Part shown: positions 1 through 64,000 of the stretch, one piece after another | How the letters are laid out: the number at the start of each line of letters is the position of its first letter | Numbering within the stretch: position 1 is the stretch's first letter | Assembly (NCBI GenBank): GCA_963697775.1 | Contig: CAVOPH010000016.1 | Location: forward strand, 25,190-89,189 | Length of the DNA: 64,000 nucleotides | Origin: an uncultured Acidobacteriota bacterium | GTDB taxonomy: Bacteria; Acidobacteriota; Vicinamibacteria; Vicinamibacterales; 2-12-FULL-66-21 | Direction: 5' to 3' | Notes under the pieces: model-generated | Database searches by the model: none | Seen by the model: only the letters and a program-made list of their open reading frames with translations | What the model was told of the DNA's origin: nothing | Program-made: the position numbers and the translations under genes

Positions 1-624
1 GTCCTGCAACGATCGAACGACGCGGTCGTCGCCCGCCGCTTGCGCGGTGGCGAGACTCTTTCGCAGCTCTTCGAGCCGCCCGGAAATCTCCTGCCCGTCC
101 ATCGTCTTCAGAAATCGATCGAGCGCGGTTTTCGACAGCAGCAGGCGCAGGAACAGCCAGAGCAGACGATCGAGCCCCGGCGTGCGAATGTCTTCCGCCG
201 CGCCTGCCTGATTGCCAGCGGCGCCTCGCACGCCGGCGGCGATTCCTCGCATCTCGAGGCAGCGCCCATGCAATCGCTCGAACCGCGTACGAGCCTCCGA
301 GGGCAATCCGTTCAGCATCGTGACGAGCGACACCGCGGGCACGGCGGCAGCATCCCCAGGACCGAATCCCCGCTGCGCGTGCAGCTTGGCGTCGATTGCG
401 GCCCGGAATCGAGGCATCGAGATCAGGCCGGTGAGATACGCGAGCTCCCCCGCGCCGACGAGCGGCAGCAGGACCGGCGCGAGCGGTGTCAATGCGGCAG
501 CGGCCGTACCGCCGAGAAAGAACAGGAGATTCCACCGGAACAGGAACGCTTCCTTGAGATAGTCCTTGGTGTCTGCACTTCGTGGCGGCACGTTCGGCGG
601 CGGACTGTCAGGCAGCTTAATCAT
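1..624 (-). CDS. Hypothetical protein with N-terminal hydrophobic segments and a helical/coiled-coil body; runs off the window edge
   Basis: Not in the ORF track. My translation from the ATG at 624, which overlaps the ABC ATPase stop: MIKLPDSPPNVPPRSADTKDYLKEAFLFRWNLLFFLGGTAAAALTPLAPVLLPLVGAGELAYLTGLISMPRFRAAIDAK...GLDRLLWLFLRLLLSKTALDRFL..., open to position 1. Confidence 0.8.
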   Translation of the reverse strand, partial: MIKLPDSPPPNVPPRSADTKDYLKEAFLFRWNLLFFLGGTAAAALTPLAPVLLPLVGAGELAYLTGLISMPRFRAAIDAKLHAQRGFGPGDAAAVPAVSLVTMLNGLPSEARTRFERLHGRCLEMRGIAAGVRGAAGNQAGAAEDIRTPGLDRLLWLFLRLLLSKTALDRFLKTMDGQEISGRLEELRKSLATAQAAGDDRVVRSLQD

Positions 625-1447
625 CGCCAGCCCGGTTGGAGGCGGACAGGTTGTCGATGATGTCGCGGATCTCGAAGACGTACTTCATGAACTCCGGCTC
701 GCGCTGCATCACCTTGGGCGGCCGGTCTGGCGGCGGGACCTCCATCTGCCGAAGAATCGTGCCGGGCGCCGACGAGAAGACATAGACGCGGTCTCCCAGG
801 TACACCGCCTCCTCGATCGAGTGGGTCACAAAGAAGACCGTCGCCTGCGCTTCGCGCCACAGATCGACGAGCAGCGCCTGCATGTGCAGCCGGGTCGTCG
901 GATCGAGGGCCCCGAAGGGTTCGTCCATGAGAATGATGCGCGGCGACAGGATCAGCGTCCGGGCAATTGCGACGCGCTGCCGCATGCCGCCCGAGAGCTC
1001 GCTCGGATACTTGGTCGCGTCGCGCTTGACGTCGAGCCCCACCTTCCCGATCCACTCGCGCGCGCGTTCGCGGCGCTCCGCCGCCGCGACGCCGCGGCAT
1101 TCCAACCCGAACGCCACATTATCTTCGACCGTGCGATTGTCGAACGAGGTGTAGTCCTGGAAGACCATGCTGCGATCGGCGCCCGGGCATTCCACGCGGT
1201 TGCCCGCGACGAGCACGGTTCCCTCGGTCGGCGGATGATGCGGCCGAAGCCCGGCAATCAGACGAAGCACGGTCGATTTCCCGCAGCCTGAGGGGCCGAG
1301 GATCGCGATGAACTCGCCTTTGTGCGGCAGGTCCGGCACCGAGAACGTGATGTCGCGGACGATCGTCACGCTGCCGAATCGCTTCGTGACGTTCTTGAAC
1401 TCGACAACGTTGCCAGGTGCGGCCGGCGCGGCCTCGGGATCGGTCAC
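617..1447 (-). CDS. ABC transporter ATP-binding protein, NitT/TauT (SsuB/TauB-like)
   Basis: Walker A GPSGCGKS, signature LSGGMRQR, Walker B ILMDEPF, H-loop VTHS. Confidence 0.95.
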   Translation of the reverse strand: MTDPEAAPAAPGNVVEFKNVTKRFGSVTIVRDITFSVPDLPHKGEFIAILGPSGCGKSTVLRLIAGLRPHHPPTEGTVLVAGNRVECPGADRSMVFQDYTSFDNRTVEDNVAFGLECRGVAAAERRERAREWIGKVGLDVKRDATKYPSELSGGMRQRVAIARTLILSPRIILMDEPFGALDPTTRLHMQALLVDLWREAQATVFFVTHSIEEAVYLGDRVYVFSSAPGTILRQMEVPPPDRPPKVMQREPEFMKYVFEIRDIIDNLSASNRAGDD

Positions 1448-1449
1448 CG

Positions 1450-2271
1450 TCAGTCCTCAACCGAACGATAAGGAAACAGCCCGCGCTGGAACCAGAAGAG
1501 CACGCGGTCGATGCCATACGCGAGCACGCCGATGATCATCAGGATCAGGATGATGTGCTCGGACATGCCGCGCCGCTGGCTCGCCATCAGGAGATATCCG
1601 AGCCCGTGCTCGGCGTTGATCAGCTCGGCGAGCATGATATAGCCGAAGGCCAGCCCGAACAGGTGTCGCAGGCTGTTGTAGATATCGGGAAGCGCGAGCG
1701 TGACGAGCACCTTCAGCACGACCTGGTGCGTCTTGGCGCCAAGCGTTTGCGCGGTTTCGACGTACCGATCCGGGACGCCGACGACCGCAGCGACCGCGTC
1801 CGAGTACACGAACGGCACGCAGGCGATGAAGATAAACATCACCTTCTGCGTTTCGTCGATGCCAAACCAGAGAATCGTCAGCGGGATGAGCGCGGCAACG
1901 GGCAGATTGCGTCCAAAGAGCGCAATCGGCGCACCGGCTGCTTCAATCACCCGCCACGCGCCAGCGGCAATGCCGAGCGGCACGCCGACGAGAACCGCCA
2001 GGCCGAATCCCACCAGCACGCGTTTCAGCGTCGCGGCAATGCTCTGCAGGAGCGCGCGTTCCCTGAACAGGCTCGGAAAGCTTCGGATCACTTCGCCGGG
2101 ACTCGGCAGAATCACTGGCGAGATCCAGCGATCCTCGGATCCCAGTCCTGACGTCGCGATCCACCACAGCAACACGATGACGCCGACGGCCAGTACGCCG
2201 ACGAGCCGCCGCGTCATTCGTGGCGGCGAGATGCGGAGCGCCAGGAGCTCCGGTTTGGCGTCGCCCGGCAT
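1450..2271 (-). CDS. ABC transporter permease, NitT/TauT (SsuC-like)
   Basis: Multiple TM segments, ILPSP motif, EAA-like loop YVETAQTLGA, AELI...GLGYL. Confidence 0.93.
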   Translation of the reverse strand: MPGDAKPELLALRISPPRMTRRLVGVLAVGVIVLLWWIATSGLGSEDRWISPVILPSPGEVIRSFPSLFRERALLQSIAATLKRVLVGFGLAVLVGVPLGIAAGAWRVIEAAGAPIALFGRNLPVAALIPLTILWFGIDETQKVMFIFIACVPFVYSDAVAAVVGVPDRYVETAQTLGAKTHQVVLKVLVTLALPDIYNSLRHLFGLAFGYIMLAELINAEHGLGYLLMASQRRGMSEHIILILMIIGVLAYGIDRVLFWFQRGLFPYRSVED

Positions 2272-4002
2272 TTACTTCGCGCCCGGCGCGGCTTCCGCCG
2301 GATACACCTTCACCTCGACGCGCCGGTTCTTGGCGCTGTTCTCGGGATCGGACGGATCGGCCGGACGATCCCATCCCAGACCGGCGGTGGAGAACTGATT
2401 CGGTTGCAGCGACGGGAACTTCCGCACAATCGCTTCCTTCACCGAATTGGCGCGATTCAACGACAGCTCCTGGACCAGGCTCTTCGGCACCGACGCTTTC
2501 ATCGACGCATCGGTGTGTCCTTCGATGACGATCCGCGCGGCGCCGTACTGGCCCGCCAGCTTGCCGATTTCCTCGACGACGAATCCGACGTTCGGGTCGT
2601 AGAGCTCTTCGGCGTCCTTGCCGCCGGAGTCGCGCGTGACCTTCTTGTTGAGATCCCACGAGTTCGGGAAGAAATGGATCACGACCGTCTTGGTCAGGAT
2701 CTCGTCCTTCTCGCCTTGCACGGTTCCGGCTGACGCCGGCGCGAAGTGGACGTCGTACTCGTTCTTCTGCGACGCGAATTTCGGCTCGGACGCGAGCTTC
2801 TGGATGATGGAGAAGTCCATCACCTGATCGAACGGCGTCTGCTCGGTGACCGCGTTGATCCGCTTGTAGAGGAAGTACGCGGTGGACCAGGTGCGCTCGA
2901 AACTCGTCGGGTTGTTCTGGTTCAGGAAGAAGTCGCGATTCTCGGCGTAGTTGGTCGAGTGCGCGTCGCCGAGCATCCCGAGCGCGTCTCCCTCAGGAAT
3001 CGAATAGCCCGCTGCCATCAGCTTCGCGACCTTCTGCTTCGACTCCTGCGACTTCAGATCGACCATCGCGTCGAAGATGCCGCGCGTGATCCCCTCCATG
3101 ATGTCGGGATTGTCCTTCGCGAAGTCGGCGCGCGCGAACCAGACGTCCGCGATCAGCTTGTTCGCCGTCGCGGTCGTCACCAGCATGTGATTGCCCTTGA
3201 CCTTCTCGAGGTTGTAGATGTCGGGCGCCCAGCTGACCACACCGGCAAGGCTCTTGTCGGCATTGAACGCGGCGGCCGCCTGGAAGGCGTCCTGCGTGAA
3301 CTTGAACTGGACTTCTGCCGGCTGAACGCCCGCGTTGATGAGCGCGTTCAGGATGAAGAAGTGCGACGGCGAGTTCTGCGCCAGCACGACGGTCTTGCCG
3401 CGCAAATCGGCCATCGTCTTGATCGCGTCGCGGACAACGATGCCGTCGCCGCCGTTCGACCAGTCGACCTGCTGATAGACGCGCGGCATGACGCGCGAGT
3501 CCTTGCGCAGTCCTTCGAGAAAGAGCGGGATCATGTCGAGCGTCGCCCAGCCGATGTGCAGGTTGCCGGCCGCGTACGCATCGCGCATCACGATCGGATC
3601 GTCACTCAGCACGAGTTCGACCTTGAAGTCCTTGCCGCCGGGCGTCTTCCACAGCTTTCCGGGTTTGAAGCCGTTGTTCGCGAGAATGATCGGGCTCCAG
3701 CCGGCCCACACGTTGATGCCGAAACGCACCGTGCGGTCGGCCATCGGCTTGTAGCTGGAGATGCCCTTGACCTCCGGCAGCCGTGTCGCCGCGACGTAGT
3801 TGTATTCCTTGACCGTGGTGATGCCGGCGCTGTCCGGCGCTTCCGCGCCGGTCTGCATCTTCTTCAGCTCGTCGGCCGAGAATTGACCCGTCTGCGACTT
3901 CGGTCCGATCGCGCCGTATCGCCACAGCGCGAGGCCGACGAGACCGAGCACCATCAGCAGGACGGCGACGTAAAAAGCAGGTCGGGGCTTTCCGTTGGCC
4001 AT
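2272..4002 (-). CDS. Membrane-anchored NMT1/SsuA-type solute-binding protein fused to a C-terminal OmpA-like peptidoglycan-binding domain
   Basis: N-terminal TM; SBP motifs (DWSNGGDGIV, DLRGKTV, SPSHFF); C-terminal IEGHTD...LSLNRANSV...NRRVEV. Confidence 0.88.
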   Translation of the reverse strand: MANGKPRPAFYVAVLLMVLGLVGLALWRYGAIGPKSQTGQFSADELKKMQTGAEAPDSAGITTVKEYNYVAATRLPEVKGISSYKPMADRTVRFGINVWAGWSPIILANNGFKPGKLWKTPGGKDFKVELVLSDDPIVMRDAYAAGNLHIGWATLDMIPLFLEGLRKDSRVMPRVYQQVDWSNGGDGIVVRDAIKTMADLRGKTVVLAQNSPSHFFILNALINAGVQPAEVQFKFTQDAFQAAAAFNADKSLAGVVSWAPDIYNLEKVKGNHMLVTTATANKLIADVWFARADFAKDNPDIMEGITRGIFDAMVDLKSQESKQKVAKLMAAGYSIPEGDALGMLGDAHSTNYAENRDFFLNQNNPTSFERTWSTAYFLYKRINAVTEQTPFDQVMDFSIIQKLASEPKFASQKNEYDVHFAPASAGTVQGEKDEILTKTVVIHFFPNSWDLNKKVTRDSGGKDAEELYDPNVGFVVEEIGKLAGQYGAARIVIEGHTDASMKASVPKSLVQELSLNRANSVKEAIVRKFPSLQPNQFSTAGLGWDRPADPSDPENSAKNRRVEVKVYPAEAAPGAK

Positions 4003-4055
4003 GAATCAATGCTCCTGTCAGCAGCCCATTGAAGGCTGCACTACACTTCTCTTAT

Positions 4056-4210
4056 CCGAAGGGTTTCGCCCCTCGGAGTCCCCCTCTCGCGCGCCGCTTC
4101 GCCGGTTCGCTCCGTTTCCGCCTCCGCCAAGGCTACGGCGAGACCGCGCCGAAGCGCCTTCGGCGCGAAGGCGGGCGCGTGGCTCGCTTCGCTGCGCTCG
4201 CTCGCGCTGC
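4056..4210. repeat. Composite palindromic REP-like intergenic element
   Basis: Hairpins CCGAAGGG-tttc-GCCCCTCGG and GCCGAAGCGCCTTCGGCGCGAAGGCGG (4148-4174) plus TCGC-rich tracts, inside an operon spacer. Confidence 0.65.
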
Positions 4211-4225
4211 CGAGTCCGTCTCGGT

Positions 4226-4984
4226 TTAATTCGTCTGTTTCTCGGTGGCTTTTTCGGCCGCGGGTCCGAGGTCCTTGGCCGTCTGGGCCATCGGTGACGT
4301 CTCGGGAGACTTCAACCCCAGTTCGACCTCGAAATCGGTGAGCGCCTGTTCCGCGAGCTGGCCTTGCATCCGCTCCTCTGCCTGGATTTCGGCGATGCCC
4401 TTCGACGAGAGGTCGGCAGCGACGCGGACCTTGCCGCGGTTCTGATCGATCTTCTGCTGGATCACGCTTTCGATCTCGCCGAAGTCCGTCGTCAGGTTCA
4501 TCTCGAACGTTTCAGACAGCTTGGCGATCTCGGCCTCGGCCGAGCTCATCTTCAGCTCGGCGTCGTACTTCTGGATTTTTTCGCGCAGCTCGATCAGCTT
4601 TTCGTTGGCGTGTTGAATCTTCTTCAGGTTGTTGCCGTAGGCGGTCTCGTGCATCTGCAGCTGGCCCTCGTTGGCCGCCATCTCCGTCTTGGCTTTCTGC
4701 AGCTCCAGCGCGAACTTTGACGCGGTCGCGCGATCGCCGGCCTTGAGATAGGCCTTGGTTTCCGCCTCGAGCTTCTGCACGTGTGACCGGTTGGCGGACA
4801 CCTGCCGGTTCACGCGCTCGACCAGGCCGCGATACTGTTCAAGCCCTGAACGGCCTTCCTTGAGCTGTTCGACGGCACGGTCGTATTCGTAGCGCATCTG
4901 GGCCACGGGATCGGCCTCCCAGAAGATGTTCGCCACCTTGTTTATCTGCGCGACGAACGCCGACCAGAACTTGTGGAAAATCAC
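4226..4984 (-). CDS. PspA/IM30 (ESCRT-III-like) family protein
   Basis: Amphipathic N-terminus (FHKFWSAFVAQINKV), EADP motif, KAYLKAGDRATASKFA hairpin, all-helical coiled coil, 252 aa. Confidence 0.82.
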   Translation of the reverse strand: MIFHKFWSAFVAQINKVANIFWEADPVAQMRYEYDRAVEQLKEGRSGLEQYRGLVERVNRQVSANRSHVQKLEAETKAYLKAGDRATASKFALELQKAKTEMAANEGQLQMHETAYGNNLKKIQHANEKLIELREKIQKYDAELKMSSAEAEIAKLSETFEMNLTTDFGEIESVIQQKIDQNRGKVRVAADLSSKGIAEIQAEERMQGQLAEQALTDFEVELGLKSPETSPMAQTAKDLGPAAEKATEKQTN

Positions 4985-5010
4985 GGGGGCTCCTTCTAAA
5001 AATCTACGAG

Positions 5011-5790
5011 TTACTTCCTGGCAGGTTCCCGTTCGCCGCCGACCGCCTCGGCGAGGATCTTGCCCTGGTAAATACCGTCGAGTGCCGTGCGCAGCTCGGC
5101 GCCGGTTCCGGCGCCGATGACGTCTCCGCCGGCGTCCTTGAGGAATGCAAACTTTTCCGGGCTCGTATCGAACGCGACGAAGTAGGTTTGCACGCCTCCT
5201 TCGCTCCGCCGCCAGATGTCTCGCGCGACATCGTCGGGGCTGCGTCCATTCGTGTTGTCGCCATCGGTGACGACCAGGAGGTACTTACGGAACACGCCGG
5301 CGCGATAGAGATCTGGCCGCGCCTCTCGCATCGCATCGCCGATGGCGGTGCCTCCGCCCGGACGCGGCAGGCTCGCCAGCGTCGCTCGAACCGCGGCGCG
5401 ATCGTACGGCTGGATCGGCCGCAGGACGTGGACGCTGCTGGCAAAACTGTAAACGCCAATCTTGATCGGAAAATCGGGTCGCTTGGCCACGAACGCGTCG
5501 GTGGCGTCGAGCATCGCCTCGAGCGCTTCCTGGGCGACGACGTATTTTGGGCGCGAGTCGCCGGGCGCATCCTGCTTCATCGAGCCCGACGTGTCCACGA
5601 GGATCGCGACCGCGGCCCCCAAACCCTCCTCGACTTCGGCTTGATAGGGAGCGTCGGACTCGGGAGCCTCCTTGGCGGACCTGGACCGGTCGCGGTGCGC
5701 GCTCGGCTGGCACGCAAGAACAACAACCGACGGGAGGAGAACGGCAAGAGCCAATTCTCGGATTCGTCGCGCGACAGAGCGGCTGCCCAT
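5011..5790 (-). CDS. von Willebrand factor A domain lipoprotein
   Basis: MIDAS motif DTSGSM, GGTAIG, VVTDG; lipobox-like VVLAC; start taken as the ATG at 5790. Confidence 0.85.
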   Translation of the reverse strand: MGSRSVARRIRELALAVLLPSVVVLACQPSAHRDRSRSAKEAPESDAPYQAEVEEGLGAAVAILVDTSGSMKQDAPGDSRPKYVVAQEALEAMLDATDAFVAKRPDFPIKIGVYSFASSVHVLRPIQPYDRAAVRATLASLPRPGGGTAIGDAMREARPDLYRAGVFRKYLLVVTDGDNTNGRSPDDVARDIWRRSEGGVQTYFVAFDTSPEKFAFLKDAGGDVIGAGTGAELRTALDGIYQGKILAEAVGGEREPARK

Positions 5791-5877
5791 TCCCGGTGAG
5801 GGGGAGTTTATCGTCCGCCGTCCGGCGCGATCAAGCACAGGTAGCGATCCTGGCGAGGCTTCGCCGTTCCGTCTCAT

Positions 5878-6330
5878 TCAGGCCTTCGATGGGCGCAGAT
5901 CAGACGTGCAATGGGGACACCTGGCCGCCTTGGTCGAGATGCGCGAGACGCAGAACGGGCAATCGCGCGCGTCGTCGGTCGGCGGCGTCGGCGCCGGTGT
6001 TTTCAGCCGGTTGATCTGCCGCACCAGGAGAAAAATGACGAACGCGACGATCAAGAACTCCAGCACCGTGTTGAGAAAGACGCCGTAGTTGATCGTTGGA
6101 GCGCCCGCTTTTTGCGCATCGGCCACCGACGCGTACTGTTGCCCGTTGAGCGCGACGAACAGGTTCTTGAAATCAATCCGCCCGATGACCATCCCGATCG
6201 GCGGCATCACGATATCGTTGACAAGCGAGCTGACGATCTTGCCGAAGGCGGCGCCGATGATGACGCCGACCGCGAGGTCCACCACGTTGCCGCGCGCCGC
6301 GAACTCCCGGAACTCTTTCATCATGGACAT
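5878..6330 (-). CDS. mscL: Large-conductance mechanosensitive channel with C-terminal CxxC..CxxC tail
   Basis: [48 protein letters not shown]; tail CPFC...CPHC. Confidence 0.96.
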
Positions 6331-6350
6331 CGTGAGAGTCCTTCGATTGT

Positions 6351-6380
6351 AGTTTCCAGTTTCCAGTTTCCAGCTTCCAG
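6351..6380. repeat. Heptamer tandem repeat (TTCCAG[T/C])
   Basis: agtttccagtttccagtttccagcttccag. Confidence 0.7.
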
Positions 6381-6473
6381 ATCAAAGCGGTGAATGGTGT
6401 CTGCCGCTCGGTGAATCGCGAATCGCCGCGGTGTCTGCTTTTCTCACTTGCCAGCAGCCAGCAGCCAAAGACA

Positions 6474-7613
6474 CTACTTCTTATAACTGACCCGATAAAT
6501 CACACCGGCGAAATCATCCGAGACGAGCAGCGCGCCGTCGGGCATCACGAACACGTCGGCCGGGCGTCCCCAGGTCTGTCCTGTGGTCTGTGTGCCCCGT
6601 GTGGAGGCCACGCCCTGCAACCATCCTTCCGCGAACGGCGTGAAGCTCGTCACCGTGTTGCCTTGAAGCTTCGCGACCATGACGCGGTATCCGATTGGCA
6701 CGGACCGATTCCACGAGCCATGCTCCGCGATGAAGATCTGGTTTCGATACTCCGCCGGGAACATCGTGCCGGTGTAGAACCGCATCCCGATCGCGGCCCC
6801 GTGCGGATCGAGTTTGCGCGCCGGCGCCTGGAACTCGCTGCACGCGTGCTTGTCGCCGAACTCGGGATCCTTGACCTCTCCCGCATGACAGTAGGGGAAA
6901 CCAAACGCGAGCCCTCTTTTTGGTGCGTGATTCAGCTCGTCTGGCGGAATGTCGTCGCCAAGGAGATCGCGTCCGTTGTCGGTGAACCACATCTCGTGTG
7001 TCGTGGGGTGCCAGTCGAACCCCACGCTGTTGCGGACGCCGCTCGCGAAAATCTCGCTTCCACTTCCGTCCGGCTTCATCCGGAGGATCGTCGCGAACCG
7101 GGAATCGTCGGGACGCTCGCACACATTGCAGGGACCGCCGACCGGCACGTAGAGCAGGCCATCGGGTCCGAAGCGAATGAACTTCTGGCCGTGATGCGAT
7201 TCGGTCGGCAAATCGCTCTTGACGACCACGGGCGCAGGCGGCTTCTCGAGATTCGCTTCGATATTGTCGTATCGGGTGATCCGGCTGATCTCGGCCACGT
7301 AGAGCGAACCGTCACGGAACGCGACGCCGCTGGGATCCTTGAGGCCTTCAGCGATGGTGTAGACCTGGTCGGCCTTCTGATCCTGATCGCGATCGACGAT
7401 CGCGTACACCTTGTTGAAATCGCGGCTGCCGACAAACAGCGTGCCCTTCGCACCCATGACCATTTCGCGTGCGTGCGGCACGCCGGTGGCGTACAGAGCA
7501 ATGCTGAACCCTGGCGGCAGCTTGATCTGATCGAGCGGCAGCGACGCGGGCGCCTGCGCGGTCCACGCCGTGACGATGGCAGCGGCGGCCGTGGGGAGCA
7601 GCAGCCTGTACAT
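6474..7613 (-). CDS. Secreted PQQ-dependent glucose/sorbosone dehydrogenase family beta-propeller
   Basis: Signal peptide; LPPGFSI, FGPDGLLYV, GVRNSVGFDW, TDNGRD, HGSWNR, GRPADV motifs. Confidence 0.9.
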   Translation of the reverse strand: MYRLLLPTAAAAIVTAWTAQAPASLPLDQIKLPPGFSIALYATGVPHAREMVMGAKGTLFVGSRDFNKVYAIVDRDQDQKADQVYTIAEGLKDPSGVAFRDGSLYVAEISRITRYDNIEANLEKPPAPVVVKSDLPTESHHGQKFIRFGPDGLLYVPVGGPCNVCERPDDSRFATILRMKPDGSGSEIFASGVRNSVGFDWHPTTHEMWFTDNGRDLLGDDIPPDELNHAPKRGLAFGFPYCHAGEVKDPEFGDKHACSEFQAPARKLDPHGAAIGMRFYTGTMFPAEYRNQIFIAEHGSWNRSVPIGYRVMVAKLQGNTVTSFTPFAEGWLQGVASTRGTQTTGQTWGRPADVFVMPDGALLVSDDFAGVIYRVSYKK

Positions 7614-7683
7614 ATAAGGAGGAGCATAGTCGATCGGCAGTTTGGGGAGGATTTCAGCGGCAGATGTTAAATTTTTCGCTTTA

Positions 7684-7699
7684 TGCTATTTTCATAGCA
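7684..7699. promoter_or_regulatory. Candidate BlaI-family operator palindrome TGCTAT-N4-ATAGCA
   Basis: Perfect 6-bp inverted repeat in the AT-rich stretch upstream of the BlaI-like gene. Confidence 0.5.
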
Positions 7700-7815
7700 C
7701 CTTTTGCCGTTCATCACCGTCCAATGCCCTAGAACGCAGGTTTGAACGGACCATGGACGGAGCGATTGCACCAATGACGAGACAACCTCTTCCGCCCGTA
7801 GGCGGAGTCCAGAGA

Positions 7816-8193
7816 ATGAGTTACGACCTTAGCCGGCGCGAACGTCAAATTATTGACATACTCTACGCGAACGGCCGGGCGACCGCGGCGGAGGTCCAGG
7901 CCGCCCTGCCCGACCCGCCGAGCTATTCGGCCGTCCGGGCGATGCTTCGGATTCTCGAGGACAAGGGGCACGTCCGGCACGAGCAGGATGGTCCCCGCTA
8001 CATTTATCTCCCGACGGTGGGACGTGACAACGCCAAGCGATCGGCGCTGCGCCACATGCTGAAAACCTTTTTCGACGGTTCCGCCGAACAGGCGATCTCG
8101 GCGCTCCTCGACGAGTCGTCGCAGAAACTGTCGGACGCGGAACTCGATCGTCTGGCGCGTCTGATCGATCAGGCACGGAACGCCGGAGCCTAG
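7816..8193 (+). CDS. BlaI/MecI/CopY family transcriptional repressor
   Basis: LSRRERQIIDILY, YSAVRAMLRILEDKGHV, FFDGS; directly upstream of an M56 gene. Confidence 0.93.
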   Translation: MSYDLSRRERQIIDILYANGRATAAEVQAALPDPPSYSAVRAMLRILEDKGHVRHEQDGPRYIYLPTVGRDNAKRSALRHMLKTFFDGSAEQAISALLDESSQKLSDAELDRLARLIDQARNAGA

Positions 8194-8195
8194 CC

Positions 8196-10546
8196 ATGAG
8201 CATTCTTCACTTTCTCTCGCTCGACTCCGAATCCTCGTGGATCCTCGTCGCCGACATCGTGCTCAAGGCGACGCTGCTGTTGGTCGCGGCCGGGGCCGCC
8301 GCCTTCGTGCTTCGCCGCGCATCCGCGGCGGCACGGCACATGGTCTGGACGCTCGCGCTCGCGGGTGTGCTCCTGCTGCCGATGCTCTCGATCGCGCTGC
8401 CTCGGTGGCAGGTGTCTTTGGTGACGATCGAAACGGCTGCCAGCTCCCAGCTTCCAGCTTCCAGCTTCGCGCTCTCAGCTCAGGATCGCGCGCCCAATTT
8501 CCAATTGCCCGTTTCCGGTTCGCAGCCAGCCTTCGCTCATAAGTCGTGCGAAGGCTGTCCCGCCGAAGCGGCCGTGGCCGCGAAGGCGGACCAGACCGGA
8601 TCCCGGATTGGTCAAGCCGCGACCAACATGTCTTGGTCCACGATGCTCCTGGCGATCTGGCTGAGTGGCGCGCTCTTGATCCTCGCGCGGCTCGCCGCCG
8701 GGATCGTCGCGGTCCGCTGGATGTCACGGCGCACTCAGCGGGTGACCGACGCGCCGTGGCTTCAGCAGGCCCGCGCGCTGGCCGAGTCGCTTGGAGTGTC
8801 TCCGCGGATCGTCTTCCTTCGCAGCAACAGTGCGACCATGCCGATGGCGTGGGGCATCCTGCGACCGGCCGTGTTGATGCCGTCAGAGGCGGATGAATGG
8901 CCGGCCGAGCGGCTGCGGATCGTGTTGCTCCACGAGCTGGCGCACGTCAAGCGGCGCGACTGCCTGACGCATGTGCTCGCGCAGATTTCGTGCGCGCTGC
9001 ACTGGTTCAATCCGCTGGCATGGATGGCCGCGCGGCACGTGCGCACCGAGCGCGAGCGCGCGTGCGACGACCTGGTGCTGGCCGCCGGAACACACGGGCC
9101 CGACTACGCCGATCAACTGATCGAGATTGCGCGCGTGATGCGCTCCGGCCGGTTCCCGGCGGTGCTCGCCGGTGCAAGCCTGGCGATGGCCCACCGGTCG
9201 GAACTCGAGGGCCGGCTGCTGGCCATCCTCGATCCGACCGTTCCGCGCGCGGGCCTGTCACGGGTGCGAGCGTTCGGAGCGACATCCGCCTTTGCGCTGG
9301 CGGTCATGCCCCTCGCGTCACTGCAACCGTGGACGGTCGTGCCTGCGCAGGATCAGCTGCCCGCGACTCAGATTCAGCAGAGCACGGCGTCTGCCCAGCA
9401 ACCGACGCCTGCCCCGACGCCGTCGCCCTCGCCTTCCGATTCAACCGAGAGGCGCGGACGTCGCGGTATCGAGCCACAAGCGCACGATGACACGGTGGAA
9501 TCAGCCATTCAGAGCGCGGTCCAGAGCGGAGTGCAGTCCCGAATCCAGAGCAGTGTGCAGTCCCGCGTTCAGAGTAGCGTCCAGAGCCAGGTCCAGAGTC
9601 AAGTGCAGAGCGGGATTCAGAGCGCCGTGCAGAGTGGCGTGGCGTCGAGCGTCGCCTCCGCGGTGACGACCGGCATGCATTCGTTGATGGGCCACGTCGG
9701 TCTCGACGCGGTGGTCGATTCGTCGCTCTGGAATATCGCGGCGCAGGCGGCTGACCACGGCGATAACGCGCACGCCGCGCGCCAGAGCAAAGCAGACCCC
9801 AGGACGGTGGCCGCGCTGACCGCCGCGCTCAAGGATAGCGGACAAGGACGTCCGCGAAACCGCGATGCACGCGCTCGTCCAGCTGCGCGATCCGAGCATC
9901 TTCGATCCGCTCGTCCAGGCGCTATCGGATGGCTCGCCTGACGTCCGGGAGCAGGCGGCGTTCGGGCTCGGGCAGCTCCGCGACCGGCGCGCGGTCGAAC
10001 CGTTGATCACCGCGCTGAAGGATCAAAACGCCGATGTACGTCAGCAGGCGGCATTCGCACTTGGGCAGATTCGCGACCGCAGTGCTGTGCCCGGGTTGAG
10101 CGCCGCGCTGAAAGACTCGAGCGACGACGTGCGCGAGCAGGCCGTGTTTGCGCTTGGACAGATTCGCGATCCCGGATCCGTAGACGCGCTGGTCGGCGCG
10201 GTGCACGACAGCAAGGCCGACGTCAGGCAGCAGGCGGTCTTCGCGCTCGGGCAGATCCGCGATCGGCGTGCCGTCGAACCGCTGATCTCGGCATTGAAGG
10301 ATACCGAGGGCCGACGTGCGCGAGCAGGCCGCATTCGCGCTCGGACAGATTCGCGATCCGCGCGCGGTCGAGCCGCTGGTGATTGCGCTCAAGGACAGCG
10401 TCTCCGACGTGCGTGAGCAGGCGGCGTTTGCGCTCGGGCAGATTCGCGACCCGCGCGCGATTGACGGCTTGACCTCGGCGCTCAAGGACTCGAGCGCCGA
10501 CGTCCGGCAGCAGGCCGCGTTCGCGCTCGGCCAGTTGGCGCGGTGA
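8196..10546 (+). CDS. BlaR1/M56 family metallopeptidase with a Q/S-rich linker and about 8 C-terminal HEAT (PBS-lyase-like) repeats; stitched across indels near 9840 and 10310
   Basis: HELAH zinc motif, HWFNPLAW, ERACDD, LEGRL; continues as DVREQAAFALGQIRD repeats in ORFs 9865-10416 and 10316-10546. Confidence 0.88.
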
Positions 10547-10612
10547 TTCGGATTGCTGATGTTGATGGCTGATTGAACCCGTCAATCAGCCATCAGCAAT
10601 CAGCATTCGAAA
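10545..10612. repeat. Palindromic heptamer-type intergenic repeat (TGCTGAT / ATCAGCA)
   Basis: gattgctgatgttgatggctgattga...tcaatcagccatcagcaatcagc. Confidence 0.65.
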
Positions 10613-10695
10613 ATCGACCCTGTCAGGGCGGTCCCTTTGGTGCCGCCAACCTGTTGTCGTGTCTGGAGATGCTAGGTTTTTAGCAGGAGAAGCGC

Positions 10696-11455
10696 ATGAC
10701 TCCCCTCGCCGTCTTTGTTCGCACGTTACTGAAGACCAGCGCGATCTTCATCGGCGTCACCACCGTGATGCTGCATCCGTCGTTCGAATGGTCCCGCGCG
10801 TCGGGATCGTCGTCGTCGCGCGTGACGGCGCGGCAGAACCCGACAGAAGCGGCGGTTGACGGCCTCGTCGCCGCGCTGAAGGACACCGACGCGGGCGTCC
10901 GCCGTCAGGCCGCAGCAGCGCTTGGTGAGATCGGCAACGCGCGCGCGGTGACCGGACTGATGGACGCGCTGAAGGACGCCGATCGCCGACGTGCGCCAGC
11001 ATGCATTGTCTGCGCTCGGTGAAATCGGCGATCGCCGGGCGGTCCCCGCGATCGTCGGCCTGCTGAAGGACAGTTCACCTTCGATTCGCAGTCACGCCGC
11101 CTCTGCGCTCGGCGAGCTCGGCGACACCGCCGCAGTGGATCCACTGATTGCCGTCATCCGCGACGCGAATGCCGATGTGCGGCGGCACGTCATTTCGGCG
11201 CTGGGCGAGCTTGGAGACTCTCGCGCCCTGCCGGCCTTGACCGCGGCCCTGAAGGACGAGGACGTGGCGGTGCGGCGGGCGGCCATCTCGGCCATCGCCG
11301 AGATCAGCGATGGCGGCAGTGGTCACAGATTCAACATCGGCAACCCTCACCCGCATCCACATCCGCATCCGCACCCGAATCCAAACCCGAACCCGAACCC
11401 GCAATCCGAACCCCAATCCGCGGCTCGGGAATTGACAAGAGGAGCACTGAGGTGA
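10696..11455 (+). CDS. Exported HEAT-repeat protein with a (PH)n(PN)n tail; indel near 10985, true stop probably 11435
   Basis: Repeats [14 protein letters not shown] / [14 protein letters not shown] / [14 protein letters not shown]; hydrophobic N-terminus. Confidence 0.8.
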
Positions 11456-12436
11456 CCCGGACCATCGCGGTGGCGGTTGTCGCGCTGCTGACGCTCACCG
11501 GTTCCGCCAACGAGAACCGTGAACCGTATTCCCAGGCGCGAAGCGTTCACGATCTCGTCGGCGACCTCGCGGCGCAGGATCCCATGGTGCGGGCCCGGGC
11601 CGCCTGCGAGATGCGCGAACTCGGTGACGCTGCCGCCGACGCGATCGAACCCCTGACGAAATTGCTTGGCGACGCGGCGCCGGTTGAACCTGTTGTCTGC
11701 AGCCGTAACTGGTGGCGCGGTAATCCCAACGACCTGACGTCGCCCGGCGAGCAGGCCGCAGCTGCGCTGGTCGCAATCGGCACTCGCGCCTTTCAGCCGG
11801 TGCTGGGAGCGCTTCATAGCACGCTGTGGACGGCACGCCGGAATGCCGCGTGGGCACTCGGGGCGTTTGACGATCAACGCGCGGTGGAGGCGCTCGTCGA
11901 GGCGCTGAAAGATCGCGAACCCGGCGTTCGCGAACAGGTCGCGTGGGCACTCGGCGCGATCGACGATAAACGCGCCGTGCAGCCGCTCATCGGCGTGTTG
12001 AAGGATCCCGACCCACGGGTACGGCGCCAGGCGGCGTGGGCCCTTGGCGCGATCGACGATCCGGCCGCCGCCGACGCGCTCTCGGCAACACTGACCGACG
12101 ACCGACGAGCGGACGCGCGAGCAGGCAGCCTGGGCGCTCGGCGCCATCGACGATCGAAGCGCCGTGCCCGCGTTGATCCGATCGCTGAACGATCAGGGTG
12201 AGCGCGTGCGCAAGCAGGCGGCATGGGCGCTCGGCGCGATCGACGATTCGCGCGCAGTGGAGCCGCTCGTCAAGGCGCTGTCCGATCAGAGCAACGGCGT
12301 CCGCCAGCAGGCCGCCTGGGCGCTCGGCGCGATCGGCGATTCACGCGCGCTGCCCGGCTTGCTTCCGTCGCTCAAGGACGCCGACGCCGGCGTGCGAAAG
12401 CAGGCCGCATGGGCGATTGGCGCAATCGGAAAGTGA
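11452..12436 (+). CDS. Secreted HEAT-repeat protein; indel near 12105
   Basis: GGAG SD, signal peptide, about 6 VRxQAAWALGAIDD repeats. Confidence 0.85.
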
Positions 12437-12446
12437 GGGCGGGAAC

Positions 12447-14941
12447 GTGCTGTCGGACCTTCGCTATGCGGTACGGTCCTTCCGGAAAACGCCTGCGCTG
12501 ACGGCGATCGTCATCGTCACGCTGGCGCTGGGCATTGGCGCAAACACGGCGATCTTCAGCGTCATCGATGCGGTGCTGCTGCGCCCCACGCCGCTGCAAC
12601 ACCTGGATCGACTGGCCATGGTGTGGGAGACCGATCGCAATACCGGCACCACACGCGAGCCGGCGTCCTTTCCTGACTTCATCGACTTCAAAACACGAAG
12701 CCGCACCTTCGAGGATCTCGCGGCAGTCATGGCCGGAGAGGTCAATCTCAGTCCCGACCACGGCGATCCGGTGCGGCTGCCGGTGCTCCAGGTATCGGCA
12801 AACGCCCTTCCGACTGCTTGGACTCCAGCCGATCGCTGGCAGGACTTTCACCGCCGACGAGGACCGGCCGAACGGCGCCCACGTCGTGCTGATCGGCGAG
12901 CGCCTGTGGGAGCGCGCGTTCGATCGGCGTCTATCCGTCATCGGATAGACGCTGCGGCTCGACGAACGCCCGTATATCGTCGTCGGCGTCATGCCGGAGG
13001 GCGCTGATTTCGGAGCCCTTCAGATCCTGTCTGCGGCAGCCTACTCTCGCGGCTTTGCCGATCGCGGCATGAAGGCGAACGTTGACATCTGGATGCCGCT
13101 CCAGGGTGATCGACCACCAGCTGCCTCGATCGACGCATCCGCTCTTCGTGGTCGGACGACTGACGCCCGGGCGCCACGCACGACGCCGCGCATGGCGAGC
13201 TGGCACGACAATCGCCGCCGATCTGGAACGCACGTATCCCGGAGAACGCCGCGCGTGGCGCCAATGTCGAGACGCTCGATGTCGTCGTCTTTGGTCCGGT
13301 GCGTCCGGCCCTCTTCATCCTGTTGACCGCCGTCGCGCCTCGTCCTGCTGGTGGCATGCGTCAACGTCGCAAATCTTCTGCTCGCACGAGGGACCGCCCG
13401 TGCTCAGGACGCGGCGGTTCGTCGCGCGCTCGGCGCATCGCAGGGACGGCTTCTGAGGCAGGCGCTTGCCGAGACGATGCTGCTGACGATGACGGCGGCG
13501 GCGGCCGGGATCGCGTCTGCGCCTACGTGGTGTTCGCGCGCTCGTGGCGATTGCGCCCGCGGAGGTTCCGCGGCTTTCGCTGGCCACGATCAAATTCCGC
13601 GTGCTTATCGCCACGCTGGCCGTCGCCGTGTTCGTCGGGATTGCTGTTCGCGCTTGTCTGCCCGCTTGGCAGGCTCGTCGAGCTCAATCTGCAGTCGTCG
13701 CTGTGCGGATAACACCGAACCGCGCATCGGCCGGCCCAGCACAGGGTCGGATTCGCAGTGTCCTCGTGATCGTCGAGCTCGCACTCGCCGTCGTCCTCGT
13801 CTGCAGGGCGGCGCTGCTGATTCGAAGCTTCTGGACGCTGCAGCAGGTCAATCCCGGATTTCAGAGCCGAGGGCGTCTTGAAAGCCGAATACCAGTTGCC
13901 GCCGTCGCGATATCCCGGCTGATTTCCGCGGTGGCCGGACTTCAAGGCAGCAGCATGAATTCACGCGCGCGCTGCTCGCGCGTGCGGCGGCGCTTCCCGG
14001 CGTCCGTCGGTCGCGATCGCCGGGAATCACCCGCTCGATCCAGGGTTCACAAACTCGTTCACGATCGTCGGCCGTGAGGCTGAGGCGAAGCACGTGGCCT
14101 GAAATCTCGATTCGGCGAGTGAGCCCGTCCTACTTCGAGACCGTGGACCTCGGGCTGGTTAGCGGACGGCGTGTTCACCGACGGCGACCGCACGACGGCG
14201 ACTCCGGTGGCGCTGATCAATGCGGCTGCGGCCGCACGATTCTTCTCGGACCGCGAATCCGATCGGCGCACGATTCGCTTCTGGGGAACCGCTCGCACCA
14301 TCGTTGGAGTCGTTGCCGACGAGAAATTTCACGGCATTGCGGAGGCGTCACCAATCGCCGCCTATACGCCGGTCTCTCAGACGCCGTCCGCAAATGGCGC
14401 GGGTGTGCTGCTGGTGCGGACGTCTGGCAATCCGACCACAGCTTCGGTCAGGCCGTCACCGGCGCAATCCACGACGATCGATCGGGGCCTCGCGGTGTTT
14501 GCAATCGAGCCGCTCGACGGTTACGCTGTCGCGATCGATCGGGCAACGCCGCTTCACCATGCTTCTACTCGCGATTGTTCGCCGCTGTCGCGCTGACTAC
14601 TCGCGGCCGTCGGCGTCCACGGCGTACTCAGTTATGGCGTCACACAGCGCCGCCGGGAGATCGGCATCCGCATGGCACTTGGGGCCCGCGCGGTGGATCT
14701 CGTGACGCTCGTCGTGCGCCAGGGAATCGGACTCGCGGTCCTGGGTCTGGCGGGCGGCCTCGCCGGCGCTTTCGCTTTGAGCCGGTTCCTGAGCACGCAG
14801 CTCTTCGGGATCACGCCCACCGATCCGGCCACTTTCTCAGCTGTCGTCGCGATTCTCCTGGTCGTTGCGCTGGCGGCCACCGCGGCGCCTGCTCGTCGCG
14901 CCGCATCGGTCGATCCCGTCGTCAGCCTTCGAAGCGAGTAA
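12447..14941 (+). CDS. ADOP/MacB-FtsX-type duplicated orphan ABC permease; many indels
   Basis: [13 protein letters not shown]...[48 protein letters not shown]. Confidence 0.88.
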
Positions 14942-14944
14942 CCC

Positions 14945-17367
14945 GTGCGCACATGGCTTCAGGATCTACGTCACGGCGTTCGATTGCTGCACGCGTCGCC
15001 GGCCTTCACCACGATCGCCGTCGCCGCGCTGGCTCTCGGTATCGGCGCCAACACCGCGATCTTCAGCGTCGTCAACACGGTGCTCATTCAACCGCTGCCG
15101 TACAAGAGTCCCGATCGTCTGGCGATCGTGTGGGAGCACAACCTGCCACGCGATCGCAAGGACAACGTCGTGTCGCCGGGCAATTATCTTCACTGGCGCG
15201 ACATGAATCGGGTATTCGACGAGATGTCGATCGTGAGCATGACGTTTCGCACCGCCTACACCGGCGACGGGCAGCCGGAAGAGTTGCCGATGCAGGTCGT
15301 GAACGCCACGCTCTTTCCGATGCTTGGCGTGAATGCCGCGGTCGGACGAGTCTTTACTGCGGAAGAAGATCGGCCGAATGCCAGTCGCGTCGTGCTCCTG
15401 AGCGATCGGTTGTGGAAACGGCGCTTCGGCGGCGACCCGGACGTCGTCAATCGCTCCATTCGTCTCGGCGGCAATCTGTTCACCGTCGTCGGCGTGATGC
15501 CGCGTGGATTTCTCTATTCTCGACAAGAACGTCGACGTCTGGGTTCCTGCCGGATTCTGACGGCGGAGGCGAGAACACCGGGCGGACGCTGGACGATGGT
15601 CATCGCGACGCTTGAAGGATGGCGTCAGGTTCACCCAGGCACAGGACGACATGACGCGCGTGGTCGCGAGTTGACGGCGATGTTTCCGAACGTTGATACG
15701 GGTTGGACGGCACGCGTCGTGCCGCTGAAGGAGCAGCTGACCGGCGACGTCCGGCCGGCTCTCCTCGTGCTGGTCGGCGCGGTCGGCTTCGTGCTGCTGA
15801 TCGCCTGCGCGAATGTCGCCAATCTGCTGCTTGCGCGCGCGACGACGCGTCAACGCGAGCTGGCGGTTCGAGCGGCGCTCGGCGCGGATCGTGGTAGATT
15901 GATCCGCCAGTTGCTCTCGGAGAGCCTTCTCTTGGCGTTGATCGGCGGCGCCGCCGGGATCGCGCTTGCGTGGTGGGGACTCTACCTTCTGCGCACGTGT
16001 GGCGGCAACGTTGCGGTCCCGCGACTCGAGTTGGTCGGCGTCAACGGCTGGGTTCTTCTGTTTGCGGTGCATGTCGCGCTGGCCAGCGCGCTGTTGTTTG
16101 GCGTCATTCCGGCGTCGCCGCGGCCGGAACGAGCCTGACCGAATCACTGAGGGAAGGTGGGCGAACCGGGACGCCACGTCGCGGCGGCCGTGCGCGGCAG
16201 GCGCTCGTCGTGATCGAGATGGCGCTCGCGCTGGTGCTGCTGGTTGGCGCCGGCTTGCTGGTCCGCAGCTTCATCACGTTGATGCACGTCGATCCCGGCT
16301 TCGACCCATCACGGACGCGTGACGATGAAGGTCACTCTGCCTTCGGCAAGTTATCCCGAAGCGTGGACAGTCGATTGCGTTCTTCGATCGATTGTTCGAT
16401 CGCGTCGACACGCTTGCCGGGCGTGCAGGCCGCCGGCGGCATCAGCTTCCTGCCGCTCAACGGACTTGGTGCGGGACGAGTTTCACGATCGAGGGACAGG
16501 AGAAGCCGCGGCAGGGCGACGAGCCGGTGTCCGACGTGCAAGGTCGTCACACACGACTACTTCAAGGCGATGGGCATTCCACTCCTCCGCGGACGATTGT
16601 TCGACCGCCGTGACACGGCGCCGAACACACGACGCGTCATCGTCAGCGAGACGATGGTGAAGAAGTATTTCGGCGAATCGGATCCGATCGGCCAGACGGA
16701 TCGTATTGTCTTGGAACGACAAGGGGCCGGATGAGATCGTCGGCGTCGTCGGCGACGTGCGATCCGCGAGCCTCGAGACCGAGCCGCACGGGGACCAGCT
16801 ATCTGCCGCCTGCCCGCTTCGCCTACCCATTCATGAGTGTGGTCGTGAAGACGAGCGACGGAAACATGCGCGTCGCTGCCCTCGGTGGTAAACGCCGTGC
16901 ATGAGATCGATCCGGATGTGCCGGTCTCCGACATCATGCCGATGACGGAAGTCATCTCCGTATCGACGGCACAGCGTCGATTGACGATGGTGCTGCTGAT
17001 GGTTTTTGCCAGGCGTGGCGCTCGTGCTCGCATCGGTCGGAATCTATGGCGTCATCAGTTACTCGGTGACACAGCGCACGCAGGAGATTGGGATTCGTAT
17101 GGCGCTCGGCGCGCAACACCGCGACGTCTTGCGCATGGTCGTCGGCCGCGCATGGTGCTGGCGATCGCGGCATCGCGGTCGGCGCGCTCGGAGCCTTCAC
17201 CTTGACCCGGCTCATGACTAAGCTGCTCTTCGATGTGCACCCCGCAGGACCCGGTGACGTTTGGGGCCGTTTCTGTTCTGCTCGCGCCGTGGCCGTCGCT
17301 GGCCAGTTATCTTCCCGGCCGTCGCGCAACCCGTGTCGATCCGGTCGTCGCGCTCCGGGCCGAGTGA
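14945..17367 (+). CDS. Second ADOP/MacB-FtsX-type duplicated orphan ABC permease; many indels
   Basis: [75 protein letters not shown]. Confidence 0.88.
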
Positions 17368-17404
17368 ACGAACCTTGTAGAACCTGTAGAACTTGTAGAA
17401 CCTG
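17366..17404. repeat. Single arm of the GTAGAACC decamer-type repeat family
   Basis: gaacgaaccttgtagaacctgtagaacttgtagaacc. Confidence 0.7.
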
Positions 17405-17452
17405 ATAGTCGCCGGACCCTGGAACCCGGCTTTTGCAGTACGATTCGCATGC

Positions 17453-18788
17453 ATGCTGCTGGCGTGGGCGGTCATCGCCCTGCTCATTCTCCTGACCGGC
17501 TTGTACGTCGCGGCAGAGTTCGCGGCCGTCAGCGCGCGACGCAGCCGTCTCCGCCGGCTGGCGGAGGACGGCAACGTGCTTGCGGCTCGGCTCCTGCCGG
17601 TTCTCGAAGATCCCGCGAGCGCTCGATCGCTACATCGCCGCGTCGCAGGTCGGCATCACGCTGTCCAGCCTGATCCTCGGCGCCTACGGCCAGGCGACGC
17701 TCGCGCCGCGGTTGACGCCGCTCCTGGCAGCGCTTCGAAGGACTGCAACCGTCGACGGTCGAGTCGGCGTCCGCCGGCATCGTCCTCGATGTTTCTGACC
17801 ACGCTGGCGGTCATTCTCGGCGAGCTCGTGCCCGAAGTCGCTGGCCCTGCAGAACCCGACCCGGACGGCGCTCTTCACCGTGCTGCCCATGCAGTGGTCG
17901 CATGCGCGCGTTCTCGTGGTCGATCACCGTTCTCAACGGCAGCGGGGTGCTCCTCCTGCGCGCGCTTCGCATTCCCTCGACCGGCCATCGTCACGTGCAC
18001 TCGCCGGAAGAGATCGCGCTGCTGATCGCTGAAAGCCGCGATGGCGGGTTGCTCGAGCCCCAGGAACAGGTGCGCCTTCATCGCGCGCTTCGTCTGGGCC
18101 TTCGCACCGCGCGCCAGCTGATGGTCCCACGGGCTCGGCTGGCGGCGATTGACGCGTCGCTTCCCTTTGAGGAAGTGCTTCGCGTGCGTCGCCGCGAGCC
18201 CCTACAGCCGGCTGCCGGTCTATCGCGGATCGATCGACAACATCGTCGGCATCCTTCATACGAAGGATGTCGTGATGCGCTACGTGCAGGGCGGCAGCTT
18301 GTCGGTCGCGTCGCTGCTGCGCCCGATCGTCCGCGTTCCCGAGACCATGCCGGCCGATCAGACTGCTGACGTTCCTTCGCGAGCGCCGCAGCCACCAGGC
18401 GCTGGTCGTGGACGTCAACGGCGTCGGTCGTCGGGTTGATCACTCTCGAGGACGTCGTCGCCGAACTGCTCGGCGGCGTCGCCGACGAATTCAAGTCGAT
18501 GCAGGCGCGGCCGATTCGGCTGTCCGACGGACGGCTGCGCCTTCCGGGGTCGATGCGGCTCGATCAGGCTGCGCCGCTCGTCGGACCGCAGTGGCGCGAT
18601 GTCGATCGGCACGGTCGCCGAGCAGATCACGACGGCGCTCGGTCGCGTACCAGAACCCGGCGAAGAGACTCGACGTCGACGGTCTGCACGTCGAAGTCGA
18701 AGCCGTCGAAGGTGACGCCATCGCCTCGGTCATCGTCGGCGATCGCCCAGGCAGGACGAGGGCGCCGAGTCGTGACGCGCCGTTCTGA
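17453..18788 (+). CDS. CNNM/CorC (hemolysin-like, DUF21-CBS-CorC) transporter 1; indels, end approximate
   Basis: GLYVAAEFAAVSARRSRL, SQVGIT, GELVP, YSRLPVY, ITLEDVVAELLG. Confidence 0.87.
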
Positions 18789-20077
18789 TCATCGCGGTGC
18801 TCATCATTCTGAACGGCGTGTTCGTCGCCGCTGAGTTTGCGATCGTCGGCGCACCGCGGGCCGCGATCGATCGGAAGGCTCAGGACGGCAATCGGCTCGC
18901 CCGCCTCGGTCCAACGCGTGCTCGACGATCCGAAGCAGCAGGATCGCTACATCGCCACGGCCCAACTCGGCATCACGGTCGCGAGTCTCGGACTCGGGCA
19001 TGTACGGCGAGCACGTGCTCGCCGATTGCGTTTACGCGGTGCTTGGCGGCCACGGTCTGCCGCGGCTGGCTCGCGTCGCACGGCGTCGCGAGCACGATCG
19101 CCGTTGCCATTCTGACCTACTTTCACATCGTCATTGGCGAGATGGTCCCGAAGTCGCTGGCACTGCAGTACGCCGAACAGCTGGCGCTGTGGATCACGCC
19201 GCCGATGTTCTGGATCCGCAACGCGCTGTTCCCGTTCGTGCTGGTGCTGAACGCGCTCGGCAATTACGTCTTGAAAATCATTGGCGTCAACCGGCAGGCG
19301 CAAAACGCTGATCAGTACTACACCGCCGGAAGAACTGCAGCTGATCGTGCAGGAGAGCGAGGATCTCGGGGCGATCCGGGCCGAGTCGGGACAAGATGCT
19401 GCAGGAGCTGTTCGAGTTCGGCGATCTCACGGCGGGCGAGGTGATGGTGCCGCGCGTGCGCGTCGTCGGCATGCCGCTCGGGACCGACACCGGATCAGAT
19501 CCGCGAGCTCCTGGGCCGCACGCCGCACACGCGCTACCCGATCTACGAGCGCGATCTCGATCACATCGTCGGCATGGTTCACATCAAGGATCTGCTGCGC
19601 GTGCTGCTGCGCAACGAATCGATTCGGCGAAGCCACGCGCGACCGCTGCCGCTGGTCCCGGAAACGGCGGCTCTGGATTCGGTGCTGTCGACGATGCGCC
19701 GGGAGCGAACGCAGATGGTGATCGTGCTCGACGAGCATGGCGGAACGTCCGGCGTCGTCACGCTGCAGGATCTGTTCGAGGAGGTCGTCGGAGAAATCGA
19801 GGAGGGCCCGAGCGGTGCGCCGCAGGTCTATCGCGACGCGGGCGGACGGCTTCGCGTGCCGGGAACGATGCGGCTCGACGAGCTCGGTCAGCAGTTCGAT
19901 CTCGATCTGGAGCACGAGGACGTCGACAGCGTCAGCGGCCTGGTGCTCACGGTGCTCGGCCGGCCCCCGGCCGTCGGCGACACCGTTCGCTACGAACGGC
20001 TTGCAGCTGGAGGTCACCAGCGGTCAAAGGGCCATGGGGTCGATGAATGCGCGGTGTCGCTGGGCCAGCCTGATTAG
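18772..20077 (+). CDS. CNNM/CorC transporter 2; indels
   Basis: NGVFVAAEFAIVG, AQLGIT, GEMVPKSLA, EVMVPR, LDEHGGTSGVVTLQDLFEEVVGEI. Confidence 0.88.
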
Positions 20078-20097
20078 CGCTGCGGGACAGCTAGATC

Positions 20098-21372
20098 TCA
20101 CCGCGCGCGGCGGCGAGTTCGAGCTGCTGATCGGTCGCCTCGACGAACTCCCCTTCCCACTTGGCGATGACCACCGCCGCCAGGCAGTTGCCAATCACGT
20201 TCGTCATCGTCCGTCGCCATGTCCATCAGCTCGTCGACACCGAGAATCAGCGTCACACCTTCGAGCGGCAGGCCATAGCTCGCGAGCGTACCAGCGAGAA
20301 TGACCAGAGACGCCCGCGGTACTCCGGCGACACCCTTGCTCGTCAGCATCAGCGTCAGCAGCATCGTGATCTGGTGCGCTATCGTCAGCTGCACCCCGGC
20401 AGCTTGTGCCACGAACACCGCCGCCAGCGACAGGTACAGTGTCGTTCCATCAAGATTGAAGCTGTAACCCAGCGGCAGGACGAACGAGACGATCCGCCGC
20501 GGAACGCCCAGCCGTTCGAGTAGCTTCCATCGCGCGCGGCAGCGCCGCCTCGCTAGACGTGGTGGAGAACGCGATGATTGCAGGTTCTTTCACTGCGCGG
20601 ATGAACTTTCGCAACGGCACCTTGAATATGAGCGCAATCGGCAGAAACACCCCGAGAATGAGCACGGCCAGCGCACAGTAGAGCGTCGCCACCAGCCAGG
20701 CGAGGTTGTAGAGGACGCCGAGTCCGCCATGACCGACGGTATAGGCAATCGCTGCACCGACGCCGATCGGCGCGTAGTGCATCACGATGTTCGTGAACTT
20801 GAACATGGTCTCGGCGACCGCTTCGCACCAGGCGAGCACCGGGCGTCCCTTGTCACCGATCATTCCCAGCGCAATCCCGAAGAAGATGCTGAAGACGACG
20901 ATCTGAAGGACGTCTCCTCGTGCCATCGCGTCCAGGACCGAATCCGGGACAACGTGCAGGAGAATCTGGTCCCACGTCTGCGGTTTCGCCGTGATGTCCG
21001 ACGCCTGACCCATCGGCAGGTTGACGCCGACGCCGGGCTTCGTGATGTTGACCGCAAGCAGGCCAATCGACCAGCGCCAGTGTGGTGACGACTTCGAAGT
21101 AGATGAGCGCCCGCAGCCCCATGCGTCCTACTACCTTGAAGTGCCCTGCACCGGCGATTCCGGCGACCAGCGTCGCGAAGATCAGCGGCGCGATCACCAT
21201 CTTGATCAGCCGAAGGAACAGCTGGCTGAACGGGCGGAAGTAGACGGCGTACGCCGGATGCGTCGCGTCGATGATGGCGCCGACGATGATCCCGAGAATG
21301 AGGCCGGCGAAGATCTGCTGGGTGAGGGTGAAGCCGCGACGCGGCGCGGGTCGGGGTTGTGGCCAGTGCCAT
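20098..21372 (-). CDS. Dicarboxylate/amino acid:cation symporter (DAACS, GltP/DctA-like); indels
   Basis: IAPLIFATLV, FSTTSSEAALP, GYSFNLDGT, LTSKGVAGVPR. Confidence 0.9.
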
Positions 21373-21437
21373 TCGAAAACGTATCCTCCCCCGGAGGGCG
21401 CCGGGCTCTCGCGATTCTATCTGAAGTGATCTTGCTC

Positions 21438-21563
21438 GGGTTCTTCAAGGTTCTGCTGGGTTCTACAAGGTTCTGCCGGGTTCGTTCTGACGGGACGGAA
21501 CTGAAGAACCTCGTAGAACCTTGAACGAACCCTGTAGAACCTCGCAGAACCCTGTAGAACCTG
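21438..21563. repeat. Inverted array of 10-nt repeats (GGTTCTRC / GYAGAACC)
   Basis: About 5 GGTTC units, a spacer, then about 6 GAACC units. Confidence 0.85.
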
Positions 21564-21573
21564 AAAGGGGGTC

Positions 21574-22322
21574 CTACATCCACAGTGATCGGGCCGTCAG
21601 CTCGCGCGGATCCAGGCCGGCCGCGCGACCGAGAAGGCGTTGCCGTTCGGGAAGATCGATCCTGAACCGCCACTCGTCTGCTCTGCCACCTGCGGTCGTG
21701 ACCTGCTCCTGCCACTCCGGCCACCAGGCGAGGGCGCGCTTGGCGATTGGCTCGACGACGAGCACGTGCGCTCCCTGTTCGCGCGCTTCCACCAACCTCG
21801 CCAACAGCAGCGTTCTCCCGTGTCCGTCGTCGAGCTCGTTGATCGAGTACGCGGCCAGGATCCCGTGTCCCTTGCGGCCGCGGATCGGTGCGCGGACCAG
21901 GTCTCCCTGCCCTGCGTATCCGCTGATGCCGAAGTGACGATACGTCCAGCTCGCCTCTGAGACGGCCCATGGATGCGGTCGATGCCGTTGATCGACGCGC
22001 GGCCGCTCTCCAGTCGCCCACGCCGCGCCGGCCGCTCCAGTGCCACAGCCAAGATCGAGGATATGTGCGACGTAACGCGCGCGATCGATCGCGCGCGACG
22101 ATCTCGCGGGTCACCAGAAAGTGCAGCGGTCCATAGAAGAGCGCAAACGCCGCTCGCTTGCCCGCCGTATTCAGCGCCGCCGCCCTGCGCCAGCTTCGCG
22201 CGCCGTTCGACGTAACACGACGACAGCGACCGCAGCGCGCGCGAGACCTCAGACGGTCTGAGATTCGCGAGGTGCCGTTTCTCGAGCGCCGCCAGCCAAT
22301 CGGAAAACGACGTGTCCGTCAC
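21574..22322 (-). CDS. Putative SAM-dependent methyltransferase (Rsm22-like); indels
   Basis: Across frames: AFALFYGPLHFLV, LDLGCGTGAAG, AAYSINEL, VLVVEP. Confidence 0.6.
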
Positions 22323-22359
22323 AATTAGGACATTCTGGCATCGAATCTTTCAGGACGCT

Positions 22360-22590
22360 GAACCCCTGATCACTGATCACTTATCCTGAATCCCTGCTCC
22401 CCGAATCCCTGATCGTTGAATCCCTCATCCTCGCATCACTGGATCCACGAATCCTTGAATCGCACGAGTCTTCGACTACACGCAGTTCAGTTCAGCGGGC
22501 AGGCTCCAACGAGGCTGCAATTTCTGGATTCGACGATTGGAGGATTCGACGATTAGCGATTCTCGATCAGTGATCAGTGATCAGGGATTC
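22360..22590. repeat. Inverted heptamer-repeat element with 22-bp terminal inverted repeats
   Basis: gaacccctgatcactgatcact (22360-22381) matches the reverse complement of 22569-22590 at 21/22; internal GAATCC / GATTC units. Confidence 0.75.
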
Positions 22591-24560
22591 AGAGCTCGAC
22601 CTGCATGCCGAGCTCGACGACGCGTTCGGGAGGGATCTTGAAGAACGCGTTGGCGCGCATGGCGTTGCGGGCAATGAGCACGAACAGTCGTTCTCGCCAC
22701 AGCGGCAGGCCGGGGCGGCGTGTCGCCAGCAGGGTCTCTACGCCGAGAAAAAATGTCGTCTCGTTGAGGTCCATCGGGAAACCGCGAGCGGACGCTTCCT
22801 CGAGCGCGTCCGGAACATCCGGCTCCTCCATGAAACCGTACCGTAGCGTCAGGCGATAGAAGCCGTGGCCCAGGGTATCGACCGTCGCGCGATCGTCGGC
22901 AGTGACGTGCGGGACGTCGCTCGTTGTCACCGTGAGGAGGACGACCCGCTCGTGCAACACCTTGTTGTGTTGCAGGTTGTGAAGAAGCGTCGGCGGCGTT
23001 CCCTGCAGGTTGCTGGTCATGAAGATCGCCGTCCCCGACACCCGCTGCGGCGGGTACGTTTCGATGTCCTGCAGGAACCGGTCGAATGGATAGAGCCGCT
23101 CTCGCATGCGTTGCGCGAGGAGCGCACGGCCCGCTTTCCAGGTCGAGAGAACCGTGTAAACGACAATACCGACCACGAGCGGGAACCAACCGCCGTGGGC
23201 CACCTTCGTCAGGTTCGCGCCAAAGAATGCGAGCTCGATGAGAAAGAAGAAGAGCGCGATCGAGCCGGCCACGGGACGCCGTACGCCCCAGGCGCCGCGC
23301 GCGACGAGGTACGCAAGCATCGTCGTGATGAGCATCGTCAAGCTGACCGCGATGCCGTACGCCGCGGCGAGCGCGCTCGAGGAGCGGAATCCGACCACCA
23401 GCCCGAGCGTGGCGAACATCAACGCCCAGTTCACCTGGGGCACGTAGATCTGGCCCTGGTGATGCGCTGACGTGTACAAGATCTCCAGCCGCGGTGAATA
23501 TCCAAGCTGGATCGCCTGCCGGGTCAGTGAGAAGGCCCCGGAGATCAGCGCCTGCGACGCAATGATCGCGGCCGCCGTGGCAAGGATCACGAGCGGAAGC
23601 AGTCCCCAGCGCGGCGCCATGAGATAGAAGGGCGACGATGCAGCGGCGGGATCGAGCAGAATCATCGCGCCCTGTCCGAGGTAGTTGAGAAAGAGCGCTG
23701 GCAGCACAATCGAAAACCAGGCCAGCCGGATGGGCTTTGGGCCGAAGTGGCCCATGTCGGCGTACAGGGCCTCTCCGCCGGTGACCACCAGGAACACGGC
23801 ACCCAGGACGACGAAGCCGTGCCAGCCGTTCGCCTGGAAGAACGTCAGGCCGTGAAAGGGATTGAAGGCCGACAGGACTCTCGGCTCCCGCACGACCCAC
23901 GAGATCCCCAGAATCGGCGATCGTCGCGAACCACACGATCATCACCGGACCGAACAGCATGCCCACGCGTGCCGTCCCGCGCGACTGGATCATGAACAGG
24001 ATCACCAGGATCACGAGCGTGATCGGGACGATGTAGGGCTCGAAGATGTGGGTGACGACTTCGAGTCCTTCAACCGCGCTGAGAACCGAAATCGCCGGCG
24101 TGATCATGCCGTCGCCGTACAGCAGCGCCGCGCCAAACAAGCCGAGCGCGATCAGCATCGCGCGGCTCTTGCGCTGCGCATCGGGTCCCTGCGCGACCAG
24201 CGCGAGGAGCGCGAGGATGCCGCCTTCCCCCTTGTTGTCGGCGCGCATGACGAAGAGGATGTACTTGACCGAGATGATGAGCGTCAGCGACCAGAAGATC
24301 AGCGACAGCACGCCGAGCACGTTGTCGTGCGTCGCGGCCACGCCGTGCTCTCCGTGGAAACACTCACGCAACGAGTACAACGGGCTGGTGCCGATGTCTC
24401 CATAGACCACGCCGAGCGCGCCCAGCGTCAGCAGACCGAGACCGGAGGAGTGCTCAGGGTGCGGAGCACGACGGGGCTGCGGAGCTGGTCGGGAAGTGGA
24501 TGGCGAAGACAACGCGGAAGTTGAGCCAGTCAGAAGGCGCCGGACCCCGCTGGGTGACAT
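22589..24560 (-). CDS. kup: Kup (KT/HAK/KUP) potassium uptake transporter; indel near 23910
   Basis: [72 protein letters not shown]. Confidence 0.96.
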
Positions 24561-24573
24561 TCAACAGCCTCCA

Positions 24574-24710
24574 AAACGCCTGCGAGGTTAGCTGACGGGC
24601 TGGAGGTTGAAGGTCCTCCTCCGAAATAGTCGGATATGCCCCTGACGAGCCGCTGACTCGTCCACTGGTTCCCCCGCTCCGCGCGTCTGGCCGCGGATTC
24701 GGCTCGTTCG
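24574..24710 (-). ncRNA. c-di-AMP (ydaO/yuaA) riboswitch in the kup leader
   Basis: Minus strand: GCCGAATCC..GGAGCGGGGGAACCA..GGGGCATATCC..GGAGGAGG..CCTCCAGCCCGTCAGCTAACCTCGCAGGC, then GGAGG SD and the kup ATG. Confidence 0.9.
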
Positions 24711-24806
24711 AGCATACGCCGGTGGCCCGGACGCGTCAAAATACGGCCGCCGGCCACGATCCACTCGTCTCGTCGGCGGAGTCGGCCGTCAGAACGCGCG
24801 GGAGGA

Positions 24807-25137
24807 ATGATGAGGTACACGTGCGCTTGCATTGGTGGTCGTCTTTGCGGCTCTGCTTGTCGGCGCCGTGGCCATGACGGCCCAGACGTCACGCCCCGGA
24901 GAGACCATGCAGTTGTGGGAGTACCGGACGGAAATCACCCGCGAACGCGGTGTACCGGCCGAGACTCGTGCAGACTCGCATCGCGAAGCGGGTCCCACAG
25001 ACTCCATGCTGAATTCACGAGGAAGGGATGGTTGGGAGCTCGTCGCCGTCACGCGGCGGGAGATTCGCGTGGACGACACGCTGCAGACCGAGACGTTCTA
25101 CACGTTCAAGCGTTCGACACGATCGGTCAATCGGTAG
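24807..25137 (+). CDS. Small exported DUF4177-like protein; probable indel near the start
   Basis: WEYRT...LNSRGRDGWELVAV...YTFKR pattern; signal-like N-terminus; GGAGG SD before the ATG at 24807. Confidence 0.65.
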
Positions 25138-25140
25138 ATC

Positions 25141-25268
25141 AGGGTTCTACGGGGTTCGGCAGGGTTCTACAAGGTTCTGCAAGGTTCGTTCGGTTCTGCA
25201 AGGTTCGTTCGGTTCGCTCAGTCCTGAGAACGAACCCAGCCGAACCCTGCCGAACCTAGTAGAACCCA
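25141..25268. repeat. Inverted array of 10-nt repeats (GGTTCTRC / GYMGAACC)
   Basis: agggttctac ggggttcggc agggttctac aaggttctgc ... cgaaccctgc cgaacctagt agaaccc. Confidence 0.85.
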
Positions 25269-25338
25269 GCCCTCTCGTGCCTCTGACGCGAAATGGTAGA
25301 CTCCTGCCAAATTCACGACGGTTGCAAGGAGCTGCCCT

Positions 25339-27453
25339 GTGATAATCGACGCTGGAACATCGTCTCTCTTCATCGCAGCAGTCGTGGTCTTGATCTCTCT
25401 TCTTCACTCAACCTATAGCATCGGTCCCACCCAGATCGGACTGGTCCGCAAACGATTCGGAGCCAAGCTGCCCGGAGATAATCCCCTGGCGTTCCGTGGG
25501 GAAGCGGGGTACCAGGCGCAATTGCTCATGCCCGGCCTCCGCTTCAAATTCGGCCTGGTGTTCGCCGTGACGAAGCACCCGTGGGTGCAGGTGCCCGCGG
25601 GCCAAATCGGCGTGGTGATTGCCCAGGTTGGACAGCCGCTGCCCATCGGCGCTAAGTCGGCGGTGTACAAACCGGAGTTCGGTAATTTCAGTGACCTGAA
25701 CACGTTCATCGAAAAAGGCGGTCAAAAGGGCGTTCAGCGGCCGGTGTTGTCTCCCGGCACACTGGCTCCGATTCATCCCGTCGCCTTCATGGTGATTACC
25801 AAGCCGGAGGTGTTCGGCCAACCCATTTCTTCGGATCTCAGCACGTTAGCTCACAAGAAGGGCGCGCTCACGTACGAGGCGTTCGGGCTCGACGCACGGC
25901 AACTCGAAGTTACCCGAATCTCTCCGCATCCAACCGAGGCCGGAAAAGTCCTCGACATGGTGGGTGTCGTCACGACGTTGGAAGGCGAGCCTTTGCCTGC
26001 CGGTGATATCGCGAGCCGCCTGGGCGGATTCAAAGATATCGAAGTGTTGGAGTCCGTCGCTGGCGCGAGCTCCGCCACGGACGCGCGACTCATCGAGACC
26101 ATTCTGGGCAACCAAAATGACAAGCACAGCGCCTACCAGGATTTTCAGAAGTTTTTGCAACTGGGCGGCAAGATCGGGCTGCAACACGACCCCCTGCTGT
26201 ATGGGGCGTACAACCTCAACCCTTTTCTGGTCCGGGTCGAAGAAGTGCCCATGCTGGTCGTCGAGCAAGGTCAGGTTGCCGTGATGAAAGCGTACGTCGG
26301 TCTCCCGACGCAAGATACGTCGGGGATTGAGTTCAAGTTCGGCAGCCTCGTGCGGCCCGGCCATCGCGGCATCTGGCAGGAGCCGCTGCGAACGGGAAAG
26401 TACCCGATCAATCCTCGCTGTTACCAGGCCGTCATTGTGCCGACGTTTATCATCACGCTGAACTGGGCCGATGTTGTGTCGCAAGCGCACAATCTTGATG
26501 CGCAACTGAAGCAGATTGAGGCAAAGAGCAGTGAGGGGTTTCACTTCGCGATCGATCTGCAGGTGCAGATTCACATTCCAGACACCCAGGCTCCGTATGT
26601 CATCTCCATGGTTGGAAGCGTGGCGAACCTCGTCAACGAGGTGTTGCAGGCCGCGGTGGGCAACCATTTTCGCAACAAGCTGCAGAGCATGCCCGCGGTG
26701 AGCTTCATTGCCACTCGCGAAGCGGTGCAACAAGGTGCATTCGAGTACGTCAAAGAAGAACTGGCGAAATATCGGGTCGAAACGCGCGGCGTCTATATCC
26801 AGGCCGTGGTGCTCCCAGAGCAATTGGTGCAAGTGCTGACGGAACGGGAGATCGCCAATCAACAAGTGGACACCTACAAGATGCAGAAGTCGGCTCAGGA
26901 CCAGCGCACCGAAACCGAGAAGGCCAAAGGCACTGCGGACATGCAGGCGGACCTCGCGAAGTCTCAGGTGGGTGTGGACATCCAAAGCAACCGGACTGCG
27001 GCCCGGAAAATGGAAGCCCAGGGAGAGGCCACGTTCATCGAGCAGACCGGCGCGGCCCAGGGCGCGCAGGTCAGATCTGTCGGTCTGGCAAGGGCGGAGG
27101 CGTACGACAGGCAGGTTGCCGCTCTGGGAGCGACCGCGACGGCGCTGGTGAACGCCGTCGAAGCTCTTTCGAAGAGCAATGTGCCGTTTATGCCGAACAC
27201 GTTGGTCATGGGCGGCAGCGAGGGAAGCGGCACGCTCGGAGGAGTGATGGCGCTCTTGATGCGCCAGATCGACGCCGGGCTTGCCGCGAAGCCAGTGCCG
27301 ACGCGACGCCCCGGGGATGACTACAAGCGAAGGGTGGCGGAGAGGGAGGGATTCGAACCCCCGGTACCCTTCCGGGTACAGTGGTTTTCAAGACCACCGC
27401 CATCGACCACTCGGCCACCTCTCCTATCGGGACAAAGCCTTCAACTATTGTAG
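25339..27453 (+). CDS. SPFH/band-7 (flotillin-like) membrane protein; 3' end overlaps tRNA-Ser antisense, true end probably near 27320
   Basis: N-terminal TM, repeated GQKGVQ/GHRGIW..PL..G.Y.INP units, SPFH core (SSEGFHFAIDLQVQIHI), AE-rich coiled coil. Confidence 0.85.
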   Translation: MIIDAGTSSLFIAAVVVLISLLHSTYSIGPTQIGLVRKRFGAKLPGDNPLAFRGEAGYQAQLLMPGLRFKFGLVFAVTKHPWVQVPAGQIGVVIAQVGQPLPIGAKSAVYKPEFGNFSDLNTFIEKGGQKGVQRPVLSPGTLAPIHPVAFMVITKPEVFGQPISSDLSTLAHKKGALTYEAFGLDARQLEVTRISPHPTEAGKVLDMVGVVTTLEGEPLPAGDIASRLGGFKDIEVLESVAGASSATDARLIETILGNQNDKHSAYQDFQKFLQLGGKIGLQHDPLLYGAYNLNPFLVRVEEVPMLVVEQGQVAVMKAYVGLPTQDTSGIEFKFGSLVRPGHRGIWQEPLRTGKYPINPRCYQAVIVPTFIITLNWADVVSQAHNLDAQLKQIEAKSSEGFHFAIDLQVQIHIPDTQAPYVISMVGSVANLVNEVLQAAVGNHFRNKLQSMPAVSFIATREAVQQGAFEYVKEELAKYRVETRGVYIQAVVLPEQLVQVLTEREIANQQVDTYKMQKSAQDQRTETEKAKGTADMQADLAKSQVGVDIQSNRTAARKMEAQGEATFIEQTGAAQGAQVRSVGLARAEAYDRQVAALGATATALVNAVEALSKSNVPFMPNTLVMGGSEGSGTLGGVMALLMRQIDAGLAAKPVPTRRPGDDYKRRVAEREGFEPPVPFRVQWFSRPPPSTTRPPLLSGQSLQLL
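27335..27424 (-). tRNA. tRNA-Ser (anticodon TGA)
   Basis: GGAGAGGTGGCCGAGTGG...GTGGTCTTGAAAACCAC, long variable arm GTACCC-GGAA-GGGTAC, GGTTCGAATCC, CCA end. Confidence 0.97.
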
Positions 27454-27552
27454 CTTCTAGCGAGCGTCTCGACTGGAGTCGACGGCGACCGGCGCTCGGC
27501 CTGTACGTTTTGGAACAGCCATCGCGGCCGCCCTTCCATAACGTATCGCAGT

Positions 27553-28338
27553 ATGGGTACTCACCAAGAGACGCGAGCAATGACCGCCGGGCTGCCTTCG
27601 CCGCCTTCTATTCCGTCGTCACCGCCGCCGGACGACCTGGCACGCGCCCTGGACGAGACCCGTGCTCGTTTCGTCGCCACTTTCGTCACAGATTGCGACG
27701 CCATCGCCGCGCTCCTGGAAGAAGCCCTGGCCCATCCCGCCAGTGATCCGCCGACGGAGCTGACCGAACGTGTGCATCGGCTCATTGGACTGCCCGGGAC
27801 AATCGGATTTCCCACCATCAGCCGTCGCGCGGTCGACCTCGAGAGCCTGCTTGCCGCCAGCGTGGTTGATGCGCCGCTGGCACGGGTGGCACTGGAGAAG
27901 ATGCGGCGCGCCTTCACTCATGATCTGGCGGACGCGCCAGCCATGTCGGCGCCGCAAAGCGCGCCTGCTACCGGTATCAAAATCCTGATCGCTGAAGATC
28001 ATGCCGACCAGCGGAGAATTCTCGGCGTCTCGCTCGCGCACGCCGGGTTCCTCCCGATCGCCCTCCGCTCGGGCGAGGGCGTGGTCGACAGGGTGCGCGC
28101 CGAGCGACCGGCGTTGATTCTGCTCGATATCGCCATGCCGGGGCTCGACGGCTATTCGGTGTGCCGGCTCCTGAAGTCCGATCCTGAGCTGAGCGCCATC
28201 CCCGTTATCCTGATGACGACCGGTGCGAATGTGCGCCACCGGCTCGCCGGGCTCACGCTCGGGGCCGACGATTTCTTGAGTAAACCCATTGACATGCGCG
28301 AGCTGATCCTGCTCATTCGCGTTCGACTCGGAGGCTGA
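27553..28338 (+). CDS. Hpt + receiver domain protein
   Basis: VHRLIGLPGTIGF (Hpt His); ILIAED, LLDIAMPGLDG, GADDFLSKP. Confidence 0.85.
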   Translation: MGTHQETRAMTAGLPSPPSIPSSPPPDDLARALDETRARFVATFVTDCDAIAALLEEALAHPASDPPTELTERVHRLIGLPGTIGFPTISRRAVDLESLLAASVVDAPLARVALEKMRRAFTHDLADAPAMSAPQSAPATGIKILIAEDHADQRRILGVSLAHAGFLPIALRSGEGVVDRVRAERPALILLDIAMPGLDGYSVCRLLKSDPELSAIPVILMTTGANVRHRLAGLTLGADDFLSKPIDMRELILLIRVRLGG

Positions 28339-28341
28339 CGG

Positions 28342-28507
28342 CTAGTGGCCTGTCCACGCTGAACAAGGACCAGATCGCGGAGCGCGGCGCCCGGATGGCA
28401 AGGCGCGACGACCGCGAATACCGGGAGTTTTCAAGGGAGGAGCAACGCCGCCAGCCGGGATGCCCCGCCCGCGAGATGGTCCTTGTTCAGCGTGGACAGG
28501 CCACTAG
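28342..28507. mobile_element. 166-bp MITE-like element with 31-bp perfect terminal inverted repeats
   Basis: CTAGTGGCCTGTCCACGCTGAACAAGGACCA (28342-28372) and its exact reverse complement (28477-28507); no ORF inside. Confidence 0.8.
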
Positions 28508-28866
28508 GTGAGCAGGGCGAGGACATCGGCCGCCAACGTCCGCGGGTCGAACGGCTTGATCAGGACTCCGGCGGCGCCCAGGTCTTTCATGCCCTGAATC
28601 TCGGCGACGATCGTCTTCGCCGTGAGGAAGATGACCGGCGTCGTCGCGGTTTCGCTCTGCATCCGCAAAGCCGCGATCGTCTGCGCCCCATCCATCATTG
28701 GCATCATCATGTCGAGGAGAATGACGTCCGGCTGTTCCTCGCGTGCCTTGCATAGGCCGTCGAGGCCGCCGCTGGCCTCAACGACGTCGATGTCGCCGCC
28801 GGCGCGGAGACTCATCGCCGCAACGAAGCGAATATCGGCGTCATCGTCGATGATCAGCACCTTCAC
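28504..28866 (-). CDS. Single-domain response regulator
   Basis: KVLIIDDD, LLDMMMPMMDG, FLTA, IKPF. Confidence 0.92.
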   Translation of the reverse strand: MKVLIIDDDADIRFVAAMSLRAGGDIDVVEASGGLDGLCKAREEQPDVILLDMMMPMMDGAQTIAALRMQSETATTPVIFLTAKTIVAEIQGMKDLGAAGVLIKPFDPRTLAADVLALLT

Positions 28867-30530
28867 GATGGTGTCTCGTCATCGGGCGCGTGTGTCGCCA
28901 GGCGAAACCAGAACGCGCTGCCGGCGCCTTCCTCGCTGTCCACCCCGATGCTGCCGCCGTGCTGCTCGACAATCGACTTGCAGATCGCAAGTCCGAGTCC
29001 GGCGCCGCCCTTCTCGCGCGCGTCGGATGGATCGACCTGGCGAAACCGCTCGAAGATCGCGCGCTGATAGACGGCGGGCACACCTCGGCCATGATCGATG
29101 ACGCGGAACTCTGTCCATTTACCGTCTACGGTCACCGCGATCGTGACCACGCCACCGGGCGGAGAAAACTTGACGGCGTTCGACAGGAGATTGACGAGCA
29201 CTTGCACGATCCGATCGGCGTCGCCATGGATGGAGGACGACACGGTCGGCGCCTCGACCCTGACGCCCTGTGCGCCGAAGGCGGCGAGCGACTCCATCGC
29301 GCGGCGCAGAATCGAGGCAATTGGGACGTGGGTGATTTGCAATTCGATCTTCCCGGTTTCGAGTCGCTCCAGATCGAGAATGTCTTCAATCAACGCCATC
29401 AGACGGATGGCATTGCGCTCAGCGAGCGCGACGACCTCGACCACGTGGTCCGACAACGGGCCCGCGGCGCCGGACGCGAGCAGGCCGAGGGATCCGCGAA
29501 TCGAGGTCAACGGCGTGCGCAACTCGTGGCTGACGGTTGACAGAAACCCTTTCTTGAGCTGTTCCACTTCCTCGAGGCGTTCGACTGTCTGCTCGGCGAC
29601 GGATTTCGCGGCTTCGAGTTCGAGGTTTTTCTCCTGGAGGATTTGCTCGATGTGCTTGCGCTCGGTGATATCGCGGGCAGCGGCGAACACGCCCTGCAAC
29701 GTGCGATCGCGGTCGTAGAACGTCGTCGCGTTGTAGGACACGACGGTCATCTTGCCGTCGCGCGCACGCGCGGTGAGCTCGTAATTGGTGAGCTTTTTTT
29801 CCCGCAGCACCAGCTTGATCCCGGCAGCGGCGCGCTCCGGATCGGTGAAGTAGTTCTTGAACGGTGCGCCGATCAGCTCGTCTCGCGTGCATCCTGTGAG
29901 CGCTTCCATCTGCCGATTGACGTCCGTAATTATGCCGGCGGCGTCGGTCGTCATCAGGGCATCGATGTTGGATTCGATCAGCGAGCGCGTGTAGAAGTGC
30001 TGGTCGCGAAGACGTTGATCGAGTTTTTGCTGCTCCGCCTCGACGCGCTTGCGGGCAGTGTTGTCGGTGCCGATCAGGAGGTACCCGATGATCCCGCCCT
30101 GATCGTTGCGCAACGCCGTGACCGATACAATCGCGGGGAAGCGGCTGCCGTCCTTGCGAATATAGGTGAGCTCGTAGATATCTTCTATTCCGCGCGAGGC
30201 CTTGAAGACCAGCGCGTCGAAACCGGGCGAAATCGTCGTGCCCAGTTCCACGCTGAGAGTGTCGGCGCGGGCAACCAGCTCCTGCGGGTCGGAAATATCG
30301 GCCGGCGTGATCTTGTTGAGAACGTCGGCAGCGGCATACCCAAGCATCCGCTCGGCGCCGACATTGAACAGTTGGATGACACCCTTGTCGTCGGTGGCGA
30401 TGCTCGAGAAGTTGGCGCTGTTGAGGATGGCGTTCTGCAGCGCGCCGGTCTTGAGGAGCGCTTCTTGCCGGCGCACCTCGGCGCCGGCGTCAGCGGTCAT
30501 GGTGTCGAGCGTCTTGGTCGCGGCGGCCAT
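28863..30530 (-). CDS. Cytoplasmic PAS-PAS histidine kinase
   Basis: Two PAS/PAC domains; SHELRTPL H-box; NLLSNAVKF, DHGRG, GAGLGL. Confidence 0.93.
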   Translation of the reverse strand: MAAATKTLDTMTADAGAEVRRQEALLKTGALQNAILNSANFSSIATDDKGVIQLFNVGAERMLGYAAADVLNKITPADISDPQELVARADTLSVELGTTISPGFDALVFKASRGIEDIYELTYIRKDGSRFPAIVSVTALRNDQGGIIGYLLIGTDNTARKRVEAEQQKLDQRLRDQHFYTRSLIESNIDALMTTDAAGIITDVNRQMEALTGCTRDELIGAPFKNYFTDPERAAAGIKLVLREKKLTNYELTARARDGKMTVVSYNATTFYDRDRTLQGVFAAARDITERKHIEQILQEKNLELEAAKSVAEQTVERLEEVEQLKKGFLSTVSHELRTPLTSIRGSLGLLASGAAGPLSDHVVEVVALAERNAIRLMALIEDILDLERLETGKIELQITHVPIASILRRAMESLAAFGAQGVRVEAPTVSSSIHGDADRIVQVLVNLLSNAVKFSPPGGVVTIAVTVDGKWTEFRVIDHGRGVPAVYQRAIFERFRQVDPSDAREKGGAGLGLAICKSIVEQHGGSIGVDSEEGAGSAFWFRLATHAPDDETPS

Positions 30531-30686
30531 GCGTCTGTTGGCTCAGCATGGCAGTCCAGAGGCGCGACTGTCTGTCCTGGTTTGCACAGCGCAAGTTATT
30601 TAGGGAACTCGCGCCCTTGCGCGGCTGTGCAGAACGAGACAGCCCTGCCGTGACCTGAGCGGTACAGTCTCATCCGAGGCAGAACC

Positions 30687-30884
30687 GTGAACACACCAGC
30701 CACCCGACACATCGCGACCGAGTGCGAGCAGATGCGTGCACGTCTTGACGCGGCCAACCAAGAAAATGAGGTGCTCAAAGCGTTGATCGACATGCAGTTC
30801 CTGCGGATTTACCGCTATCCGCTGGCAACCCTTTCCACGGGCACACTCGCCGAACGGCAGGCGCAGCTGGCGGCTTTTCCCTAG
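30687..30884 (+). CDS. Possible small hypothetical protein
   Basis: 65-aa ORF with GAGG upstream in a long spacer; helical appearance only. Confidence 0.3.
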   Translation: MNTPATRHIATECEQMRARLDAANQENEVLKALIDMQFLRIYRYPLATLSTGTLAERQAQLAAFP

Positions 30885-30960
30885 AATCACCGTTTCGCCT
30901 CGGAAGGAATGCTTGGGCATTCTGAGGTTCTGGCGGCGTGGCTGTTGGGGAGGAAACAAC

Positions 30961-31383
30961 ATGAGACGGCTTGTTGCGCTTGCCTTGGCGTTGTCACTCG
31001 TGGGCTCCAGTGCGCTGTCGGCACAGAAGCCGAAGAATCAGAAAGCGAAGTCGCAGGAGACCCACGGGACCGTCGTCTTCAGCGACACTCAACGGGAAGC
31101 CGCTCGCTCCTACTTCGTCACGCAACACGGCCGAGGCAACTGCCCCCCTGGCTTGGCCAAGAAGAACAACGGGTGCCTGCCTCCGGGACAGGCGAAGAAG
31201 CGCTACGTCGTTGGCCACTCGCTGCCGCACGGGATTGTTGTCGGGGAGCTTCCGCTGGAACTATCTGTGAGGATAGGACCCGCTCCCGCGGGTTATCGAT
31301 ACGGGATTCTCGACGGAGATCTGGTGAAGCTTGCGCTTGGGACCATGCTTGTGGTGGACGCAATCGAGGGCTTGGTCCGGTAG
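30961..31383 (+). CDS. Secreted CPPGLAKK-motif protein (RcnB-like)
   Basis: GGAGG SD, signal peptide, CPPGLAKKNNGCLPPGQAKK, PAGYRY..DGDLV. Confidence 0.75.
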   Translation: MRRLVALALALSLVGSSALSAQKPKNQKAKSQETHGTVVFSDTQREAARSYFVTQHGRGNCPPGLAKKNNGCLPPGQAKKRYVVGHSLPHGIVVGELPLELSVRIGPAPAGYRYGILDGDLVKLALGTMLVVDAIEGLVR

Positions 31384-31539
31384 CGTTCGTTGGGTGCGAG
31401 CGTGAACGCCGCTCAACAAAGGGTGAAGCTGACGAGGCCCGAACCGATCGCACAGGAAAGCTTGCGTTCCCCTCCCTGCTGAGCCAGACTGTCGCTGCTT
31501 CAATACCGAAGCAGCTCCCATCAATTAGAAAAGGTGCGC

Positions 31540-32010
31540 ATGGTGAAAACGAAACACCTGTTTGTGTCGGCGATCGTCTTCGGCCTGATCAGCGGCGCGG
31601 CTCTCGCGCAGTCCAAGGATTCGCTGGTTGGCACGTGGAAACTGAACGCCGCGAAATCGACGGGCCTGACTTACAAGAGTGGCACCAGCAAAATCGAGCT
31701 CGCCGGCGCAGGCGTCAAGTTTACCGTTGATCTCGTTGGTGCGGATGGCAAGGTCAATAAGTGGGCGTTCACCGCCAACTTCGACGGAAAGGACAATCCC
31801 GTCTCCGGTAGCAGTCCATACGGCGATGCGGTGGCTTTAGAGCGCGTCGACGCAAACACGACACGCATCATCAGCAAACTCGCCGGGAAAGTCATGACCA
31901 CTCAGACCATCGTCGTGTCCGCCGATGGGAAGACACGGACGACGACCACCAAGGGCATGGACGCGAAAGGCCAGAAAGTCGACACCGTCTCGTTCTACGA
32001 GAAGCAGTGA
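31540..32010 (+). CDS. Secreted lipocalin-like beta-barrel protein
   Basis: Signal peptide, LVGTWKLNAAKS, VSADGKT, FYEKQ end. Confidence 0.75.
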   Translation: MVKTKHLFVSAIVFGLISGAALAQSKDSLVGTWKLNAAKSTGLTYKSGTSKIELAGAGVKFTVDLVGADGKVNKWAFTANFDGKDNPVSGSSPYGDAVALERVDANTTRIISKLAGKVMTTQTIVVSADGKTRTTTTKGMDAKGQKVDTVSFYEKQ

Positions 32011-32123
32011 TCGGTCCGCGGCGGTCCGGGCAGTGAGGCTAACCGTAAGCACGGTAGTCGCTGCCCGGATCGCCGCGGCAGTCCCGGCACTGACGCTCGA
32101 ACCAGCCGGTTTGCCCGCCTGAC

Positions 32124-33258
32124 CTACATCGACATCGATGCGCCCCAGCCGAAAAGCTGATCGTCGGTCACGGCCAGCACGATGTCATTGACACCGGCGC
32201 GCTAGCGGGAGCCACACGCGCTCGAAGCGCGGATCGACGAAGCTCGCAAATCCCGGCGCGCGACTCTCCCATCCGTTGACGCCCGAATACACGGGCTCAC
32301 CATTCACGAAGACCGTCACGTCGTCGCTGTACCCAATGCCGGCCGGCAGGCGCCTGGCGGACGATGCGCGTGACGCGTCGTGCGGAGGAAGGCGGTGAAT
32401 CGGCCTTGCTGCGGCTTCGCGGGAAAGAGCCGGTTGAGGTTCACGAGTCCGGATTCCTCGGTGGCAACGGCGATCCACTTCAGATCTGCGGGCACCGCAT
32501 CGACCGGACGCGACAGCTGCCGGCAACGGTCCCGCGACCTCCCAGTTGGTCACGAATCCCGGCGGCGGTGGCGCGGGCTCAGTCCGAGGCAGCGATGTCG
32601 CTGCCGGTCTGATGCTGATGTTCGAGAGCGCCGCGGCCCACTCCCCCGGCCGATTGTTGACCCGCGCCCAGAACCCGACCTCGCCGCTCGTCGATGCGTG
32701 TCTCAGTCGCGGCACGCTGAGCGTCGGCTTCGTCGTCTCGCCGACGAACACGTCCAGCTTCGACCCGCGGATTTCGACGCGAACGTGCGTCCACTGATTG
32801 CGCGGCCAGCGCGCCGGCGCGGTGAATTCGGGATAGAGCTGCCAGGTCGAGCTGCCGTTGGTGCGCGGCGCGTACTGGATCGCCATGAATTCGCCCGAGC
32901 GCGCAGGCCGGATGTAGATGTTCTCGTGATTGGTCTGCGACTCACGCCGGAACGTAATGCCGATGAAGTCGCCGGAGTCCATCGGCGCGACGTCAAGCTC
33001 GATGGTCCCGTCCGCAAGAATGAATCCGTGGCGCCGCGCGTGCGTGTTGTTCTTGAGCCACAGCGCCTGTCGGCCGAGGAACGAATCGACCTTGATGTCG
33101 CTCTCGCGTCCGGGGTCGACCTGCCAGTCGCTGAGACGCTCTGCCAGTTCGGTCGACTGTACCGGATTGGTCAACGGCGATGAACGTCCGAGCGGATGGA
33201 CGATGGCGCTCGCAGAGACCATCAGCGCGAGGGCGGCGAGAGTCTGGTACCGGGACAT
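32124..33258 (-). CDS. Secreted beta-sandwich (DUF1080/ConA-like) protein; indels, end approximate
   Basis: GGAGG SD, signal peptide, DGTIELDV, ENIYIRP, WTHVRVEI. Confidence 0.6.
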
Positions 33259-33480
33259 GGCGGCTCCTCCGCGGACGTCTGGTCCGATCCGCAACCCGAG
33301 AGCCGCCACAAAAACGAAGAGCGGAACCTCGGGCCGTGAGTCGGCCAGGGGCTCCGCTTCTTGCACAACGCGAATGCACCTTCAGGTCGAAGGCCCCTAT
33401 CCGCGTTGCGGTCGAATGAACTCCTTTCAGGATAACACGCGCCGGTGCTTCAGCCGTTCGTTTCGCGGTATCCTCTGCGG

Positions 33481-34439
33481 ATGCCCAGCAACGTCATCGC
33501 CACCACGGATCTCGCGGGTGTTTTCGCCGTGCCGCCGTTGCCGCGGCGATACCGGCACCCGCCGCACGATTGATTTCGACGCCGCCGAGTCGGTGGCCAA
33601 GCACATCGAGGACGGCGGCATCACTCGCTACCTCTATGGCGGCAACGCGTTTCTCTACCACATCACACTCGATGAGTACGAGACGTTACTGGGCTGGCTC
33701 GATGGGTTCGACGCGTCTCGATGGCCGATTCCGAGTGTCGGACCGTCGTTCGGCCGTGCCATCGATCAGGCGAAGCTTCTTCGACGCTACTCGTTCCGAA
33801 CAGTGATGGTGCTGCCCTGCAACGATCCGCGCGACGCGCTGGGGATGGAAGCAGGCCTGCGCGAAATCGCCGACGCCTGTGGTGTGCCGCTGATCCTCTA
33901 TTTGAAGTCGGAGGACGGATTCGGCGCCGACAAGGATGCCGGTCTCGACGCCGTCGGACGTCTCGTCAACGACGGAGTGGCTGTCGCGATCAAGTACGCC
34001 GTCGTTCTCGACGATCCACTGAGCGATCCGTATCTCGAAGGCCTGCTGCGCCGCGTCGATCGACAGCGCGTCGTCAGCGGCATGGGAGAACGTCCAGCCA
34101 TCGTTCACATGCGCGACTTCGGGTTGCCGGGCTTCACCACGGGCTCGGGGTGCATCGCGTCGCGTGCGTGCAGCATGATGTTCGAGGCATGCGTCCAGAA
34201 GGATTGGATCCCGAGCCGAGGAGCTGCGAGCCGAGTTCATGCCGCTCGAGGATCTTCGCGACGCATGGGGGCCCGCGCGCGTGCTGCATCATGCGACCGA
34301 ACTCGCCGGCATCGCGACGACGGGACCGATTCCACCCTACGTTTCGCTCTTGTCTGACAAGAAGGTGCAGGAGCTCGCACCGGTGGCCCGAGCGCTCCGC
34401 GAACGCGACGCGCTCGTTACGACGGCGCCATCACGTTAA
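33481..34439 (+). CDS. Dihydrodipicolinate synthase (DapA)-family aldolase/dehydratase; indels
   Basis: GVFAVPPL, YGGNAFLY, PLILYLK, AIKYAV Schiff-base Lys, FTTGSG. Confidence 0.8.
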
Positions 34440-35084
34440 TGTCCGCACTCTCGAGCACGCGCTTCGGCGCGCCCTGACGGGCAACCATCAACATCGCGCG
34501 GCCGAACTGTTCAGTGGTGAGAATCTGGCCTGGCGCCACGCGCGCAGAAGCGGCAGCAGCGGTTTCGTCATCACGTACAGCACGCGATAGGCAGCGGTGC
34601 GTGATCGCTCGCCGTGCATCGGCTGGACCACTCCCGGCCGGAACGCAAATGACGCCTTGAACGGAAGCTGGAGGATCGCGTTTTCGGTCTTTCCCTTCAC
34701 CCTCGCCCACATCAACCGACCCTGCTCGGTGCTGTCGGCGCCCGCGCCCGACACAAAGACGAACGTCATGTCGGGATTCAAGCGGCACAGCGTTTCGGCC
34801 GCCGCGATCGTGATTCCGTAGGTGACGCGCGTGTAGTCCGCTTCCGACATTCCGGCGGACGTGACACCCAGGCAGAAGAAGCACGCGTCGAATCCGCGCA
34901 GCTGTTCCTCGATGGCCGAGTAGTTCCACAGATCAGCGTGGACAAGGTCCTGCAGCTTGGCATTCTGGACGCCGGTCGCACTCCTGCCAATCGACAGGAC
35001 ACGATTGACGTCAGGAGCCAGCAGGCACTCACGCAGGACACCCTGCCCGATCATTCCGGTCGCCCCGAAGAGCAGTACGTTCAT
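34417..35084 (-). CDS. NAD(P)-binding epimerase/oxidoreductase (TIP30/YraR-like); indel near the 3' end
   Basis: LFGATGMIG, FFCLGV, ARVKGKTEN, FRPG. Confidence 0.85.
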
Positions 35085-35103
35085 GTCAGATGCCTGATCC
35101 TCG

Positions 35104-36327
35104 TCACCAGGTTCCTTTCTTGCCTCCGATCCACCACACCGCGCCGACGAGCGCGGTCGTCTGGCCGCGCTTCAGCACGTCGGTCGAACGGCTCGGAAAA
35201 AAGCTGGTGTCACTGGAGTCATGACGAAGTTCGCCGCGGATCAAGAATCCCTCGGCCACCTTGTGCTCGGCGGTGAGCGTGACTTCCTGGAGACCTTGAG
35301 AAACTCCGCCGAACAGTCCGCCGCTGTCGTCAAGGTACTCGTACCGCAGCGCGAAGCGCGCGGCAGCGAGCGGCTGATACCGTGCGTAGGCGGCAAAGCC
35401 GGTGAGCGTGGAGTTGGGATTGCCTTCCTGGAGCTGATTCGACGTGTGGTTCGCGTCAGCTCCCAGCGATACCCGGCTGGTTGGTGTGTAGGTGACGTAG
35501 GTGTCGAAAATGTGCAGCCACCCGTCGGGCCCGTCAGCCGCGCCGCCGTCAGGCTGTTCCTGGCCGAGGTAGTAGTTGATCGTCCAGCTGACGTTCTTCG
35601 ACGGTGTCACGACCGCGGCAAACTGGTGGGACTTGAACTCGTTGAAGTCCTCCGTCTGCTGCACGCCGTTGGTGAGCATGTACAACACGGTGATCCGATC
35701 GGTCAGCGTCACCTGGGTCCGGAGACCCGAGTGGTAGCCGGGAAGGAAGGCAAAGAGGAGCGACCGGGAGAAATGGTCGTCGTCTTTTGCGTAGTTGGTC
35801 TCGTAGCTGAAGTTCGAAGCGAACTTGCCGAAATCCACCTGCACGCGGCGCGAGCCCGGAAACACGTAAGAGCCGTACGCCTGCCACACATATCGGTATG
35901 CATCGGGCCTGGGCTCGTTGACCGACGAGCCCTGAGTGTTTTCCGTCGCCTCGCCGAACTGCAAATCGAGACGCAATCCGAAGGGCCGATTCTCTTTTCT
36001 ATCGGGCGCGCTTTCCACGACGAGCGCCGCCTGCTGGATGCCGAACGTGTTTGCGCGAGTGTCGTAAATTCGCAGAGTGTTCACGCGGTCAGGCGGCCGA
36101 TTCCAGTTGTACTCGTAGAAGCCCTCGAGCGTCGCGTTGAGGGTCCAGTGCGACAACGGATCATCCGGCTGCGCTGGATCCGCTGAGGTTTGTGCGTAGG
36201 CCGCCGGAATCGGAACCGCCAGGAAGCCGATGCTGACCGCCAGACCAGCTACTCTGAGGTAACGGAGTTCACAACGGAGGAACGAAGATAACGGAGACGA
36301 ACGGAAAAGATGCTCGCGGACGAGCAC
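35104..36327 (-). CDS. Putative outer-membrane beta-barrel porin (OmpL/BBP2-like); start uncertain
   Basis: Signal ending AAYAQ, FYEYNWNRP, DFGKF, LRYEYLDD, RGELRHD, C-terminal Trp. Confidence 0.8.
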   Translation of the reverse strand: MLVREHLFRSSPLSSFLRCELRYLRVAGLAVSIGFLAVPIPAAYAQTSADPAQPDDPLSHWTLNATLEGFYEYNWNRPPDRVNTLRIYDTRANTFGIQQAALVVESAPDRKENRPFGLRLDLQFGEATENTQGSSVNEPRPDAYRYVWQAYGSYVFPGSRRVQVDFGKFASNFSYETNYAKDDDHFSRSLLFAFLPGYHSGLRTQVTLTDRITVLYMLTNGVQQTEDFNEFKSHQFAAVVTPSKNVSWTINYYLGQEQPDGGAADGPDGWLHIFDTYVTYTPTSRVSLGADANHTSNQLQEGNPNSTLTGFAAYARYQPLAAARFALRYEYLDDSGGLFGGVSQGLQEVTLTAEHKVAEGFLIRGELRHDSSDTSFFPSRSTDVLKRGQTTALVGAVWWIGGKKGTW

Positions 36328-36379
36328 TTTTATCTTCGTTCGTCTCCGTTTGCTCCGTTCCTTCGTTGTGAACTCCGTT
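36261..36379. repeat. Imperfect palindrome of about 120 bp built of AACGGAG units
   Basis: aacggagttcacaacg (36261-36276) pairs exactly with cgttgtgaactccgtt (36364-36379); apex tgctcg-cgga-cgagca. Confidence 0.8.
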
Positions 36380-36562
36380 TCTCTGCTCAGTTCCGTTATC
36401 TCTCCGGGCAAATCCGATCGAGGGACTGAACGTGGCCGGAAAAAGCGTCGAGCGAGGGATGAGCAGTCCCCGGCGCGAATTGTCTCATTGTCGGCCGTAA
36501 ATGCATACACGAGTCGATTGACATAAGCTCGGAGAAAGGCGCAGGACGAGTCATTGCATCCC

Positions 36563-37519
36563 ATGACACATCATCACTCGGGCCATGGCCATCACCATTC
36601 CCACGGCCATGGCTCGGCGAGCGTGTCCAACCGAGTGCTGGGCGCCGCCGTCGCGGCGACGCTGGCATTCGTCATCGTCGAAGCGATTTCTGGCTGGATG
36701 GGTAACAGCCTGGCGCTGCTGTCCGACGCGGGGCACAACCTGGCGGATGTGGCGGCCCTGGGGCTCAGCTGGTATGCGCTCTGGATTGCCAGAAAGCCAT
36801 CGCATCAGGCGATGACGTTCGGGTATCACCGCGTCGGCGTGTTCGCCGCCCTCCTGAACGCCCTGTCGCTGGTAGTCATCGCGGCCTGGATTGGGTGGGA
36901 AGCGATCATCCGATTCCGTCATCCAGAGCCCGCGAGCGGCGGCCTGATGATAGGCGTGGCCGCTGCGGGGCTGGTGGTCAACACGGTCATTGGCTTGGGC
37001 CTGCGCCGTGCCTCGAAGCACGACATCAACGTCCGCAGCGCCTACCTGCACATGATGGGAGACGCGGTGTCTGCCCTCGGCGTCATGATCGCCGGCGTCC
37101 TGGTGGCGACTGCTCACATGCCCTTGGCCGACCCGATCGTGTCCCTCTTGATCGCGGCGTTGATTCTTTACAGCAGCTACGACGTGCTCAGGGAGAGTGC
37201 GGCGGTCCTGCTCGAAGGCACGCCCGCGGGCATGAACATGCCCGCGCTCATAGCGGCAATCAGAGGCGTCAGAGGCGTCCTCGATGTGCACGATCTACAC
37301 GTGTGGATGGTGGGCCCCGGTGTCATCGCCTGCAGCTGCCACATTGTCGTCGCCGAGCAGAGCATCCGAGAGGGACAGCAGGTGCTGCGAGCGGTCGTCC
37401 ATGACGTCGAACGCCTGTTTCACATCACCCATACGACGGTTCAGGTCGAAGTCGAAGGATGTGATGTAGACGACATGTACTGTGTGGCGTCACGGGTTGC
37501 CAGCGGACCACGGGCCTGA
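36563..37519 (+). CDS. Cation diffusion facilitator (CzcD/ZitB-like)
   Basis: His-rich N-terminus, SLALLSDAGHNLAD, TFGYHR, AYLHMMGD, HDLHVW, HTTVQVE. Confidence 0.93.
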   Translation: MTHHHSGHGHHHSHGHGSASVSNRVLGAAVAATLAFVIVEAISGWMGNSLALLSDAGHNLADVAALGLSWYALWIARKPSHQAMTFGYHRVGVFAALLNALSLVVIAAWIGWEAIIRFRHPEPASGGLMIGVAAAGLVVNTVIGLGLRRASKHDINVRSAYLHMMGDAVSALGVMIAGVLVATAHMPLADPIVSLLIAALILYSSYDVLRESAAVLLEGTPAGMNMPALIAAIRGVRGVLDVHDLHVWMVGPGVIACSCHIVVAEQSIREGQQVLRAVVHDVERLFHITHTTVQVEVEGCDVDDMYCVASRVASGPRA

Positions 37520-37542
37520 CAGTGTGCCATCAGCCTCGTCGG

Positions 37543-38688
37543 TCAAGGTGTTGGCTCACCAAGCGGTACGACCTGGATCGCGGCGTCGCGTACTTCCTCC
37601 AGGAACCTGTTGAGGGTCGAACCCTTCAGGAGAATTTCAAATCGGGTCCGCGCGCTCTGTCCAAAAATTACGTGCGTGATGCCCTCGCGCTGCGCGAACG
37701 CGATCAGGCCGTCCGCCGGGCGATCCGCTCTCACGCGCACTACCGTCGCGCCGAGTTCCTCGGCAAGTGCGATGTTCCGCTGCAACGCTTCCCGATCCCC
37801 AGCCCTGATCTGGCCGGGGGCTTCTCGGGGCGTCTCCACGTACACCGCGTACCACCGTGCCCCCAGCCGGCCAGCAATGCGCGCTCCCGTGCGAAGCACT
37901 CTCGGCGCATCGGCGTTGGAGCTCATGCAGACCATGACCCGTTCTGGAATGAGCGCCGGCTCGAGTCCTTCACGCTGCCGATGCGATGCCGCCTTCTCAC
38001 CCACTTCGTCGGCCACGGCGCGAAGGGCCAGTTCACGCAGCGTGGACAGGTTCGTTTCCCGGAAAAAGTTCGTGAGCGCCTGCTCGACCTTCTCGGGCTT
38101 GTAGATCTTGCCCTGCCGCAAGCGCGTACGGAGCTCCTCGACGGTGATGTCAACGTTGACGACCTCATCTGCGCGATCGAGGAATGTGTCTGGGACGGTC
38201 TCCCGAACACGCACGCCGGTCACGCGACCGACGGCATCGTTGAGCGTTTCGAGATGCTGGATGTTCACCGCCGTCATCACCCCGATGCCGGCGTCGAGGA
38301 TCTCGAACACGTCCTGATAGCGCTTTTCGTGGCGGCTGCCGGGGACGTTCGTGTGCGCGAGCTCGTCGATCATGCAGAGCGCCGGTTTTCGCGACAAGAT
38401 CGCCGCGACATCCATCTCCTCGAGGGTGACCCCGCGATAGTCGATCTTCCGGCGCGGAACGACCTCCAGGTCGCCGAGCTTCGCCTCGGTCTCCGCGCGT
38501 CCGTGGGTCTCGACGTATCCAATGACAACGTCGACGCCGTCACGCCGAAGTGCGTGGGCGTCCTCAATCATCGAATAGGTTTTGCCGACCCCGGGAGCGG
38601 CGCCGATGTAGATGCGGAGACGGGCGCGCTGGTCCGTCTGGATCTTGGCGAGCACCTGTTCGCCGGTGGGCCGGCTTCTGTCCTGCAC
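37543..38688 (-). CDS. kdpD: Stand-alone KdpD N-terminal domain + Usp domain (soluble half of a split KdpD)
   Basis: YIGAAPGVGKTY, VETHGR, DELAHTN, NIQHLE, RLRQGKIY, LRELALR, then a Usp domain; no TM or kinase. Confidence 0.93.
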   Translation of the reverse strand: MQDRSRPTGEQVLAKIQTDQRARLRIYIGAAPGVGKTYSMIEDAHALRRDGVDVVIGYVETHGRAETEAKLGDLEVVPRRKIDYRGVTLEEMDVAAILSRKPALCMIDELAHTNVPGSRHEKRYQDVFEILDAGIGVMTAVNIQHLETLNDAVGRVTGVRVRETVPDTFLDRADEVVNVDITVEELRTRLRQGKIYKPEKVEQALTNFFRETNLSTLRELALRAVADEVGEKAASHRQREGLEPALIPERVMVCMSSNADAPRVLRTGARIAGRLGARWYAVYVETPREAPGQIRAGDREALQRNIALAEELGATVVRVRADRPADGLIAFAQREGITHVIFGQSARTRFEILLKGSTLNRFLEEVRDAAIQVVPLGEPTP

Positions 38689-38725
38689 GGTTTCATCCTA
38701 GCTCGGCGTCTCAGCTCCGATACGG

Positions 38726-38767
38726 CTCTTTACGAACTCTTTATGCTTTTTTGGCTAACGGTTTAGC
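38726..38767 (+). promoter_or_regulatory. KdpE-like box A
   Basis: TTTACG-N5-TTTATG-N5-TTGGCT-N5-TTTAGC, 11-bp period. Confidence 0.65.
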
Positions 38768-38980
38768 GCTGAGGACGTTTGCCAACTCGATAGCGACGCT
38801 GATTCTTTCGGTCAATTGAATCGCGGCCGCGCGCGCTCGGAGTGCTATAGTCGCCTCACATCGAGACAGTCCGAAGTCGATCGGAACCCACCAACCGGGT
38901 TTTTCTGTCAGCCGGTTCGGTCGGGTCGGGGTTCGCCTGCGCTCCGCGCCGGAGCGTTTGGAATGAAAAAGCAGAGGACG

Positions 38981-39421
38981 ATGAAGATGCTGAAGAGAGT
39001 CTTGTTAGCCGGAGTCCTGGCCGCAGCCGTGAGCGGGACCGTCGCAGCCCAAGTGCACAAGTATTACTCGCCTGGCACGGTCTGGACCGTCACCATGATC
39101 AAAATCGCGTCCGGCATGGATCAGATGTACGTGCAGTATCTGGACGGTCAGTTCAAGAAGGGTGAGGATGCGTCGGTCAAGGCAGGGTTCCAGAAGTCGT
39201 ACAAGATCCTCCGGACGATGGACGATGGTGGTGCGTGGAACATGCTGATACTCAGGGAATATGCAAGCCTTGCCTCGCTCGAGGCAAACGAAGAGAAGGC
39301 CGATGCGCTCGCGCAGCAGGTCGAGGGCACCGACCAGGTCCAGATGCAGGGGTATCAGGACCGCAGCAAGTACCGCGAAGTCGTCGGCACCAAGTACGCG
39401 CGCGAGCTGATCCTCAAGTAG
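38981..39421 (+). CDS. Secreted hypothetical protein
   Basis: GAGG SD, signal peptide ending AAQ, biased codon use; TATAGT -10 candidate near 38846. Confidence 0.8.
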   Translation: MKMLKRVLLAGVLAAAVSGTVAAQVHKYYSPGTVWTVTMIKIASGMDQMYVQYLDGQFKKGEDASVKAGFQKSYKILRTMDDGGAWNMLILREYASLASLEANEEKADALAQQVEGTDQVQMQGYQDRSKYREVVGTKYARELILK

Positions 39422-39516
39422 CGGGTGATAGACGACGGCGGCATCCGCGCCGTCGTCGTCACCGCTCGCATCTGAATTCTTTCACCAGCGTTTTGCCGCT
39501 CACAAGAGGAACGACC

Positions 39517-39973
39517 ATGTACAACGCTGTGATAGTCGATCGGGTTGACCGCCTTCCTCCAAAGCCAGCCTGCCAGCCCGGACAAGATCGCCGTGATGTC
39601 TGTGGTGCATCAGTTCACCGATGCCTTCAACAAAGGGGACACGAAAACGGCGGCGGCCGCGTGTGCGGATCAAACGTCGATCATCGATGAATTCCCGCCC
39701 CACGAATGGCACGGCGCCGGCGGCTGTGCAAAATGGATGACCGACTACGACGCGGACGCCAAGAAGAATGGCCTCAGTGACGGACACGTCACCCTCGGTA
39801 CACCGAAGCACGTCAACGTCGTAGCGGATCGGGCCTACGTAGTCGTTCCGGCGGATTATGCGTACAAGGAAAAGGGAAAGCCTGTGAAGGAGACCGGCTC
39901 CATCTTCACGGTCGCCCTGCAGAAGGTTGTGACCGGCTGGCGCATCACCGGCTGGTCGTGGACCAAGAATTAG
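39517..39973 (+). CDS. SnoaL/NTF2-like protein; indel near the N-terminus
   Basis: FTDAFNKGD, IIDEFPPHEWHG, DRAYVVVP, GWRITGWSW; GAGGA SD before the ATG at 39517. Confidence 0.8.
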
Positions 39974-40030
39974 TCGTCAGCGCGCTCCTGCCAGCTTTCA
40001 TCCCAGCGTGCCACATTGGCGCGCCCGCGT

Positions 40031-40089
40031 CTCTTTACGAACTCTTTATGGTTTTTTGGCGAACCGTTTAGCCGTTCGAGGCTTAGCGT
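40031..40089 (+). promoter_or_regulatory. KdpE-like box B with -10 candidate TAGCGT
   Basis: TTTACG/TTTATG/TTGGCG/TTTAGC at 40034/40045/40056/40067, then N11 and TAGCGT (40084-40089). Confidence 0.65.
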
Positions 40090-40095
40090 CAGGCT

Positions 40096-40390
40096 GTGGA
40101 CAGGCCTGAAGACAGCGCTGTCAGCGCATCCGTCGAGACGGACGCGACCATCTCGCACTTCATTCCCTCGGTGGAATTGACGGGATCCCGTAACGAGAAG
40201 CTGCGGAAACTCGACACCCTGATCCTGCTATCTCGAGAAACTCCGCGCCAGCCTCGCGCGCGATACTCACAAAAGACGCCGTCCGTCGCCCGAGCGCGCA
40301 CGTCCGGTGTGGGGCTGGTTCGCGGCAGGCGTGGTGGTGGGAGCGGTCGTCGTTTTACTGTTCTTCGCCGGCGGCCGCTGGGCCTTATGA
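40096..40390 (+). CDS. Putative ~97-aa tail-anchored membrane protein (one indel near 40228)
   Basis: MDRPEDSAVSASVETDATISHFIPSVELTGSRNEKLRKLDTLIL/YLEKLRASLARDTHKRRRPSPERARPVWGWFAAGVVVGAVVVLLFFAGGRWAL*; GTG 6 nt after the -10. Confidence 0.55.
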
Positions 40391-40439
40391 CTTCTTTACG
40401 AAGTCTTGACCGCCTTCTTACGGCTGGGCGACCTACGCT
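40384..40439 (+). promoter_or_regulatory. KdpE-like box C with -10 candidate TACGCT (kdp operon promoter)
   Basis: CTTATG/TTTACG/TTGACC/CTTACG at 40384/40395/40406/40417, then N11 and TACGCT. Confidence 0.7.
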
Positions 40440-40479
40440 GAATGACAGACGAAAGGAGCCTTTTGTGGCACTGAGAGAG

Positions 40480-41245
40480 ATGACTCGCGCACTGCTGGCG
40501 GTCGGATTGTTCGGACTCGTACCGGTCGCCGCGTACGCGACGCCGTCCACGACGTACTGGGCGCCCTCCACGGCCTCGTGTCAGGCGCGGGGAGTCCCGC
40601 ACGTCACCTACGACACGTACTTCTGGAAGGGCCCGGCGGCCGGCGCTCAAGGCGCGACCGGCTATCCCATCGACACGGGCCTGACCGCGGGCGTTCTGCC
40701 GTTCGAGAAGGTGCAGGGTGAAGTCGGCTTCGACCTGCTGCTCCCCAGCCGTATCCGTTCTTCCTCAACATGAAGCTCTGCACGCCGGAGTCCTCGTTGT
40801 TCAAAGGGTCGCCCGGCATCAGTTTCGGCATCTACAACTTGGGCTTCAAGGATGATGTCAGCAATTACAACGTGCTGCATCTCATGTTCCAGAAGGCGTT
40901 CCCAAAAGGCGGCTACTTTGCGGCGGGCGTGTACCACGGTTTGAACAGACACGCTCATGACCAACAGCGACGGCAACGTCGTCAAGACCGGCGCGATGAT
41001 CGCCGCGGTCTCGCCCGACATCCAAGATCGGTCTCAAAGGTCTGAAGAAGATCAACATCGCCACGGATGTGCAGACGGGCAAGAACGTGCTCGGAGCCTG
41101 GGGCTTCGGCACGAACATCTATTTTGCTGACAACGTGTCGCTCCTGGTTGGCCCGGTGTTCTTCCTGGACAAGAACCTGCAGCCGGGTGGCACCAAGTAC
41201 ATGTGGACGGCGCAGCTCGATATCGACATCCCGCTGGGTCGTTGA
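40480..41245 (+). CDS. Secreted, probably outer-membrane beta-barrel protein leading the kdp operon; about 3 indels
   Basis: Signal MTRALLAVGLFGLVPVAAYA, TPSTTYWAPST; alternating strands (EVGFDL, ISFGIYN, GFGTNIYF, WTAQLDIDIP). Confidence 0.7.
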
Positions 41246-41280
41246 GCAACGGTGCTGTGTTTGAGGAAGGCAGGATACAC

Positions 41281-41370
41281 GTGTCCGACTTCATTTTCGT
41301 CGCGCTGACAATTCTCTTCTTCGCCGTGAGCATCGGCTACGTGGCCGTGTGCGACCGGCTCATGAAGTGA
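41281..41370 (+). CDS. 29-aa single-TM peptide upstream of kdpF
   Basis: MSDFIFVALTILFFAVSIGYVAVCDRLMK*, with AGGA SD; not in the ORF track. Confidence 0.75.
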   Translation: MSDFIFVALTILFFAVSIGYVAVCDRLMK

Positions 41371-41378
41371 GGTGACAC

Positions 41379-41469
41379 GTGGGCATCGACACCGCTCTCA
41401 CTCTAGCTCGTCAGCATTCTCACGCTCGGTTACCTCGTGCTCGCGATGCTGAAACCGGAGAAGTTCTGA
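41379..41469 (+). CDS. kdpF: KdpF subunit (one extra base near 41405)
   Basis: MGIDTALTL/LVSILTLGYLVLAMLKPEKF*, ending 1 nt before the kdpA ATG; GAGG SD. Confidence 0.88.
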
Positions 41470-41470
41470 C

Positions 41471-43253
41471 ATGACTCTCAACGGCTGGCTACAGATTCTC
41501 TTCTTTCTGCTCGCCATCTTTCTCGTGACGCCGGTGCTTGGCGGCTACATGGCGCGCGTGTTCAACCGGCAGCGCACGTTCCTCGATCCGGTGATGCGCC
41601 CGCTCGAGCGGCTCGTCTACCGGCTGACCGGTGTCAACGAGGCGCGCGAGATGCGCTGGACCGAGTACTCGGTCGCGCTGCTCCTCTTCAGCGTCGTCTC
41701 GATGCTGGTGCTGTACGTGATGCAGCGTGTGCAGGCGGTGCTGCCGTTCAACCCGCAGGGATTTGCCGGCGTCGCGCCGGATCTCGCCTTCAACACCGCC
41801 GCGTCGTTCACCACCAACACGAACTGGCAGGCGTACAGCGGCGAGTCGACGATGAGCTACTTCACGCAGATGGCGGGGCTCGCGTATCACAACTTCGTGT
41901 CGGCGGCGGTCGGCATCTCGGTGGCCATCGCGTTCATTCGCGGCATCGCCCAGAAAGAGAAAGACACGATCGGCAACTTCTGGGTGGACCTGGTGCGCGC
42001 GTCGCTCTGGGTGCTGCTGCCGATCTCGATCGTCGGCGCTTTGTTCCTGGTCTCGCAGGGCGTGGTGCAGAACCTCAAGCCGTACGACAAGGTCGCGGTC
42101 GTCGATCCGCAGACCGTGACGACGACCGGCGCCGACGGCAAGCCGCAGTCGCAGAAGGTCACCGAACAGACGATCGCGCAGGGGCCGATCGCCTCGCAGG
42201 AGATCATCAAGCAGTTCGGCACGAACGGAGGCGGGTTCCTCAATGCGAACAGCGCGCACCCGTTCGAGAACCCGACGCCGCTGACGAACTTCCTCGCGAT
42301 GTTCGGCATCTTCGCGATTTCGTCGGGGCTCACCTACACGCTCGGCTCGATGACCGGGTCGAAGCGTCATGGCTGGGCGGTCTGGGCGGCGATGGCGTTT
42401 CTCTTCCTCGCGGGCGTCACGACGGCGTACTGGGCTGAAGCGCGGGGGAACCCGATGCTGACCGCTGCCGGCGCCGACCAGACGACAACGGCGACGTCGC
42501 CTGGCGGCAACATGGAGGGCAAAGAGGTCCGTTTCGGCATCGCCAACACGGCGCTCTTCGCCACCGTCACCACCGACGCGAGCTGCGGCGCCATCAACGG
42601 CTGGCACGACTCGTTCACCCCGCTCGGCGGGCTCGTCCCGCTCGCCAACATCGAGTTGAGTGAAGTGGTCTTCGGCGGTGTCGGCGCGGGCATGTACGGC
42701 GTGTTGGTCTACATCATTCTCTCGGTCTTCATTGCCGGATTGATGGTCGGGCCGAACACCGGAATATCTCGGCAAGAAGATTCAGGCGTTCGAGGTGCAG
42801 ATGGCCATGTTGACCGTGCTGATCTTCTCGCTGCTCATCCTGGCCTTCACGGCGACGTCATCGGTGTCGCCGAGCTTCGGGACCTCGAGCATCTTCAACC
42901 CCGGCCCGCACGGGTTGTCCGAAATGCTCTACGCCTACTCGTCGGCCGCGGCGAACAACGGCTCGGCGTTCGGCGGCATCAGCGTGAACACCCACTGGTA
43001 CAACACGACGCTCGGGTTGACGATGCTGTTCGGACGGTTCTTCATGATCATTCCGCCGCTGGCGATCGCTGGAAGCCTGAGCCGGAAGAAGAAGATTCCC
43101 GAGTCGCTCGGCACGTTCCCCGTGACGACGCCGCTCTTCACGGCGTTGCTCGTCGGCGTGATCGTGATCGTCGGGGCGCTGACGTTCTTCCCGGCGCTCA
43201 GCCTGGGCCCGATCGTTGAGCACTTCATGATGAACGCGGGGCAGGCCTTCTAA
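41471..43253 (+). CDS. kdpA: K+-transporting ATPase subunit A; indel near 42750
   Basis: [58 protein letters not shown]. Confidence 0.97.
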
Positions 43254-43344
43254 GGAATGCTGATTGTTGAATGCTGAATGCTGATTGATCTGGCTGAGAC
43301 GAAAACAGACAACCGCTGACAGACAGGTTCAAGGACGAGTTTCC

Positions 43345-45447
<2,103 letters not shown>

Positions 45448-45458
45448 GAGGCACTATC

Positions 45459-46040
45459 ATGAACATCACACGCAACCTCATCTCGGCCATCCTGATGACG
45501 ATCGTCACCACGGTGATCCTGGGGGTGATTTATCCCCTGGCGATCACGGGCATCGCGCAGGTCGCGTTTCCCAGTCAGGCCAACGGTCAGCTGATCGAGC
45601 GGAACGGATCCGTGATCGGGTCGCGGATCATCGGGCAGGGATTCTCGTCGCCGGGATACTTTCGTCCGAGGCCGTCAGCCGCCGGAACGGGCTACGACGC
45701 GGCCAATTCGGCGGGCAGCCAGCTCGGGCCCACGAACAAGAAGCTGATCGACAACGTCAAGGCCAATGTCGAAGCCGCACGCAAGGAGAACCCGAACGCG
45801 CCTGTCCCCATCGACCTCGTGACGACGTCGGCCTCCGGATTCGATCCGCACATCACGCCCGCCGCGGCCGACTTTCAGGTACCGCGGGTGGCCCGCGAGC
45901 GTGGCGTCTCCGAGGCGGACGTGAGGCGTCTGGTGGATGCCAACACGCAAGGGCGGCAGCTCGGCTTCTTTGGAGAGGCGCGGGTCAACGTGCTCGAGCT
46001 GAATCTCGCGCTCGATTCGCAGTATCCGCTCAAGAAGTAG
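45459..46040 (+). CDS. kdpC: K+-transporting ATPase subunit C
   Basis: [55 protein letters not shown]. Confidence 0.96.
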
Positions 46041-46165
46041 TCAGGGCTTGCGAAACACGACGAGCCACCAGAGGTCCTCGTCGCCGGATCGATCGATGAA
46101 CGGATCCTCGCGAAGGACCGTCTGGAATCCTTGCTGATTGATTTGACGTTCGGCCACGGCCCGGG

Positions 46166-46696
46166 TCATCTCGTGATGCCCCTCGGCCGTGGTAGCGGGT
46201 TTCGACCACCACTGCGCGGGGCCCGATCGACGACGACCAGCCTGCCGCCAGGACGCATCGACGTGTAGAGCGCTTTCAGAATCTGCTCCGGCGCGGTCAG
46301 CTCGTGATAGGTGTTCGCGATCAGCACGGCATCGACTGGCGTCGGCGGAAGCTTCGGATCGTCGACACGGCCGCGAATGACGTGAAGGTTCCAGTGCCCG
46401 CCGAGCACGGCTCGGATCCATAGAAAGGCCAGCGATTGCCTGCGGAGATCGACCGCGAGGACGCGGCCGTTCGGGGCCACGCGAGGGGCGATCTTCAATG
46501 AGAAGTAGCCCGCGCCCGAGCCCAGATCGACGACCGTCATCCCGGGATGCAGATCGAGTTGTCGAAGGATCTCGTCCGGCCGTTGCCACGAGTCGCGTTC
46601 GCGTTCCACCCTGTCGAGCGTGCCCAGCGTACGCACCACTTCTTCCAGCACAAACACGGCTGGAACCACGATAACGACCAACGTGAGGATTCCCAC
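46166..46696 (-). CDS. Class I SAM-dependent methyltransferase with N-terminal hydrophobic segment
   Basis: ERDSWQRP, VVDLGSGAGYF, NTYHEL, RPGGRLVVVD. Confidence 0.85.
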   Translation of the reverse strand: MGILTLVVIVVPAVFVLEEVVRTLGTLDRVERERDSWQRPDEILRQLDLHPGMTVVDLGSGAGYFSLKIAPRVAPNGRVLAVDLRRQSLAFLWIRAVLGGHWNLHVIRGRVDDPKLPPTPVDAVLIANTYHELTAPEQILKALYTSMRPGGRLVVVDRAPRSGGRNPLPRPRGITR

Positions 46697-46878
46697 ACAG
46701 ACGTTTCGTCACGTGACATCGATCCTGTCAGAAACGGCGAGTCGGGAACCGGTCACCGATGAACCGGTCATGCTATCGTCTGCTTTCGTGAGGTTTCAGC
46801 TCGTCAACCAGTCTGTTTGCTCGGCCCCTGATTCTGCGTCGCGCTACCCGGCGTCGGGCTGTGTGCTCGCGCGCGGTC

Positions 46879-47720
46879 ATGATGAGCGTGGCGACGAGCT
46901 GCACCAACTCGCCGGAAACGGCGCTCGAACGGCTCATGGAATCGCGCCGCCTCGCGGCGGATCTCCTGGTTCAGTTCACCAAGGCCGCTGACGCCTCGAA
47001 TCGCGCGGTGATGGCGGACACCGACGAAGCCTCCGTCGCGTTCGCCCGTGAGGCCGAGCAGGCCACGCAGGCGGTCGAAAAAGACGCCGCCGCGCTGGAT
47101 CCGATTCTTCGCGGCCTCGGCTACTCGAACGAAACGCGGCTGCTCGAGGAATTCAACAGCCGCTTTGCGGAGTATCGCGCGCTGGACCGCAAGATCCTCG
47201 AGCTGGCGGTCGAGAACACGAATCTCAAGGCGCAGCGTTTGTCGTTCGGGCCCGCTCAAGAGGCAGCCGACGCGTTCCGCGATTCCGTTGCGGCCGTCGC
47301 GCCACTGGATCCGGCGAAGGATACGTGGCGCGTGAAGGCGCTGGCCGCGACCGCTATCGGCGGCCGTGCGCGAGATCCAGGTGCTTCAGGCGCCACACAT
47401 CGCGGAAGCCGACGAGGCCGTGATGACTCGAATCGAGAAACAGATGGCAACCGAGGAAGCGGCGGCCCGGAGCGCGTTGGCGAACCTGGGAACCGTGGCG
47501 CAGCCCGCATCCCGTCCGCAGCTCGACGCCGCCACCGCCGCGCTCGACCGGTTCATGGGCATCAACGCTCAAATCATCGAGCTGTCCCGCCGCAACACGA
47601 ACGTTCGCTCGCTGGCGCTGGCGCTGGGCCAGAAGCGGACGCTTCACCGCCGCGTGCGAGGACCGCCTGCATGCGCTTCAGGACGCTCTGGCGAAGCGCG
47701 AGTTCACTGCCACTCGATAG
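46879..47720 (+). CDS. Stand-alone chemoreceptor-like helical (4HB/HBM-like) ligand-binding protein, possibly a lipoprotein; indels, start uncertain
   Basis: Internal duplication ILELAVENTNLKAQRLS / IIELSRRNTNVRSLALA; ATSC near the N-terminus; no signalling domain. Confidence 0.6.
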
Positions 47721-47726
47721 GATCCA

Positions 47727-47831
47727 GATTCTGCTGGGTTCTACAAGGTTCTGCTGGGTTCTACGAGGTTCGTGGCTTCAACGCTTCGACGAACGAACCT
47801 TGCCGAACCCGGTAGAAACCAGTAGAACCCG
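47727..47831. repeat. Inverted array of 10-nt repeats between convergent genes
   Basis: gggttctac aaggttctgc tgggttctac gaggttcg ... gaacgaacc..ccgaaccc ggtagaaacc agtagaaccc. Confidence 0.85.
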
Positions 47832-47835
47832 GTCT

Positions 47836-48519
47836 TCAGAGGTCCGCAAATCGATATCCAACCCAGGGTTCCGTGAGGATGTATCTGGGAGCGGACGGAT
47901 TCGGCTCGATTTTCTTTCGCAGCGATCCGACCAGCACTCGCAGGTGCTCGGGCTGATCGACGAAATGCGGGCCCCAGATCGCCTTGAGGATGGTCCGATG
48001 GGTCAGCACGCGCCCGGGGTGCTGCGCCAGAAAGGTGAGCAGCTCGAATTCCTTGGGAGTCAGGCGCACTTCTTCGCCGTCTCGGAGAACCCGGAATCGT
48101 TCGCGATCGATGACGAGGCCGCCGCGCACGATCGGTTCGGTCGCCGGTGACGGATTCTCGATCCGACGCAGCGTCGCGCGAATACGTGCCAGCAGTTCAT
48201 CGGTCCCGAACGGCTTCGTCACGTAGTCGTCCGCACCCGCGTCCAGTGCGCCGACCTTGTCGCCTTCGGCCCCGCGCGCGGACAGCACCAGGATCGGTAC
48301 GTTCGACGTCTCTCGCACCAGCCGGCACACTTCGACACCATCGATGTCCGGCAAACCCAGATCGAGCACGATCAGATCCGGTTTGTCGCGCTCGACGGCT
48401 TCCAGCGCGGCTCGACCGGTCATGGCCGAGAAGACCTCGTATCCTCGCGCCCGCACCAGCGGCGCCAGCGTGCCGAGGATGTTCGGTTCGTCGTCGACGA
48501 TGAGGATGCGCGCCGCCAT
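47836..48519 (-). CDS. kdpE: KdpE response regulator (OmpR family)
   Basis: LDLGLPDIDG, LDAGADDYVTKPF, LTPKEF, VLTHR..IWG, LRKKIE..P.YILTEPWVGYRF. Confidence 0.93.
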   Translation of the reverse strand: MAARILIVDDEPNILGTLAPLVRARGYEVFSAMTGRAALEAVERDKPDLIVLDLGLPDIDGVEVCRLVRETSNVPILVLSARGAEGDKVGALDAGADDYVTKPFGTDELLARIRATLRRIENPSPATEPIVRGGLVIDRERFRVLRDGEEVRLTPKEFELLTFLAQHPGRVLTHRTILKAIWGPHFVDQPEHLRVLVGSLRKKIEPNPSAPRYILTEPWVGYRFADL

Positions 48520-48521
48520 CG

Positions 48522-50030
48522 CTACTGCGCCACCGTGACCGGACGCACGGCTCCAGGCACGACGATCGAAAACCTCGCGCCGGCCCCGGGCACGTTCTCG
48601 GCCCAGACACGTCCACCCGCTGCGGCCAGTAGTCCCCGCGTGATCGAGAGTCCCATTCCGGTGCCGAAGGTAGCCTGGCGTGCGGCGCGTCCTCGGTAGA
48701 ACCGTTCGAAGAGATGATCGAGCTCGGCCGGATCGAGTCCGGGGCCCTGATCGGTAACCGAGACGTGCAGCCCGTCACGTTCCACCTGGGCGCCCACGAC
48801 GATCGCCTTGGCCGGGGGCGAATACAGGGCCGCGTTTTCGAGCAGGTGCGACAGTGCGACCGATGCCAGTCTCGGATCGATCTCCACCGTCATGTCGGTG
48901 TCGGCATCGACGCTGAGCGCGTGCCCCTCCAGCGTGTGTCTGACGAGCGCGACCGCCGCATCGACCACGTCGGCGGCGGCAACCCACTGCCGTTCGACGT
49001 GAATCGCGGCCGCGTCGATCCGGGCCATGTCCAGGATGTCCTGGAACAGGCGCGTCAGCCGATCGAGCTCGGCCATCGCGGCGCCAGCCTGGACGCGGCG
49101 ATCCTCGGCCGCGAGCTCGCCTCGAAGGTTCTCGACCGCGGCTTTGATCGCCGTCAACGGCGTTCTCAGGTCGTGGCTCAGTGATGCCAGCAAGGTCGCC
49201 CCGAGATCGGCCTTCTGTCTGACGAGCTCAGCCGCGTCACGTTCCGCGAGGAACTGCGCCCGCTCGATCGCAATCGCGACGACGCCGGCGACGGCGTCGA
49301 GGGTGCCGATGTCGAGCGACGGCGAGGCCGCAGCGAGCAGACCGACCGGCCGGGTTCCGTGTCTCAACGGAACGATCGACACCTCATTGTTCGCTCCGAC
49401 GCGGATGTGGCCGCCGTACGCCCGTTGATGCGCGTCGAATTCGAGCGTCCCGCGGGCCTTGGCCAGGGCCGTATTCAGCACGTTCTCGTCGATCGAGACC
49501 TCCTCGCTCGCGCCCTGGTGGATGTGCCAGCCGTGATCGCCGGGAAGGCAGATCGCGACGCGCTCCAGTTCGAAGCGACGGGCGACATGCCGCGCGAGCA
49601 CGTCGATGGCACTCGCCGTTTCAGTGGTCAACAACACATCCCGTGTCAGATCGAACAGGCGCGTCACTTCGTTGCGGCGCGCGATCGCCTCGCGGGCCTT
49701 GTCCTGCGCCGCCGCTGACAGATTGCTGGCAATCACCGCGACGATCAGGAACGCCACCAGGGCGATCCAGTTCTGGGGATCGGCGATCGTAAACGTGCCG
49801 ACCGGAGGGAGAAAGAAGAAGTTCAGCGTGAGCATCGCGACGATCGACACCACGATCGCGATCCGAAGACGTGCGAGGGTCGCGGCGCCGAGCACGACCA
49901 GCAGCAGCGCGAGCGCAACGGTCGTCGGGCTCACGTCGCGCAGCGCGCGGAGCGCAGCGGTCACCGCAGCAAGCGCGACGATGCTCCCAAGAAAGACGAT
50001 GAGGTCGCGTGTCGGTCTCCGACGGAGCAT
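48522..50030 (-). CDS. kdpD: Membrane sensor kinase half of KdpD (DUF4118 4TM - GAF - HisKA - HATPase)
   Basis: NFFFLPPVGTFTIADPQNW, SHDLRTPLT, LLENAALYS, DQGPG, GTGMGL; directly upstream of kdpE. Confidence 0.92.
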   Translation of the reverse strand: MLRRRPTRDLIVFLGSIVALAAVTAALRALRDVSPTTVALALLLVVLGAATLARLRIAIVVSIVAMLTLNFFFLPPVGTFTIADPQNWIALVAFLIVAVIASNLSAAAQDKAREAIARRNEVTRLFDLTRDVLLTTETASAIDVLARHVARRFELERVAICLPGDHGWHIHQGASEEVSIDENVLNTALAKARGTLEFDAHQRAYGGHIRVGANNEVSIVPLRHGTRPVGLLAAASPSLDIGTLDAVAGVVAIAIERAQFLAERDAAELVRQKADLGATLLASLSHDLRTPLTAIKAAVENLRGELAAEDRRVQAGAAMAELDRLTRLFQDILDMARIDAAAIHVERQWVAAADVVDAAVALVRHTLEGHALSVDADTDMTVEIDPRLASVALSHLLENAALYSPPAKAIVVGAQVERDGLHVSVTDQGPGLDPAELDHLFERFYRGRAARQATFGTGMGLSITRGLLAAAGGRVWAENVPGAGARFSIVVPGAVRPVTVAQ

Positions 50031-50086
50031 GTTCTCAAGGCAATTCTGACATCTCACGCCGGCCGTGCGGCATCGCCGCTCAACTT

Positions 50087-50131
50087 CTTATCGATTCTTT
50101 ACGGATTTCTTACGCGCACGGGCGGTAAGGT
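50087..50131 (+). promoter_or_regulatory. KdpE-like box D with -10 candidate TAAGGT
   Basis: CTTATC/TTTACG/CTTACG at 50087/50098/50109, then N11 and TAAGGT. Confidence 0.7.
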
Positions 50132-50148
50132 TGAAGAGCAGGCCGAAC

Positions 50149-50493
50149 ATGCAGATGCTCATTTCGCTCCCCGCGTCCGGCGCCCCTTCGCGGGAACTCG
50201 GTCCGATCCTGTCGGACTATCTGGCGCTCGATCGTGCACGAATCGTCCGGCGGCTGATGGTGGCGCGTTTCGGCGTGCTGGCGCTGTTGGCGGCACTGAT
50301 CGAGACCGTCTTTCGCGGGTTCTCTCCCTTCGCCCGCGTGGTCACCGTCGCCCTGTGCCTCGTTCCTCCCGCCTGGGCACGGATCGTCGAACTCGGGCGC
50401 GAGCATCGCCTGTCGCGGCGCCTCGAACGCGTCGATGGAGTCGTTACCCACAAATATGTCCCTCGGTCCGAAGGCCATCAGGGCTCCGCATAA
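50149..50493 (+). CDS. Small two-TM hypothetical membrane protein
   Basis: 114 aa; hydrophobic FGVLALLAALIETVF and VVTVALCLVPPAW; follows box D. Confidence 0.65.
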   Translation: MQMLISLPASGAPSRELGPILSDYLALDRARIVRRLMVARFGVLALLAALIETVFRGFSPFARVVTVALCLVPPAWARIVELGREHRLSRRLERVDGVVTHKYVPRSEGHQGSA

Positions 50494-50516
50494 GAAAGTC
50501 GTAAAAAGTTCATAAG
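50489..50516 (-). promoter_or_regulatory. KdpE-like box E (reverse orientation), upstream of the kimA leader
   Basis: Minus strand CTTATG-N5-TTTACG-N5-CTTATG; CATAAT -10 candidate at 50557. Confidence 0.65.
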
Positions 50517-50567
50517 TACGGGCTGCCGCGCTCGCCGAAATCCGGCGGTTTCCTCGCATAATCACGA

Positions 50568-50718
50568 CAGTGCCAAATTCGCTTCGCTGGTCGAAGCGAT
50601 GCGGGGGACCCACTCGAGCATTCCGCTCGTCGGGGCGTATCCCACCGAAGTGCCGCAAGGCGCGAAGGTGGGTAGAGGATTCCAACCTCGAGCCCGTCAG
50701 CTAACCCCGTCGGCCGAT
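50568..50718 (+). ncRNA. c-di-AMP (ydaO/yuaA) riboswitch in the kimA-like leader
   Basis: GCCAAAT-hairpin-TGCGGGGGACCCA..TCGGGGCGTATCCC..GGGTAGAGG..CCTCGAGCCCGTCAGCTAACCCCGTCGGC, then GGAAGGA and ATG. Confidence 0.9.
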
Positions 50719-50728
50719 TGGAAGGACC

Positions 50729-52567
50729 ATGCCGGCAGAAGGCCTGCTCTCGCAAGCCAAGCGGCTCGTCGTCGGCGAGCCGATTCCGTCACATCTCGCA
50801 CACCATGAACGGTTCTCGCGATTCACCGGCCTCGCGGTGCTGTCCTCCGATGCCCTGTCGTCGGTGGCCTACGCGACGGAAGAGATCCTGCGCGTCCTCG
50901 TTCTGGTCAGCGTTGGCGTGCTGAGCTTCGCGACGCCGATCGCGTTCGTCATCGCCGCCATTCTGGCCATCGTCGTCTTTTCCTATCGACAGACCATTCA
51001 CGCCTACCCGAGCGGCGGGGGCGCCTACATCGTCGCGAAGGACAATCTCGGAGAGATGCCGGCGCTCATCGCCGCGGCGTCGCTGCTCATCGACTACGTG
51101 CTCACGGTGGCGGTCAGCATCGCGGCCGGTGTCGCGGCCCTCACGTCGGCCTTCCCGCAATGGCACGTGAACCGCGTCGAGATGACGCTGGGGTTCGTGC
51201 TGGTCCTGATGCTCGGCAATCTGCGCGGGATCAGAGAGTCGGGCCGGATCTTTGCGATCCCCACGTACATGTTCGTGGTCAGCCTTCTCGGCTTGATCGC
51301 GGTCGGGACGTGGCGGGCGCTCAGCGGCACGATTCATCCGATCGCCGCCGTGCAGCCGATTCAGCCTGCCGGCGACACGCTGACCCTGTTCCTGCTTCTG
51401 ACTGCGTTTTCCAACGGGTGCACGGCGATGACCGGCGTAGAGGCGGTGTCGAACGGCGTTCCCGCATTCAAACCGCCGGAAGCGAAGAACGCCGCGGCGA
51501 CGATGGTGATGATGGCGGTGCTGTCGATCACGATGTTCGTCGGCATCACGCTGCTCGCGCACGCGTATCACATCGTCCCGAGCGAGCAGGAAACCGTCGT
51601 GTCGCAGATTGCGCGAGGCGTCTTCGGCGGACGAGGGTGGCCGTACTACGCCGTCCAGGGCGCGACGATGCTGATTCTCGTCCTGGCCGCGAACACCGCG
51701 TACGCTGATTTTCCGCGGCTCGCGTCGATCCTCGCGCGCGATCGCTACGTGCCGCGACAGCTCATGAACCAGGGGGATCGCCTCGCGTTTTCGAACGGCA
51801 TCATCGGGCTGAGTGCCTTCGCGTCAATTCTGCTCGTCGCTTACGGCGGCGATACACACTCGCTGATTCCGCTCTACATGATCGGCGTCTTCGTGTCGTT
51901 CACGTTGTCGCAGGCCGGCATGGTCGTCCACTGGCGAAAGCTGAAAGGGCCGGGATGGAGGACCAGCGCGTTCATCAACGGCCTCGGCGCTGTCGTCACC
52001 GGCATCGTCCTCGTCGTCGTCGCCCTCACGAAGAGCCGCGAAGGCGCATGGATCATCCTGCTGCTCATTCCGGTCCATGTGTTTCTGTTTCGAGCGACCC
52101 GCCGACATTACGACGAAGTCGCGCGGCAGCTGTCGCTCGACGGGTGGACAAATGGCACGAGGCACCGCAACACCGTGCTCGTGCCGATGAGCGGCGTGCA
52201 CCGGGCCGTGGTCCAGGCGCTCGAGTACGCGAAGACGTTGTCGCCAGACGTGCGAGCGGTCTACGTCAACATCGATCCGGCCGCGACGGAACAGCTGTCG
52301 CGTCAGTGGAAGAAGTGGGGCGACGGGGTTCCGCTCGTGGTGCTCGAGTCACCGTACCGCTCGCTGATGGAACCGCTGCTCGAATACATCGATCAGGTCG
52401 ATGCCGCGCAACCGGACGATTTCGTGACGATCGTCTTACCCGAGTTCGTGCCGGCGCGCTGGTGGCATCACGTCTTCCACAACCAGCGTGCGCTGCTAAT
52501 CAAGGGTGCGCTGCTCTTCCGGCCGAACGTCGTCGTCACCAGTGTGCCGTTTCATCTGAATCGTTGA
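50729..52567 (+). CDS. kimA: KimA/YdaO-like APC-superfamily K+ transporter
   Basis: SSDALSSVAYATEEI, SYRQTIHAYPSGGGAY, LTVAVS, TGVEAVSNGV, SPYRSL, LPEFV..WWH..FHNQ. Confidence 0.9.
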   Translation: MPAEGLLSQAKRLVVGEPIPSHLAHHERFSRFTGLAVLSSDALSSVAYATEEILRVLVLVSVGVLSFATPIAFVIAAILAIVVFSYRQTIHAYPSGGGAYIVAKDNLGEMPALIAAASLLIDYVLTVAVSIAAGVAALTSAFPQWHVNRVEMTLGFVLVLMLGNLRGIRESGRIFAIPTYMFVVSLLGLIAVGTWRALSGTIHPIAAVQPIQPAGDTLTLFLLLTAFSNGCTAMTGVEAVSNGVPAFKPPEAKNAAATMVMMAVLSITMFVGITLLAHAYHIVPSEQETVVSQIARGVFGGRGWPYYAVQGATMLILVLAANTAYADFPRLASILARDRYVPRQLMNQGDRLAFSNGIIGLSAFASILLVAYGGDTHSLIPLYMIGVFVSFTLSQAGMVVHWRKLKGPGWRTSAFINGLGAVVTGIVLVVVALTKSREGAWIILLLIPVHVFLFRATRRHYDEVARQLSLDGWTNGTRHRNTVLVPMSGVHRAVVQALEYAKTLSPDVRAVYVNIDPAATEQLSRQWKKWGDGVPLVVLESPYRSLMEPLLEYIDQVDAAQPDDFVTIVLPEFVPARWWHHVFHNQRALLIKGALLFRPNVVVTSVPFHLNR

Positions 52568-52615
52568 CGACACTCGGGATCCGTGGGGATCCGGGATCCG
52601 ATTGAGCGTGATGCG

Positions 52616-54885
<2,270 letters not shown>

Positions 54886-54906
54886 ACCGGAACGGTTCGC
54901 GCTCGC

Positions 54907-55241
54907 CTACTCGGACTTCGTCGTATTTGCCGGCGGTGCCGTGCTCGTCGAGGACGTGTCTGACTTGCTTCCCGATTCGCTTTTGTCGCTTTTGGCCTTG
55001 TCCGATTTCTTGTCAGCAGCAGCCTCGGCGTTACTCGTCGATCCGCGTCGCTCGACGACTTCTTCGCGTAGTCGGTGATGTACCAGCCCGATCCCTTGAA
55101 CTGAATCGCCGGCGACGAGATCAGCTTGCGCACCGGGCCCTTGCCGCACTTCGGACAGACATCGACCAGCGGATCGGAGAATTTCTGAATGCGTTCGAAG
55201 CGGTGGTCACAGGCCTCGCACTGGTATTCGTACAGCGGCAT
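54907..55241 (-). CDS. FmdB-family zinc-ribbon protein
   Basis: MPLYEYQCEAC..CPKCG..FKGSGWYITDY, S/K-rich tail. Confidence 0.9.
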
Positions 55242-55263
55242 GAAAGTTCAATCCTGAAAAAAA

Positions 55264-56926
55264 TCATTCAAGCATGTCGCCGTTCTGCTCGCCCAGCATC
55301 AGGGCGCGATGGAGCCAGACTGGCACCGTGCCGTTGGCGAGCAGCGTGTCGTGGAAACCGCGCAGCGAATACTTCGATCCCGCGTGCGTCTTGTAGTCCT
55401 CACGCAGCTTCAGCATCATCAGCTTCCCGGCGCTGTAGAGAATGTACGAAGGATCGAAGGTGCCTCGCTCGGCTTCCCGCCGCGCGCTGGCCTCCTCGAG
55501 AAATGCTTCGTCGCGGAAGACACGCACGCCCTGCTCGACCGACATGTCCTCGCAGTGCAGCCGGATGCCGACGATGAAGCGGCAGAGGCGGATGAGGGCT
55601 TCGGCGAGCTGGCCGAGGCGAACGGCGTGATCGTTCTTGCGGAAGCCTTCCTCGATCATCATCTGCTCGCAGTAGTGCGCCCAGCCCTCGACGAACGCCG
55701 TCGATGAAAACAGAATCGACTTGCGCAGCTTCGAGTCCACCTGGCGCAGATGCTGATAGTGCAGGAAGTGTCCGGGAAACACTTCGTGCATGGAGATCGA
55801 CCAGAGCGCACCGTAGTTGAAGTCGCGAAGGTGCTCGTTCTTCCGTTCGGCCGGCCACGACGGCTCGACGTCGGTGATGTAGTAGAAGGCGCGCAGCGGA
55901 CGCGATTCGAACGGACCGGGCGTCCACATGCTGGCGAACGTCCACCGGTAGAAGCGCGGCGTCGGCGCGACTTCCACCGGCGCGCCGTTCGGAATCGTGA
56001 CGATCCGCTGCCGGTTGATGAAGTCGACGAGATCCGACGAGCTGCTGCTGGGCGACCGGAATCAGCTGACCGGCCGGCGGATGATCGTCCTTCGTGCGCG
56101 CCCACGCGGCGAGCGGATCGCCGCCGTTGACGCGCGAGGCCACGCGGCGGAATTCATCCTGCGTCTGCTGCAGTTCACGGGTGGCAATCGCGAGCAGCTC
56201 GATCGGCGTCGAGCGTCGAGCCCCTCGTCGAGGCGGAACTTCTGCTCGAAGCGATCGCGGCCGAGTCGGAACGAGCCCTTGCTGCGCGGCGCCAGCTCGC
56301 GCTCGAGATAGTCGAGGTAGCCGCCGATCGCGGCGCCGCTTCGGTCGAGGCGTCCGCGAGATCGCCGAGCAGATGCAGATCGCTCAGATCGCCGAACGCG
56401 CGCGGCAGATCTTCGTCGATGAAACGCAGCGTGCCGCGCATGCTCTCGAGCCCGACCTTGACGAAGATGCCGGGTGGATCCTTGATGTTGTCGCGCGCCG
56501 CCTGGATGAACCGCGGCACCTGACGCAGCTTCGACAGCACGCGCCGGGCCCGCTCGGCGAGCGGCGCATAATCGAACAGCGCCTGACCGGCGAGGCTCGT
56601 CGCCAGCGACGTCGGCGTAGTGCTGCGGGTTGCGTTCCCAGGGACGCACCTCTTCGAGATCGAACACCCGCGCGCGGATGCTGGCGTCCAGCGCCGGCCG
56701 CTCGAGCCGTTCGGAGTCGGTCAGCCGCGCGGGATCGATGGCGCCAAGACGCCGCGCGAAGCCGCCGAGGTCGCGGATCTGCGGTCTCGATCGCCTGACG
56801 ACTCCAGTCCTCGAGCAGATCGTCGTGCAGATGCACGCCGTCGAAGGTGGCGTTGGTCGGATGGACTTCGTAGAGATACGACAGATACTCGTCGACGAAA
56901 TGCGGCAGGGGTTCGGCTGAATACAT
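55264..56926 (-). CDS. DUF885 family (metallopeptidase-like) protein; indels
   Basis: [32 protein letters not shown]. Confidence 0.88.
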
Positions 56927-56951
56927 TTGGTACAATCGGCCGGCGGACGAC

Positions 56952-57812
56952 ATGCCGGGCACTCTCTATGTGGTGGCAACACCCATAGGCAACCTCGAAG
57001 ATGTTACGCTACGGGCCCTTCGCGTCCTGCGCGAAGTCTCCCTGATCGCGGCGGAAGACACCCGCCGGACCGCGCGTCTCCTTCAACACTACTCCATCTC
57101 GACGCGCACGACGAGCCTGCACGAACACAACGAGCGATCAAAAACCGCGTGCGCTCATCGCTCGATTGGCGGCCGGCGAGTCCATCGCGCTCGTCTCGGA
57201 CGCCGGCACGCCGGTCATTTCGGATCCGGGAGCCATCTGGTCGCCGAAGCCCATCGAGCGGGACTGCCAGTGGAACCGATCCCTGGGCCGAATGCCGCGA
57301 TTGCAGCGCTGTCAGCTCCGGGTCTGGCCGGAGAGTTCGTTCTTTTGTCAGGATTTCCTCCATCTAGGTCAAAAGCCAGACAAGCCTGGCTCGAGCGATC
57401 TGGCGCTCGAACCCAGCGTCCTAATCCTCTACGAGGCGCCGCATCGGATACGACCGACGCTTGAGGATATGTTACAGGAGCTTGGCGATCGAGGTCGTCG
57501 CCCTCGGCCGAGAGCTGACGAAGGCCCACGAAGAATTGGTTGTTAGACCAATATCTGGCCATTTGAGCGGTCGACTTGAGGAGAGAGGCGAGTTCACGCT
57601 AGTCGTCGCAGGGTCGCCCCCGTTCAGTCGGATGATAGCCGAGCCGGCGCCATCTGCCGATCAGACTGACGCTAGAAATTGGTCATTTGACAGAAAACGG
57701 GACGCGTAACTCGGCGAGAAGCGATTCGACACTTTCGCGGCGCTAGCGGCATGGCCCAGTCGAGACCAGTGTTTAATGCTTCTTGAGAAGGCTCAAAAAA
57801 TCTGCCACATGA
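56952..57812 (+). CDS. rsmI: 16S rRNA C1402 2'-O-methyltransferase; indels, end approximate
   Basis: [48 protein letters not shown]. Confidence 0.93.
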
Positions 57813-57909
57813 CCTATTTGTGGTCTCCACCGCCGATTGTCCTTTCGTCCGCTTGACCCCTCCGAAGCTGTTTTGTTACTGTCACCCCGGCCAAAACCGC
57901 AGGAGACGC

Positions 57910-58639
57910 ATGGCGAAGCAGCGCCGGTCCGTGAAGACACACCGCCAAGCCCGTTCGGGGACGTCAAACGACCGGCAAGTCGGAAGAAAACCGCTCGAAA
58001 GGCCTCGGCACCAAAGTCAAAGCCGCGTCGGGCGACCGGCAAACCAGAAGTCGTTGCGCGTCCGCACCAAGCGGCGACGTCGCCTCCGCCACACCGGCCC
58101 CGGCGCCACGGAAGCCCGGGTTCTACGAGGCGGTCGCCATCTACGAACGGGGCGTCCAGGCGCTTGCAGCGGCACGACTTTTCGGCGCGGCGGCGAATTA
58201 TTTCCGAGCGGTACTGGAGCGCTATCCTGAAGAGCGCGAACTGCTGGAGCGAGCCCGGCTGTATCTCCGCGTCTGCGAACGGGAAACGTCCCGTCAGCCG
58301 GCCTGCAGCCGAAGACTCCGGCCGAGCGGGTCTATGCGGCAACCGTTGCCCTCAACTCCGGAGATCACACCGGCGCCTTGGACCATCTGCAGCGAGCTTT
58401 AGGGGAAGACCCAGAAAGCGATCACGCCCACTACATCATGGCGGTTGCCCTCGGCATGCGCAATCGGGCGGACGAGGCCATCGAGCATCTTACAGCAGGC
58501 AATTGCCCTTAATCCCGAGAATCGCGGACTGGCCAAGCAGGACCCGGATCTGGACAGCCTTCGCGATCACAACCGGTTTCGCGACGCGCTGGATACGCCA
58601 CCCGCCCCGAACCGCGCGCGACCGCTCCGTCGACGCTAG
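57910..58639 (+). CDS. TPR-repeat protein with a basic N-terminus; indels
   Basis: AGGAG SD; across frames YEAVAIYERGVQAL, YPEERELLERA, LQQAIALNPENR..AKQDPDLDSLR. Confidence 0.7.
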
Positions 58640-58682
58640 AGTCTCACTCATCGCCTTGTAACAGGATACACTAGTCCCCGGC

Positions 58683-60117
58683 ATGGCTGATCTCCACGTC
58701 GTCGTGCTCGCAGCCGGCAAGGGCACGCGGATGACGTTCGACGCGTCCCAAAGTGCTGCATCCGGCGGCCGGGTTGCCCCTCATCGAGCACATTCTGCGG
58801 ACCGCGGAATCGCTGCACCCCGCATCAATCGTTGTCGTGGTCGGCCACCAGGCGACCAGCTCAAGGAAGCGATCGGAAAACGGCTGGGCCTTGCCTTTGC
58901 AGTCGCAGGAACCGCAGCTCGGCACGGGGCACGCGCTGCTGCAGACCGAGCCGCTGTTGCAGGGTGCTCGCGGAACGCTGCTTCTGCTTTCGGGAGACGT
59001 TCCGCTGCTTGCGCGCGGCAACGCTCGAGCGACTGGTCAGGCGCACGAGGAACGATCGGCGGCGGCGACGGTGCTCACCGCGGTCGTCGACGAATCCTGA
59101 CGGCTATGGCCGATTGTCCGAGACAACGGGCGAGATCGCGGCGATCGTCGAGCACAAGGATGCGTCGCCCGCCGAACGGCGCGATCACGCGAAATCAACA
59201 GCGGCGTCTATGCGTTCGATCTCGCGCCGCTGTTTGCAGCGTTGCGCTCGATTGGTTCGGCCAACGCCCAGGGCGAGTACTACCTGCCGGACCTCGTGAC
59301 GATCTATCGCGCGCGCGGGCTTGCCGGTTGAGACGGTCAGGCTCGACGATCCGCGATGAGATTCTGCGGCGTGAACAGCCGGAAGGAGCTGGCAGACGTG
59401 GCGACGATTCTGAGATCGCGAAAGAACGACGAGCTGATGGCCGCAGGCGTGACGCTCGTCGATCCCGCAACCGCCTATATCGATCCCGACGTCACGATCG
59501 GTGCCGACACCATCATCCATCCCGGCGTGTTCCTCGAGGGCACACACGCGCATCGGATCGGGATGCGAGATTCACTCAGGCGTCCGTCTCGTGAACTCGA
59601 CGGTCGACGACGGTGCGATCATCTACAACTTCTGCGTGATCATCGACTCGCACGTCGCCAGCGGCGCGCAGGTTGGACCGTTCGCGCATCTGCGACCGCA
59701 CTCACACGTCAGCGAACACGCCAAGGTCGGAAACTTCGTCGAGCTGAAGAAGACCGTCCTCGGGCGCGGCTCGAAGGCGAGTCACCTCACCTATCTCGGC
59801 GACGCGACGATCGGCGAAAAGGTCAACGTCGGCGCCGGCACGATCACGTGCAACTACGACGGCACGACCAAGCATCCGACGGTGATCGAGGACGGCGCGT
59901 TCATCGGCAGCGACAGTCAGCTGATCGCGCCGGTCCGCATCGGGAAGGGCGCCTATGTCGCCGCCGGATCGTCGATTACCGAAGATGTGCCGGCGGAATC
60001 GCTGGCGATCGCGACGCGGCAAACAGGTGAACAAAGAAGGCTGGGCGAAGTCGCGGCGGAAGACGACGTCTTCAGATCAGCCAGGAGAGAGCAGCTCAGC
60101 CCGCGCAAAGGAAGCTC
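58683..60117 (+). CDS. glmU: Bifunctional GlmU; indels, end approximate
   Basis: [54 protein letters not shown]. Confidence 0.95.
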
Positions 60118-61970
<1,853 letters not shown>

Positions 61971-61974
61971 GTTC

Positions 61975-63311
<1,337 letters not shown>

Positions 63312-63317
63312 GATCTG

Positions 63318-64000
63318 TTAGACGCCGTGTCCGTAGCCGACTTCGGCAGGGGTTCCGTTGAAGTCGGAGACGCTGGCGGGTGTGCCGGCAGCCTGACGCT
63401 TGCCGCGAATGCGGCCGATGACGTCGGCGAGATCGCGATCGCTGACGACCTTCTCGCGATCGGCGATCGACATGATCGCCCAGTAGACCGTCTCGACTTC
63501 GTGGCGTTCGAGCGCGAGGCCGATCTGCTCGCAGCGGCGCTGCACGGCGTGACGCCCGGAATGCTTGCCGAGTCACGAGCGTCGCCTGCGGAACGCCGAC
63601 TTCCTCCGGCCGCATGATCTCGTAGGTCCGGCGATCCTTCAGCATGCCGTCCTGGTGAATCCCGGCTTCGTGCGCGAAGGCGTTGCGCCCGACGATCGCC
63701 TTGTTCGCCTGGACGGCCTCGCCGGTCAGCCCGGTCAGCAACTGGCTCGACGGATAAATCTCGCGCGGCTCGATGCTGGTCGTGTACGGCAGCAGATCCG
63801 ATCGGACGCGAGTGGCCATCACGATCTCTTCGAGCGACGCGTTGCCGGCGCGTTCGCCGATGCCGTTGACCGTGCACTCGACCTGCCGCGCGCCGGCGCG
63901 AACCGCGGCGAGCGTGTTGGCGACCGCCAGACCCAGATCGTCGTGGCAGTGCGCGCTGAACGTCGCGTGGCCGGCGTTCGGAACGCGGTCGAGCACGGTG
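63318..64000 (-). CDS. leuA: 2-isopropylmalate synthase, C-terminal part; short form without the regulatory domain
   Basis: [45 protein letters not shown]; ends about 30 aa after ADREK..DRDL. Confidence 0.92.

Follow-up and report, generated by a model that had tools for sequence, protein, structure and literature searches.

A PspA operon with an OmpA-fused ABC receptor, a membrane-anchored helical protein and a two-domain AAA+ ATPase, conserved across several bacterial phyla

A 64,000-nucleotide stretch of DNA from an uncultured Acidobacteriota bacterium (the window) carries most of a gene cluster that is conserved across several bacterial phyla, in which PspA is encoded together with an OmpA-fused solute-binding protein and its ABC importer, a membrane-anchored helical protein, a AAA+ ATPase and a helical protein of ~96 aa. 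The gene content, order and co-inheritance of this operon, its intact catalytic and binding motifs and its modular variants are direct observations. With about an even chance of being right, the operon may be read as serving the response to envelope stress, with the membrane protein as anchor of PspA, the AAA+ ATPase as its recycling factor and the receptor as the source of a periplasmic signal.

Positions 1 to 6330 carry seven minus-strand open reading frames (ORFs), lying where an initial annotation of the sequence had placed them and all judged real. The features, with the two genes that follow outside the window, are:

5878..6330, minus strand: mscL, 150 aa (Pfam PF01741 MscL, E 6.7e-43)
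5011..5877, minus strand: vWA-domain predicted lipoprotein (Pfam PF13519 VWA_2, E 8e-13), likely start 5790
4226..4984, minus strand: PspA/IM30, bacterial ESCRT-III superfamily, 252 aa (PF04012 PspA_IM30, E 1.3e-9)
4003..4225, no strand: intergenic palindromic repeat (genome-wide blastn matches)
2272..4002, minus strand: solute-binding protein, 576 aa (Pfam NMT1, E 1.1e-6, and OmpA, E 5.9e-10)
1450..2271, minus strand: ABC permease, TauC/SsuC class, 273 aa (PF00528 BPD_transp_1, E 2.7e-15)
617..1447, minus strand: ABC ATPase, TauB/SsuB class, 276 aa (PF00005 ABC_tran, E 2.6e-29)
1..624, minus strand: membrane-anchored helical protein, N-terminal 208 codons of 307 aa, the gene being cut by the window edge
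L001 9942-11711, outside the window, downstream: AAA+ ATPase, 589 aa, degenerate first and intact second domain
L001 9541-9843, outside the window, downstream: helical protein of ~96 aa with a conserved ADG motif

The genes had been called mostly abutting, which holds for the run from binding protein through permease and ATPase to membrane protein (gaps of 0, 2 and −8 bp) but not for PspA and the binding protein, 223 bp apart, or for mscL and the vWA gene, whose probable start, 27 codons ahead of the lipobox cysteine, leaves ~87 bp between them. Reading on to the left of position 1, as the annotation had advised, completes the membrane-protein gene, which ends ~300 bases beyond the edge (L001 11701) and whose stop is overlapped by the AAA+ gene, followed by that of the ~96-aa protein; the AAA+ ATPase, which lay outside the annotation's view, is the most informative partner in the operon. 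The repeat between PspA and the binding protein has no Rfam match and is genome-wide rather than operon-specific, with 138 blastn matches and up to 87 per position. An Rfam search of the locus gave no match and no riboswitch, and promoter and terminator scans there stayed at chance level. Genes of Band-7 and sigma-54 activator type are found left of the operon but do not recur as neighbours across related loci.

A comparison of 46 related loci whose flanks are complete finds PspA in 43, permease and ABC ATPase in 45 each, the membrane protein in 44, the AAA+ ATPase in 43, the ~96-aa protein in 38, the vWA gene in 29 and mscL in 4; the gene order of the core, first noted in a single genome, does recur elsewhere. 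Close homologs of PspA and of the binding protein are found together in the same 14 of 60 relatives and neither occurs alone in any; moreover, when six of the proteins are compared across 52 loci, their pairwise distances show correlations of 0.90-0.97, values that are not independent of host kinship. PspA itself scores 38.5 bits against PF04012 (cut-off 33.9), which upholds its assignment over that of an unrelated coiled coil. It is the only PspA found in the genome, and its C-terminal tail beyond the Pfam domain is conserved as ExxxG..P..T...K.LG in an alignment of 36 sequences.

Within its genus the operon is patchy (12 of 25 genomes) and it is scattered across phyla, a distribution reminiscent of an accessory cassette and an argument for an anti-phage or anti-competitor defence that would sense envelope breach and seal or depolarise the membrane. 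This is very unlikely: PADLOC returned generic domain matches (IetA-type AAA, ZorB-type OmpA) and no complete gene set, neither recurrent defence genes in the flanks of related loci nor an effector or toxin domain was found, and in another phylum, that of probable myxobacteria, 110 of the 201 genomes sampled have the membrane-protein family. Searches for viral contigs encoding this PspA and for a plasmid match to the membrane protein found none.

The mscL product carries a C-terminal CxxC..CxxC extension, and its gene had been counted as part of the module. Co-oriented and close by, it adjoins the operon in 6 of 14 operon-bearing relatives, as it would if it were a true member of an osmotic-shock module; yet the four full-flank loci that have it are near kin sharing the whole flank, distant loci lack it, and it occurs in 22 of 25 same-genus genomes, among them 10 of the 13 that lack the operon. 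An osmotic-shock module is thus highly improbable, and mscL is a bystander of local synteny rather than a conserved member. The vWA gene, which accompanies the operon in rearranged gene orders, is an optional member. Its product has a lipobox cysteine (Cys56, in at least 90% of 25 sequences) and a DxSxS..T..D MIDAS motif (D95/S97/S99/T177/D205, invariant in all 25), and is likely a periplasmic, metal-dependent accessory. A MoxR-vWA chaperone was considered and rejected, the vWA protein being a predicted lipoprotein and the AAA+ ATPase, which has no membrane or signal segment, matching Cdc48-type proteins.

The layout was published in 2024: Table S3 of Ravi et al. (PMC11237479, row OGG56892.1) catalogues, untested, an operon of PspA, PBPB+OmpA, ABC, TM+Snf7 and inactive-AAA+AAA genes. 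To judge by gene order and description, the same six genes occur here in the same order, the membrane helical protein standing after the ABC ATPase and before a two-domain AAA+ with inactive N-terminal domain, which comes last. Neither the vWA lipoprotein nor the ~96-aa ADG protein is named in the text and one supplement of that paper ("vWA" occurs 0 times), where rows show unnamed X(s). Accordingly, the operon's description as uncharacterised stands as far as experiments are concerned, no experimental study having been found in the open-access literature, but not for its layout.

In the AAA+ ATPase, PF00004 matches the C-terminal half only (E 4.5e-23) and the Walker motifs of the first half are degenerate, whereas the second domain conserves GPVGTGKS as Walker A, DEAD as Walker B, KYVG as pore loop and KRQGR as arginine finger across 26 sequences. 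As in archaeal and eukaryotic ESCRT-III/Vps4 systems, an ESCRT-III-superfamily protein is here encoded alongside a classical-clade AAA+ ATPase with an intact pore loop. Unlike single-AAA Vps4, the protein has two domains, no MIT or Vps4_C domain, and its nearest solved relatives in Cdc48/VAT/Afg2; disassembly of a polymer by it is a proposal. The ~96-aa protein that follows has no significant PDB sequence match. At locus L231 a TerB gene follows the AAA+ gene; the match between that TerB and the ~96-aa family is limited to 14 columns around ADG (4.4%), and for 27 members of that family the best 25 of 31 Pfam families do not include PF05099 (TerB).

The membrane protein is predicted by AlphaFold (pLDDT 88.4) to consist of a hydrophobic hairpin (30-69) followed by long helices, of which 149-197, 200-251 and 254-282 have a layout that fits the ESCRT-III core. 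Neither the 1-624 ORF nor the full 307 aa matches a credible Pfam family, PDB sequence searches gave nothing significant, and Pfam and profile comparisons yielded no connection to PspM, Snf7 or PspA. Ravi et al. (PMC11237479) labelled it Snf7, a reading under which it would be a divergent ESCRT-III subunit co-polymerising with PspA in a two-subunit ESCRT-III + AAA+ machine that buds or cuts membrane; this overlaps with the envelope-stress module and claims more. Besides the helix layout, it can draw on weak structural matches to CdvB2 (rank 2, E 0.39), Vipp1 (Z 8.4, rmsd 5.7, 114 aligned) and CHMP3 (Z 6.9, rmsd 4.1, 130 aligned). These scores, however, are level with those of VirB5, BAR domains and designed bundles, the Pfam lists (one being the best 25 of 39 families) contain no match to Snf7, and HHalign probabilities against PspA are 0.1% and 3.6%; a second ESCRT-III subunit is quite unlikely. 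A wide structural search placed no ESCRT-III chain among the best 50, a result that does not exclude the fold. The published label was not reproduced here and is neither confirmed nor excluded.

A lead towards another system comes from the Atlas, where the nearest named cluster is Rv2743c/PspM (score 0.87). As in mycobacterial ClgR-PspA-PspM (Rv2744c/Rv2743c), PspA is accompanied by a membrane-anchored helical protein of similar size, and such pairs also occur among the loci studied here; interplay between PspM and PspA in mycobacteria has been described (PMC13622631). In contrast to that system, the present one has no ClgR and has additional AAA+ and ABC genes, and PF25587 (PspM) has no match at the membrane-protein gene in 6 genomes, although the model also stayed below cut-off in 14 of 14 controls, Corynebacterium included.

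Across several sub-modules it is the membrane protein that stays constant, a point that is new relative to the published layout, although the variant loci were all found through a search with this protein and its constancy is therefore partly built into the sampling. They comprise PspA-membrane protein pairs (L222, L248-L250), PspA-membrane protein-AAA+ trios without ABC genes (L204, L207, L209, L254) and seven loci with the ABC set and the membrane protein but no adjacent PspA (L220, L223, L243, L245-L247, L251).

The solute-binding protein (AlphaFold pLDDT 76.8) has an N-terminal membrane anchor (9-27), a TauA/SsuA/NMT1-class domain with TauA as best fold match (E 1.8e-17) and a C-terminal OmpA-like peptidoglycan-binding domain. 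Aligned to Omp38 (3td3), the latter shows D498 and R517, invariant in 40 sequences, as the conserved Asp and Arg of the peptidoglycan-binding site. All three importer subunits are present and share fold and motifs with TauABC/SsuABC/NMT1-class importers, the ATPase translation having intact Walker A, signature, Walker B, D-loop and H-loop; the importer at 617-4002 probably still transports. It departs from TauABC/SsuABC in its ~20% identity to TauA, its membrane anchor and OmpA fusion, and scores below every NCBIfam cut-off, those of TauC/SsuC-class permease models included. Trp/Asp-rich conserved motifs tentatively suggest, at well under even confidence, a small nitrogen-rich ligand, for instance a nucleobase, a nucleoside or a cation resembling guanidinium. 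Guanidine is a lead in this respect, GimA being presumably linked to TIGR03427. GimA binds guanidine (PMC12704784), and the text of that paper does not name TIGR03427.

The ABC set could be an ordinary importer of a small N- or S-containing molecule, co-expressed with a separate PspA-anchor-AAA+ repair unit and without any signalling, a possible but doubtful reading. It fits the intact ATPase and permease, the fold of the binding protein, which among NCBIfam models scores highest with that of a putative urea ABC binding protein (75 bits, the cut-off being 334), the trios that lack ABC genes, the nucleoside-catabolism genes upstream in some relatives (cytidine deaminase; PYNP in Table S3 rows) and the link to solute transport drawn by Ravi et al. 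(PMC11237479). Against it, no catabolic gene recurs in 80 close loci, no riboswitch was found, and the membrane-protein gene overlaps the ATPase stop and stays with ABC sets that have no adjacent PspA. The binding protein also keeps its place between PspA and the membrane protein after loss of the permease: 11 of 20 hand-picked probable-myxobacterial loci, close kin rather than 11 independent events, combine PspA and the membrane protein with a binding protein that lacks OmpA and have no importer permease, as in the Archangium row AKJ06548.1 of Ravi et al., and a further 2 of the 20, likewise permease-less, retain the OmpA form. Retention of the receptor beside PspA in this state favours sensing over feeding. 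The earlier suggestion that the ABC set senses rather than feeds thus gains indirect support from relatives, while the complete importer at the present locus speaks the other way.

In the favoured envelope-stress module, the inner-membrane anchor of PspA would be the membrane protein, in a part equal to that of PspM in mycobacteria, and the AAA+ ATPase would take apart PspA polymers. The receptor, which would hold peptidoglycan through its OmpA domain, would give a periplasmic cue, and its N-terminal anchor would touch the membrane protein; we infer all physical contacts between the products as well as the direction of signalling. Several observations run against this model. The importer here is complete with intact motifs, as plain uptake would have it. 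Permease-less receptors, in which the motif DWSxGGDG is altered to GRSRGQEA, may have degenerated or may use another TauC-like permease, of which 9 of 10 searched genomes have one. The seven loci without adjacent PspA also count against the model, and in probable myxobacteria the AAA+ gene is 7-8 kb distant, with other genes between. In its favour, the best TauC-like permease loci elsewhere in such genomes, which are the ones that were read, come with a binding protein of their own in all 9 cases fetched (8 recognised by HMM and 1 by eye). A stronger version, rather unlikely, is an ESCRT-like machine with an outside-in trigger, in which the wall-tethered receptor would signal across the inner membrane to an ESCRT-III-like membrane protein nucleating PspA, a Cdc48-like AAA+ would disassemble the polymer Vps4-style, and the myxobacterial receptor would be a pure sensor whose transporter has been lost.

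E. coli PspFABC and B. subtilis LiaIH share with the operon a PspA-family effector, one that according to the review literature needs a membrane recruiter; unlike there, no PspBC, PspF or Lia genes recur at the related loci, in keeping with their earlier reported absence and with a conserved PspA-centred envelope module, and a PspC-domain gene lies on another contig of the same genome. Neighbourhoods of Ter type combine vWA, solute-binding and TelA-XpaC proteins. The loose likeness to them noted at the outset is substantiated in one case, locus L206, where the membrane-protein homologue follows a binding protein-vWA fusion (HHalign 99.6%), whereas no TelA was found in the genome (67% complete) and no XpaC in the Pfam lists, and the vWA protein here is a separate lipoprotein. 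The main text of Popp et al. 2022 (PMC9239133) mentions neither OmpA nor vWA.

In summary, with the layout already published in 2024 (PMC11237479), the value of this operon is a testable question rather than a discovery. According to a 2025 review (PMC7619361), a Vps4-like ATPase appears absent in bacteria and the regulation of PspA polymers is left open; the operon offers a candidate motor-substrate pair (AAA+/PspA), for whose testing two purified proteins would be enough. Moreover, given how frequent the membrane-protein family is in probable myxobacteria, there is likely a host among them that carries the reduced three-gene form and can be cultured.

The seven minus-strand open reading frames that the initial annotation had placed at the left end of the window are found at the positions listed below, and Pfam agrees with its family names for six of them. 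Reading leftward into L001, the region that reaches beyond position 1, the operon goes on past the window edge: the frame at 1-624 encodes, at full length, a 307-aa anchored helical protein (here the membrane protein) and overlaps the start of an AAA+ ATPase gene.

Genes of the operon and the neighboring mscL
Window 5878-6330, minus strand: mscL
Window 5011-5877, minus strand: vWA protein
Window 4226-4984, minus strand: PspA
Window 2272-4002, minus strand: binding protein (SBP+OmpA)
Window 1450-2271, minus strand: permease
Window 617-1447, minus strand: ABC ATPase
Window 1-624 onward, minus strand: membrane protein
L001 9942-11711: AAA+ ATPase, 589 aa, next after the membrane protein gene
L001 9541-9843: small helical protein, ~96 aa, next after the AAA+ gene

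The 223-bp gap between the PspA and binding protein genes contains a genome-wide repeat; two intergenic repeat families, at window 4003-4225 and 6331-6473, have 138 and 120 blastn matches in the genome. A frameshifted sigma-54 activator, identified from motifs (L001 2494-3827, minus strand), and a Band-7 protein (PF01145; L001 4229-5791, plus strand) are encoded 4-7 kb beyond the operon end and are not recurrent beside it in relatives. A small PspC-domain gene on another contig of the same genome (G000:C3:245157-245327, E 4.1e-20) is a possible partner in trans.

The operon is real and conserved, and an in silico description of it is already published. Ravi et al. (2024; PMC11237479, article text and part of the supplement) report PspA, a membrane-anchored "divergent Snf7" protein and a two-domain AAA+ in operons with an ABC ATPase, a permease and a PBPB+OmpA protein, include a row (OGG56892.1) whose gene order is identical to that of the window's operon, and propose ATP-dependent membrane remodelling tied to solute transport. 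The initial description of the module as uncharacterised thus stands as regards experiment, the open-access literature having yielded apparently no experimental study of this operon, but not as regards its layout. To the published core we add the vWA protein and the small protein as members, and from the module we take out mscL; "vWA" is absent from that text and supplement part, although unnamed X(s) genes or the web app may cover it.

GTDB genomes were scanned with the binding protein, 530 of at least 598 candidates being confirmed and the best 80 of these, a set biased toward close kin, retained. Within these best 80 of 530, matches fall in Acidobacteriota, Planctomycetota, Deltaproteobacteria/Myxococcales, Gemmatimonadota, Verrucomicrobiales, Nitrospiraceae and Lysobacterales, the closest relatives being Acidobacteriota, many of them Vicinamibacterales. 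With 34 short-flank loci left out, the permease and the ABC ATPase are each present in 45 of 46 full-flank loci, the membrane protein in 44, PspA and the AAA+ in 43 each, the small protein in 38, the vWA protein in 29 and mscL in 4. A second gene order, PspA-AAA-small-(vWA)-binding protein-permease-ATPase-membrane protein, which planctomycetes share with some other hosts, keeps the vWA gene with the operon and so marks it as a genuine though optional member. A close PspA and a close binding protein occur in the same 14 of 60 relatives, 12 of which fall among 25 same-genus genomes; in several near-complete relatives neither was found. For six proteins, pairwise distances compared across 52 loci show correlations of 0.90-0.97, a range that kinship alone could yield.

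The adjacency of mscL, initially read as membership of the module, is local synteny within part of one genus: the four mscL-bearing loci have their entire flank in common with the window, and of 25 same-genus genomes 22 have mscL, among them 10 of the 13 without the operon (tallies that take in G321, an unpublished genome). Among the 14 operon carriers it lies ≤1.4 kb from PspA in six and on another contig in eight, some of which may reflect assembly breaks. Past its Pfam domain MscL carries a CPFC...CPHC tail (window 5878-5970), likely a zinc ribbon to judge from its sequence. A Glucose/sorbosone dehydrogenase-family gene (window 6474-7613, minus strand) keeps its place next to mscL in no loci but the four nearest, and window 7642-9941 (plus strand) encodes an apparent pair, with a HELAH motif, of a BlaI-type repressor and a membrane peptidase of BlaR1/M56 type.

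Searches for the membrane protein found it in 35 genomes out of 301 from the window's phylum and in 110 out of 201 from that of L038, a relative's locus (a count that takes in the unpublished G518). Its hand-picked contexts (20, 20 and 15, every one seeded by this protein) comprise full operons, pairs with PspA (L222, L248-L250), trios with PspA and AAA+ without ABC genes (L204, L207, L209, L254), ABC sets with no PspA next to them (L220, L223, L243, L245-L247, L251) and the protein alone (L242, L244). At L206 a homologue follows a binding protein-vWA fusion; the stretch 5496-9366 there also encodes a second membrane-anchored protein, and the homologue's subfamily has 434 matches. Eleven of the 20 contexts in the L038-phylum set, all close kin, combine PspA and the membrane protein with a binding protein of ~390 aa that lacks the OmpA domain, and have no importer permease; the motifs of their receptor have drifted. 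Since the nearby ABC genes belong with FtsX/MacB and DUF3352, matching the Archangium row (AKJ06548.1) of Table S3 in Ravi et al., the hosts are probably myxobacteria. TauC-like permeases lie elsewhere in 9 of 10 genomes searched; all nine such loci fetched have their own binding protein, and further loci exist in these genomes. Cytidine deaminase genes upstream of PspA in the permease-less L212, L214, L218 and L219 (with an amidohydrolase in L218 also) resemble PYNP rows in Table S3 (PMC11237479), a lead toward a nucleoside-like ligand.

Scans of 39 close members and of distant members gave the membrane protein no credible Pfam family among the matches listed, and it has no profile similarity to PspA. 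Its model (pLDDT 88.4) consists of a hydrophobic hairpin (30-69) with long helices after it; Foldseek returned no match at E 0.001, CdvB2 ranking second at E 0.39, realignment gave Z 8.4 for Vipp1 and 6.9 for CHMP3, level with unrelated bundles, and a wider structural search placed no ESCRT-III chain among its best 50 matches. As the ESCRT-III matches are weak, tied with unrelated bundles and free of profile support, the Snf7 label is provisional. Atlas linked the protein weakly to PspM (score 0.87; the family is on 40% of that cluster). The PspM HMM (PF25587) gave no match at the gene in 6 genomes, but it also scored below its cut-off in each of 14 control genomes, Corynebacterium among them.

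Among the other members, PspA has a conserved tail past its Pfam domain, by inference from sequence a candidate handle for the AAA+, whose first domain is degenerate and second intact, whose nearest solved relatives are Cdc48/VAT, and in which a Pfam scan found no MIT domain. A Ser/Thr kinase gene directly before the AAA+ in several distant loci (L193:5384-8143, L221:13562-15622, L224, L230, L241) hints at phospho-regulation. Family searches assigned the small protein to no family, TerB (PF05099) being absent from the 25 of 31 families listed for 27 members; at L231:11123-11575 a TerB-family gene (E 1.6e-6) follows the AAA+, in the slot held in the window's locus by this ADG-motif protein, and the two proteins align over 14 columns at the ADG motif (4.4%). 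The vWA protein retains a lipobox Cys and a complete MIDAS. In distant operon versions, a helical protein of ~215-250 aa, with no family and not seen in the window's operon, adjoins PspA, the binding protein or the AAA+ (L211:3906-4544, L210:7339-8019, L202, L204, L199, L252, L253, L255, L256).

The binding protein, with a hydrophobic segment at residues 9-27, was modelled at pLDDT 76.8; its best structural match is TauA (E 1.8e-17, 20% identity), and every NCBIfam importer model listed scores it under the cut-off. W99, D156, W181, D186, W258 and D286, which would sit in its cleft, are invariant in 40 close sequences, as are the Asp and Arg of its OmpA domain, and the six are mostly retained in distant ones. 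The main rival, in which an ordinary importer and a repair unit are simply expressed together, strikes us as rather unlikely. The reading that we put forward, with about an even chance of being right, is that the membrane protein would anchor PspA in the manner of mycobacterial PspM, an anchor of PspA according to PMC13622631, that the AAA+ would recycle the PspA polymer, and that the wall-tethered receptor would pass on a periplasmic cue, the importer in the window's locus still transporting. PMC7619361 leaves open by what means bacteria take their ESCRT-III polymers apart without Vps4, and it is on such disassembly that this operon bears.

Follow-up and report, generated by a model that had tools for sequence, protein, structure and literature searches.

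Results

Gene content and conservation of the locus

Six genes lie in a row on the + strand of the window, the whole 64,000-nucleotide stretch of DNA that was analysed: blaI, M56-HEAT (an M56 protease fused to 8 HEAT repeats), H2 and H3 (two further HEAT proteins), ADOP1 and ADOP2. These are the genes of the original prediction, found in the interval that it gave. The host is a soil acidobacterium, and the genome searched here amounts to 5.46 Mb at 67% completeness. In the present assembly blaI is free of frameshifts and the other five genes carry them. These look like assembly errors, since the M56-HEAT fusion is intact in its homologues (at least 3 HEAT repeats on the same chain in 110 of the 119 best) and the base that breaks it, 9838, is missing from the contigs of 4/4 runs from four studies; the suggested indel check thus favours a single fused gene.

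Conservation of the neighbourhood, another proposed check, is extensive. Among 21 close loci, blaI stands upstream of M56-HEAT in all 21 (gap of 2 nt in the window), and in those with enough sequence the order blaI–M56-HEAT–H2–H3 holds in 19/19 and an ADOP gene comes next after H3 in 16/16. The gaps H2/H3, H3/ADOP1 and ADOP1/ADOP2 measure –4, 10 and 3 nt. The close loci also have mscL upstream and CNNM downstream in common. Some relatives lack H2 or H3, and in L022 and L028 M56-HEAT has no ADOP beside it. In a minimal form the free HEAT proteins are absent and the locus consists of blaI, an M56 gene with 2–3 HEAT repeats and ADOP2 (L058, L059, L061, L063, L135 and L139). As predicted, neither an ATPase nor a beta-lactamase was matched by Pfam among the 15 ORFs from 2.3–20 kb; the contig's closest ATPase match is some 11 kb further upstream and belongs to another cluster.

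The repressor and the putative sensor protease

The first gene (7816..8193, + strand) encodes a 125-aa repressor of the BlaI/MecI/CopY family, scoring 100.8 bits against the PF03965 cut-off of 22.6. This BlaI is conserved and scores under both the BlaI and the CopY equivalog cut-offs (46.7 vs 121.95 bits for CopY). CopY repressors carry a C-terminal cysteine metal motif; the BlaI of the locus has no cysteine. Its full sequence also contains no Asn-Phe, the dipeptide at which staphylococcal BlaI is cleaved (PMC9834060), and a search of solved structures gave no match to it at E 0.001.

M56-HEAT (8196..10546, + strand; frameshifts near 9838 and 10303) passes the PF05569 cut-off (107.7 vs 31 bits) and comprises four predicted membrane helices, the motifs HELAH...ERACD, a low-complexity linker and 8 repeats with a Q-F-Q groove. 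The ligands H259, E260, H263, E300 and D304 are invariant in 119 sequences and the motifs align with HEXXH and EXXXD of BlaR1 (8EXP/8EXS), so that, judged by sequence, the zinc-protease motifs are intact. The closest homologues are 76–79% identical and 772–802 aa long, and of the 9 homologues among the best 119 with fewer than 3 repeats, 8 have only 412–474 aa. The description of an M56 protein with about 8 HEAT repeats in place of a penicillin-binding sensor domain was accurate, and the protein scores 94–101 bits against a blaR1_generic cut-off of 400. Repeat number ranges from 2 to 14 among M56-HEAT proteins. By itself the missing domain is unsurprising, since only ~6% of M56 proteins have one and non-penicillin BlaR sensors are the rule (~94%), according to a preprint (bioRxiv 10.64898/2026.04.08.717257). 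The Fig. 7 legend of that preprint, whose survey covers 254 architectures, does not name HEAT. Our literature searches returned no paper joining M56, BlaI and HEAT repeat, and none joining BlaR1, HEAT repeats and sensor.

In the structural model (pTM 0.56), helices at residues 16–38, 44–67, 160–192 and 369–388 are followed by the linker and the solenoid (pLDDT ~97). The fourth helix is only moderately hydrophobic (Kyte-Doolittle of at least 1.6 in 23/110 M56-HEAT homologues), and an extra hydrophobic segment precedes the repeats in only 2/110. BlaR1 is N-out/C-out (PMC9834060); on the topology question raised with the original prediction, this homology and the model suggest that the HEAT region probably lies outside the inner membrane.

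HEAT solenoids, aromatic grooves and X-Pro tracts

H2 (10696..11455, + strand; frameshift near 10984) has 5 HEAT repeats behind a conserved N-terminal helix. H3 (11452..12436, + strand; frameshift near 12100), whose start overlaps the H2 stop, has a signal-peptide-like N-terminus and a cap with two conserved Cys ahead of 7 repeats with a Trp groove. Both had been described as secreted; the H2 helix is likely a membrane anchor rather than an ordinary signal peptide, and secretion of H2 is uncertain. The helix was also compared with the N-terminal helix of ADOP and with M56 membrane helices, and the idea that it was copied from either was rejected (hhalign probability ≤4% in all five comparisons). 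An H2 N-terminal search gave 18 matches, mostly fragmentary, and an H3 N-domain query matched 6/201 Acidobacteriota genomes, the source genome included, which is an undercount (G032 was missed despite an H3-like gene).

The repeats have 31 residues in two helices and an alphaRep-type fold. Structure searches returned alphaRep binders (45–51% identity for most top matches, target TM-score 0.8–0.9), and all close structural matches are protein binders; an ESM Atlas search gave generic HEAT clusters only. The match to alphaRep protein binders makes the polypeptide ligand of the original prediction plausible, but its example of an antimicrobial peptide as signal is unsupported here, and we found nothing in favour of the free HEAT proteins being decoys rather than co-receptors or carriers. 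Repeat positions 23, 26 and 30 are the alphaRep binding positions (PMC3754942), and position 26 is W or F in 474/713 repeats of 94 M56-HEAT cluster representatives vs 58/574 repeats of non-M56 HEAT proteins. Every solenoid of the locus has a uniform Phe or Trp groove, a uniformity that could stem from repeat duplication and not from a periodic ligand.

Two proline-rich tracts accompany the solenoids: (X-Pro)6 in the linker after the last M56-HEAT membrane helix (9399..9434, + strand) and a C-terminal (His-Pro)n(Asn-Pro)n tail in H2 (11342–11401, + strand), disordered in the monomer model (pLDDT 50–58). All 14 aligned H2 orthologues have an X-Pro tail, where X is H, N, M, T or R; His-Pro repeats occur in 13 and one tail has no His. 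Tracts of (X-Pro)4 or more occur in 21/35 M56-HEAT vs 0/48 non-HEAT M56 proteins of equal proline content, counts in which the M56-HEAT kin are not independent; after thinning to <60% identity the figures are 5/7 vs 0/28. Such tracts are found in 12/1578 ORFs of the genome. Distant M56-HEAT representatives have an X-Pro tract in only 40/94 cases, as a tail in 13/94.

Predicted operators and promoter

Palindrome 1, TGCTA-N6-TAGCA (7684..7699), lies upstream of blaI, and palindrome 2 (10670..10685) lies 10 nt before the H2 start, overlapping its ribosome-binding site; both are predicted BlaI operators, with no strand assigned. These are the only two exact sites in the 5.46 Mb genome, and spacers of 0–12 other than 6 give 0–1 genome matches each. 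Palindrome 1 is exact in 20/20 orthologous upstream regions and palindrome 2 has at most 1 mismatch in 20/20 orthologues (9 exact). None of the genome's 10 one-mismatch sites has a T/A-rich spacer like those of palindromes 1 and 2, and three other blaI paralogues have different palindromes. With exact sites only before blaI and H2, the 67% complete genome shows no beta-lactamase or PBP2a target. Four genomes of the genus have a third recurring palindrome; it falls within a coding gene and was put down to chance.

A predicted ECF-sigma-type promoter, GCACC-N16-CGTC[CT]AA (7697..7724, + strand), keeps a fixed spacing in 20/20 orthologues and extends with its –35 element into the right arm of palindrome 1. 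A mapped ECF promoter has the same pentamer-N16-CGTC geometry (PMC3397946). A sigma-70 consensus scan gave no promoter, and no ECF gene with the predicted motif upstream was found. The strong hairpin between M56-HEAT and H2 (10547..10612, + strand; z = –6.6 for 10547–10669) was ruled out as a specific terminator: similar sequence occurs at 53 places of the genome, marking it as a dispersed REP-like repeat and not locus-specific.

In other genomes the palindrome is common to BlaI partners of other M56 types, e.g. ankyrin, and stands before 2 GntR-like genes, so another regulator could own an ADOP site in some of them. Of 40 fetched sites, 10 have none of these neighbours; among the 17 not before blaI or H2, 5 directly precede an ADOP. 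Of the 4 exact sites in the single-contig genome G035, one precedes blaI and the other three are upstream of two ADOP genes.

The ADOP permeases and their probable link to the proposed switch

ADOP1 (12447..14941, + strand), with many frameshifts, and ADOP2 (14945..17367, + strand; 433 bits over the first 397 aa, second half frameshifted) are duplicated MacB/FtsX-type permeases matching TIGR03434. The window pieces score lower because of the frameshifts; intact orthologues exceed the cut-off of 622.3 bits (848 for ADOP1, 993 for ADOP2 and 836 for one more). Both orthologues have two stretches each of MacB_PCD and FtsX, and ADOP1 and ADOP2 are only ~40% identical. The incomplete source genome holds at least 44 ADOP matches over the cut-off, and no palindrome within 2 mismatches was found at any of 46 other ADOP starts. 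The statement that ADOP permeases are usually linked to PadR proved too strong here, as padR lies within 1 kb upstream of only 10/46 ADOP genes (counted with 20 of 22 padR matches over cut-off); PadR upstream regions have other palindromes. Among the genome's LolD/MacB-type ATPase matches no ADOP partner was identified; they belong to LolCDE-, FtsEX- or MacAB-like clusters. Our literature search on ADOP found no function described. The substrates of MacB-type permeases are periplasmic and in many cases small peptides (PMC5985334).

In three other genomes, ADOP1 orthologues far from the operon (L087, L104 and L105, grouping with the window ADOP1 at support 1.0) keep the palindrome, and M56-HEAT is encoded in 5/5 tested genomes. 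The link to ADOP is therefore likely regulatory and not only synteny. ADOP2 is sister (0.96–1.0) to an ADOP directly after blaI-M56-3xHEAT in a different genomic setting, its clade travelling with M56-HEAT. Taken with palindrome 2 and the short gaps, the palindrome at unlinked ADOP1 makes H2, H3, ADOP1 and ADOP2 likely one BlaI-controlled unit, as far as sequence can tell.

Discussion

We consider it moderately probable that the locus encodes a BlaI/BlaR1-type regulated-proteolysis switch, with a HEAT solenoid as sensor, for predicted envelope HEAT proteins and two permeases. On binding an extended polypeptide, the presumably periplasmic solenoid would activate the zinc protease; this would cut BlaI and so free the two predicted operators, TGCTA-N6-TAGCA being the sequence that BlaI would bind. 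Palindrome 1 may block the ECF-sigma promoter, so that blaI–M56-HEAT would need both an envelope-stress sigma factor and derepression, and palindrome 2 would control one transcript, H2-H3-ADOP1-ADOP2. A membrane-tethered H2 and a free periplasmic H3 may bind the same ligand class as the sensor and either buffer the ligand or deliver it to the ADOP permeases at their periplasmic domains; with an ATPase provided in trans, the permeases would then act on the ligand. The least certain steps are that the aromatic groove would prefer proline-rich extended chains and that (X-Pro)n in the sensor linker and H2 tail would be built-in ligands setting the off state and feedback.

These last steps lead to a bolder and doubtful proposal, offered tentatively: M56-HEAT may be a receptor for proline-rich extended peptides, with its own (X-Pro)n tract holding the groove off, as BlaR1's extracellular loop occupies the BlaR1 sensor. 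External proline-rich chains, whether antimicrobial peptides, protein fragments of plant walls or exposed linkers of the envelope, would displace the tract and BlaI would be cut; the induced H2 tail and H3 groove would give negative feedback, and the two ADOP permeases would clear the peptide.

The proposed switch resembles BlaR1-BlaI and MecR1-MecI of Staphylococcus aureus and Bacillus licheniformis in having a membrane zinc protease of family M56 encoded after the repressor, in the four predicted membrane helices ahead of the sensor and in the palindrome upstream of the repressor gene. It differs in its HEAT solenoid, a different palindrome, a predicted ECF promoter and a diderm host, and it has neither an Asn-Phe site in BlaI nor a beta-lactamase target. 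CenIR of Clostridioides difficile likewise has no beta-lactam sensor; its regulon is small, and induction is strongest for a neighbouring gene that encodes an exported protein without known function, a pattern that the locus would share. The CenR tail is mostly unstructured, unlike the folded solenoid here (bioRxiv 10.64898/2026.04.08.717257). The solenoids share repeat length, fold and variable positions with alphaRep and its natural HEAT_PBS/HEAT_2 source family, but are natural, likely extracytoplasmic, near-identical in groove residues from repeat to repeat and equipped with (X-Pro)n appendages. The permeases follow the MacB/YbbP-type ADOP pattern (TIGR03434), in which a single chain carries two FtsX and two MacB periplasmic domains and no ATPase is linked, but their control would come from BlaI and not from acidobacterial PadR.

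An unlikely but credible alternative keeps the same switch and makes the solenoid a docking scaffold that contacts an ADOP periplasmic domain or H3, permease activity being the signal. Flux sensing is known from BceAB-type transporters. The minimal form without a free HEAT protein and the ADOP2 clade travelling with M56-HEAT would suit such docking, but M56-HEAT loci without an adjacent ADOP, a repeat number that fits a fixed interface poorly and the low ADOP1/ADOP2 identity speak against it. Rather improbable is an aromatic groove that stacks against a glycan of repeating units, be it a polysaccharide of plants or microbes or a polymer of the cell's own envelope, with a regulon for its uptake or export. 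A polymeric ligand would suit Trp/Phe ladders whose repeat number varies; in L022 a CBM9-like/DUF5916 gene separates M56-HEAT from H3, and a source-genome gene with a similar N-terminus (family putative) has the same ECF-type promoter. However, the close structural matches bind proteins, no glycan enzyme in the source genome has the palindrome, and DUF5916 also follows an M56 without HEAT (L041).

A metal response, in which the H2 tail chelates metal, BlaI is CopY-like and the two downstream CNNM/CorC genes are the output, seems very improbable: His-Pro tails and the CNNM genes next in close relatives fit it, but one H2 tail lacks His and X varies, BlaI is cysteine-free and far under the CopY cut-off, and no palindrome was found before the CNNM genes. 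Just as hard to credit is that the ADOP genes are passengers in inherited synteny, the regulon being limited to blaI, M56-HEAT, H2 and H3; the many ADOP paralogues and the shared mscL and CNNM neighbours would allow it, yet palindromes at unlinked ADOP1 orthologues and other ADOP genes, the mobility of the ADOP2 clade with M56-HEAT and gaps of a few nucleotides oppose it.

In Acidobacteriota, ADOP permeases make up a very large family of paralogues. In the regulated-proteolysis switch that we favour, the predicted operator, promoter and regulon would turn two ADOP lineages into an inducible module, which could reveal the signal and the likely substrate; if the proline-rich reading is true, the family would gain its first named substrate class and inducer. 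The locus may also provide natural alphaRep-like binders with uniform grooves and, for the ~94% of BlaR-like proteins that lack a known ligand, a sensor that is folded and easy to express.

A conserved locus with an M56 protease fused to HEAT repeats

All six genes named in the original prediction are present at the locus, where profile matches place blaI (7816-8193), M56-HEAT (8196-10546), the HEAT protein genes H2 (10696-11455) and H3 (11452-12436), and the duplicated MacB/FtsX-type permease genes ADOP1 (12447-14941) and ADOP2 (14945-17367). The window spans C16:25190-89189 of the source genome (5.46 Mb, 67% complete), whose assembly carries many indels, outside the locus as well, and in this assembly the M56 reading frame ends near 9840 and the HEAT repeats resume in a different frame. 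M56 and HEAT are one gene: of the 119 best homologues, 110 carry both parts fused, with at least three HEAT repeats, a 772-aa homologue covers the region across three frames, and base 9838 is absent from the contigs of 4/4 runs.

The zinc ligands of M56-HEAT are invariant in 119 sequences and align with those of BlaR1 (PMC9834060). In the structure model of an intact homologue, four long helices lead into a linker of low confidence and then a solenoid of 8 repeats, in agreement with the roughly eight C-terminal repeats originally proposed, and the top Foldseek matches of the solenoid are alphaRep binders. Because BlaR1 has an N-out/C-out topology, we infer that the solenoid is periplasmic; the fourth helix is only moderately hydrophobic, a Kyte-Doolittle value of 1.6 being reached in 23/110 homologues. 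The linker contains a tetrapeptide repeat, (VQSx)n, at 9500-9680, modelled as a long low-confidence helix, and the length of this region differs widely across homologues.

The prediction of two secreted HEAT proteins is plausible for H3, which starts with a hydrophobic leader that varies and conserves two cysteines, features that fit an exported protein. It was weakened for H2, whose conserved N-terminal helix looks more like an anchor than a signal peptide.

The closest relatives of the window are in records titled Acidobacteriota/Vicinamibacterales, and soil metagenomes hold near-identical contigs. Among 80 loci returned, 21 are close orthologues, all with blaI upstream; where the sequence suffices, H2 and H3 are present in 19/19 close loci and ADOP follows in 16/16. 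Gene order alone could be synteny, because mscL and CNNM flanks are shared too. Variant loci read blaI-M56HEAT-ADOP2 (L058, L059, L061, L063, L135, L139), blaI-M56HEAT-H3-ADOP2 (L136, L137), H3-blaI-M56HEAT (L089, L133) and blaI-M56HEAT-DUF5916-H3 (L022), and Gemmatimonadaceae and Rhodothermaceae have their own forms (L028, L030, L032). The M56-HEAT architecture is thus widespread, HEAT repeats occurring on 94/97 M56 proteins among the best 150 matches in a 50%-cluster library. Three loci titled Bifidobacteriaceae (L058, L061, L063) are identical in kind to L059 and L064, titled Acidobacteria, Vicinamibacterales, and their titles are probably wrong. A sister system (L085, L100, L102, L107, L131) has tandem blaI and M56 genes with the same palindrome; in L100 the M56 protein was confirmed to carry ankyrin repeats as a fusion, and an ADOP lies alongside in L085 and L131.

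Elsewhere in the window, a conserved minus-strand cluster (620-5877) encodes a vWA protein, a PspA-family protein, an NMT1-like binding protein fused to an OmpA domain, and an ABC permease and ATPase. In the window as in close relatives, the ADOPs are followed by a tandem pair of CNNM-CBS-CorC genes (17453-20077); neither of the two has a palindrome before it, and an 86-nt gap there is occupied by a dispersed repeat. Judging from translations only, a potassium-uptake region (22581-24560, 37546-38688, 41471-52564) holds a Kup-like transporter, KdpA/KdpB-like genes and KdpD/KdpE-like regulators.

A predicted BlaI operator and ECF promoter

The palindrome TGCTA-N6-TAGCA, the predicted BlaI operator, occurs at exactly two sites in the genome, before blaI (7684) and before H2 (10670); other spacers give 0-1 matches, and a shuffled window yields 0.23 sites at one mismatch. 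Across 20 orthologous regions the first palindrome is exact in 20/20 and the second lies within one mismatch in 20/20. A degenerate second half-site (7665-7680) lies 19 nt upstream of the first, and relatives often have two full palindromes spaced 18-23 nt. Of the genome's five further blaI genes, three show different palindromes, and the starts of the 46 other ADOPs all lack TGCTA-N6-TAGCA even when two mismatches are allowed.

An order-wide search found the palindrome in 95/251 genomes. Among the matches listed we fetched 40 sites, passing over earlier fetched ones and most of the obvious blaI/H2 pairs; these 40 precede blaI (21), H2 (2), a blaI-unlinked ADOP (5), a GntR-like gene (2) or something else (10). 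Three unlinked palindrome-bearing ADOPs (L087, L104 and L105) cluster with ADOP1 of the window (support 1.0), and in two of these genomes the operon carries ADOP2 only. In a FastTree phylogeny with midpoint root, which the window proteins entered as N-terminal pieces only, ADOP2 orthologues and the ADOPs behind short M56-HEAT genes form a clade, with full-length paralogues of the source genome outside it; four further operator-bearing ADOPs fall in other clades. The single-contig genome G035 has four exact sites: a single one precedes blaI-M56HEAT-H3, and the remaining three lie before two ADOP genes at a distance. Other M56 types, too, have BlaI partners that share the palindrome, and it also stands before GntR-like genes; at L116:3478 and L123:3517 it has the spacer GTTCAG ahead of genes of the GntR family, which hints at a second regulator whose site is similar.

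Directly behind the first palindrome, 20/20 orthologues carry TAGCACCTT-N14-CGTC[CT]AA, which has the same pentamer-N16-CGTC geometry as a mapped ECF promoter (PMC3397946). With a looser pattern, the genome holds 30 matches at the locus spacer versus 7-19 at other spacers; this pattern lies 6-40 nt before 4/46 other ADOPs. The ECF-type motif also occurs in the source genome at C4:22505, C5:448642, C7:855152, C8:122269, C5:441221 and C5:543212; behind these six sites are four full ADOPs, probably a fifth, broken ADOP, and an 843-aa exported protein resembling DUF5916/CBM9 proteins. An ECF regulon rich in ADOPs is possible in this genome; the cognate sigma factor was not pinpointed among 60 sigma-70 family matches.

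Clues to the ligand

At the binding positions of alphaRep (PMC3754942), the groove is uniform in the sensor (Q-F-Q) and in H3 (Q-W-A), and mixed in H2, with Glu at position 30. Position 26 is W/F in 474/713 M56-HEAT repeats versus 58/574 in other HEAT matches of the same search. In the fetched loci, (X-Pro)4+ tracts follow the protease in 21/35 complete M56-HEAT frames versus 0/48 other M56 frames of equal proline content, and after thinning in 5/7 versus 0/28; genome-wide, 12/1578 ORFs have such tracts. An X-Pro tract also ends H2 at its C-terminus in 14/14, and in G035 (Asn-Pro)n stands behind the last repeat in both M56-HEAT and H3. Among distant M56-HEAT representatives, 13/94 have an X-Pro tail and 40/94 a tract anywhere. 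Because a terminal tract cannot space domains, we suggest that it may be a ligand or a tether, against which stands the disorder of the tail in the H2 model.

Discussion

The M56-HEAT locus is real and conserved, and we infer all steps of its mechanism beyond gene content and motif conservation. Most likely, a ligand on the outer solenoid would activate the inner protease, which would cut BlaI and derepress both units, the first only while its ECF sigma is active; the HEAT proteins H2 and H3 would bind the ligand, and the ADOPs would act on it from the periplasm, like MacB-type permeases (PMC5985334). The system would work like BlaIR, yet it is not canonical BlaR1. A scaffold role, or flux sensing through ADOP, is a rival to ligand sensing by the solenoid, and glycan sensing and metal sensing are further, less likely rivals. 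The ADOPs may also be mere passengers, to be set against the operator-bearing ADOPs away from blaI.

About 94% of BlaR-like proteins lack a penicillin-binding domain, across 254 architectures (bioRxiv 10.64898/2026.04.08.717257); the main text of that preprint makes no mention of HEAT, which its supplements may list. No paper on HEAT repeats in M56 or BlaR1 proteins came up in our literature searches, two papers mention ADOP, and some database records already annotate the fusion as 'HEAT repeat protein/beta-lactamase regulating signal transducer'. What this analysis adds is a predicted operator, a predicted promoter and a predicted ADOP regulon, which would make the signal directly screenable.

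Follow-up and report, generated by a model that had tools for sequence, protein, structure and literature searches.

It seems rather probable that this split-KdpD locus has KdpE induce kdpFABC, a predicted cation-channel barrel and several small accessory proteins at low K+, while c-di-AMP separately shuts off KimA, Kup and probably the pump, as judged from gene content, putative regulatory sites and gene order in relatives. The locus lies at positions 35104..52567 of the window, by which we mean the whole 64,000-nt stretch of DNA analysed. Its core, namely the split KdpD, kdpFABC, KdpE and two transporter genes preceded by c-di-AMP riboswitches, kimA and kup, is already known, and much of the architecture has been published before (PMC11018627, PMC7231039, PMC5401905). 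All the parts listed in an earlier note on this DNA (barrels, CDF, split KdpD, kdpFABC, kdpE, riboswitch-kimA and KdpE-like boxes) are present, and kup with its own riboswitch, placed there about 10 kb off, is found 10.5 kb from 35104. The list nevertheless omitted a lipoprotein, a methyltransferase, a 146-aa secreted protein and a SnoaL protein; its "three small membrane proteins" are taken here as the ORFs at 40096-40390, 41281-41370 and 50149-50493.

The pump genes kdpF, kdpA, kdpB and kdpC (41379..46040, + strand; profile matches and reading frames) form a single operon, and the KdpB motifs TGES(162) and DKTGT are intact. KdpD is encoded as two separate halves. The soluble half, KdpD-N (37543..38688, − strand; PF02702 and PF00582), carries the serine-kinase and Usp domains with both Walker motifs intact (A, GAAPGVGKT; B, DE) and a Tyr at the W39 position, while the histidine-kinase half, KdpD-C (4TM-GAF-HisKA-HATPase; 48522..50030, − strand; profile matches), has an invariant H-box His. 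The response regulator gene kdpE (47836..48519, − strand) has E. coli KdpE (4kny) as its top PDB match and retains the equivalents of the DNA-contact residues R193, R200 and T215. By the E. coli precedent, KdpD-C would sense low K+ and phosphorylate KdpE. In S. aureus, the KdpD Usp motif for c-di-AMP is SxS-x20-FTAxY. The Usp site of KdpD-N differs, reading M-S-S...WYAVY versus S-G-S...FTAIY of S. aureus in the 7ji4 alignment; another c-di-AMP-responsive chain is that of D. geothermalis. A diadenylate cyclase is encoded in the genome, and c-di-AMP would likely stimulate KdpD-N to phosphorylate KdpB Ser162, a step established elsewhere for which the residues are present here.

Several genes of the locus are frameshifted in the present assembly, including kdpA, kdpF, kup, barrel 2, orf97 and the lipoprotein gene. 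Since serS is likewise broken, and since contigs of related strains differ by single bases at six of the break points (40228, 40748, 40946, 41022, 42748 and 47359), these frameshifts look like assembly errors, and true pseudogenes were ruled out on the same grounds.

The evidence for a shared regulator comes from five KdpE-like boxes, arrays in which the half-site YTTAYG recurs three or four times with an 11-bp pitch. Box 2 (40034..40089, +; four half-sites, −10 TAGCGT) faces orf97, box 3 (40384..40439, +; four half-sites, −10 TACGCT) faces barrel2-pep29-kdpFABC and is likely the kdp operon promoter, and box 4 (50087..50131, +; three half-sites, −10 TAAGGT) faces orf114. In these three boxes a TAnnnT hexamer lies exactly 11 nt past the final half-site, and it is retained in relatives despite spacer divergence; the geometry of box 2 is common to genomes G006, G014 and G015, and box 3 is kept in five relatives. 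Box 5 (50489..50516, −; three half-sites) points opposite to kimA, towards kdpD-C, and box 1 (38729..38767, +) is a copy of box 2 without the −10 hexamer at +11. Boxes 1 and 2 form a 45-nt direct repeat, 91% identical, on either side of a 1.3-kb insert; the five boxes counted in the earlier note are therefore better described as four ancestral sites and one duplicate.

We have scanned the 5.46-Mb assembly with a matrix trained solely on sites of relatives (close kin), and the five boxes were the five top sites genome-wide, with scores of 25-31 bits against 16.9 bits for the next best. A strict two-half-site pattern matched three times in the genome, twice in this cluster, with 0.19 matches expected. 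A scan for sigma-70 promoters and terminators gave no excess over shuffled sequences, and a search for sequencing runs found no RNA run among the listed holders, every share being ≤0.17. The boxes match the E. coli KdpE site in type, being 6-bp AT-rich direct repeats with a 5-bp spacer 5′ of kdpF; the E. coli site consists of two 6-bp repeats (TTTATA and TTTACA) 5 bp apart, in which the first four bases, TTTA, are reported to be critical (PMC3264566). KdpE would thus bind the YTTAYG arrays and start the transcripts of orf97, barrel2-pep29-kdpFABC and orf114.

The second branch is formed by two c-di-AMP riboswitches of the ydaO type (Rfam RF00379), both complete, each preceding a gene for K+ transport and scoring above the 38-bit gathering threshold. 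One (50561..50729, +; 60.9 bits) precedes the K+/H+ symporter gene kimA (50729..52567, +; B. subtilis KimA 6s3k, E 1e-167), and the other (24562..24714, −; 68.1 bits) precedes kup (22581..24560, −; PF02705, E 2.9e-73). A Shine-Dalgarno-like GGAGG stands immediately 3′ of the kup aptamer, and folding of the kimA leader gave a z of −1.95. The gene behind a third riboswitch has no Pfam match. By hand count, KimA retains eight of the nine c-di-AMP-related residues of PMC10284832 (R337, Y118, N237, V457, P479, H579, N580 and Q581), with S582 changed to Arg. At high K+, c-di-AMP would turn off kimA and kup via the riboswitches and inhibit KimA directly.

The dual KdpE and c-di-AMP control claimed earlier holds for the presence of riboswitches and boxes, but for the most part not for joint targets: kdpFABC has no c-di-AMP riboswitch, box 5 is reversed with respect to kimA, and no KdpE-like box was found upstream of kup, where the best matrix score of −9 bits rules it out as a KdpE target in this genome. 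Thus, the dual control is mainly a parallel action on different targets, that is, a division of labour.

Three small membrane proteins accompany the boxes and the pump. The tail-anchored orf97 (40096..40390, +; one TM helix, 52 homologue clusters), which is probably leaderless, has the invariant motif ISHFIPSVELxGS and a frameshift at ~40228. The two-TM protein orf114 (50149..50493, +; 42 homologue clusters) is encoded between kdpD-C and kimA and keeps the same position in 6/6 genome matches, ruling out a mobile element made up of orf114 and the inverted boxes. Both are almost confined to a single genus (orf97 in 4 and orf114 in 5 of the 111 genomes of the family), and in the closest relative both have internal deletions; third codon positions show roughly double the changes of position 1 or 2. 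When orf97 was modelled in complex with KdpD-N and with the TM-GAF part of KdpD-C, the score was 0.00 with an uncertain predicted partner fold, which speaks neither for nor against an interaction. The third protein, pep29 (41281..41370, +), is a second KdpF-like single-TM peptide before kdpF; it belongs to no family and is found in 13 of the 15 relative kdp loci examined.

Two unrelated outer-membrane barrels are encoded at the locus. The BBP2 barrel (35104..~36267, −; PF07642, E 6e-59, 200 bits versus a cut-off of 26.2) has an only approximately placed start codon, its 5′ end being overlapped by a dispersed palindromic repeat (36261..36379, no strand assigned; 43-nt arms, 91%) found at 14 loci in the genome. 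It has no box of its own and is split from kdpD-N by the antisense CDF gene and the repeat, while the G015 orthologue, 84% identical, directly follows kdpD-N. Among 82 kdpA-positive Acidobacteriota genomes, BBP2 lies directly 5′ of kdpA in 21 and is absent there in 61. Barrel 2 (40465..41245, +), the first gene of the kdp operon, is an unnamed 12-stranded barrel without a Pfam or NCBIfam family; its 32 members gave no family at E 0.01, BBP2, Gcw_chp/TorF, KdgM and YjbH included, and the nearest named Atlas clusters, those of YjbH and of DUF3034, serve only as leads. An AF2 model of an orthologue (pLDDT 89) has 12 strands, and its fold search was tied among several unrelated 12-strand families at Z 15-17. 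The lumen, with positions assigned by strand parity rather than by model coordinates, is predicted to hold about eight acidic and two basic positions, and D26, E62, D66, D177, D228 and D230 are invariant.

The gene contexts of barrel 2 point to its role. Of 49 loci, 8 are kdp loci, 31 contain amtB, glnA, glnK or glnD, and 10 are of other kinds; a KdpE-like box stands 5′ of the gene in 6 of the 8 kdp loci (one of the six being a matrix training locus) versus 0/38 others. The K context requires four changes on the tree, at least three of them forced by well-supported branches; in the kdp loci of 16 relatives there are one intact copy and one remnant. The kdp and amtB contexts, together with a box restricted to kdp loci, therefore point to barrel 2 as a candidate outer-membrane channel for K+/NH4+. 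Barrel 2 may raise the flow of K+ into the periplasm for KdpFABC, a role that BBP2 would fill in other lineages, and the barrel 2 family may serve AmtB where it is wired to nitrogen control, as context and the acidic lumen would suggest.

Alternatively, the barrels could be porins of a general kind for starvation or osmotic stress, or channels for NH4+ alone, their kdp link reflecting a shared permeability need, with K+ uptake independent of them. We regard this as the less probable reading: 31/49 barrel 2 loci are in nitrogen clusters, expression of a Kuenenia BBP2 gene rises when ammonium is limiting (PMC7438415), and the closest folds (COG4313, KdgM and FapF, Z 16-17) transport other substrates. 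Against it stand the independent, repeated placement of barrel 2 first in kdp operons behind a KdpE-like box and a predicted acidic lumen that would suit small cations; K+ and NH4+ are similar in radius.

The lipoprotein missing from the earlier list (~46858..47720, +; PF12729, 40.5 bits, lipobox Cys) is a stand-alone protein of a putative helical-bimodular-like, double four-helix type; typical HBM/4HB sensor domains are paired four-helix modules of chemoreceptors or kinases and have a ligand pocket. Its AF2 model is all-helical with the McpS ligand-binding domain as top match (TM 0.44), and only five homologues are longer than the stand-alone form. Of 11 relative genomes, 9 show it linked to kdp, as do 39 of 68 informative metagenome loci (22/37 clusters at 80% identity), the other 29 having no K+ gene. 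A box stands 5′ of it in 26/77 cases versus 1/65 downstream controls, and among 80 loci it lies directly 5′ of kdpD-C in 13, 3′ of kdpC in 12 and 3′ of kdpD-N in 6. Here the lipoprotein gene lacks a box, and between it and kdpC lies an antisense SAM methyltransferase gene (46022..46696, −), itself weakly kdp-linked (2/16 relative loci, 9/80 lipoprotein loci). Presumably co-expressed with kdpC, kdpD-N or kdpD-C/kdpE, the lipoprotein would likely tune the split sensor from the periplasm, the weakest step of the proposed mechanism. Literature searches, mainly of open texts, turned up no experiment on a barrel linked to kdp or on the lipoprotein, and passages of a Caulobacter preprint (10.1101/2023.07.05.547876) and of PMC13534187 had no bearing on the locus.

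Some neighbours are passengers, judging from their distribution. The CDF metal-efflux transporter (36563..37519, +; PF01545/PF16916) occurs in 0/16 kdp loci of relatives, which rules it out as a regulon member; its best homologue in five close relatives is 37% identical. The inserted block of the 146-aa secreted protein (sec146) and the SnoaL protein (38981..39973, +) is likewise in 0/16 relative kdp loci. In relatives these genes occupy other chromosomal sites: the block is some 46 kb away from kdp in G014, and sec146 is on another contig in G015. Control of sec146 by box 1 was ruled out by this location and by the missing −10 at +11. Of the extended K+-starvation regulon first proposed, barrel 2, orf97, orf114 and pep29 are thus supported, by boxes with −10 hexamers or by kdp linkage in relatives, whereas the CDF and kup drop out; BBP2 is linked to kdp across the phylum. 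The comparisons as a whole, made over loci that are not independent of one another, support regulon membership of barrel 2, the 97-, 29- and 114-aa membrane proteins and the lipoprotein.

One could extend the passenger explanation to all accessories and see an ordinary split-KdpD kdp locus with a genomic junk drawer, whose contents inherit promoters and play no role in K+ uptake. This holds for the CDF, sec146 and SnoaL genes, accessory content varies in nearly every relative, and close kin show deletions or truncations of orf97, orf114 and barrel 2. For the remaining accessories we consider it unlikely, as unrelated barrel families occupy the same first operon position, barrel 2 is accompanied by the box in kdp contexts alone, a separate conserved box and −10 precede each of orf97 and orf114, which also show codon-position bias, and the lipoprotein stays beside kdp genes in several gene orders. 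An 11-bp repeat pitch and a site right before the −10 are widespread in the OmpR/PhoB family, PhoB itself included. Binding of the boxes by another member of that family is nonetheless very improbable: their YTTAYG half-site departs from the TTTAYA of E. coli, but it largely retains the critical TTTA (PMC3264566), every strong box in the assembly falls within the kdp cluster, and the neighbouring regulator has KdpE as its top PDB match.

Taken together, KdpE and c-di-AMP control of separate targets remains the favoured reading. As a more tentative generalization, diderm soil-type bacteria might scavenge K+ across the envelope, with interchangeable barrels, acting as dedicated K+/NH4+ channels and wired to KdpE or nitrogen control, feeding KdpFABC, and with the split KdpD receiving a periplasmic input from the lipoprotein and feedback from KdpE-induced small proteins. 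If true, the candidates would extend textbook Kdp across the cell envelope. The crossing of the outer membrane by micromolar K+ or NH4+ is usually credited to general porins; a predicted acid-lined barrel with a kdp-linked box is a defined candidate for this crossing, as the lipoprotein is for an extra input to split KdpD kinases. Were the accessories inert, the locus would be an example of an architecture already described.

KdgM and NanC are basic-lined channels for anionic sugars. Barrel 2, with a lumen predicted to be acidic, is 4-11% identical to the 12-stranded channels COG4313, KdgM, FapF, VhGalP and NanC; its modelled fold aligns with COG4313 (4rl8; Z 17.0, rmsd 3.8, 205 aligned), KdgM (4fqe; Z 16.6, rmsd 2.7, 167 aligned) and FapF (Z 16.0), and VhGalP (8xua) and NanC are further specific channels of like fold. 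BBP2, found as a porin beside kdp in Leptospirillum (PMC7231039), puts the same Pfam family in K+ and, in Kuenenia (PMC7438415), NH4+ contexts; these are single-genus remarks, and barrel 2 is a separate, unnamed family. For the lipoprotein, M. tuberculosis LprF/LprJ, which modulate KdpD, are a precedent, and C. acetobutylicum kdpZYABCXDE is one for two genes before kdpA (both cited in PMC5401905); the protein here is predicted to have a McpS/TorS-like helical sensor fold.

The split KdpD, a KdpD/Usp serine-kinase chain plus a TM/GAF/DHp-CA kinase, is commonest in Acidobacteriota and Chloroflexota (Silberberg et al. 2024, PMC11018627), and the present system shares with those described its two-chain layout, Walker A/B motifs, KdpB TGES162, H-box His and diadenylate cyclase. 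In those systems kdpD-N is downstream of the pump, whereas here it is divergent from the pump operon with common boxes; the passages of PMC11018627 concerned do not speak of an accessory barrel, lipoprotein or small proteins. With the E. coli KdpE/kdpFABC site (PMC3264566, 4kny) the locus has in common 6-bp direct repeats 5 bp apart and the R193/R200/T215 equivalents; it differs in having three or four YTTAYG half-sites, several sites per cluster and a position 11 nt before the −10, the E. coli site lying at −72 to −50. Finally, riboswitches before kimA and kup and the eight of nine KimA residues are common with B. subtilis KimA/ydaO (6s3k; PMC10284832, PMC6488665), but the host here is diderm, and kimA adjoins a complete KdpDE system.

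All the items listed in the earlier note were found in the window, and the span also encodes a lipoprotein, a methyltransferase, a 146-aa secreted protein (sec146) and a SnoaL protein. The five KdpE-like boxes (boxes 1–5, at 38729, 40034, 40384, 50087 and 50516) each consist of three or four YTTAYG-type half-sites repeated at an 11-bp pitch. With a matrix trained on seven relatives (22 half-site pairs), a whole-assembly scan gave 25–31 bits for these boxes and 16.9 for the best other site; as training used orthologous sites, sensitivity is inflated, but specificity outside the five boxes is not. No score above 0 was obtained upstream of kup, BBP2 (the PF07642 barrel gene), CDF, SnoaL or lipoprotein in this genome.

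Boxes 2, 3 and 4 face orf97, barrel2-pep29-kdpFABC and orf114, respectively, and each has a TAnnnT hexamer 11 nt past its last half-site, which is kept despite diverged spacers in three, five and two relatives, respectively. Read-through from box 4 via orf114 could reach kimA. Box 1 duplicates box 2 over 45 nt but lacks the hexamer, and the two flank sec146-SnoaL, a block that lies ~46 kb away in the related genome G014. Box 5 is in reverse orientation to kimA, and a conserved CATAAT lies ~40 nt beyond its end. Boxes of this type are directed into lipoprotein-kdpD-C-kdpE operons in metagenome loci, and in the relative G027 a box is directed at riboswitch-kimA.

The assembly (5.46 Mb, 67% complete; the window lies on its contig C16) carries single-base frameshifts in many genes, serS among them. 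Contigs of related strains show one-base differences at 40228, 40748, 40946, 41022, 42748 and 47359, the positions at which orf97, barrel 2, kdpA and lipoprotein are broken. Since serS is also frameshifted and the related contigs differ at the breaks, we read these frame breaks as probable assembly errors, so that intact orthologues, and not the broken window copies, were the input for fold models and homologue searches. Three families of dispersed REP-like repeats (36261–36379, 43251–43330 and 47726–47835) are present genome-wide at about 14, 155 and 85 loci, one family overlapping the BBP2 start, and a tRNA gene lies at 27338–27424 (Rfam, 59.3 bits).

Barrel 2, the unnamed outer-membrane barrel gene before kdpFABC, matched no Pfam or NCBIfam family; its own family has 434 representatives at 50% clustering. 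The AF2 model of an orthologue is a 12-stranded barrel (pLDDT 89), closest to COG4313, KdgM, FapF and VhGalP (Z 16–17, 6–10% identity). Strand parity assigns about eight acidic and two basic positions to the lumen, and six of these acids are invariant in 32 sequences. Its 49 genome loci divide into eight immediately upstream of kdp genes, 31 within amtB/glnA/glnK/glnD clusters and 10 in other surroundings; Pfam was used to check 58 of the 127 neighbours listed, plus four genes on the kdp side. Among the 46 loci with enough upstream DNA, a box precedes barrel 2 in 6/8 kdp-type loci (one of them a training locus) versus 0/38 others. In a phylogeny of 32 intact sequences (five from K, 20 from N and seven from other contexts), four changes are required to explain the K label, and one well-supported clade intermingles K and N members. 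K+ and NH4+ are ions of similar size, and the simplest reading of these sequence data is that barrel 2 would be an outer-membrane channel for both. The box evidence linking this unnamed cation-channel candidate to K+ control is new. BBP2 offers partial precedents, being found beside kdp in Leptospirillum (PMC7231039) and induced by ammonium in Kuenenia (PMC7438415). BBP2 and barrel 2 also occur in tandem before glnD (L060:6704-8753). In the relative G005, which has no kdpA hit and retains lipoprotein, kdpE and kdpD-C, a third unnamed barrel-like gene occupies the barrel slot (L127:459-1376), with kdpD-N on one side and a kdpC remnant on the other.

The lipoprotein (~46858–47720), also new as a kdp-associated candidate, has 294 aa and a lipobox Cys, the pattern recurring in 76/80 homologues. 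Its AF2 model is all-helical (pLDDT 89), with the McpS, PilJ and TorS sensor domains as best fold matches (TM about 0.4). It occurs in 11/60 relatives, kdp-linked in nine and by a chromate transporter in two. Of 357 metagenome loci the best 80 were analysed, 68 of them with 500 nt of flank; 39 of these 68 (22/37 clusters at 80% identity) have K+ genes nearby, and neighbours vary at the remainder, four of which are near amtB. Within the same best 80, it immediately precedes kdpD-C in 13 loci, and it comes directly behind kdpC in 12 and kdpD-N in six. A box lies upstream in 26/77 metagenome loci versus 1/65 downstream controls. Longer homologues are rare (five), three being single sequences fused to neighbouring K+-gene domains. 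The M. tuberculosis LprF/LprJ lipoproteins, modulators of KdpD, are a precedent (as cited in PMC5401905). At five loci (L169, L170, L178, L179, L218) the lipoprotein is divergent from a 150-aa Usp-like gene, in the vicinity of amtB or of a likely cation/proton antiporter. The methyltransferase (46022–46696) recurs behind kdpE or kdpC in 9/80 lipoprotein loci.

Both orf97 (52 clusters) and orf114 (42 clusters) represent small conserved families with third-position-biased changes; they are almost confined to one genus and internally deleted in the relative G015. In the orf97 product, an invariant motif of the soluble part is followed by a single C-terminal TM helix, and box 3 overlaps the orf97 stop. 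As the end of the −10 hexamer is 6 nt upstream of the GTG (40084–40098; likewise in G014 and G015), the orf97 mRNA may be leaderless. Each of the six genomes found with orf114, including two without a kdpA hit, has it flanked by kdpD-C and riboswitch-kimA, so its association is with KimA or the kinase and not with the pump. We infer that both are candidate feedback modulators.

In the 16/60 relatives with kdpA, the surrounding sequence (at most 20 kb, and less where a contig ends) contained BBP2 in four, lipoprotein in six, kimA in seven, methyltransferase in two, orf97 in three, orf114 in two, and barrel 2 as one intact copy and one remnant; CDF, which the earlier note had included, sec146 and SnoaL were each near kdpA in 0/16. 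Upstream of kdpF, pep29 is present in 13/15 loci examined, and C. acetobutylicum kdpZYABCXDE is a precedent for two genes before kdpA (as cited in PMC5401905). Across the phylum, kdpA occurs in 82/250 genomes; BBP2 lies ⩽1.2 kb upstream on the same strand in 21/82 and is present in 51/82 kdpA-positive versus 18/168 other genomes, kin not being independent in either count. It directly follows kdpD-N in G015; here an antisense CDF and a palindromic repeat (14 genome copies), which blurs the BBP2 start, cut it off. The 60 relatives have seven strong BBP2 loci away from kdp: four are beside amtB, glnK or glnD, two beside a sigma-54 activator, and one has no clear assignment. Seven loci (L039, L040, L041, L044, L046, L065, L067) belong to a divergent kdp type, arranged kdpA-kdpC-kdpB and with KdpA ~42% identical; since this type occurs within the same taxonomic order, at least two kdp lineages circulate there. 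Three others (L031, L034, L045) have a tandem pair of KdpD-N-like genes behind kdpC.

The accessory genes, a real and lineage-variable set with inferred functions, very probably belong to the KdpE regulon, and CDF, sec146 and SnoaL are read as passengers; the extended K+-starvation regulon proposed earlier is thus supported in part.

The regulatory core is already known. Silberberg et al. (PMC11018627) describe KdpD as divided between two chains, a KdpD/Usp serine kinase and a TM/GAF/HK protein, a layout most common in Acidobacteriota and Chloroflexota, and show that c-di-AMP stimulates a short Deinococcus chain. Walker A and B (KdpD-N), KdpB TGES and the H-box His are present here, as are 8/9 KimA residues named in PMC10284832. 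The Usp pocket departs from that of S. aureus in the alignment; c-di-AMP may plausibly bind there. The genome encodes a diadenylate cyclase and three c-di-AMP riboswitches. The third (L050; G000:C3:237346-237498, minus strand, 58.6 bits) precedes a frameshifted, membrane-anchored gene, SPFH/band-7-like by eye, for which a Pfam search gave no match. Rfam placed no riboswitch upstream of kdpFABC in the window, in agreement with PMC6488665. The dual control suggested earlier would thus be mainly parallel, with KdpE acting on the pump operon and c-di-AMP on kimA, kup and probably KdpB. At L039, L044 and L046 (genomes G060, G057, G039), kdpD-C and kdpE stand immediately downstream of riboswitch and kup in the same orientation; in these families, expression of the KdpDE genes might itself be under riboswitch control. 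In E. coli, the KdpE site consists of two 6-bp repeats, TTTATA and TTTACA, 5 bp apart (PMC3264566); the boxes here also use 6-bp repeats, in three or four copies.

Follow-up and report, generated by a model that had tools for sequence, protein, structure and literature searches.

Probable KdpE sites and the kdp locus of the window

The KdpE site of Escherichia coli, a pair of half-sites reading TTTATA-N5-TTTACA, is described at -72 to -50 of the kdpFABC promoter (PMC3264566), and SELEX gave a single target for the protein (PMC5934670). R193, R200 and T215 are its DNA-binding residues, R193 being needed for binding (PMC3264566). The Mycobacterium smegmatis site is 22 bp long; its authors saw no resemblance to other KdpE motifs and describe one target and a promoter of the SigF type (PMC5401905). 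PhoP-activated promoters of Salmonella have direct boxes at 11-12 nt or reverse boxes at 30, 37 and 47-58 nt (PMC3335776), and in PhoP, GlnR and PhoB complexes tandem dimers (2, 4 or 6 protomers) displace sigma region 4 (PMC11825685, PMC4415409). In Bacillus a c-di-AMP riboswitch (RF00379) controls kimA and kdpFABC (PMC6488665). Split KdpD, with its KdpD/Usp and membrane-kinase parts on separate genes, is common in Acidobacteriota (PMC11018627).

The window (the whole 64,000-nucleotide stretch of DNA analysed, from an uncultured Acidobacteriota bacterium) holds a kdp locus in which, as in E. coli, kdpABC and kdpDE are adjacent. The pump genes (41281..46040, forward strand) comprise a 29-aa membrane peptide, frameshifted kdpF and kdpA, kdpB and kdpC. 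KdpD is split, as in the described cases, into a soluble serine-kinase half, kdpD-N (37543..38688, reverse; Pfam domains KdpD PF02702 and Usp PF00582; 436 bits against NCBIfam NF038185, under the cut-off of 550), and a membrane histidine-kinase half, kdpD-C (48522..50030, reverse); unlike those cases, the gene for the serine-kinase half points away from the pump genes and would be coupled to them by a shared array, not by read-through. The kdpE gene (47836..48519, reverse; recognition helix EHLRVLVGSLRKK) lies with the kdpD halves and kdpABC. Its product has 4KNY as best PDB match (E=1.6e-59) and KdpE as best NCBIfam model (215 bits, below the cut-off of 325).

Further genes belong to the locus. 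Two genes (38963..39973, forward), for an exported protein of 152 aa and a SnoaL-like protein of 142 aa, were not found in the 28 related loci mapped. A small gene of about 97 aa with a C-terminal hydrophobic helix (40096..40390, forward) has nine homologs and no Pfam match; it carries one frameshift in this assembly and is intact in loci L041 and L060. It is followed by a gene for a putative exported or outer-membrane protein (40465..41245, forward), in three frame pieces here, 92-96% identical in L041 and likewise lacking a Pfam match. A hydrophobic protein of 114 aa (50149..50493, forward) has 42 homologs, no Pfam family and no informative Atlas match (hits under 0.9). What marks a riboswitch-controlled kimA, an RF00379 aptamer before a KimA homolog together with a genomic diadenylate cyclase, was found: the riboswitch (50561..50729, forward; 60.9 bits, gathering score 38) precedes a KimA-like K+ importer (50729..52567, forward; B. 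subtilis KimA 6S3K, E=1.1e-167), and this genome encodes the cyclase. Here, unlike in Bacillus, a probable KdpE array accompanies the riboswitch.

Arrays of 11-bp units and their promoters

A first-pass annotation had listed five hexamer arrays starting at 38729, 40034, 40384, 50087 and, in reverse, 50516; all are present and all have an 11-bp period, that of the E. coli site, as it had also stated. Arrays A1 (38729..38767, forward; TTTACG/TTTATG/TTGGCT/TTTAGC) and A2 (40034..40072, forward; TTTACG/TTTATG/TTGGCG/TTTAGC) lie on either side of the 152-aa and SnoaL-like genes. Because their regions duplicate each other (38681-38767 and 39986-40072, 87 bp, about 75% identical), the five arrays represent four independent sites. 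Array B (40384..40422, forward; CTTATG/TTTACG/TTGACC/CTTACG), overlapped by the stop codon of the 40096 gene, is that of the predicted main kdpFABC promoter. Array C (50087..50114, forward; CTTATC/TTTACG/CTTACG) would be two-way, and array D (50489..50516, reverse, read from 50516; CTTATG/TTTACG/CTTATG) contains the stop codon of the 114-aa gene. The unit given for them, YTTAYG, holds strictly for 12 of the 18 units and fails for six (the last unit of the array at 40034, for example, is TTTAGC).

Strict pairs (YTTAYG-N5-YTTAYG) number seven in the 5.46-Mb genome, and six of them fall inside the 12-kb kdp locus; chance predicts 0.28 genome-wide and 0.0006 in the locus. Other spacers (0-20, excluding 5) give 0-2 pairs genome-wide, and in the locus spacer 16 (5+11) alone gives two. 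Since the pattern written backwards has five matches in this genome against seven for the real pair, it is clustering and conservation that carry the signal, not the genome-wide total. A 39-bp matrix trained on 18 modules from other families gives six genome hits above 12 bits: five are these arrays, array B being the highest (38.3 bits), and the sixth (window position 7680, 19.9 bits) is a T-rich blaI/blaR-like promoter. The seventh strict pair (C15) is absent from the matrix hits. At related loci the boxes hold the same positions and the spacers between them diverge. A wider regulon was also considered: the relatives have 13 isolated strict pairs outside kdp loci and one far upstream of a kdp locus; these have no gene in common, lack a consistent third unit or -10, and were taken as chance. 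Four KdpE-like loci of 69-75% identity (G003, G032, G044 and G060a) lack a strict pair, and neither kdpA nor kimA is matched in their vicinity.

Three arrays are followed, as had been observed, by exactly 11 nt and TAnnnT, giving predicted forward -10s TAGCGT after A2 (40084..40089), TACGCT after B (40434..40439) and TAAGGT after C (50126..50131). Across 35 array ends TAnnnT stands at gap 11 in 15, whereas the remaining gaps between 6 and 19 together account for only one. The fixed gap is, however, a property of this KdpE clade: elsewhere, across the phylum and in E. coli-type promoters, it is 10 nt. Comparison among loci lends good support to the proposed multi-repeat layout covering the -35 region. 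The forward arrays reach about -24, unlike the single pair at -72 to -50 of the E. coli description, and this marks a variant layout, not another regulator. The geometry is that of class II pho boxes, in which direct repeats take the place of the -35 and stop 10-12 nt short of the -10; the half-site differs from the CTGTCAT type, and the matches are confined to the kdp locus rather than forming a Pho regulon. Several of the predicted -10s are weak, a point counted against the reading preferred below.

On the opposite strand, A1 stands inverted 28 nt upstream of a predicted kdpD-N -10 (TAGGAT, 38695..38700, reverse) that lies 6 nt before the GTG start, predicting a leaderless mRNA; TAnnnT occurs at an inverted distance of 27-29 nt in all nine orthologous kdpD-N sites. 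A1 has lost its own-strand -10; A2 retains its rightward -10, and its leftward one has decayed to TGGGAT. By this comparison A1 and A2 are a single duplicated two-way promoter of which each copy kept one direction. Array C has the 114-aa gene to its right and kdpD-C/kdpE to its left, the latter with a predicted extended -10 (TGTCAGAAT, 50043..50051, reverse) whose CAGAAT hexamer is 38 nt from the inverted array (37-39 nt in 6/6 loci examined). Array D, without an own-strand -10, lies inverted 40 nt upstream of the predicted -10 of the riboswitch-kimA transcript (CATAAT, 50557..50562, forward), and 12 of the 22 riboswitch leaders examined keep a distance of 38-40 nt. As A1, D and also the array at 50087 have predicted opposite-strand -10s, the regulon would extend to about six promoters, and inverted arrays would serve three of these. 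The target and sign of array D are less sure, because in three relatives (L046, L067 and L051) kimA or kup has a forward box, and where the small gene is missing, in four relatives, array D is directed at kdpD-C across a gap that varies from 40 to 50 nt. Array D was also considered as a class II promoter reading through the small gene into kdpD-C, and rejected: an own-strand -10 is found in no orthologue, and the kdpD-C -10 is 255-466 nt away.

Probable regulator, proposed mechanism and alternatives

Aligned to 4KNY, the window KdpE keeps the equivalents of R193, R200 and T215 and differs from the E. coli protein at Y191H and H198S. Where the helix reads EHLWTLV, all seven loci have YTSAGG pairs and none has a YTTAYR pair; the locus with EHLWVLV has TTTAGG units, and no YTSAGG pair occurs in the 281 kb covered by 18 R-type loci. 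One of the W-type genomes belongs to the window's own genus, and the boxes follow the adjacent kdpE allele rather than taxonomy. W-type loci form one clade in a quick tree (SH-aLRT 90; 99 for the seven), so the switch counts as one or two events, not eight. Because the boxes turn to YTSAGG in the sole clade with an altered helix (R193W), KdpE is very likely the protein that binds the five arrays.

The most probable reading (about 0.8, from sequence comparison) is that KdpE, when phosphorylated, binds the arrays head-to-tail and at low K+ switches on some six promoters for K+ uptake; we infer activation rather than repression. In forward (class II) use three or four protomers would be lined up in tandem; the last, standing in for the -35 with 11 nt between its end and the -10, would by analogy with PMC11825685 touch sigma region 4 of RNA polymerase, and transcription would presumably start downstream of the predicted -10s of the 40096 gene, the exported-protein-kdpFABC operon and the 114-aa gene. 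In inverted (class I) use arrays 28 or 38-40 nt upstream, distances one helical turn apart, would serve the -10s of kdpD-N, kdpD-C/kdpE and kimA. Salmonella PhoP is similar in both respects, its direct boxes taking the place of the -35 at 11-12 nt from the -10 and its reverse boxes lying at about 30 and 37 nt, although regulator and half-site differ from those of PhoP, GlnR and PhoB; our literature search found no such layout described for KdpE. Through forward plus inverted use a single array could induce both the pump and the KdpD-N serine kinase, which would later shut the pump off; kimA expression would need KdpE-P plus low c-di-AMP. KdpE boxes at kdp promoters are of an already known kind, and the core result is in that sense ordinary. 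The regulon probably comprises the pump, the sensor halves, KimA and two membrane proteins of small size, which supports, with a wider scope, the earlier suggestion of a local KdpE regulon. It would be a compact one in an uncultured Acidobacteriota lineage, probably Vicinamibacterales by the quick tree, and would tie the pump to the kinase that inhibits it, to the sensor and its regulator, to a KimA gated by a riboswitch and to the two small membrane proteins, both unstudied.

Inverted use could also be explained otherwise: KdpE may bind all five arrays and activate from the three forward ones alone, the inverted ones being repression sites or by-products of compact divergent promoters with constitutive extended -10s. 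The TG-extended -10 of kdpD-C is retained where array C is absent (L035, L037-L039), the M. smegmatis kdpD promoter is KdpE-independent (PMC5401905), and back-to-back spacing could be conserved for other reasons. We nevertheless regard this as unlikely: array D keeps three good units 38-40 nt from the kimA -10 amid divergent spacers, with no own-strand -10 in any orthologue; the A1 units survive the loss of the A1 forward -10; protein bound to the inverted arrays, upstream of the -35 region, would not block polymerase; and in the cross-phylum set 9 of 31 loci, all from Actinomycetota, have a KdpE-type pair inverted ahead of kdpA.

That a PhoB-like or other OmpR/PhoB-family or winged-helix regulator binds the repeats, alone or in competition with KdpE, is very unlikely. 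The 11-bp period is general to that family (PMC4415409), further members are encoded in the genome, and the winged-helix region has at least 12 other matches in this 67%-complete assembly; yet the motif is restricted to the kdp locus and tracks the adjacent kdpE allele. It is scarcely credible that the repeats are merely an AT-rich, helically phased structure (UP-element-like, or bending) or chance words in a GC-rich genome: they are T-rich with a near-helical period, units 3-4 are degenerate and the blaI promoter also reaches 19.9 bits, but hexamer specificity, strand polarity, fixed -10 distances and the concerted YTSAGG switch all tell against this reading.

Probable KdpE promoters across the phylum and in E. 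coli

In an out-of-sample test, 25 of 80 regions upstream of kdpA across the phylum have a strict sense-strand pair (0.4 expected). Anchoring on units 1-2 only, unit 3 recurs at +22 in 14/28, unit 4 at +33 in 18/28 and TnnnnT at +49 in 19/28. Of the other 63 loci, 22 exceed every shuffle in the matrix test, 15 of these with TnnnnT at +49. The four-unit module is missing within about 4 kb at 41 of the 80 loci, some of which have the E. coli spacing.

The arrays resemble the E. coli site in their 6-bp half-sites, 11-bp period and (T/C)TTA start; they differ in that three or four adjacent units run into the -35 region, position 6 is G, about six promoters would be served where E. coli has one, and arrays would also act inverted. 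The implied difference in layout did not survive, however: E. coli kdpFABC has a degenerate pair at +32/+43 that ends 10 nt before the predicted -10, and in E. coli-type kdpF promoters a second half-site pair ends at that distance in 23 of 32 non-redundant anchors. The difference may thus be one helical turn between dimer sites. The proximal pair was considered as an ordinary -35, but TTG at the canonical 17-bp spacing occurs in 0/32 anchors. None of the papers that a literature search brought up reports a proximal site for KdpE or KdpE boxes from Acidobacteriota.

We lean, by a little, towards a joint reading in which KdpE promoters across bacteria take two dimers. The proximal dimer would replace the -35 and end 10-11 nt before the -10, the two sites being adjacent in most Acidobacteriota with a recognisable module and one turn apart in E. 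coli and its kin; E. coli kdpFABC would carry, at about -39 to -23, a site (TTTGCG-N5-TTTGCA) that has been overlooked and is required for function; arrays would also act backwards on divergent promoters; and R193W, with the next residue changed to T, would shift the box from YTTAYG to YTSAGG, a naturally occurring switch of specificity. The conserved proximal pair, left out by the one-site model, bears on how KdpE activates transcription, and R193W/YTSAGG bears on base recognition by OmpR-family helices and is a candidate orthogonal regulator-operator pair.

The Usp domain of KdpD-N was considered as a c-di-AMP binder and set aside, having the E. coli-type RxxxR-x8-WxAVY and not SxS-x20-FTAxY; the motif is not decisive, because c-di-AMP controls a short KdpD from Deinococcus. 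Counting against the main reading, the motif from KdpE ChIP in Caulobacter (bioRxiv 2023.07.05.547876) is unlike the arrays. The M. smegmatis site, read as its reverse complement, holds TTGATG-N5-TTTACG, and its M. aurum orthologue lies inverted with respect to kdpA, followed 29 nt downstream by a -10-like word, much as A1 is placed at 28 nt.

Arrays and gene content of the kdp locus

The first-pass annotation had reported five repeat arrays of 11-bp period, A1 (38729, + strand), A2 (40034, +), B (40384, +), C (50087, +) and D (50489..50516, −), together with three −10 words, and all were found at those positions. Its description of the repeated unit as the hexamer YTTAYG holds for 12 of the 18 units and fails for the other six. 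Strict pairs (YTTAYG-N5-YTTAYG) occur seven times in the 5.46-Mb genome and six of these lie in the kdp locus, within window 38601-50600, where 0.0006 are expected; spacers of 0-20 nt other than 5 give zero to two pairs genome-wide. Because the backwards pattern, a control, has five matches in this genome compared to seven for the true pattern, the signal is one of clustering and not of total count. A motif common throughout the genome, which the annotation had named as speaking against its reading, was not seen. A matrix trained on 18 phylum modules (17 loci) and scanned over the same genome (cut-off 12 bits) matched only six places: the five arrays and one blaI-like promoter. At window 7680 a T-rich divergent promoter precedes a blaI/blaR1-like pair (genes named by eye).

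Gene identities were obtained from Pfam, NCBIfam, PDB and Rfam comparisons. From the left, the locus comprises a BBP2 porin, a cation-efflux gene, kdpD-N (the soluble KdpD and Usp half of a split KdpD; − strand), A1, two extra genes, A2, a small gene and B; then an exported protein, a 29-aa peptide, kdpF, kdpA, kdpB, kdpC, a methyltransferase and a four-helix-bundle protein; and, on the right, kdpE and kdpD-C (the membrane histidine-kinase half; both −), C, a 114-aa gene, D, a c-di-AMP riboswitch and kimA. The frameshifts (kdpA, kdpF and others) look like assembly errors, given that relatives have intact copies of the small gene and of kdpF. One diadenylate cyclase is encoded in the genome. 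In the window the TGES serine is retained in KdpB, and the Walker A motif in KdpD-N. In a quick tree, genomes of the window's phylum group with named Acidobacteriota and one KdpE of its order stands next to a Vicinamibacterales sequence, from which the taxonomic placement was derived.

The 29-aa membrane peptide (41281-41370) is conserved immediately ahead of kdpF in many relatives. The four-helix-bundle protein (46800-47650), sensor-like and lacking a signalling domain, accompanies kdp loci, being present also at the compared loci L031, L032, L034, L035, L041, L053-L055 and L058. Genes for outer-membrane or exported proteins of differing families likewise accompany kdp genes (window 35104-36564 and 40465-41245; L035:10930-11830); in genome G015 the BBP2 porin follows kdpD-N, and in many phylum loci it stands ahead of kdpF. 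A long flotillin-like ORF has a tRNA overlapping its end (27338-27424).

Layout of the arrays in relatives and in E. coli-type promoters

A close KdpE is found in 28 of 61 genomes, and 28 related loci were mapped. Boxes recur there ahead of kdpF, beside kdpD-N, ahead of the small genes and ahead of kimA; strict pairs isolated from kdp loci in the relatives' genomes are random-looking. Within the window's KdpE clade TAnnnT follows at exactly 11 nt at 15 of 35 array ends and at another gap in one, and the 20 ends beside those 15 are mostly reverse-used arrays or have weak −10s. In the phylum sample (KdpA match in 109 of 301 genomes; 80 upstream regions, each at most 4.1 kb long) a strict sense-strand pair is present in 25 of the 80 kdpA-upstream regions, with 0.4 expected. 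When units 1-2 serve as sole anchor, a unit stands at +22 in 14 of 28 and at +33 in 18 of 28, and TnnnnT at +49 in 19 of 28 versus one at +50. These offsets indicate a layout of four units, 10 nt and then the −10, making 11 nt a trait of the clade: the fixed 11-nt gap of the first-pass annotation thus stands for the window's KdpE clade, but phylum-wide the gap is 10 nt. With the matrix from the 18 modules, 22 of the other 63 loci score above all shuffles; in 41 of the 80 regions this search found no four-unit module. One locus (L035, genome G005) has two adjoining kdpDE pairs, and the second type's kdpD has its own four-unit array, ending 11 nt ahead of a weak GACAGT −10.

The E. coli kdpF promoter reads TTTATA-N5-TTTACA, 15 nt, TTTGCG-N5-TTTGCA, 10 nt, TACCCT; from the published −72 to −50 position of the site, TACCCT falls at −12 to −7. 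Of 87 E. coli-type loci, taken from E. coli itself, 10 plasmid-collection records and metagenomes searched with E. coli KdpA, 46 have a forward pair, and from 51 anchors a half-site lies at +32 in 21 and at +43 in 32, with TAnnnT at +59 in 29. Reduction to 41 strict anchors minus nine near-duplicates left 32, 18 of them distant from E. coli. Here the half-site is at +43 in 23 (majority sequence TTTACG) and TAnnnT at +59 in 18, with three or fewer at any other offset; TTG at the canonical −35 position was found in 0 of 32. Counting against a functional proximal site in E. coli are the cited footprint, which covers −72 to −50 only, and one mismatch in the TTTA core of each half-site; single mismatches give partial binding (PMC3264566).

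In E. coli K-12 (L059) and in two close metagenome loci the known site has a further pair, TTGATG-N5-TTTACA, 89 nt upstream of it. Two families, f38 (L191, L195, L242, L264) and f48 (L220, L241, L243), have E. coli-like spacing as judged by eye: two pairs of TTGAY-type units separated by roughly one turn, followed after 10 nt by the −10. The KdpE helices at these loci belong to the HYLRV(Y/F)MAQ type.

Recognition helices and boxes

Recognition helices were compared among 78 KdpE-like proteins. Seven have EHLWTLV in place of EHLRV, and their loci carry YTSAGG pairs in 7/7 and a YTTAYR pair in 0/7, most with a four-unit array and a 10-nt gap; one further KdpE has EHLWVLV, and TTTAGG units at its locus. 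No YTSAGG pair was found in 18 loci with an R-type helix. All eight W-type KdpE fall in one clade of a quick tree, so that the switch of helix and box represents one or two events; since this clade spans several families plus one genome of the window's own genus, the box tracks the kdpE allele and not the host. The residue changed is R193 of E. coli KdpE, which is required for DNA binding and is a proposed base reader (PMC3264566). In W-type loci the four-helix-bundle gene appears to have its own array.

Co-variation, conservation across the phylum and confinement to kdp loci support the annotation's choice of KdpE as regulator: judged from sequence, KdpE is very probably the binder of the five arrays. 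The whole model – KdpE arrays driving forward and inverted promoters of this locus – is likely to be correct (probability about 0.8).

Taken singly, the KdpE boxes, the riboswitch, split KdpD, reverse boxes and pho-type tandem repeats (PMC4415409) are all known. For E. coli KdpE a single target is described (PMC5934670). The Caulobacter ChIP motif (bioRxiv 2023.07.05.547876) is unlike the window boxes, and in the accessible part of PMC9239096 the S. fredii site is unmapped. A literature search that did not extend to older subscription articles, supplements or the structure paper of 2014 listed no paper on the four-unit KdpE layout, the proximal E. coli pair or the W-type switch. Interest rests mainly on the testable E. 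coli proximal site and the W-type specificity switch.

Inverted promoters, proposed mechanism and small proteins

On the kdpD-N strand TAnnnT lies 27-29 nt past the inverted pair in 9/9 orthologous sites and precedes the start codon by a few bases; at a tenth such site, A2, the leftward −10 has decayed. The 87-bp duplicate formed by A1 and A2 takes in the kdpD-N −10: the leftward −10 survives in A1 and the rightward one in A2, and the single G015 site has both. In 6/6 loci the kdpD-C −10 is 37-39 nt away from an inverted array C. Of 22 riboswitch leaders inspected, 12 have array D at 38-40 nt from the kimA −10, five carry forward units (L046, L047, L049, L051, L067), and the remaining five have no units of this type. 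The inverted distances, 28 and 39 nt, are one helical turn apart. PhoP of Salmonella acts as an activator through direct boxes placed at 11-12 nt and through reverse ones at 30, 37 and 47-58 nt (PMC3335776). In 9 of 31 cross-phylum loci, all nine Actinomycetota, kdpA is preceded by an inverted KdpE-type pair, and four of the nine have a loose −10 word at 29 nt; the tested M. smegmatis site (PMC5401905) is, like these, a KdpE-type pair read backwards.

A second c-di-AMP riboswitch (24562-24714, −; 68.1 bits) precedes a frameshifted Kup-like K+ transporter (~22581-24560, by eye from translation). Its promoter is a plain TTGACG-17-TATGCT, at which no KdpE pair was found; in a similar leader from genome G001 (L051), this −35 is the second unit of a pair.

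At low K+, KdpD-C would phosphorylate KdpE, and tandem KdpE dimers would occupy the arrays, replacing the −35 at forward promoters as modelled on PhoP activation complexes, in which tandem dimers do so (PMC11825685); at inverted promoters the dimers would contact polymerase from upstream. KdpD-N is the serine-kinase half, which in E. coli inhibits KdpB at high K+; split KdpD is common in Acidobacteriota, and its co-expression with the pump is proposed to be important (PMC11018627). A shared array would couple KdpD-N expression to the pump, and kimA may act as an AND gate for phosphorylated KdpE and low c-di-AMP. Transcription would begin some 7 nt past each −10, near 40096, 40446, 50138 and 50569 on the + strand and near 38688 and 50036 on the − strand.

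By homology the two small proteins are real families, with 42 homologs of the 114-aa protein and nine of that encoded between A2 and B. In an alignment of the former (n=29) the C-terminus is HKKVVKSS in seven and IRKS, IKKS or VRKS in three more, these being the translation of array D. A feedback role, by analogy with MgrB, is a guess. In G015 both small genes are internally deleted (L031, 7431-7590 and 15546-15731) while all arrays and −10s are intact, so the proteins may be less important than the promoters. At L037:7038 and L038:13026 an extra three-unit array precedes a hydrophobic ORF of about 48 aa, which has no NCBIfam match and adds a third kind of small protein to those behind KdpE-type boxes.
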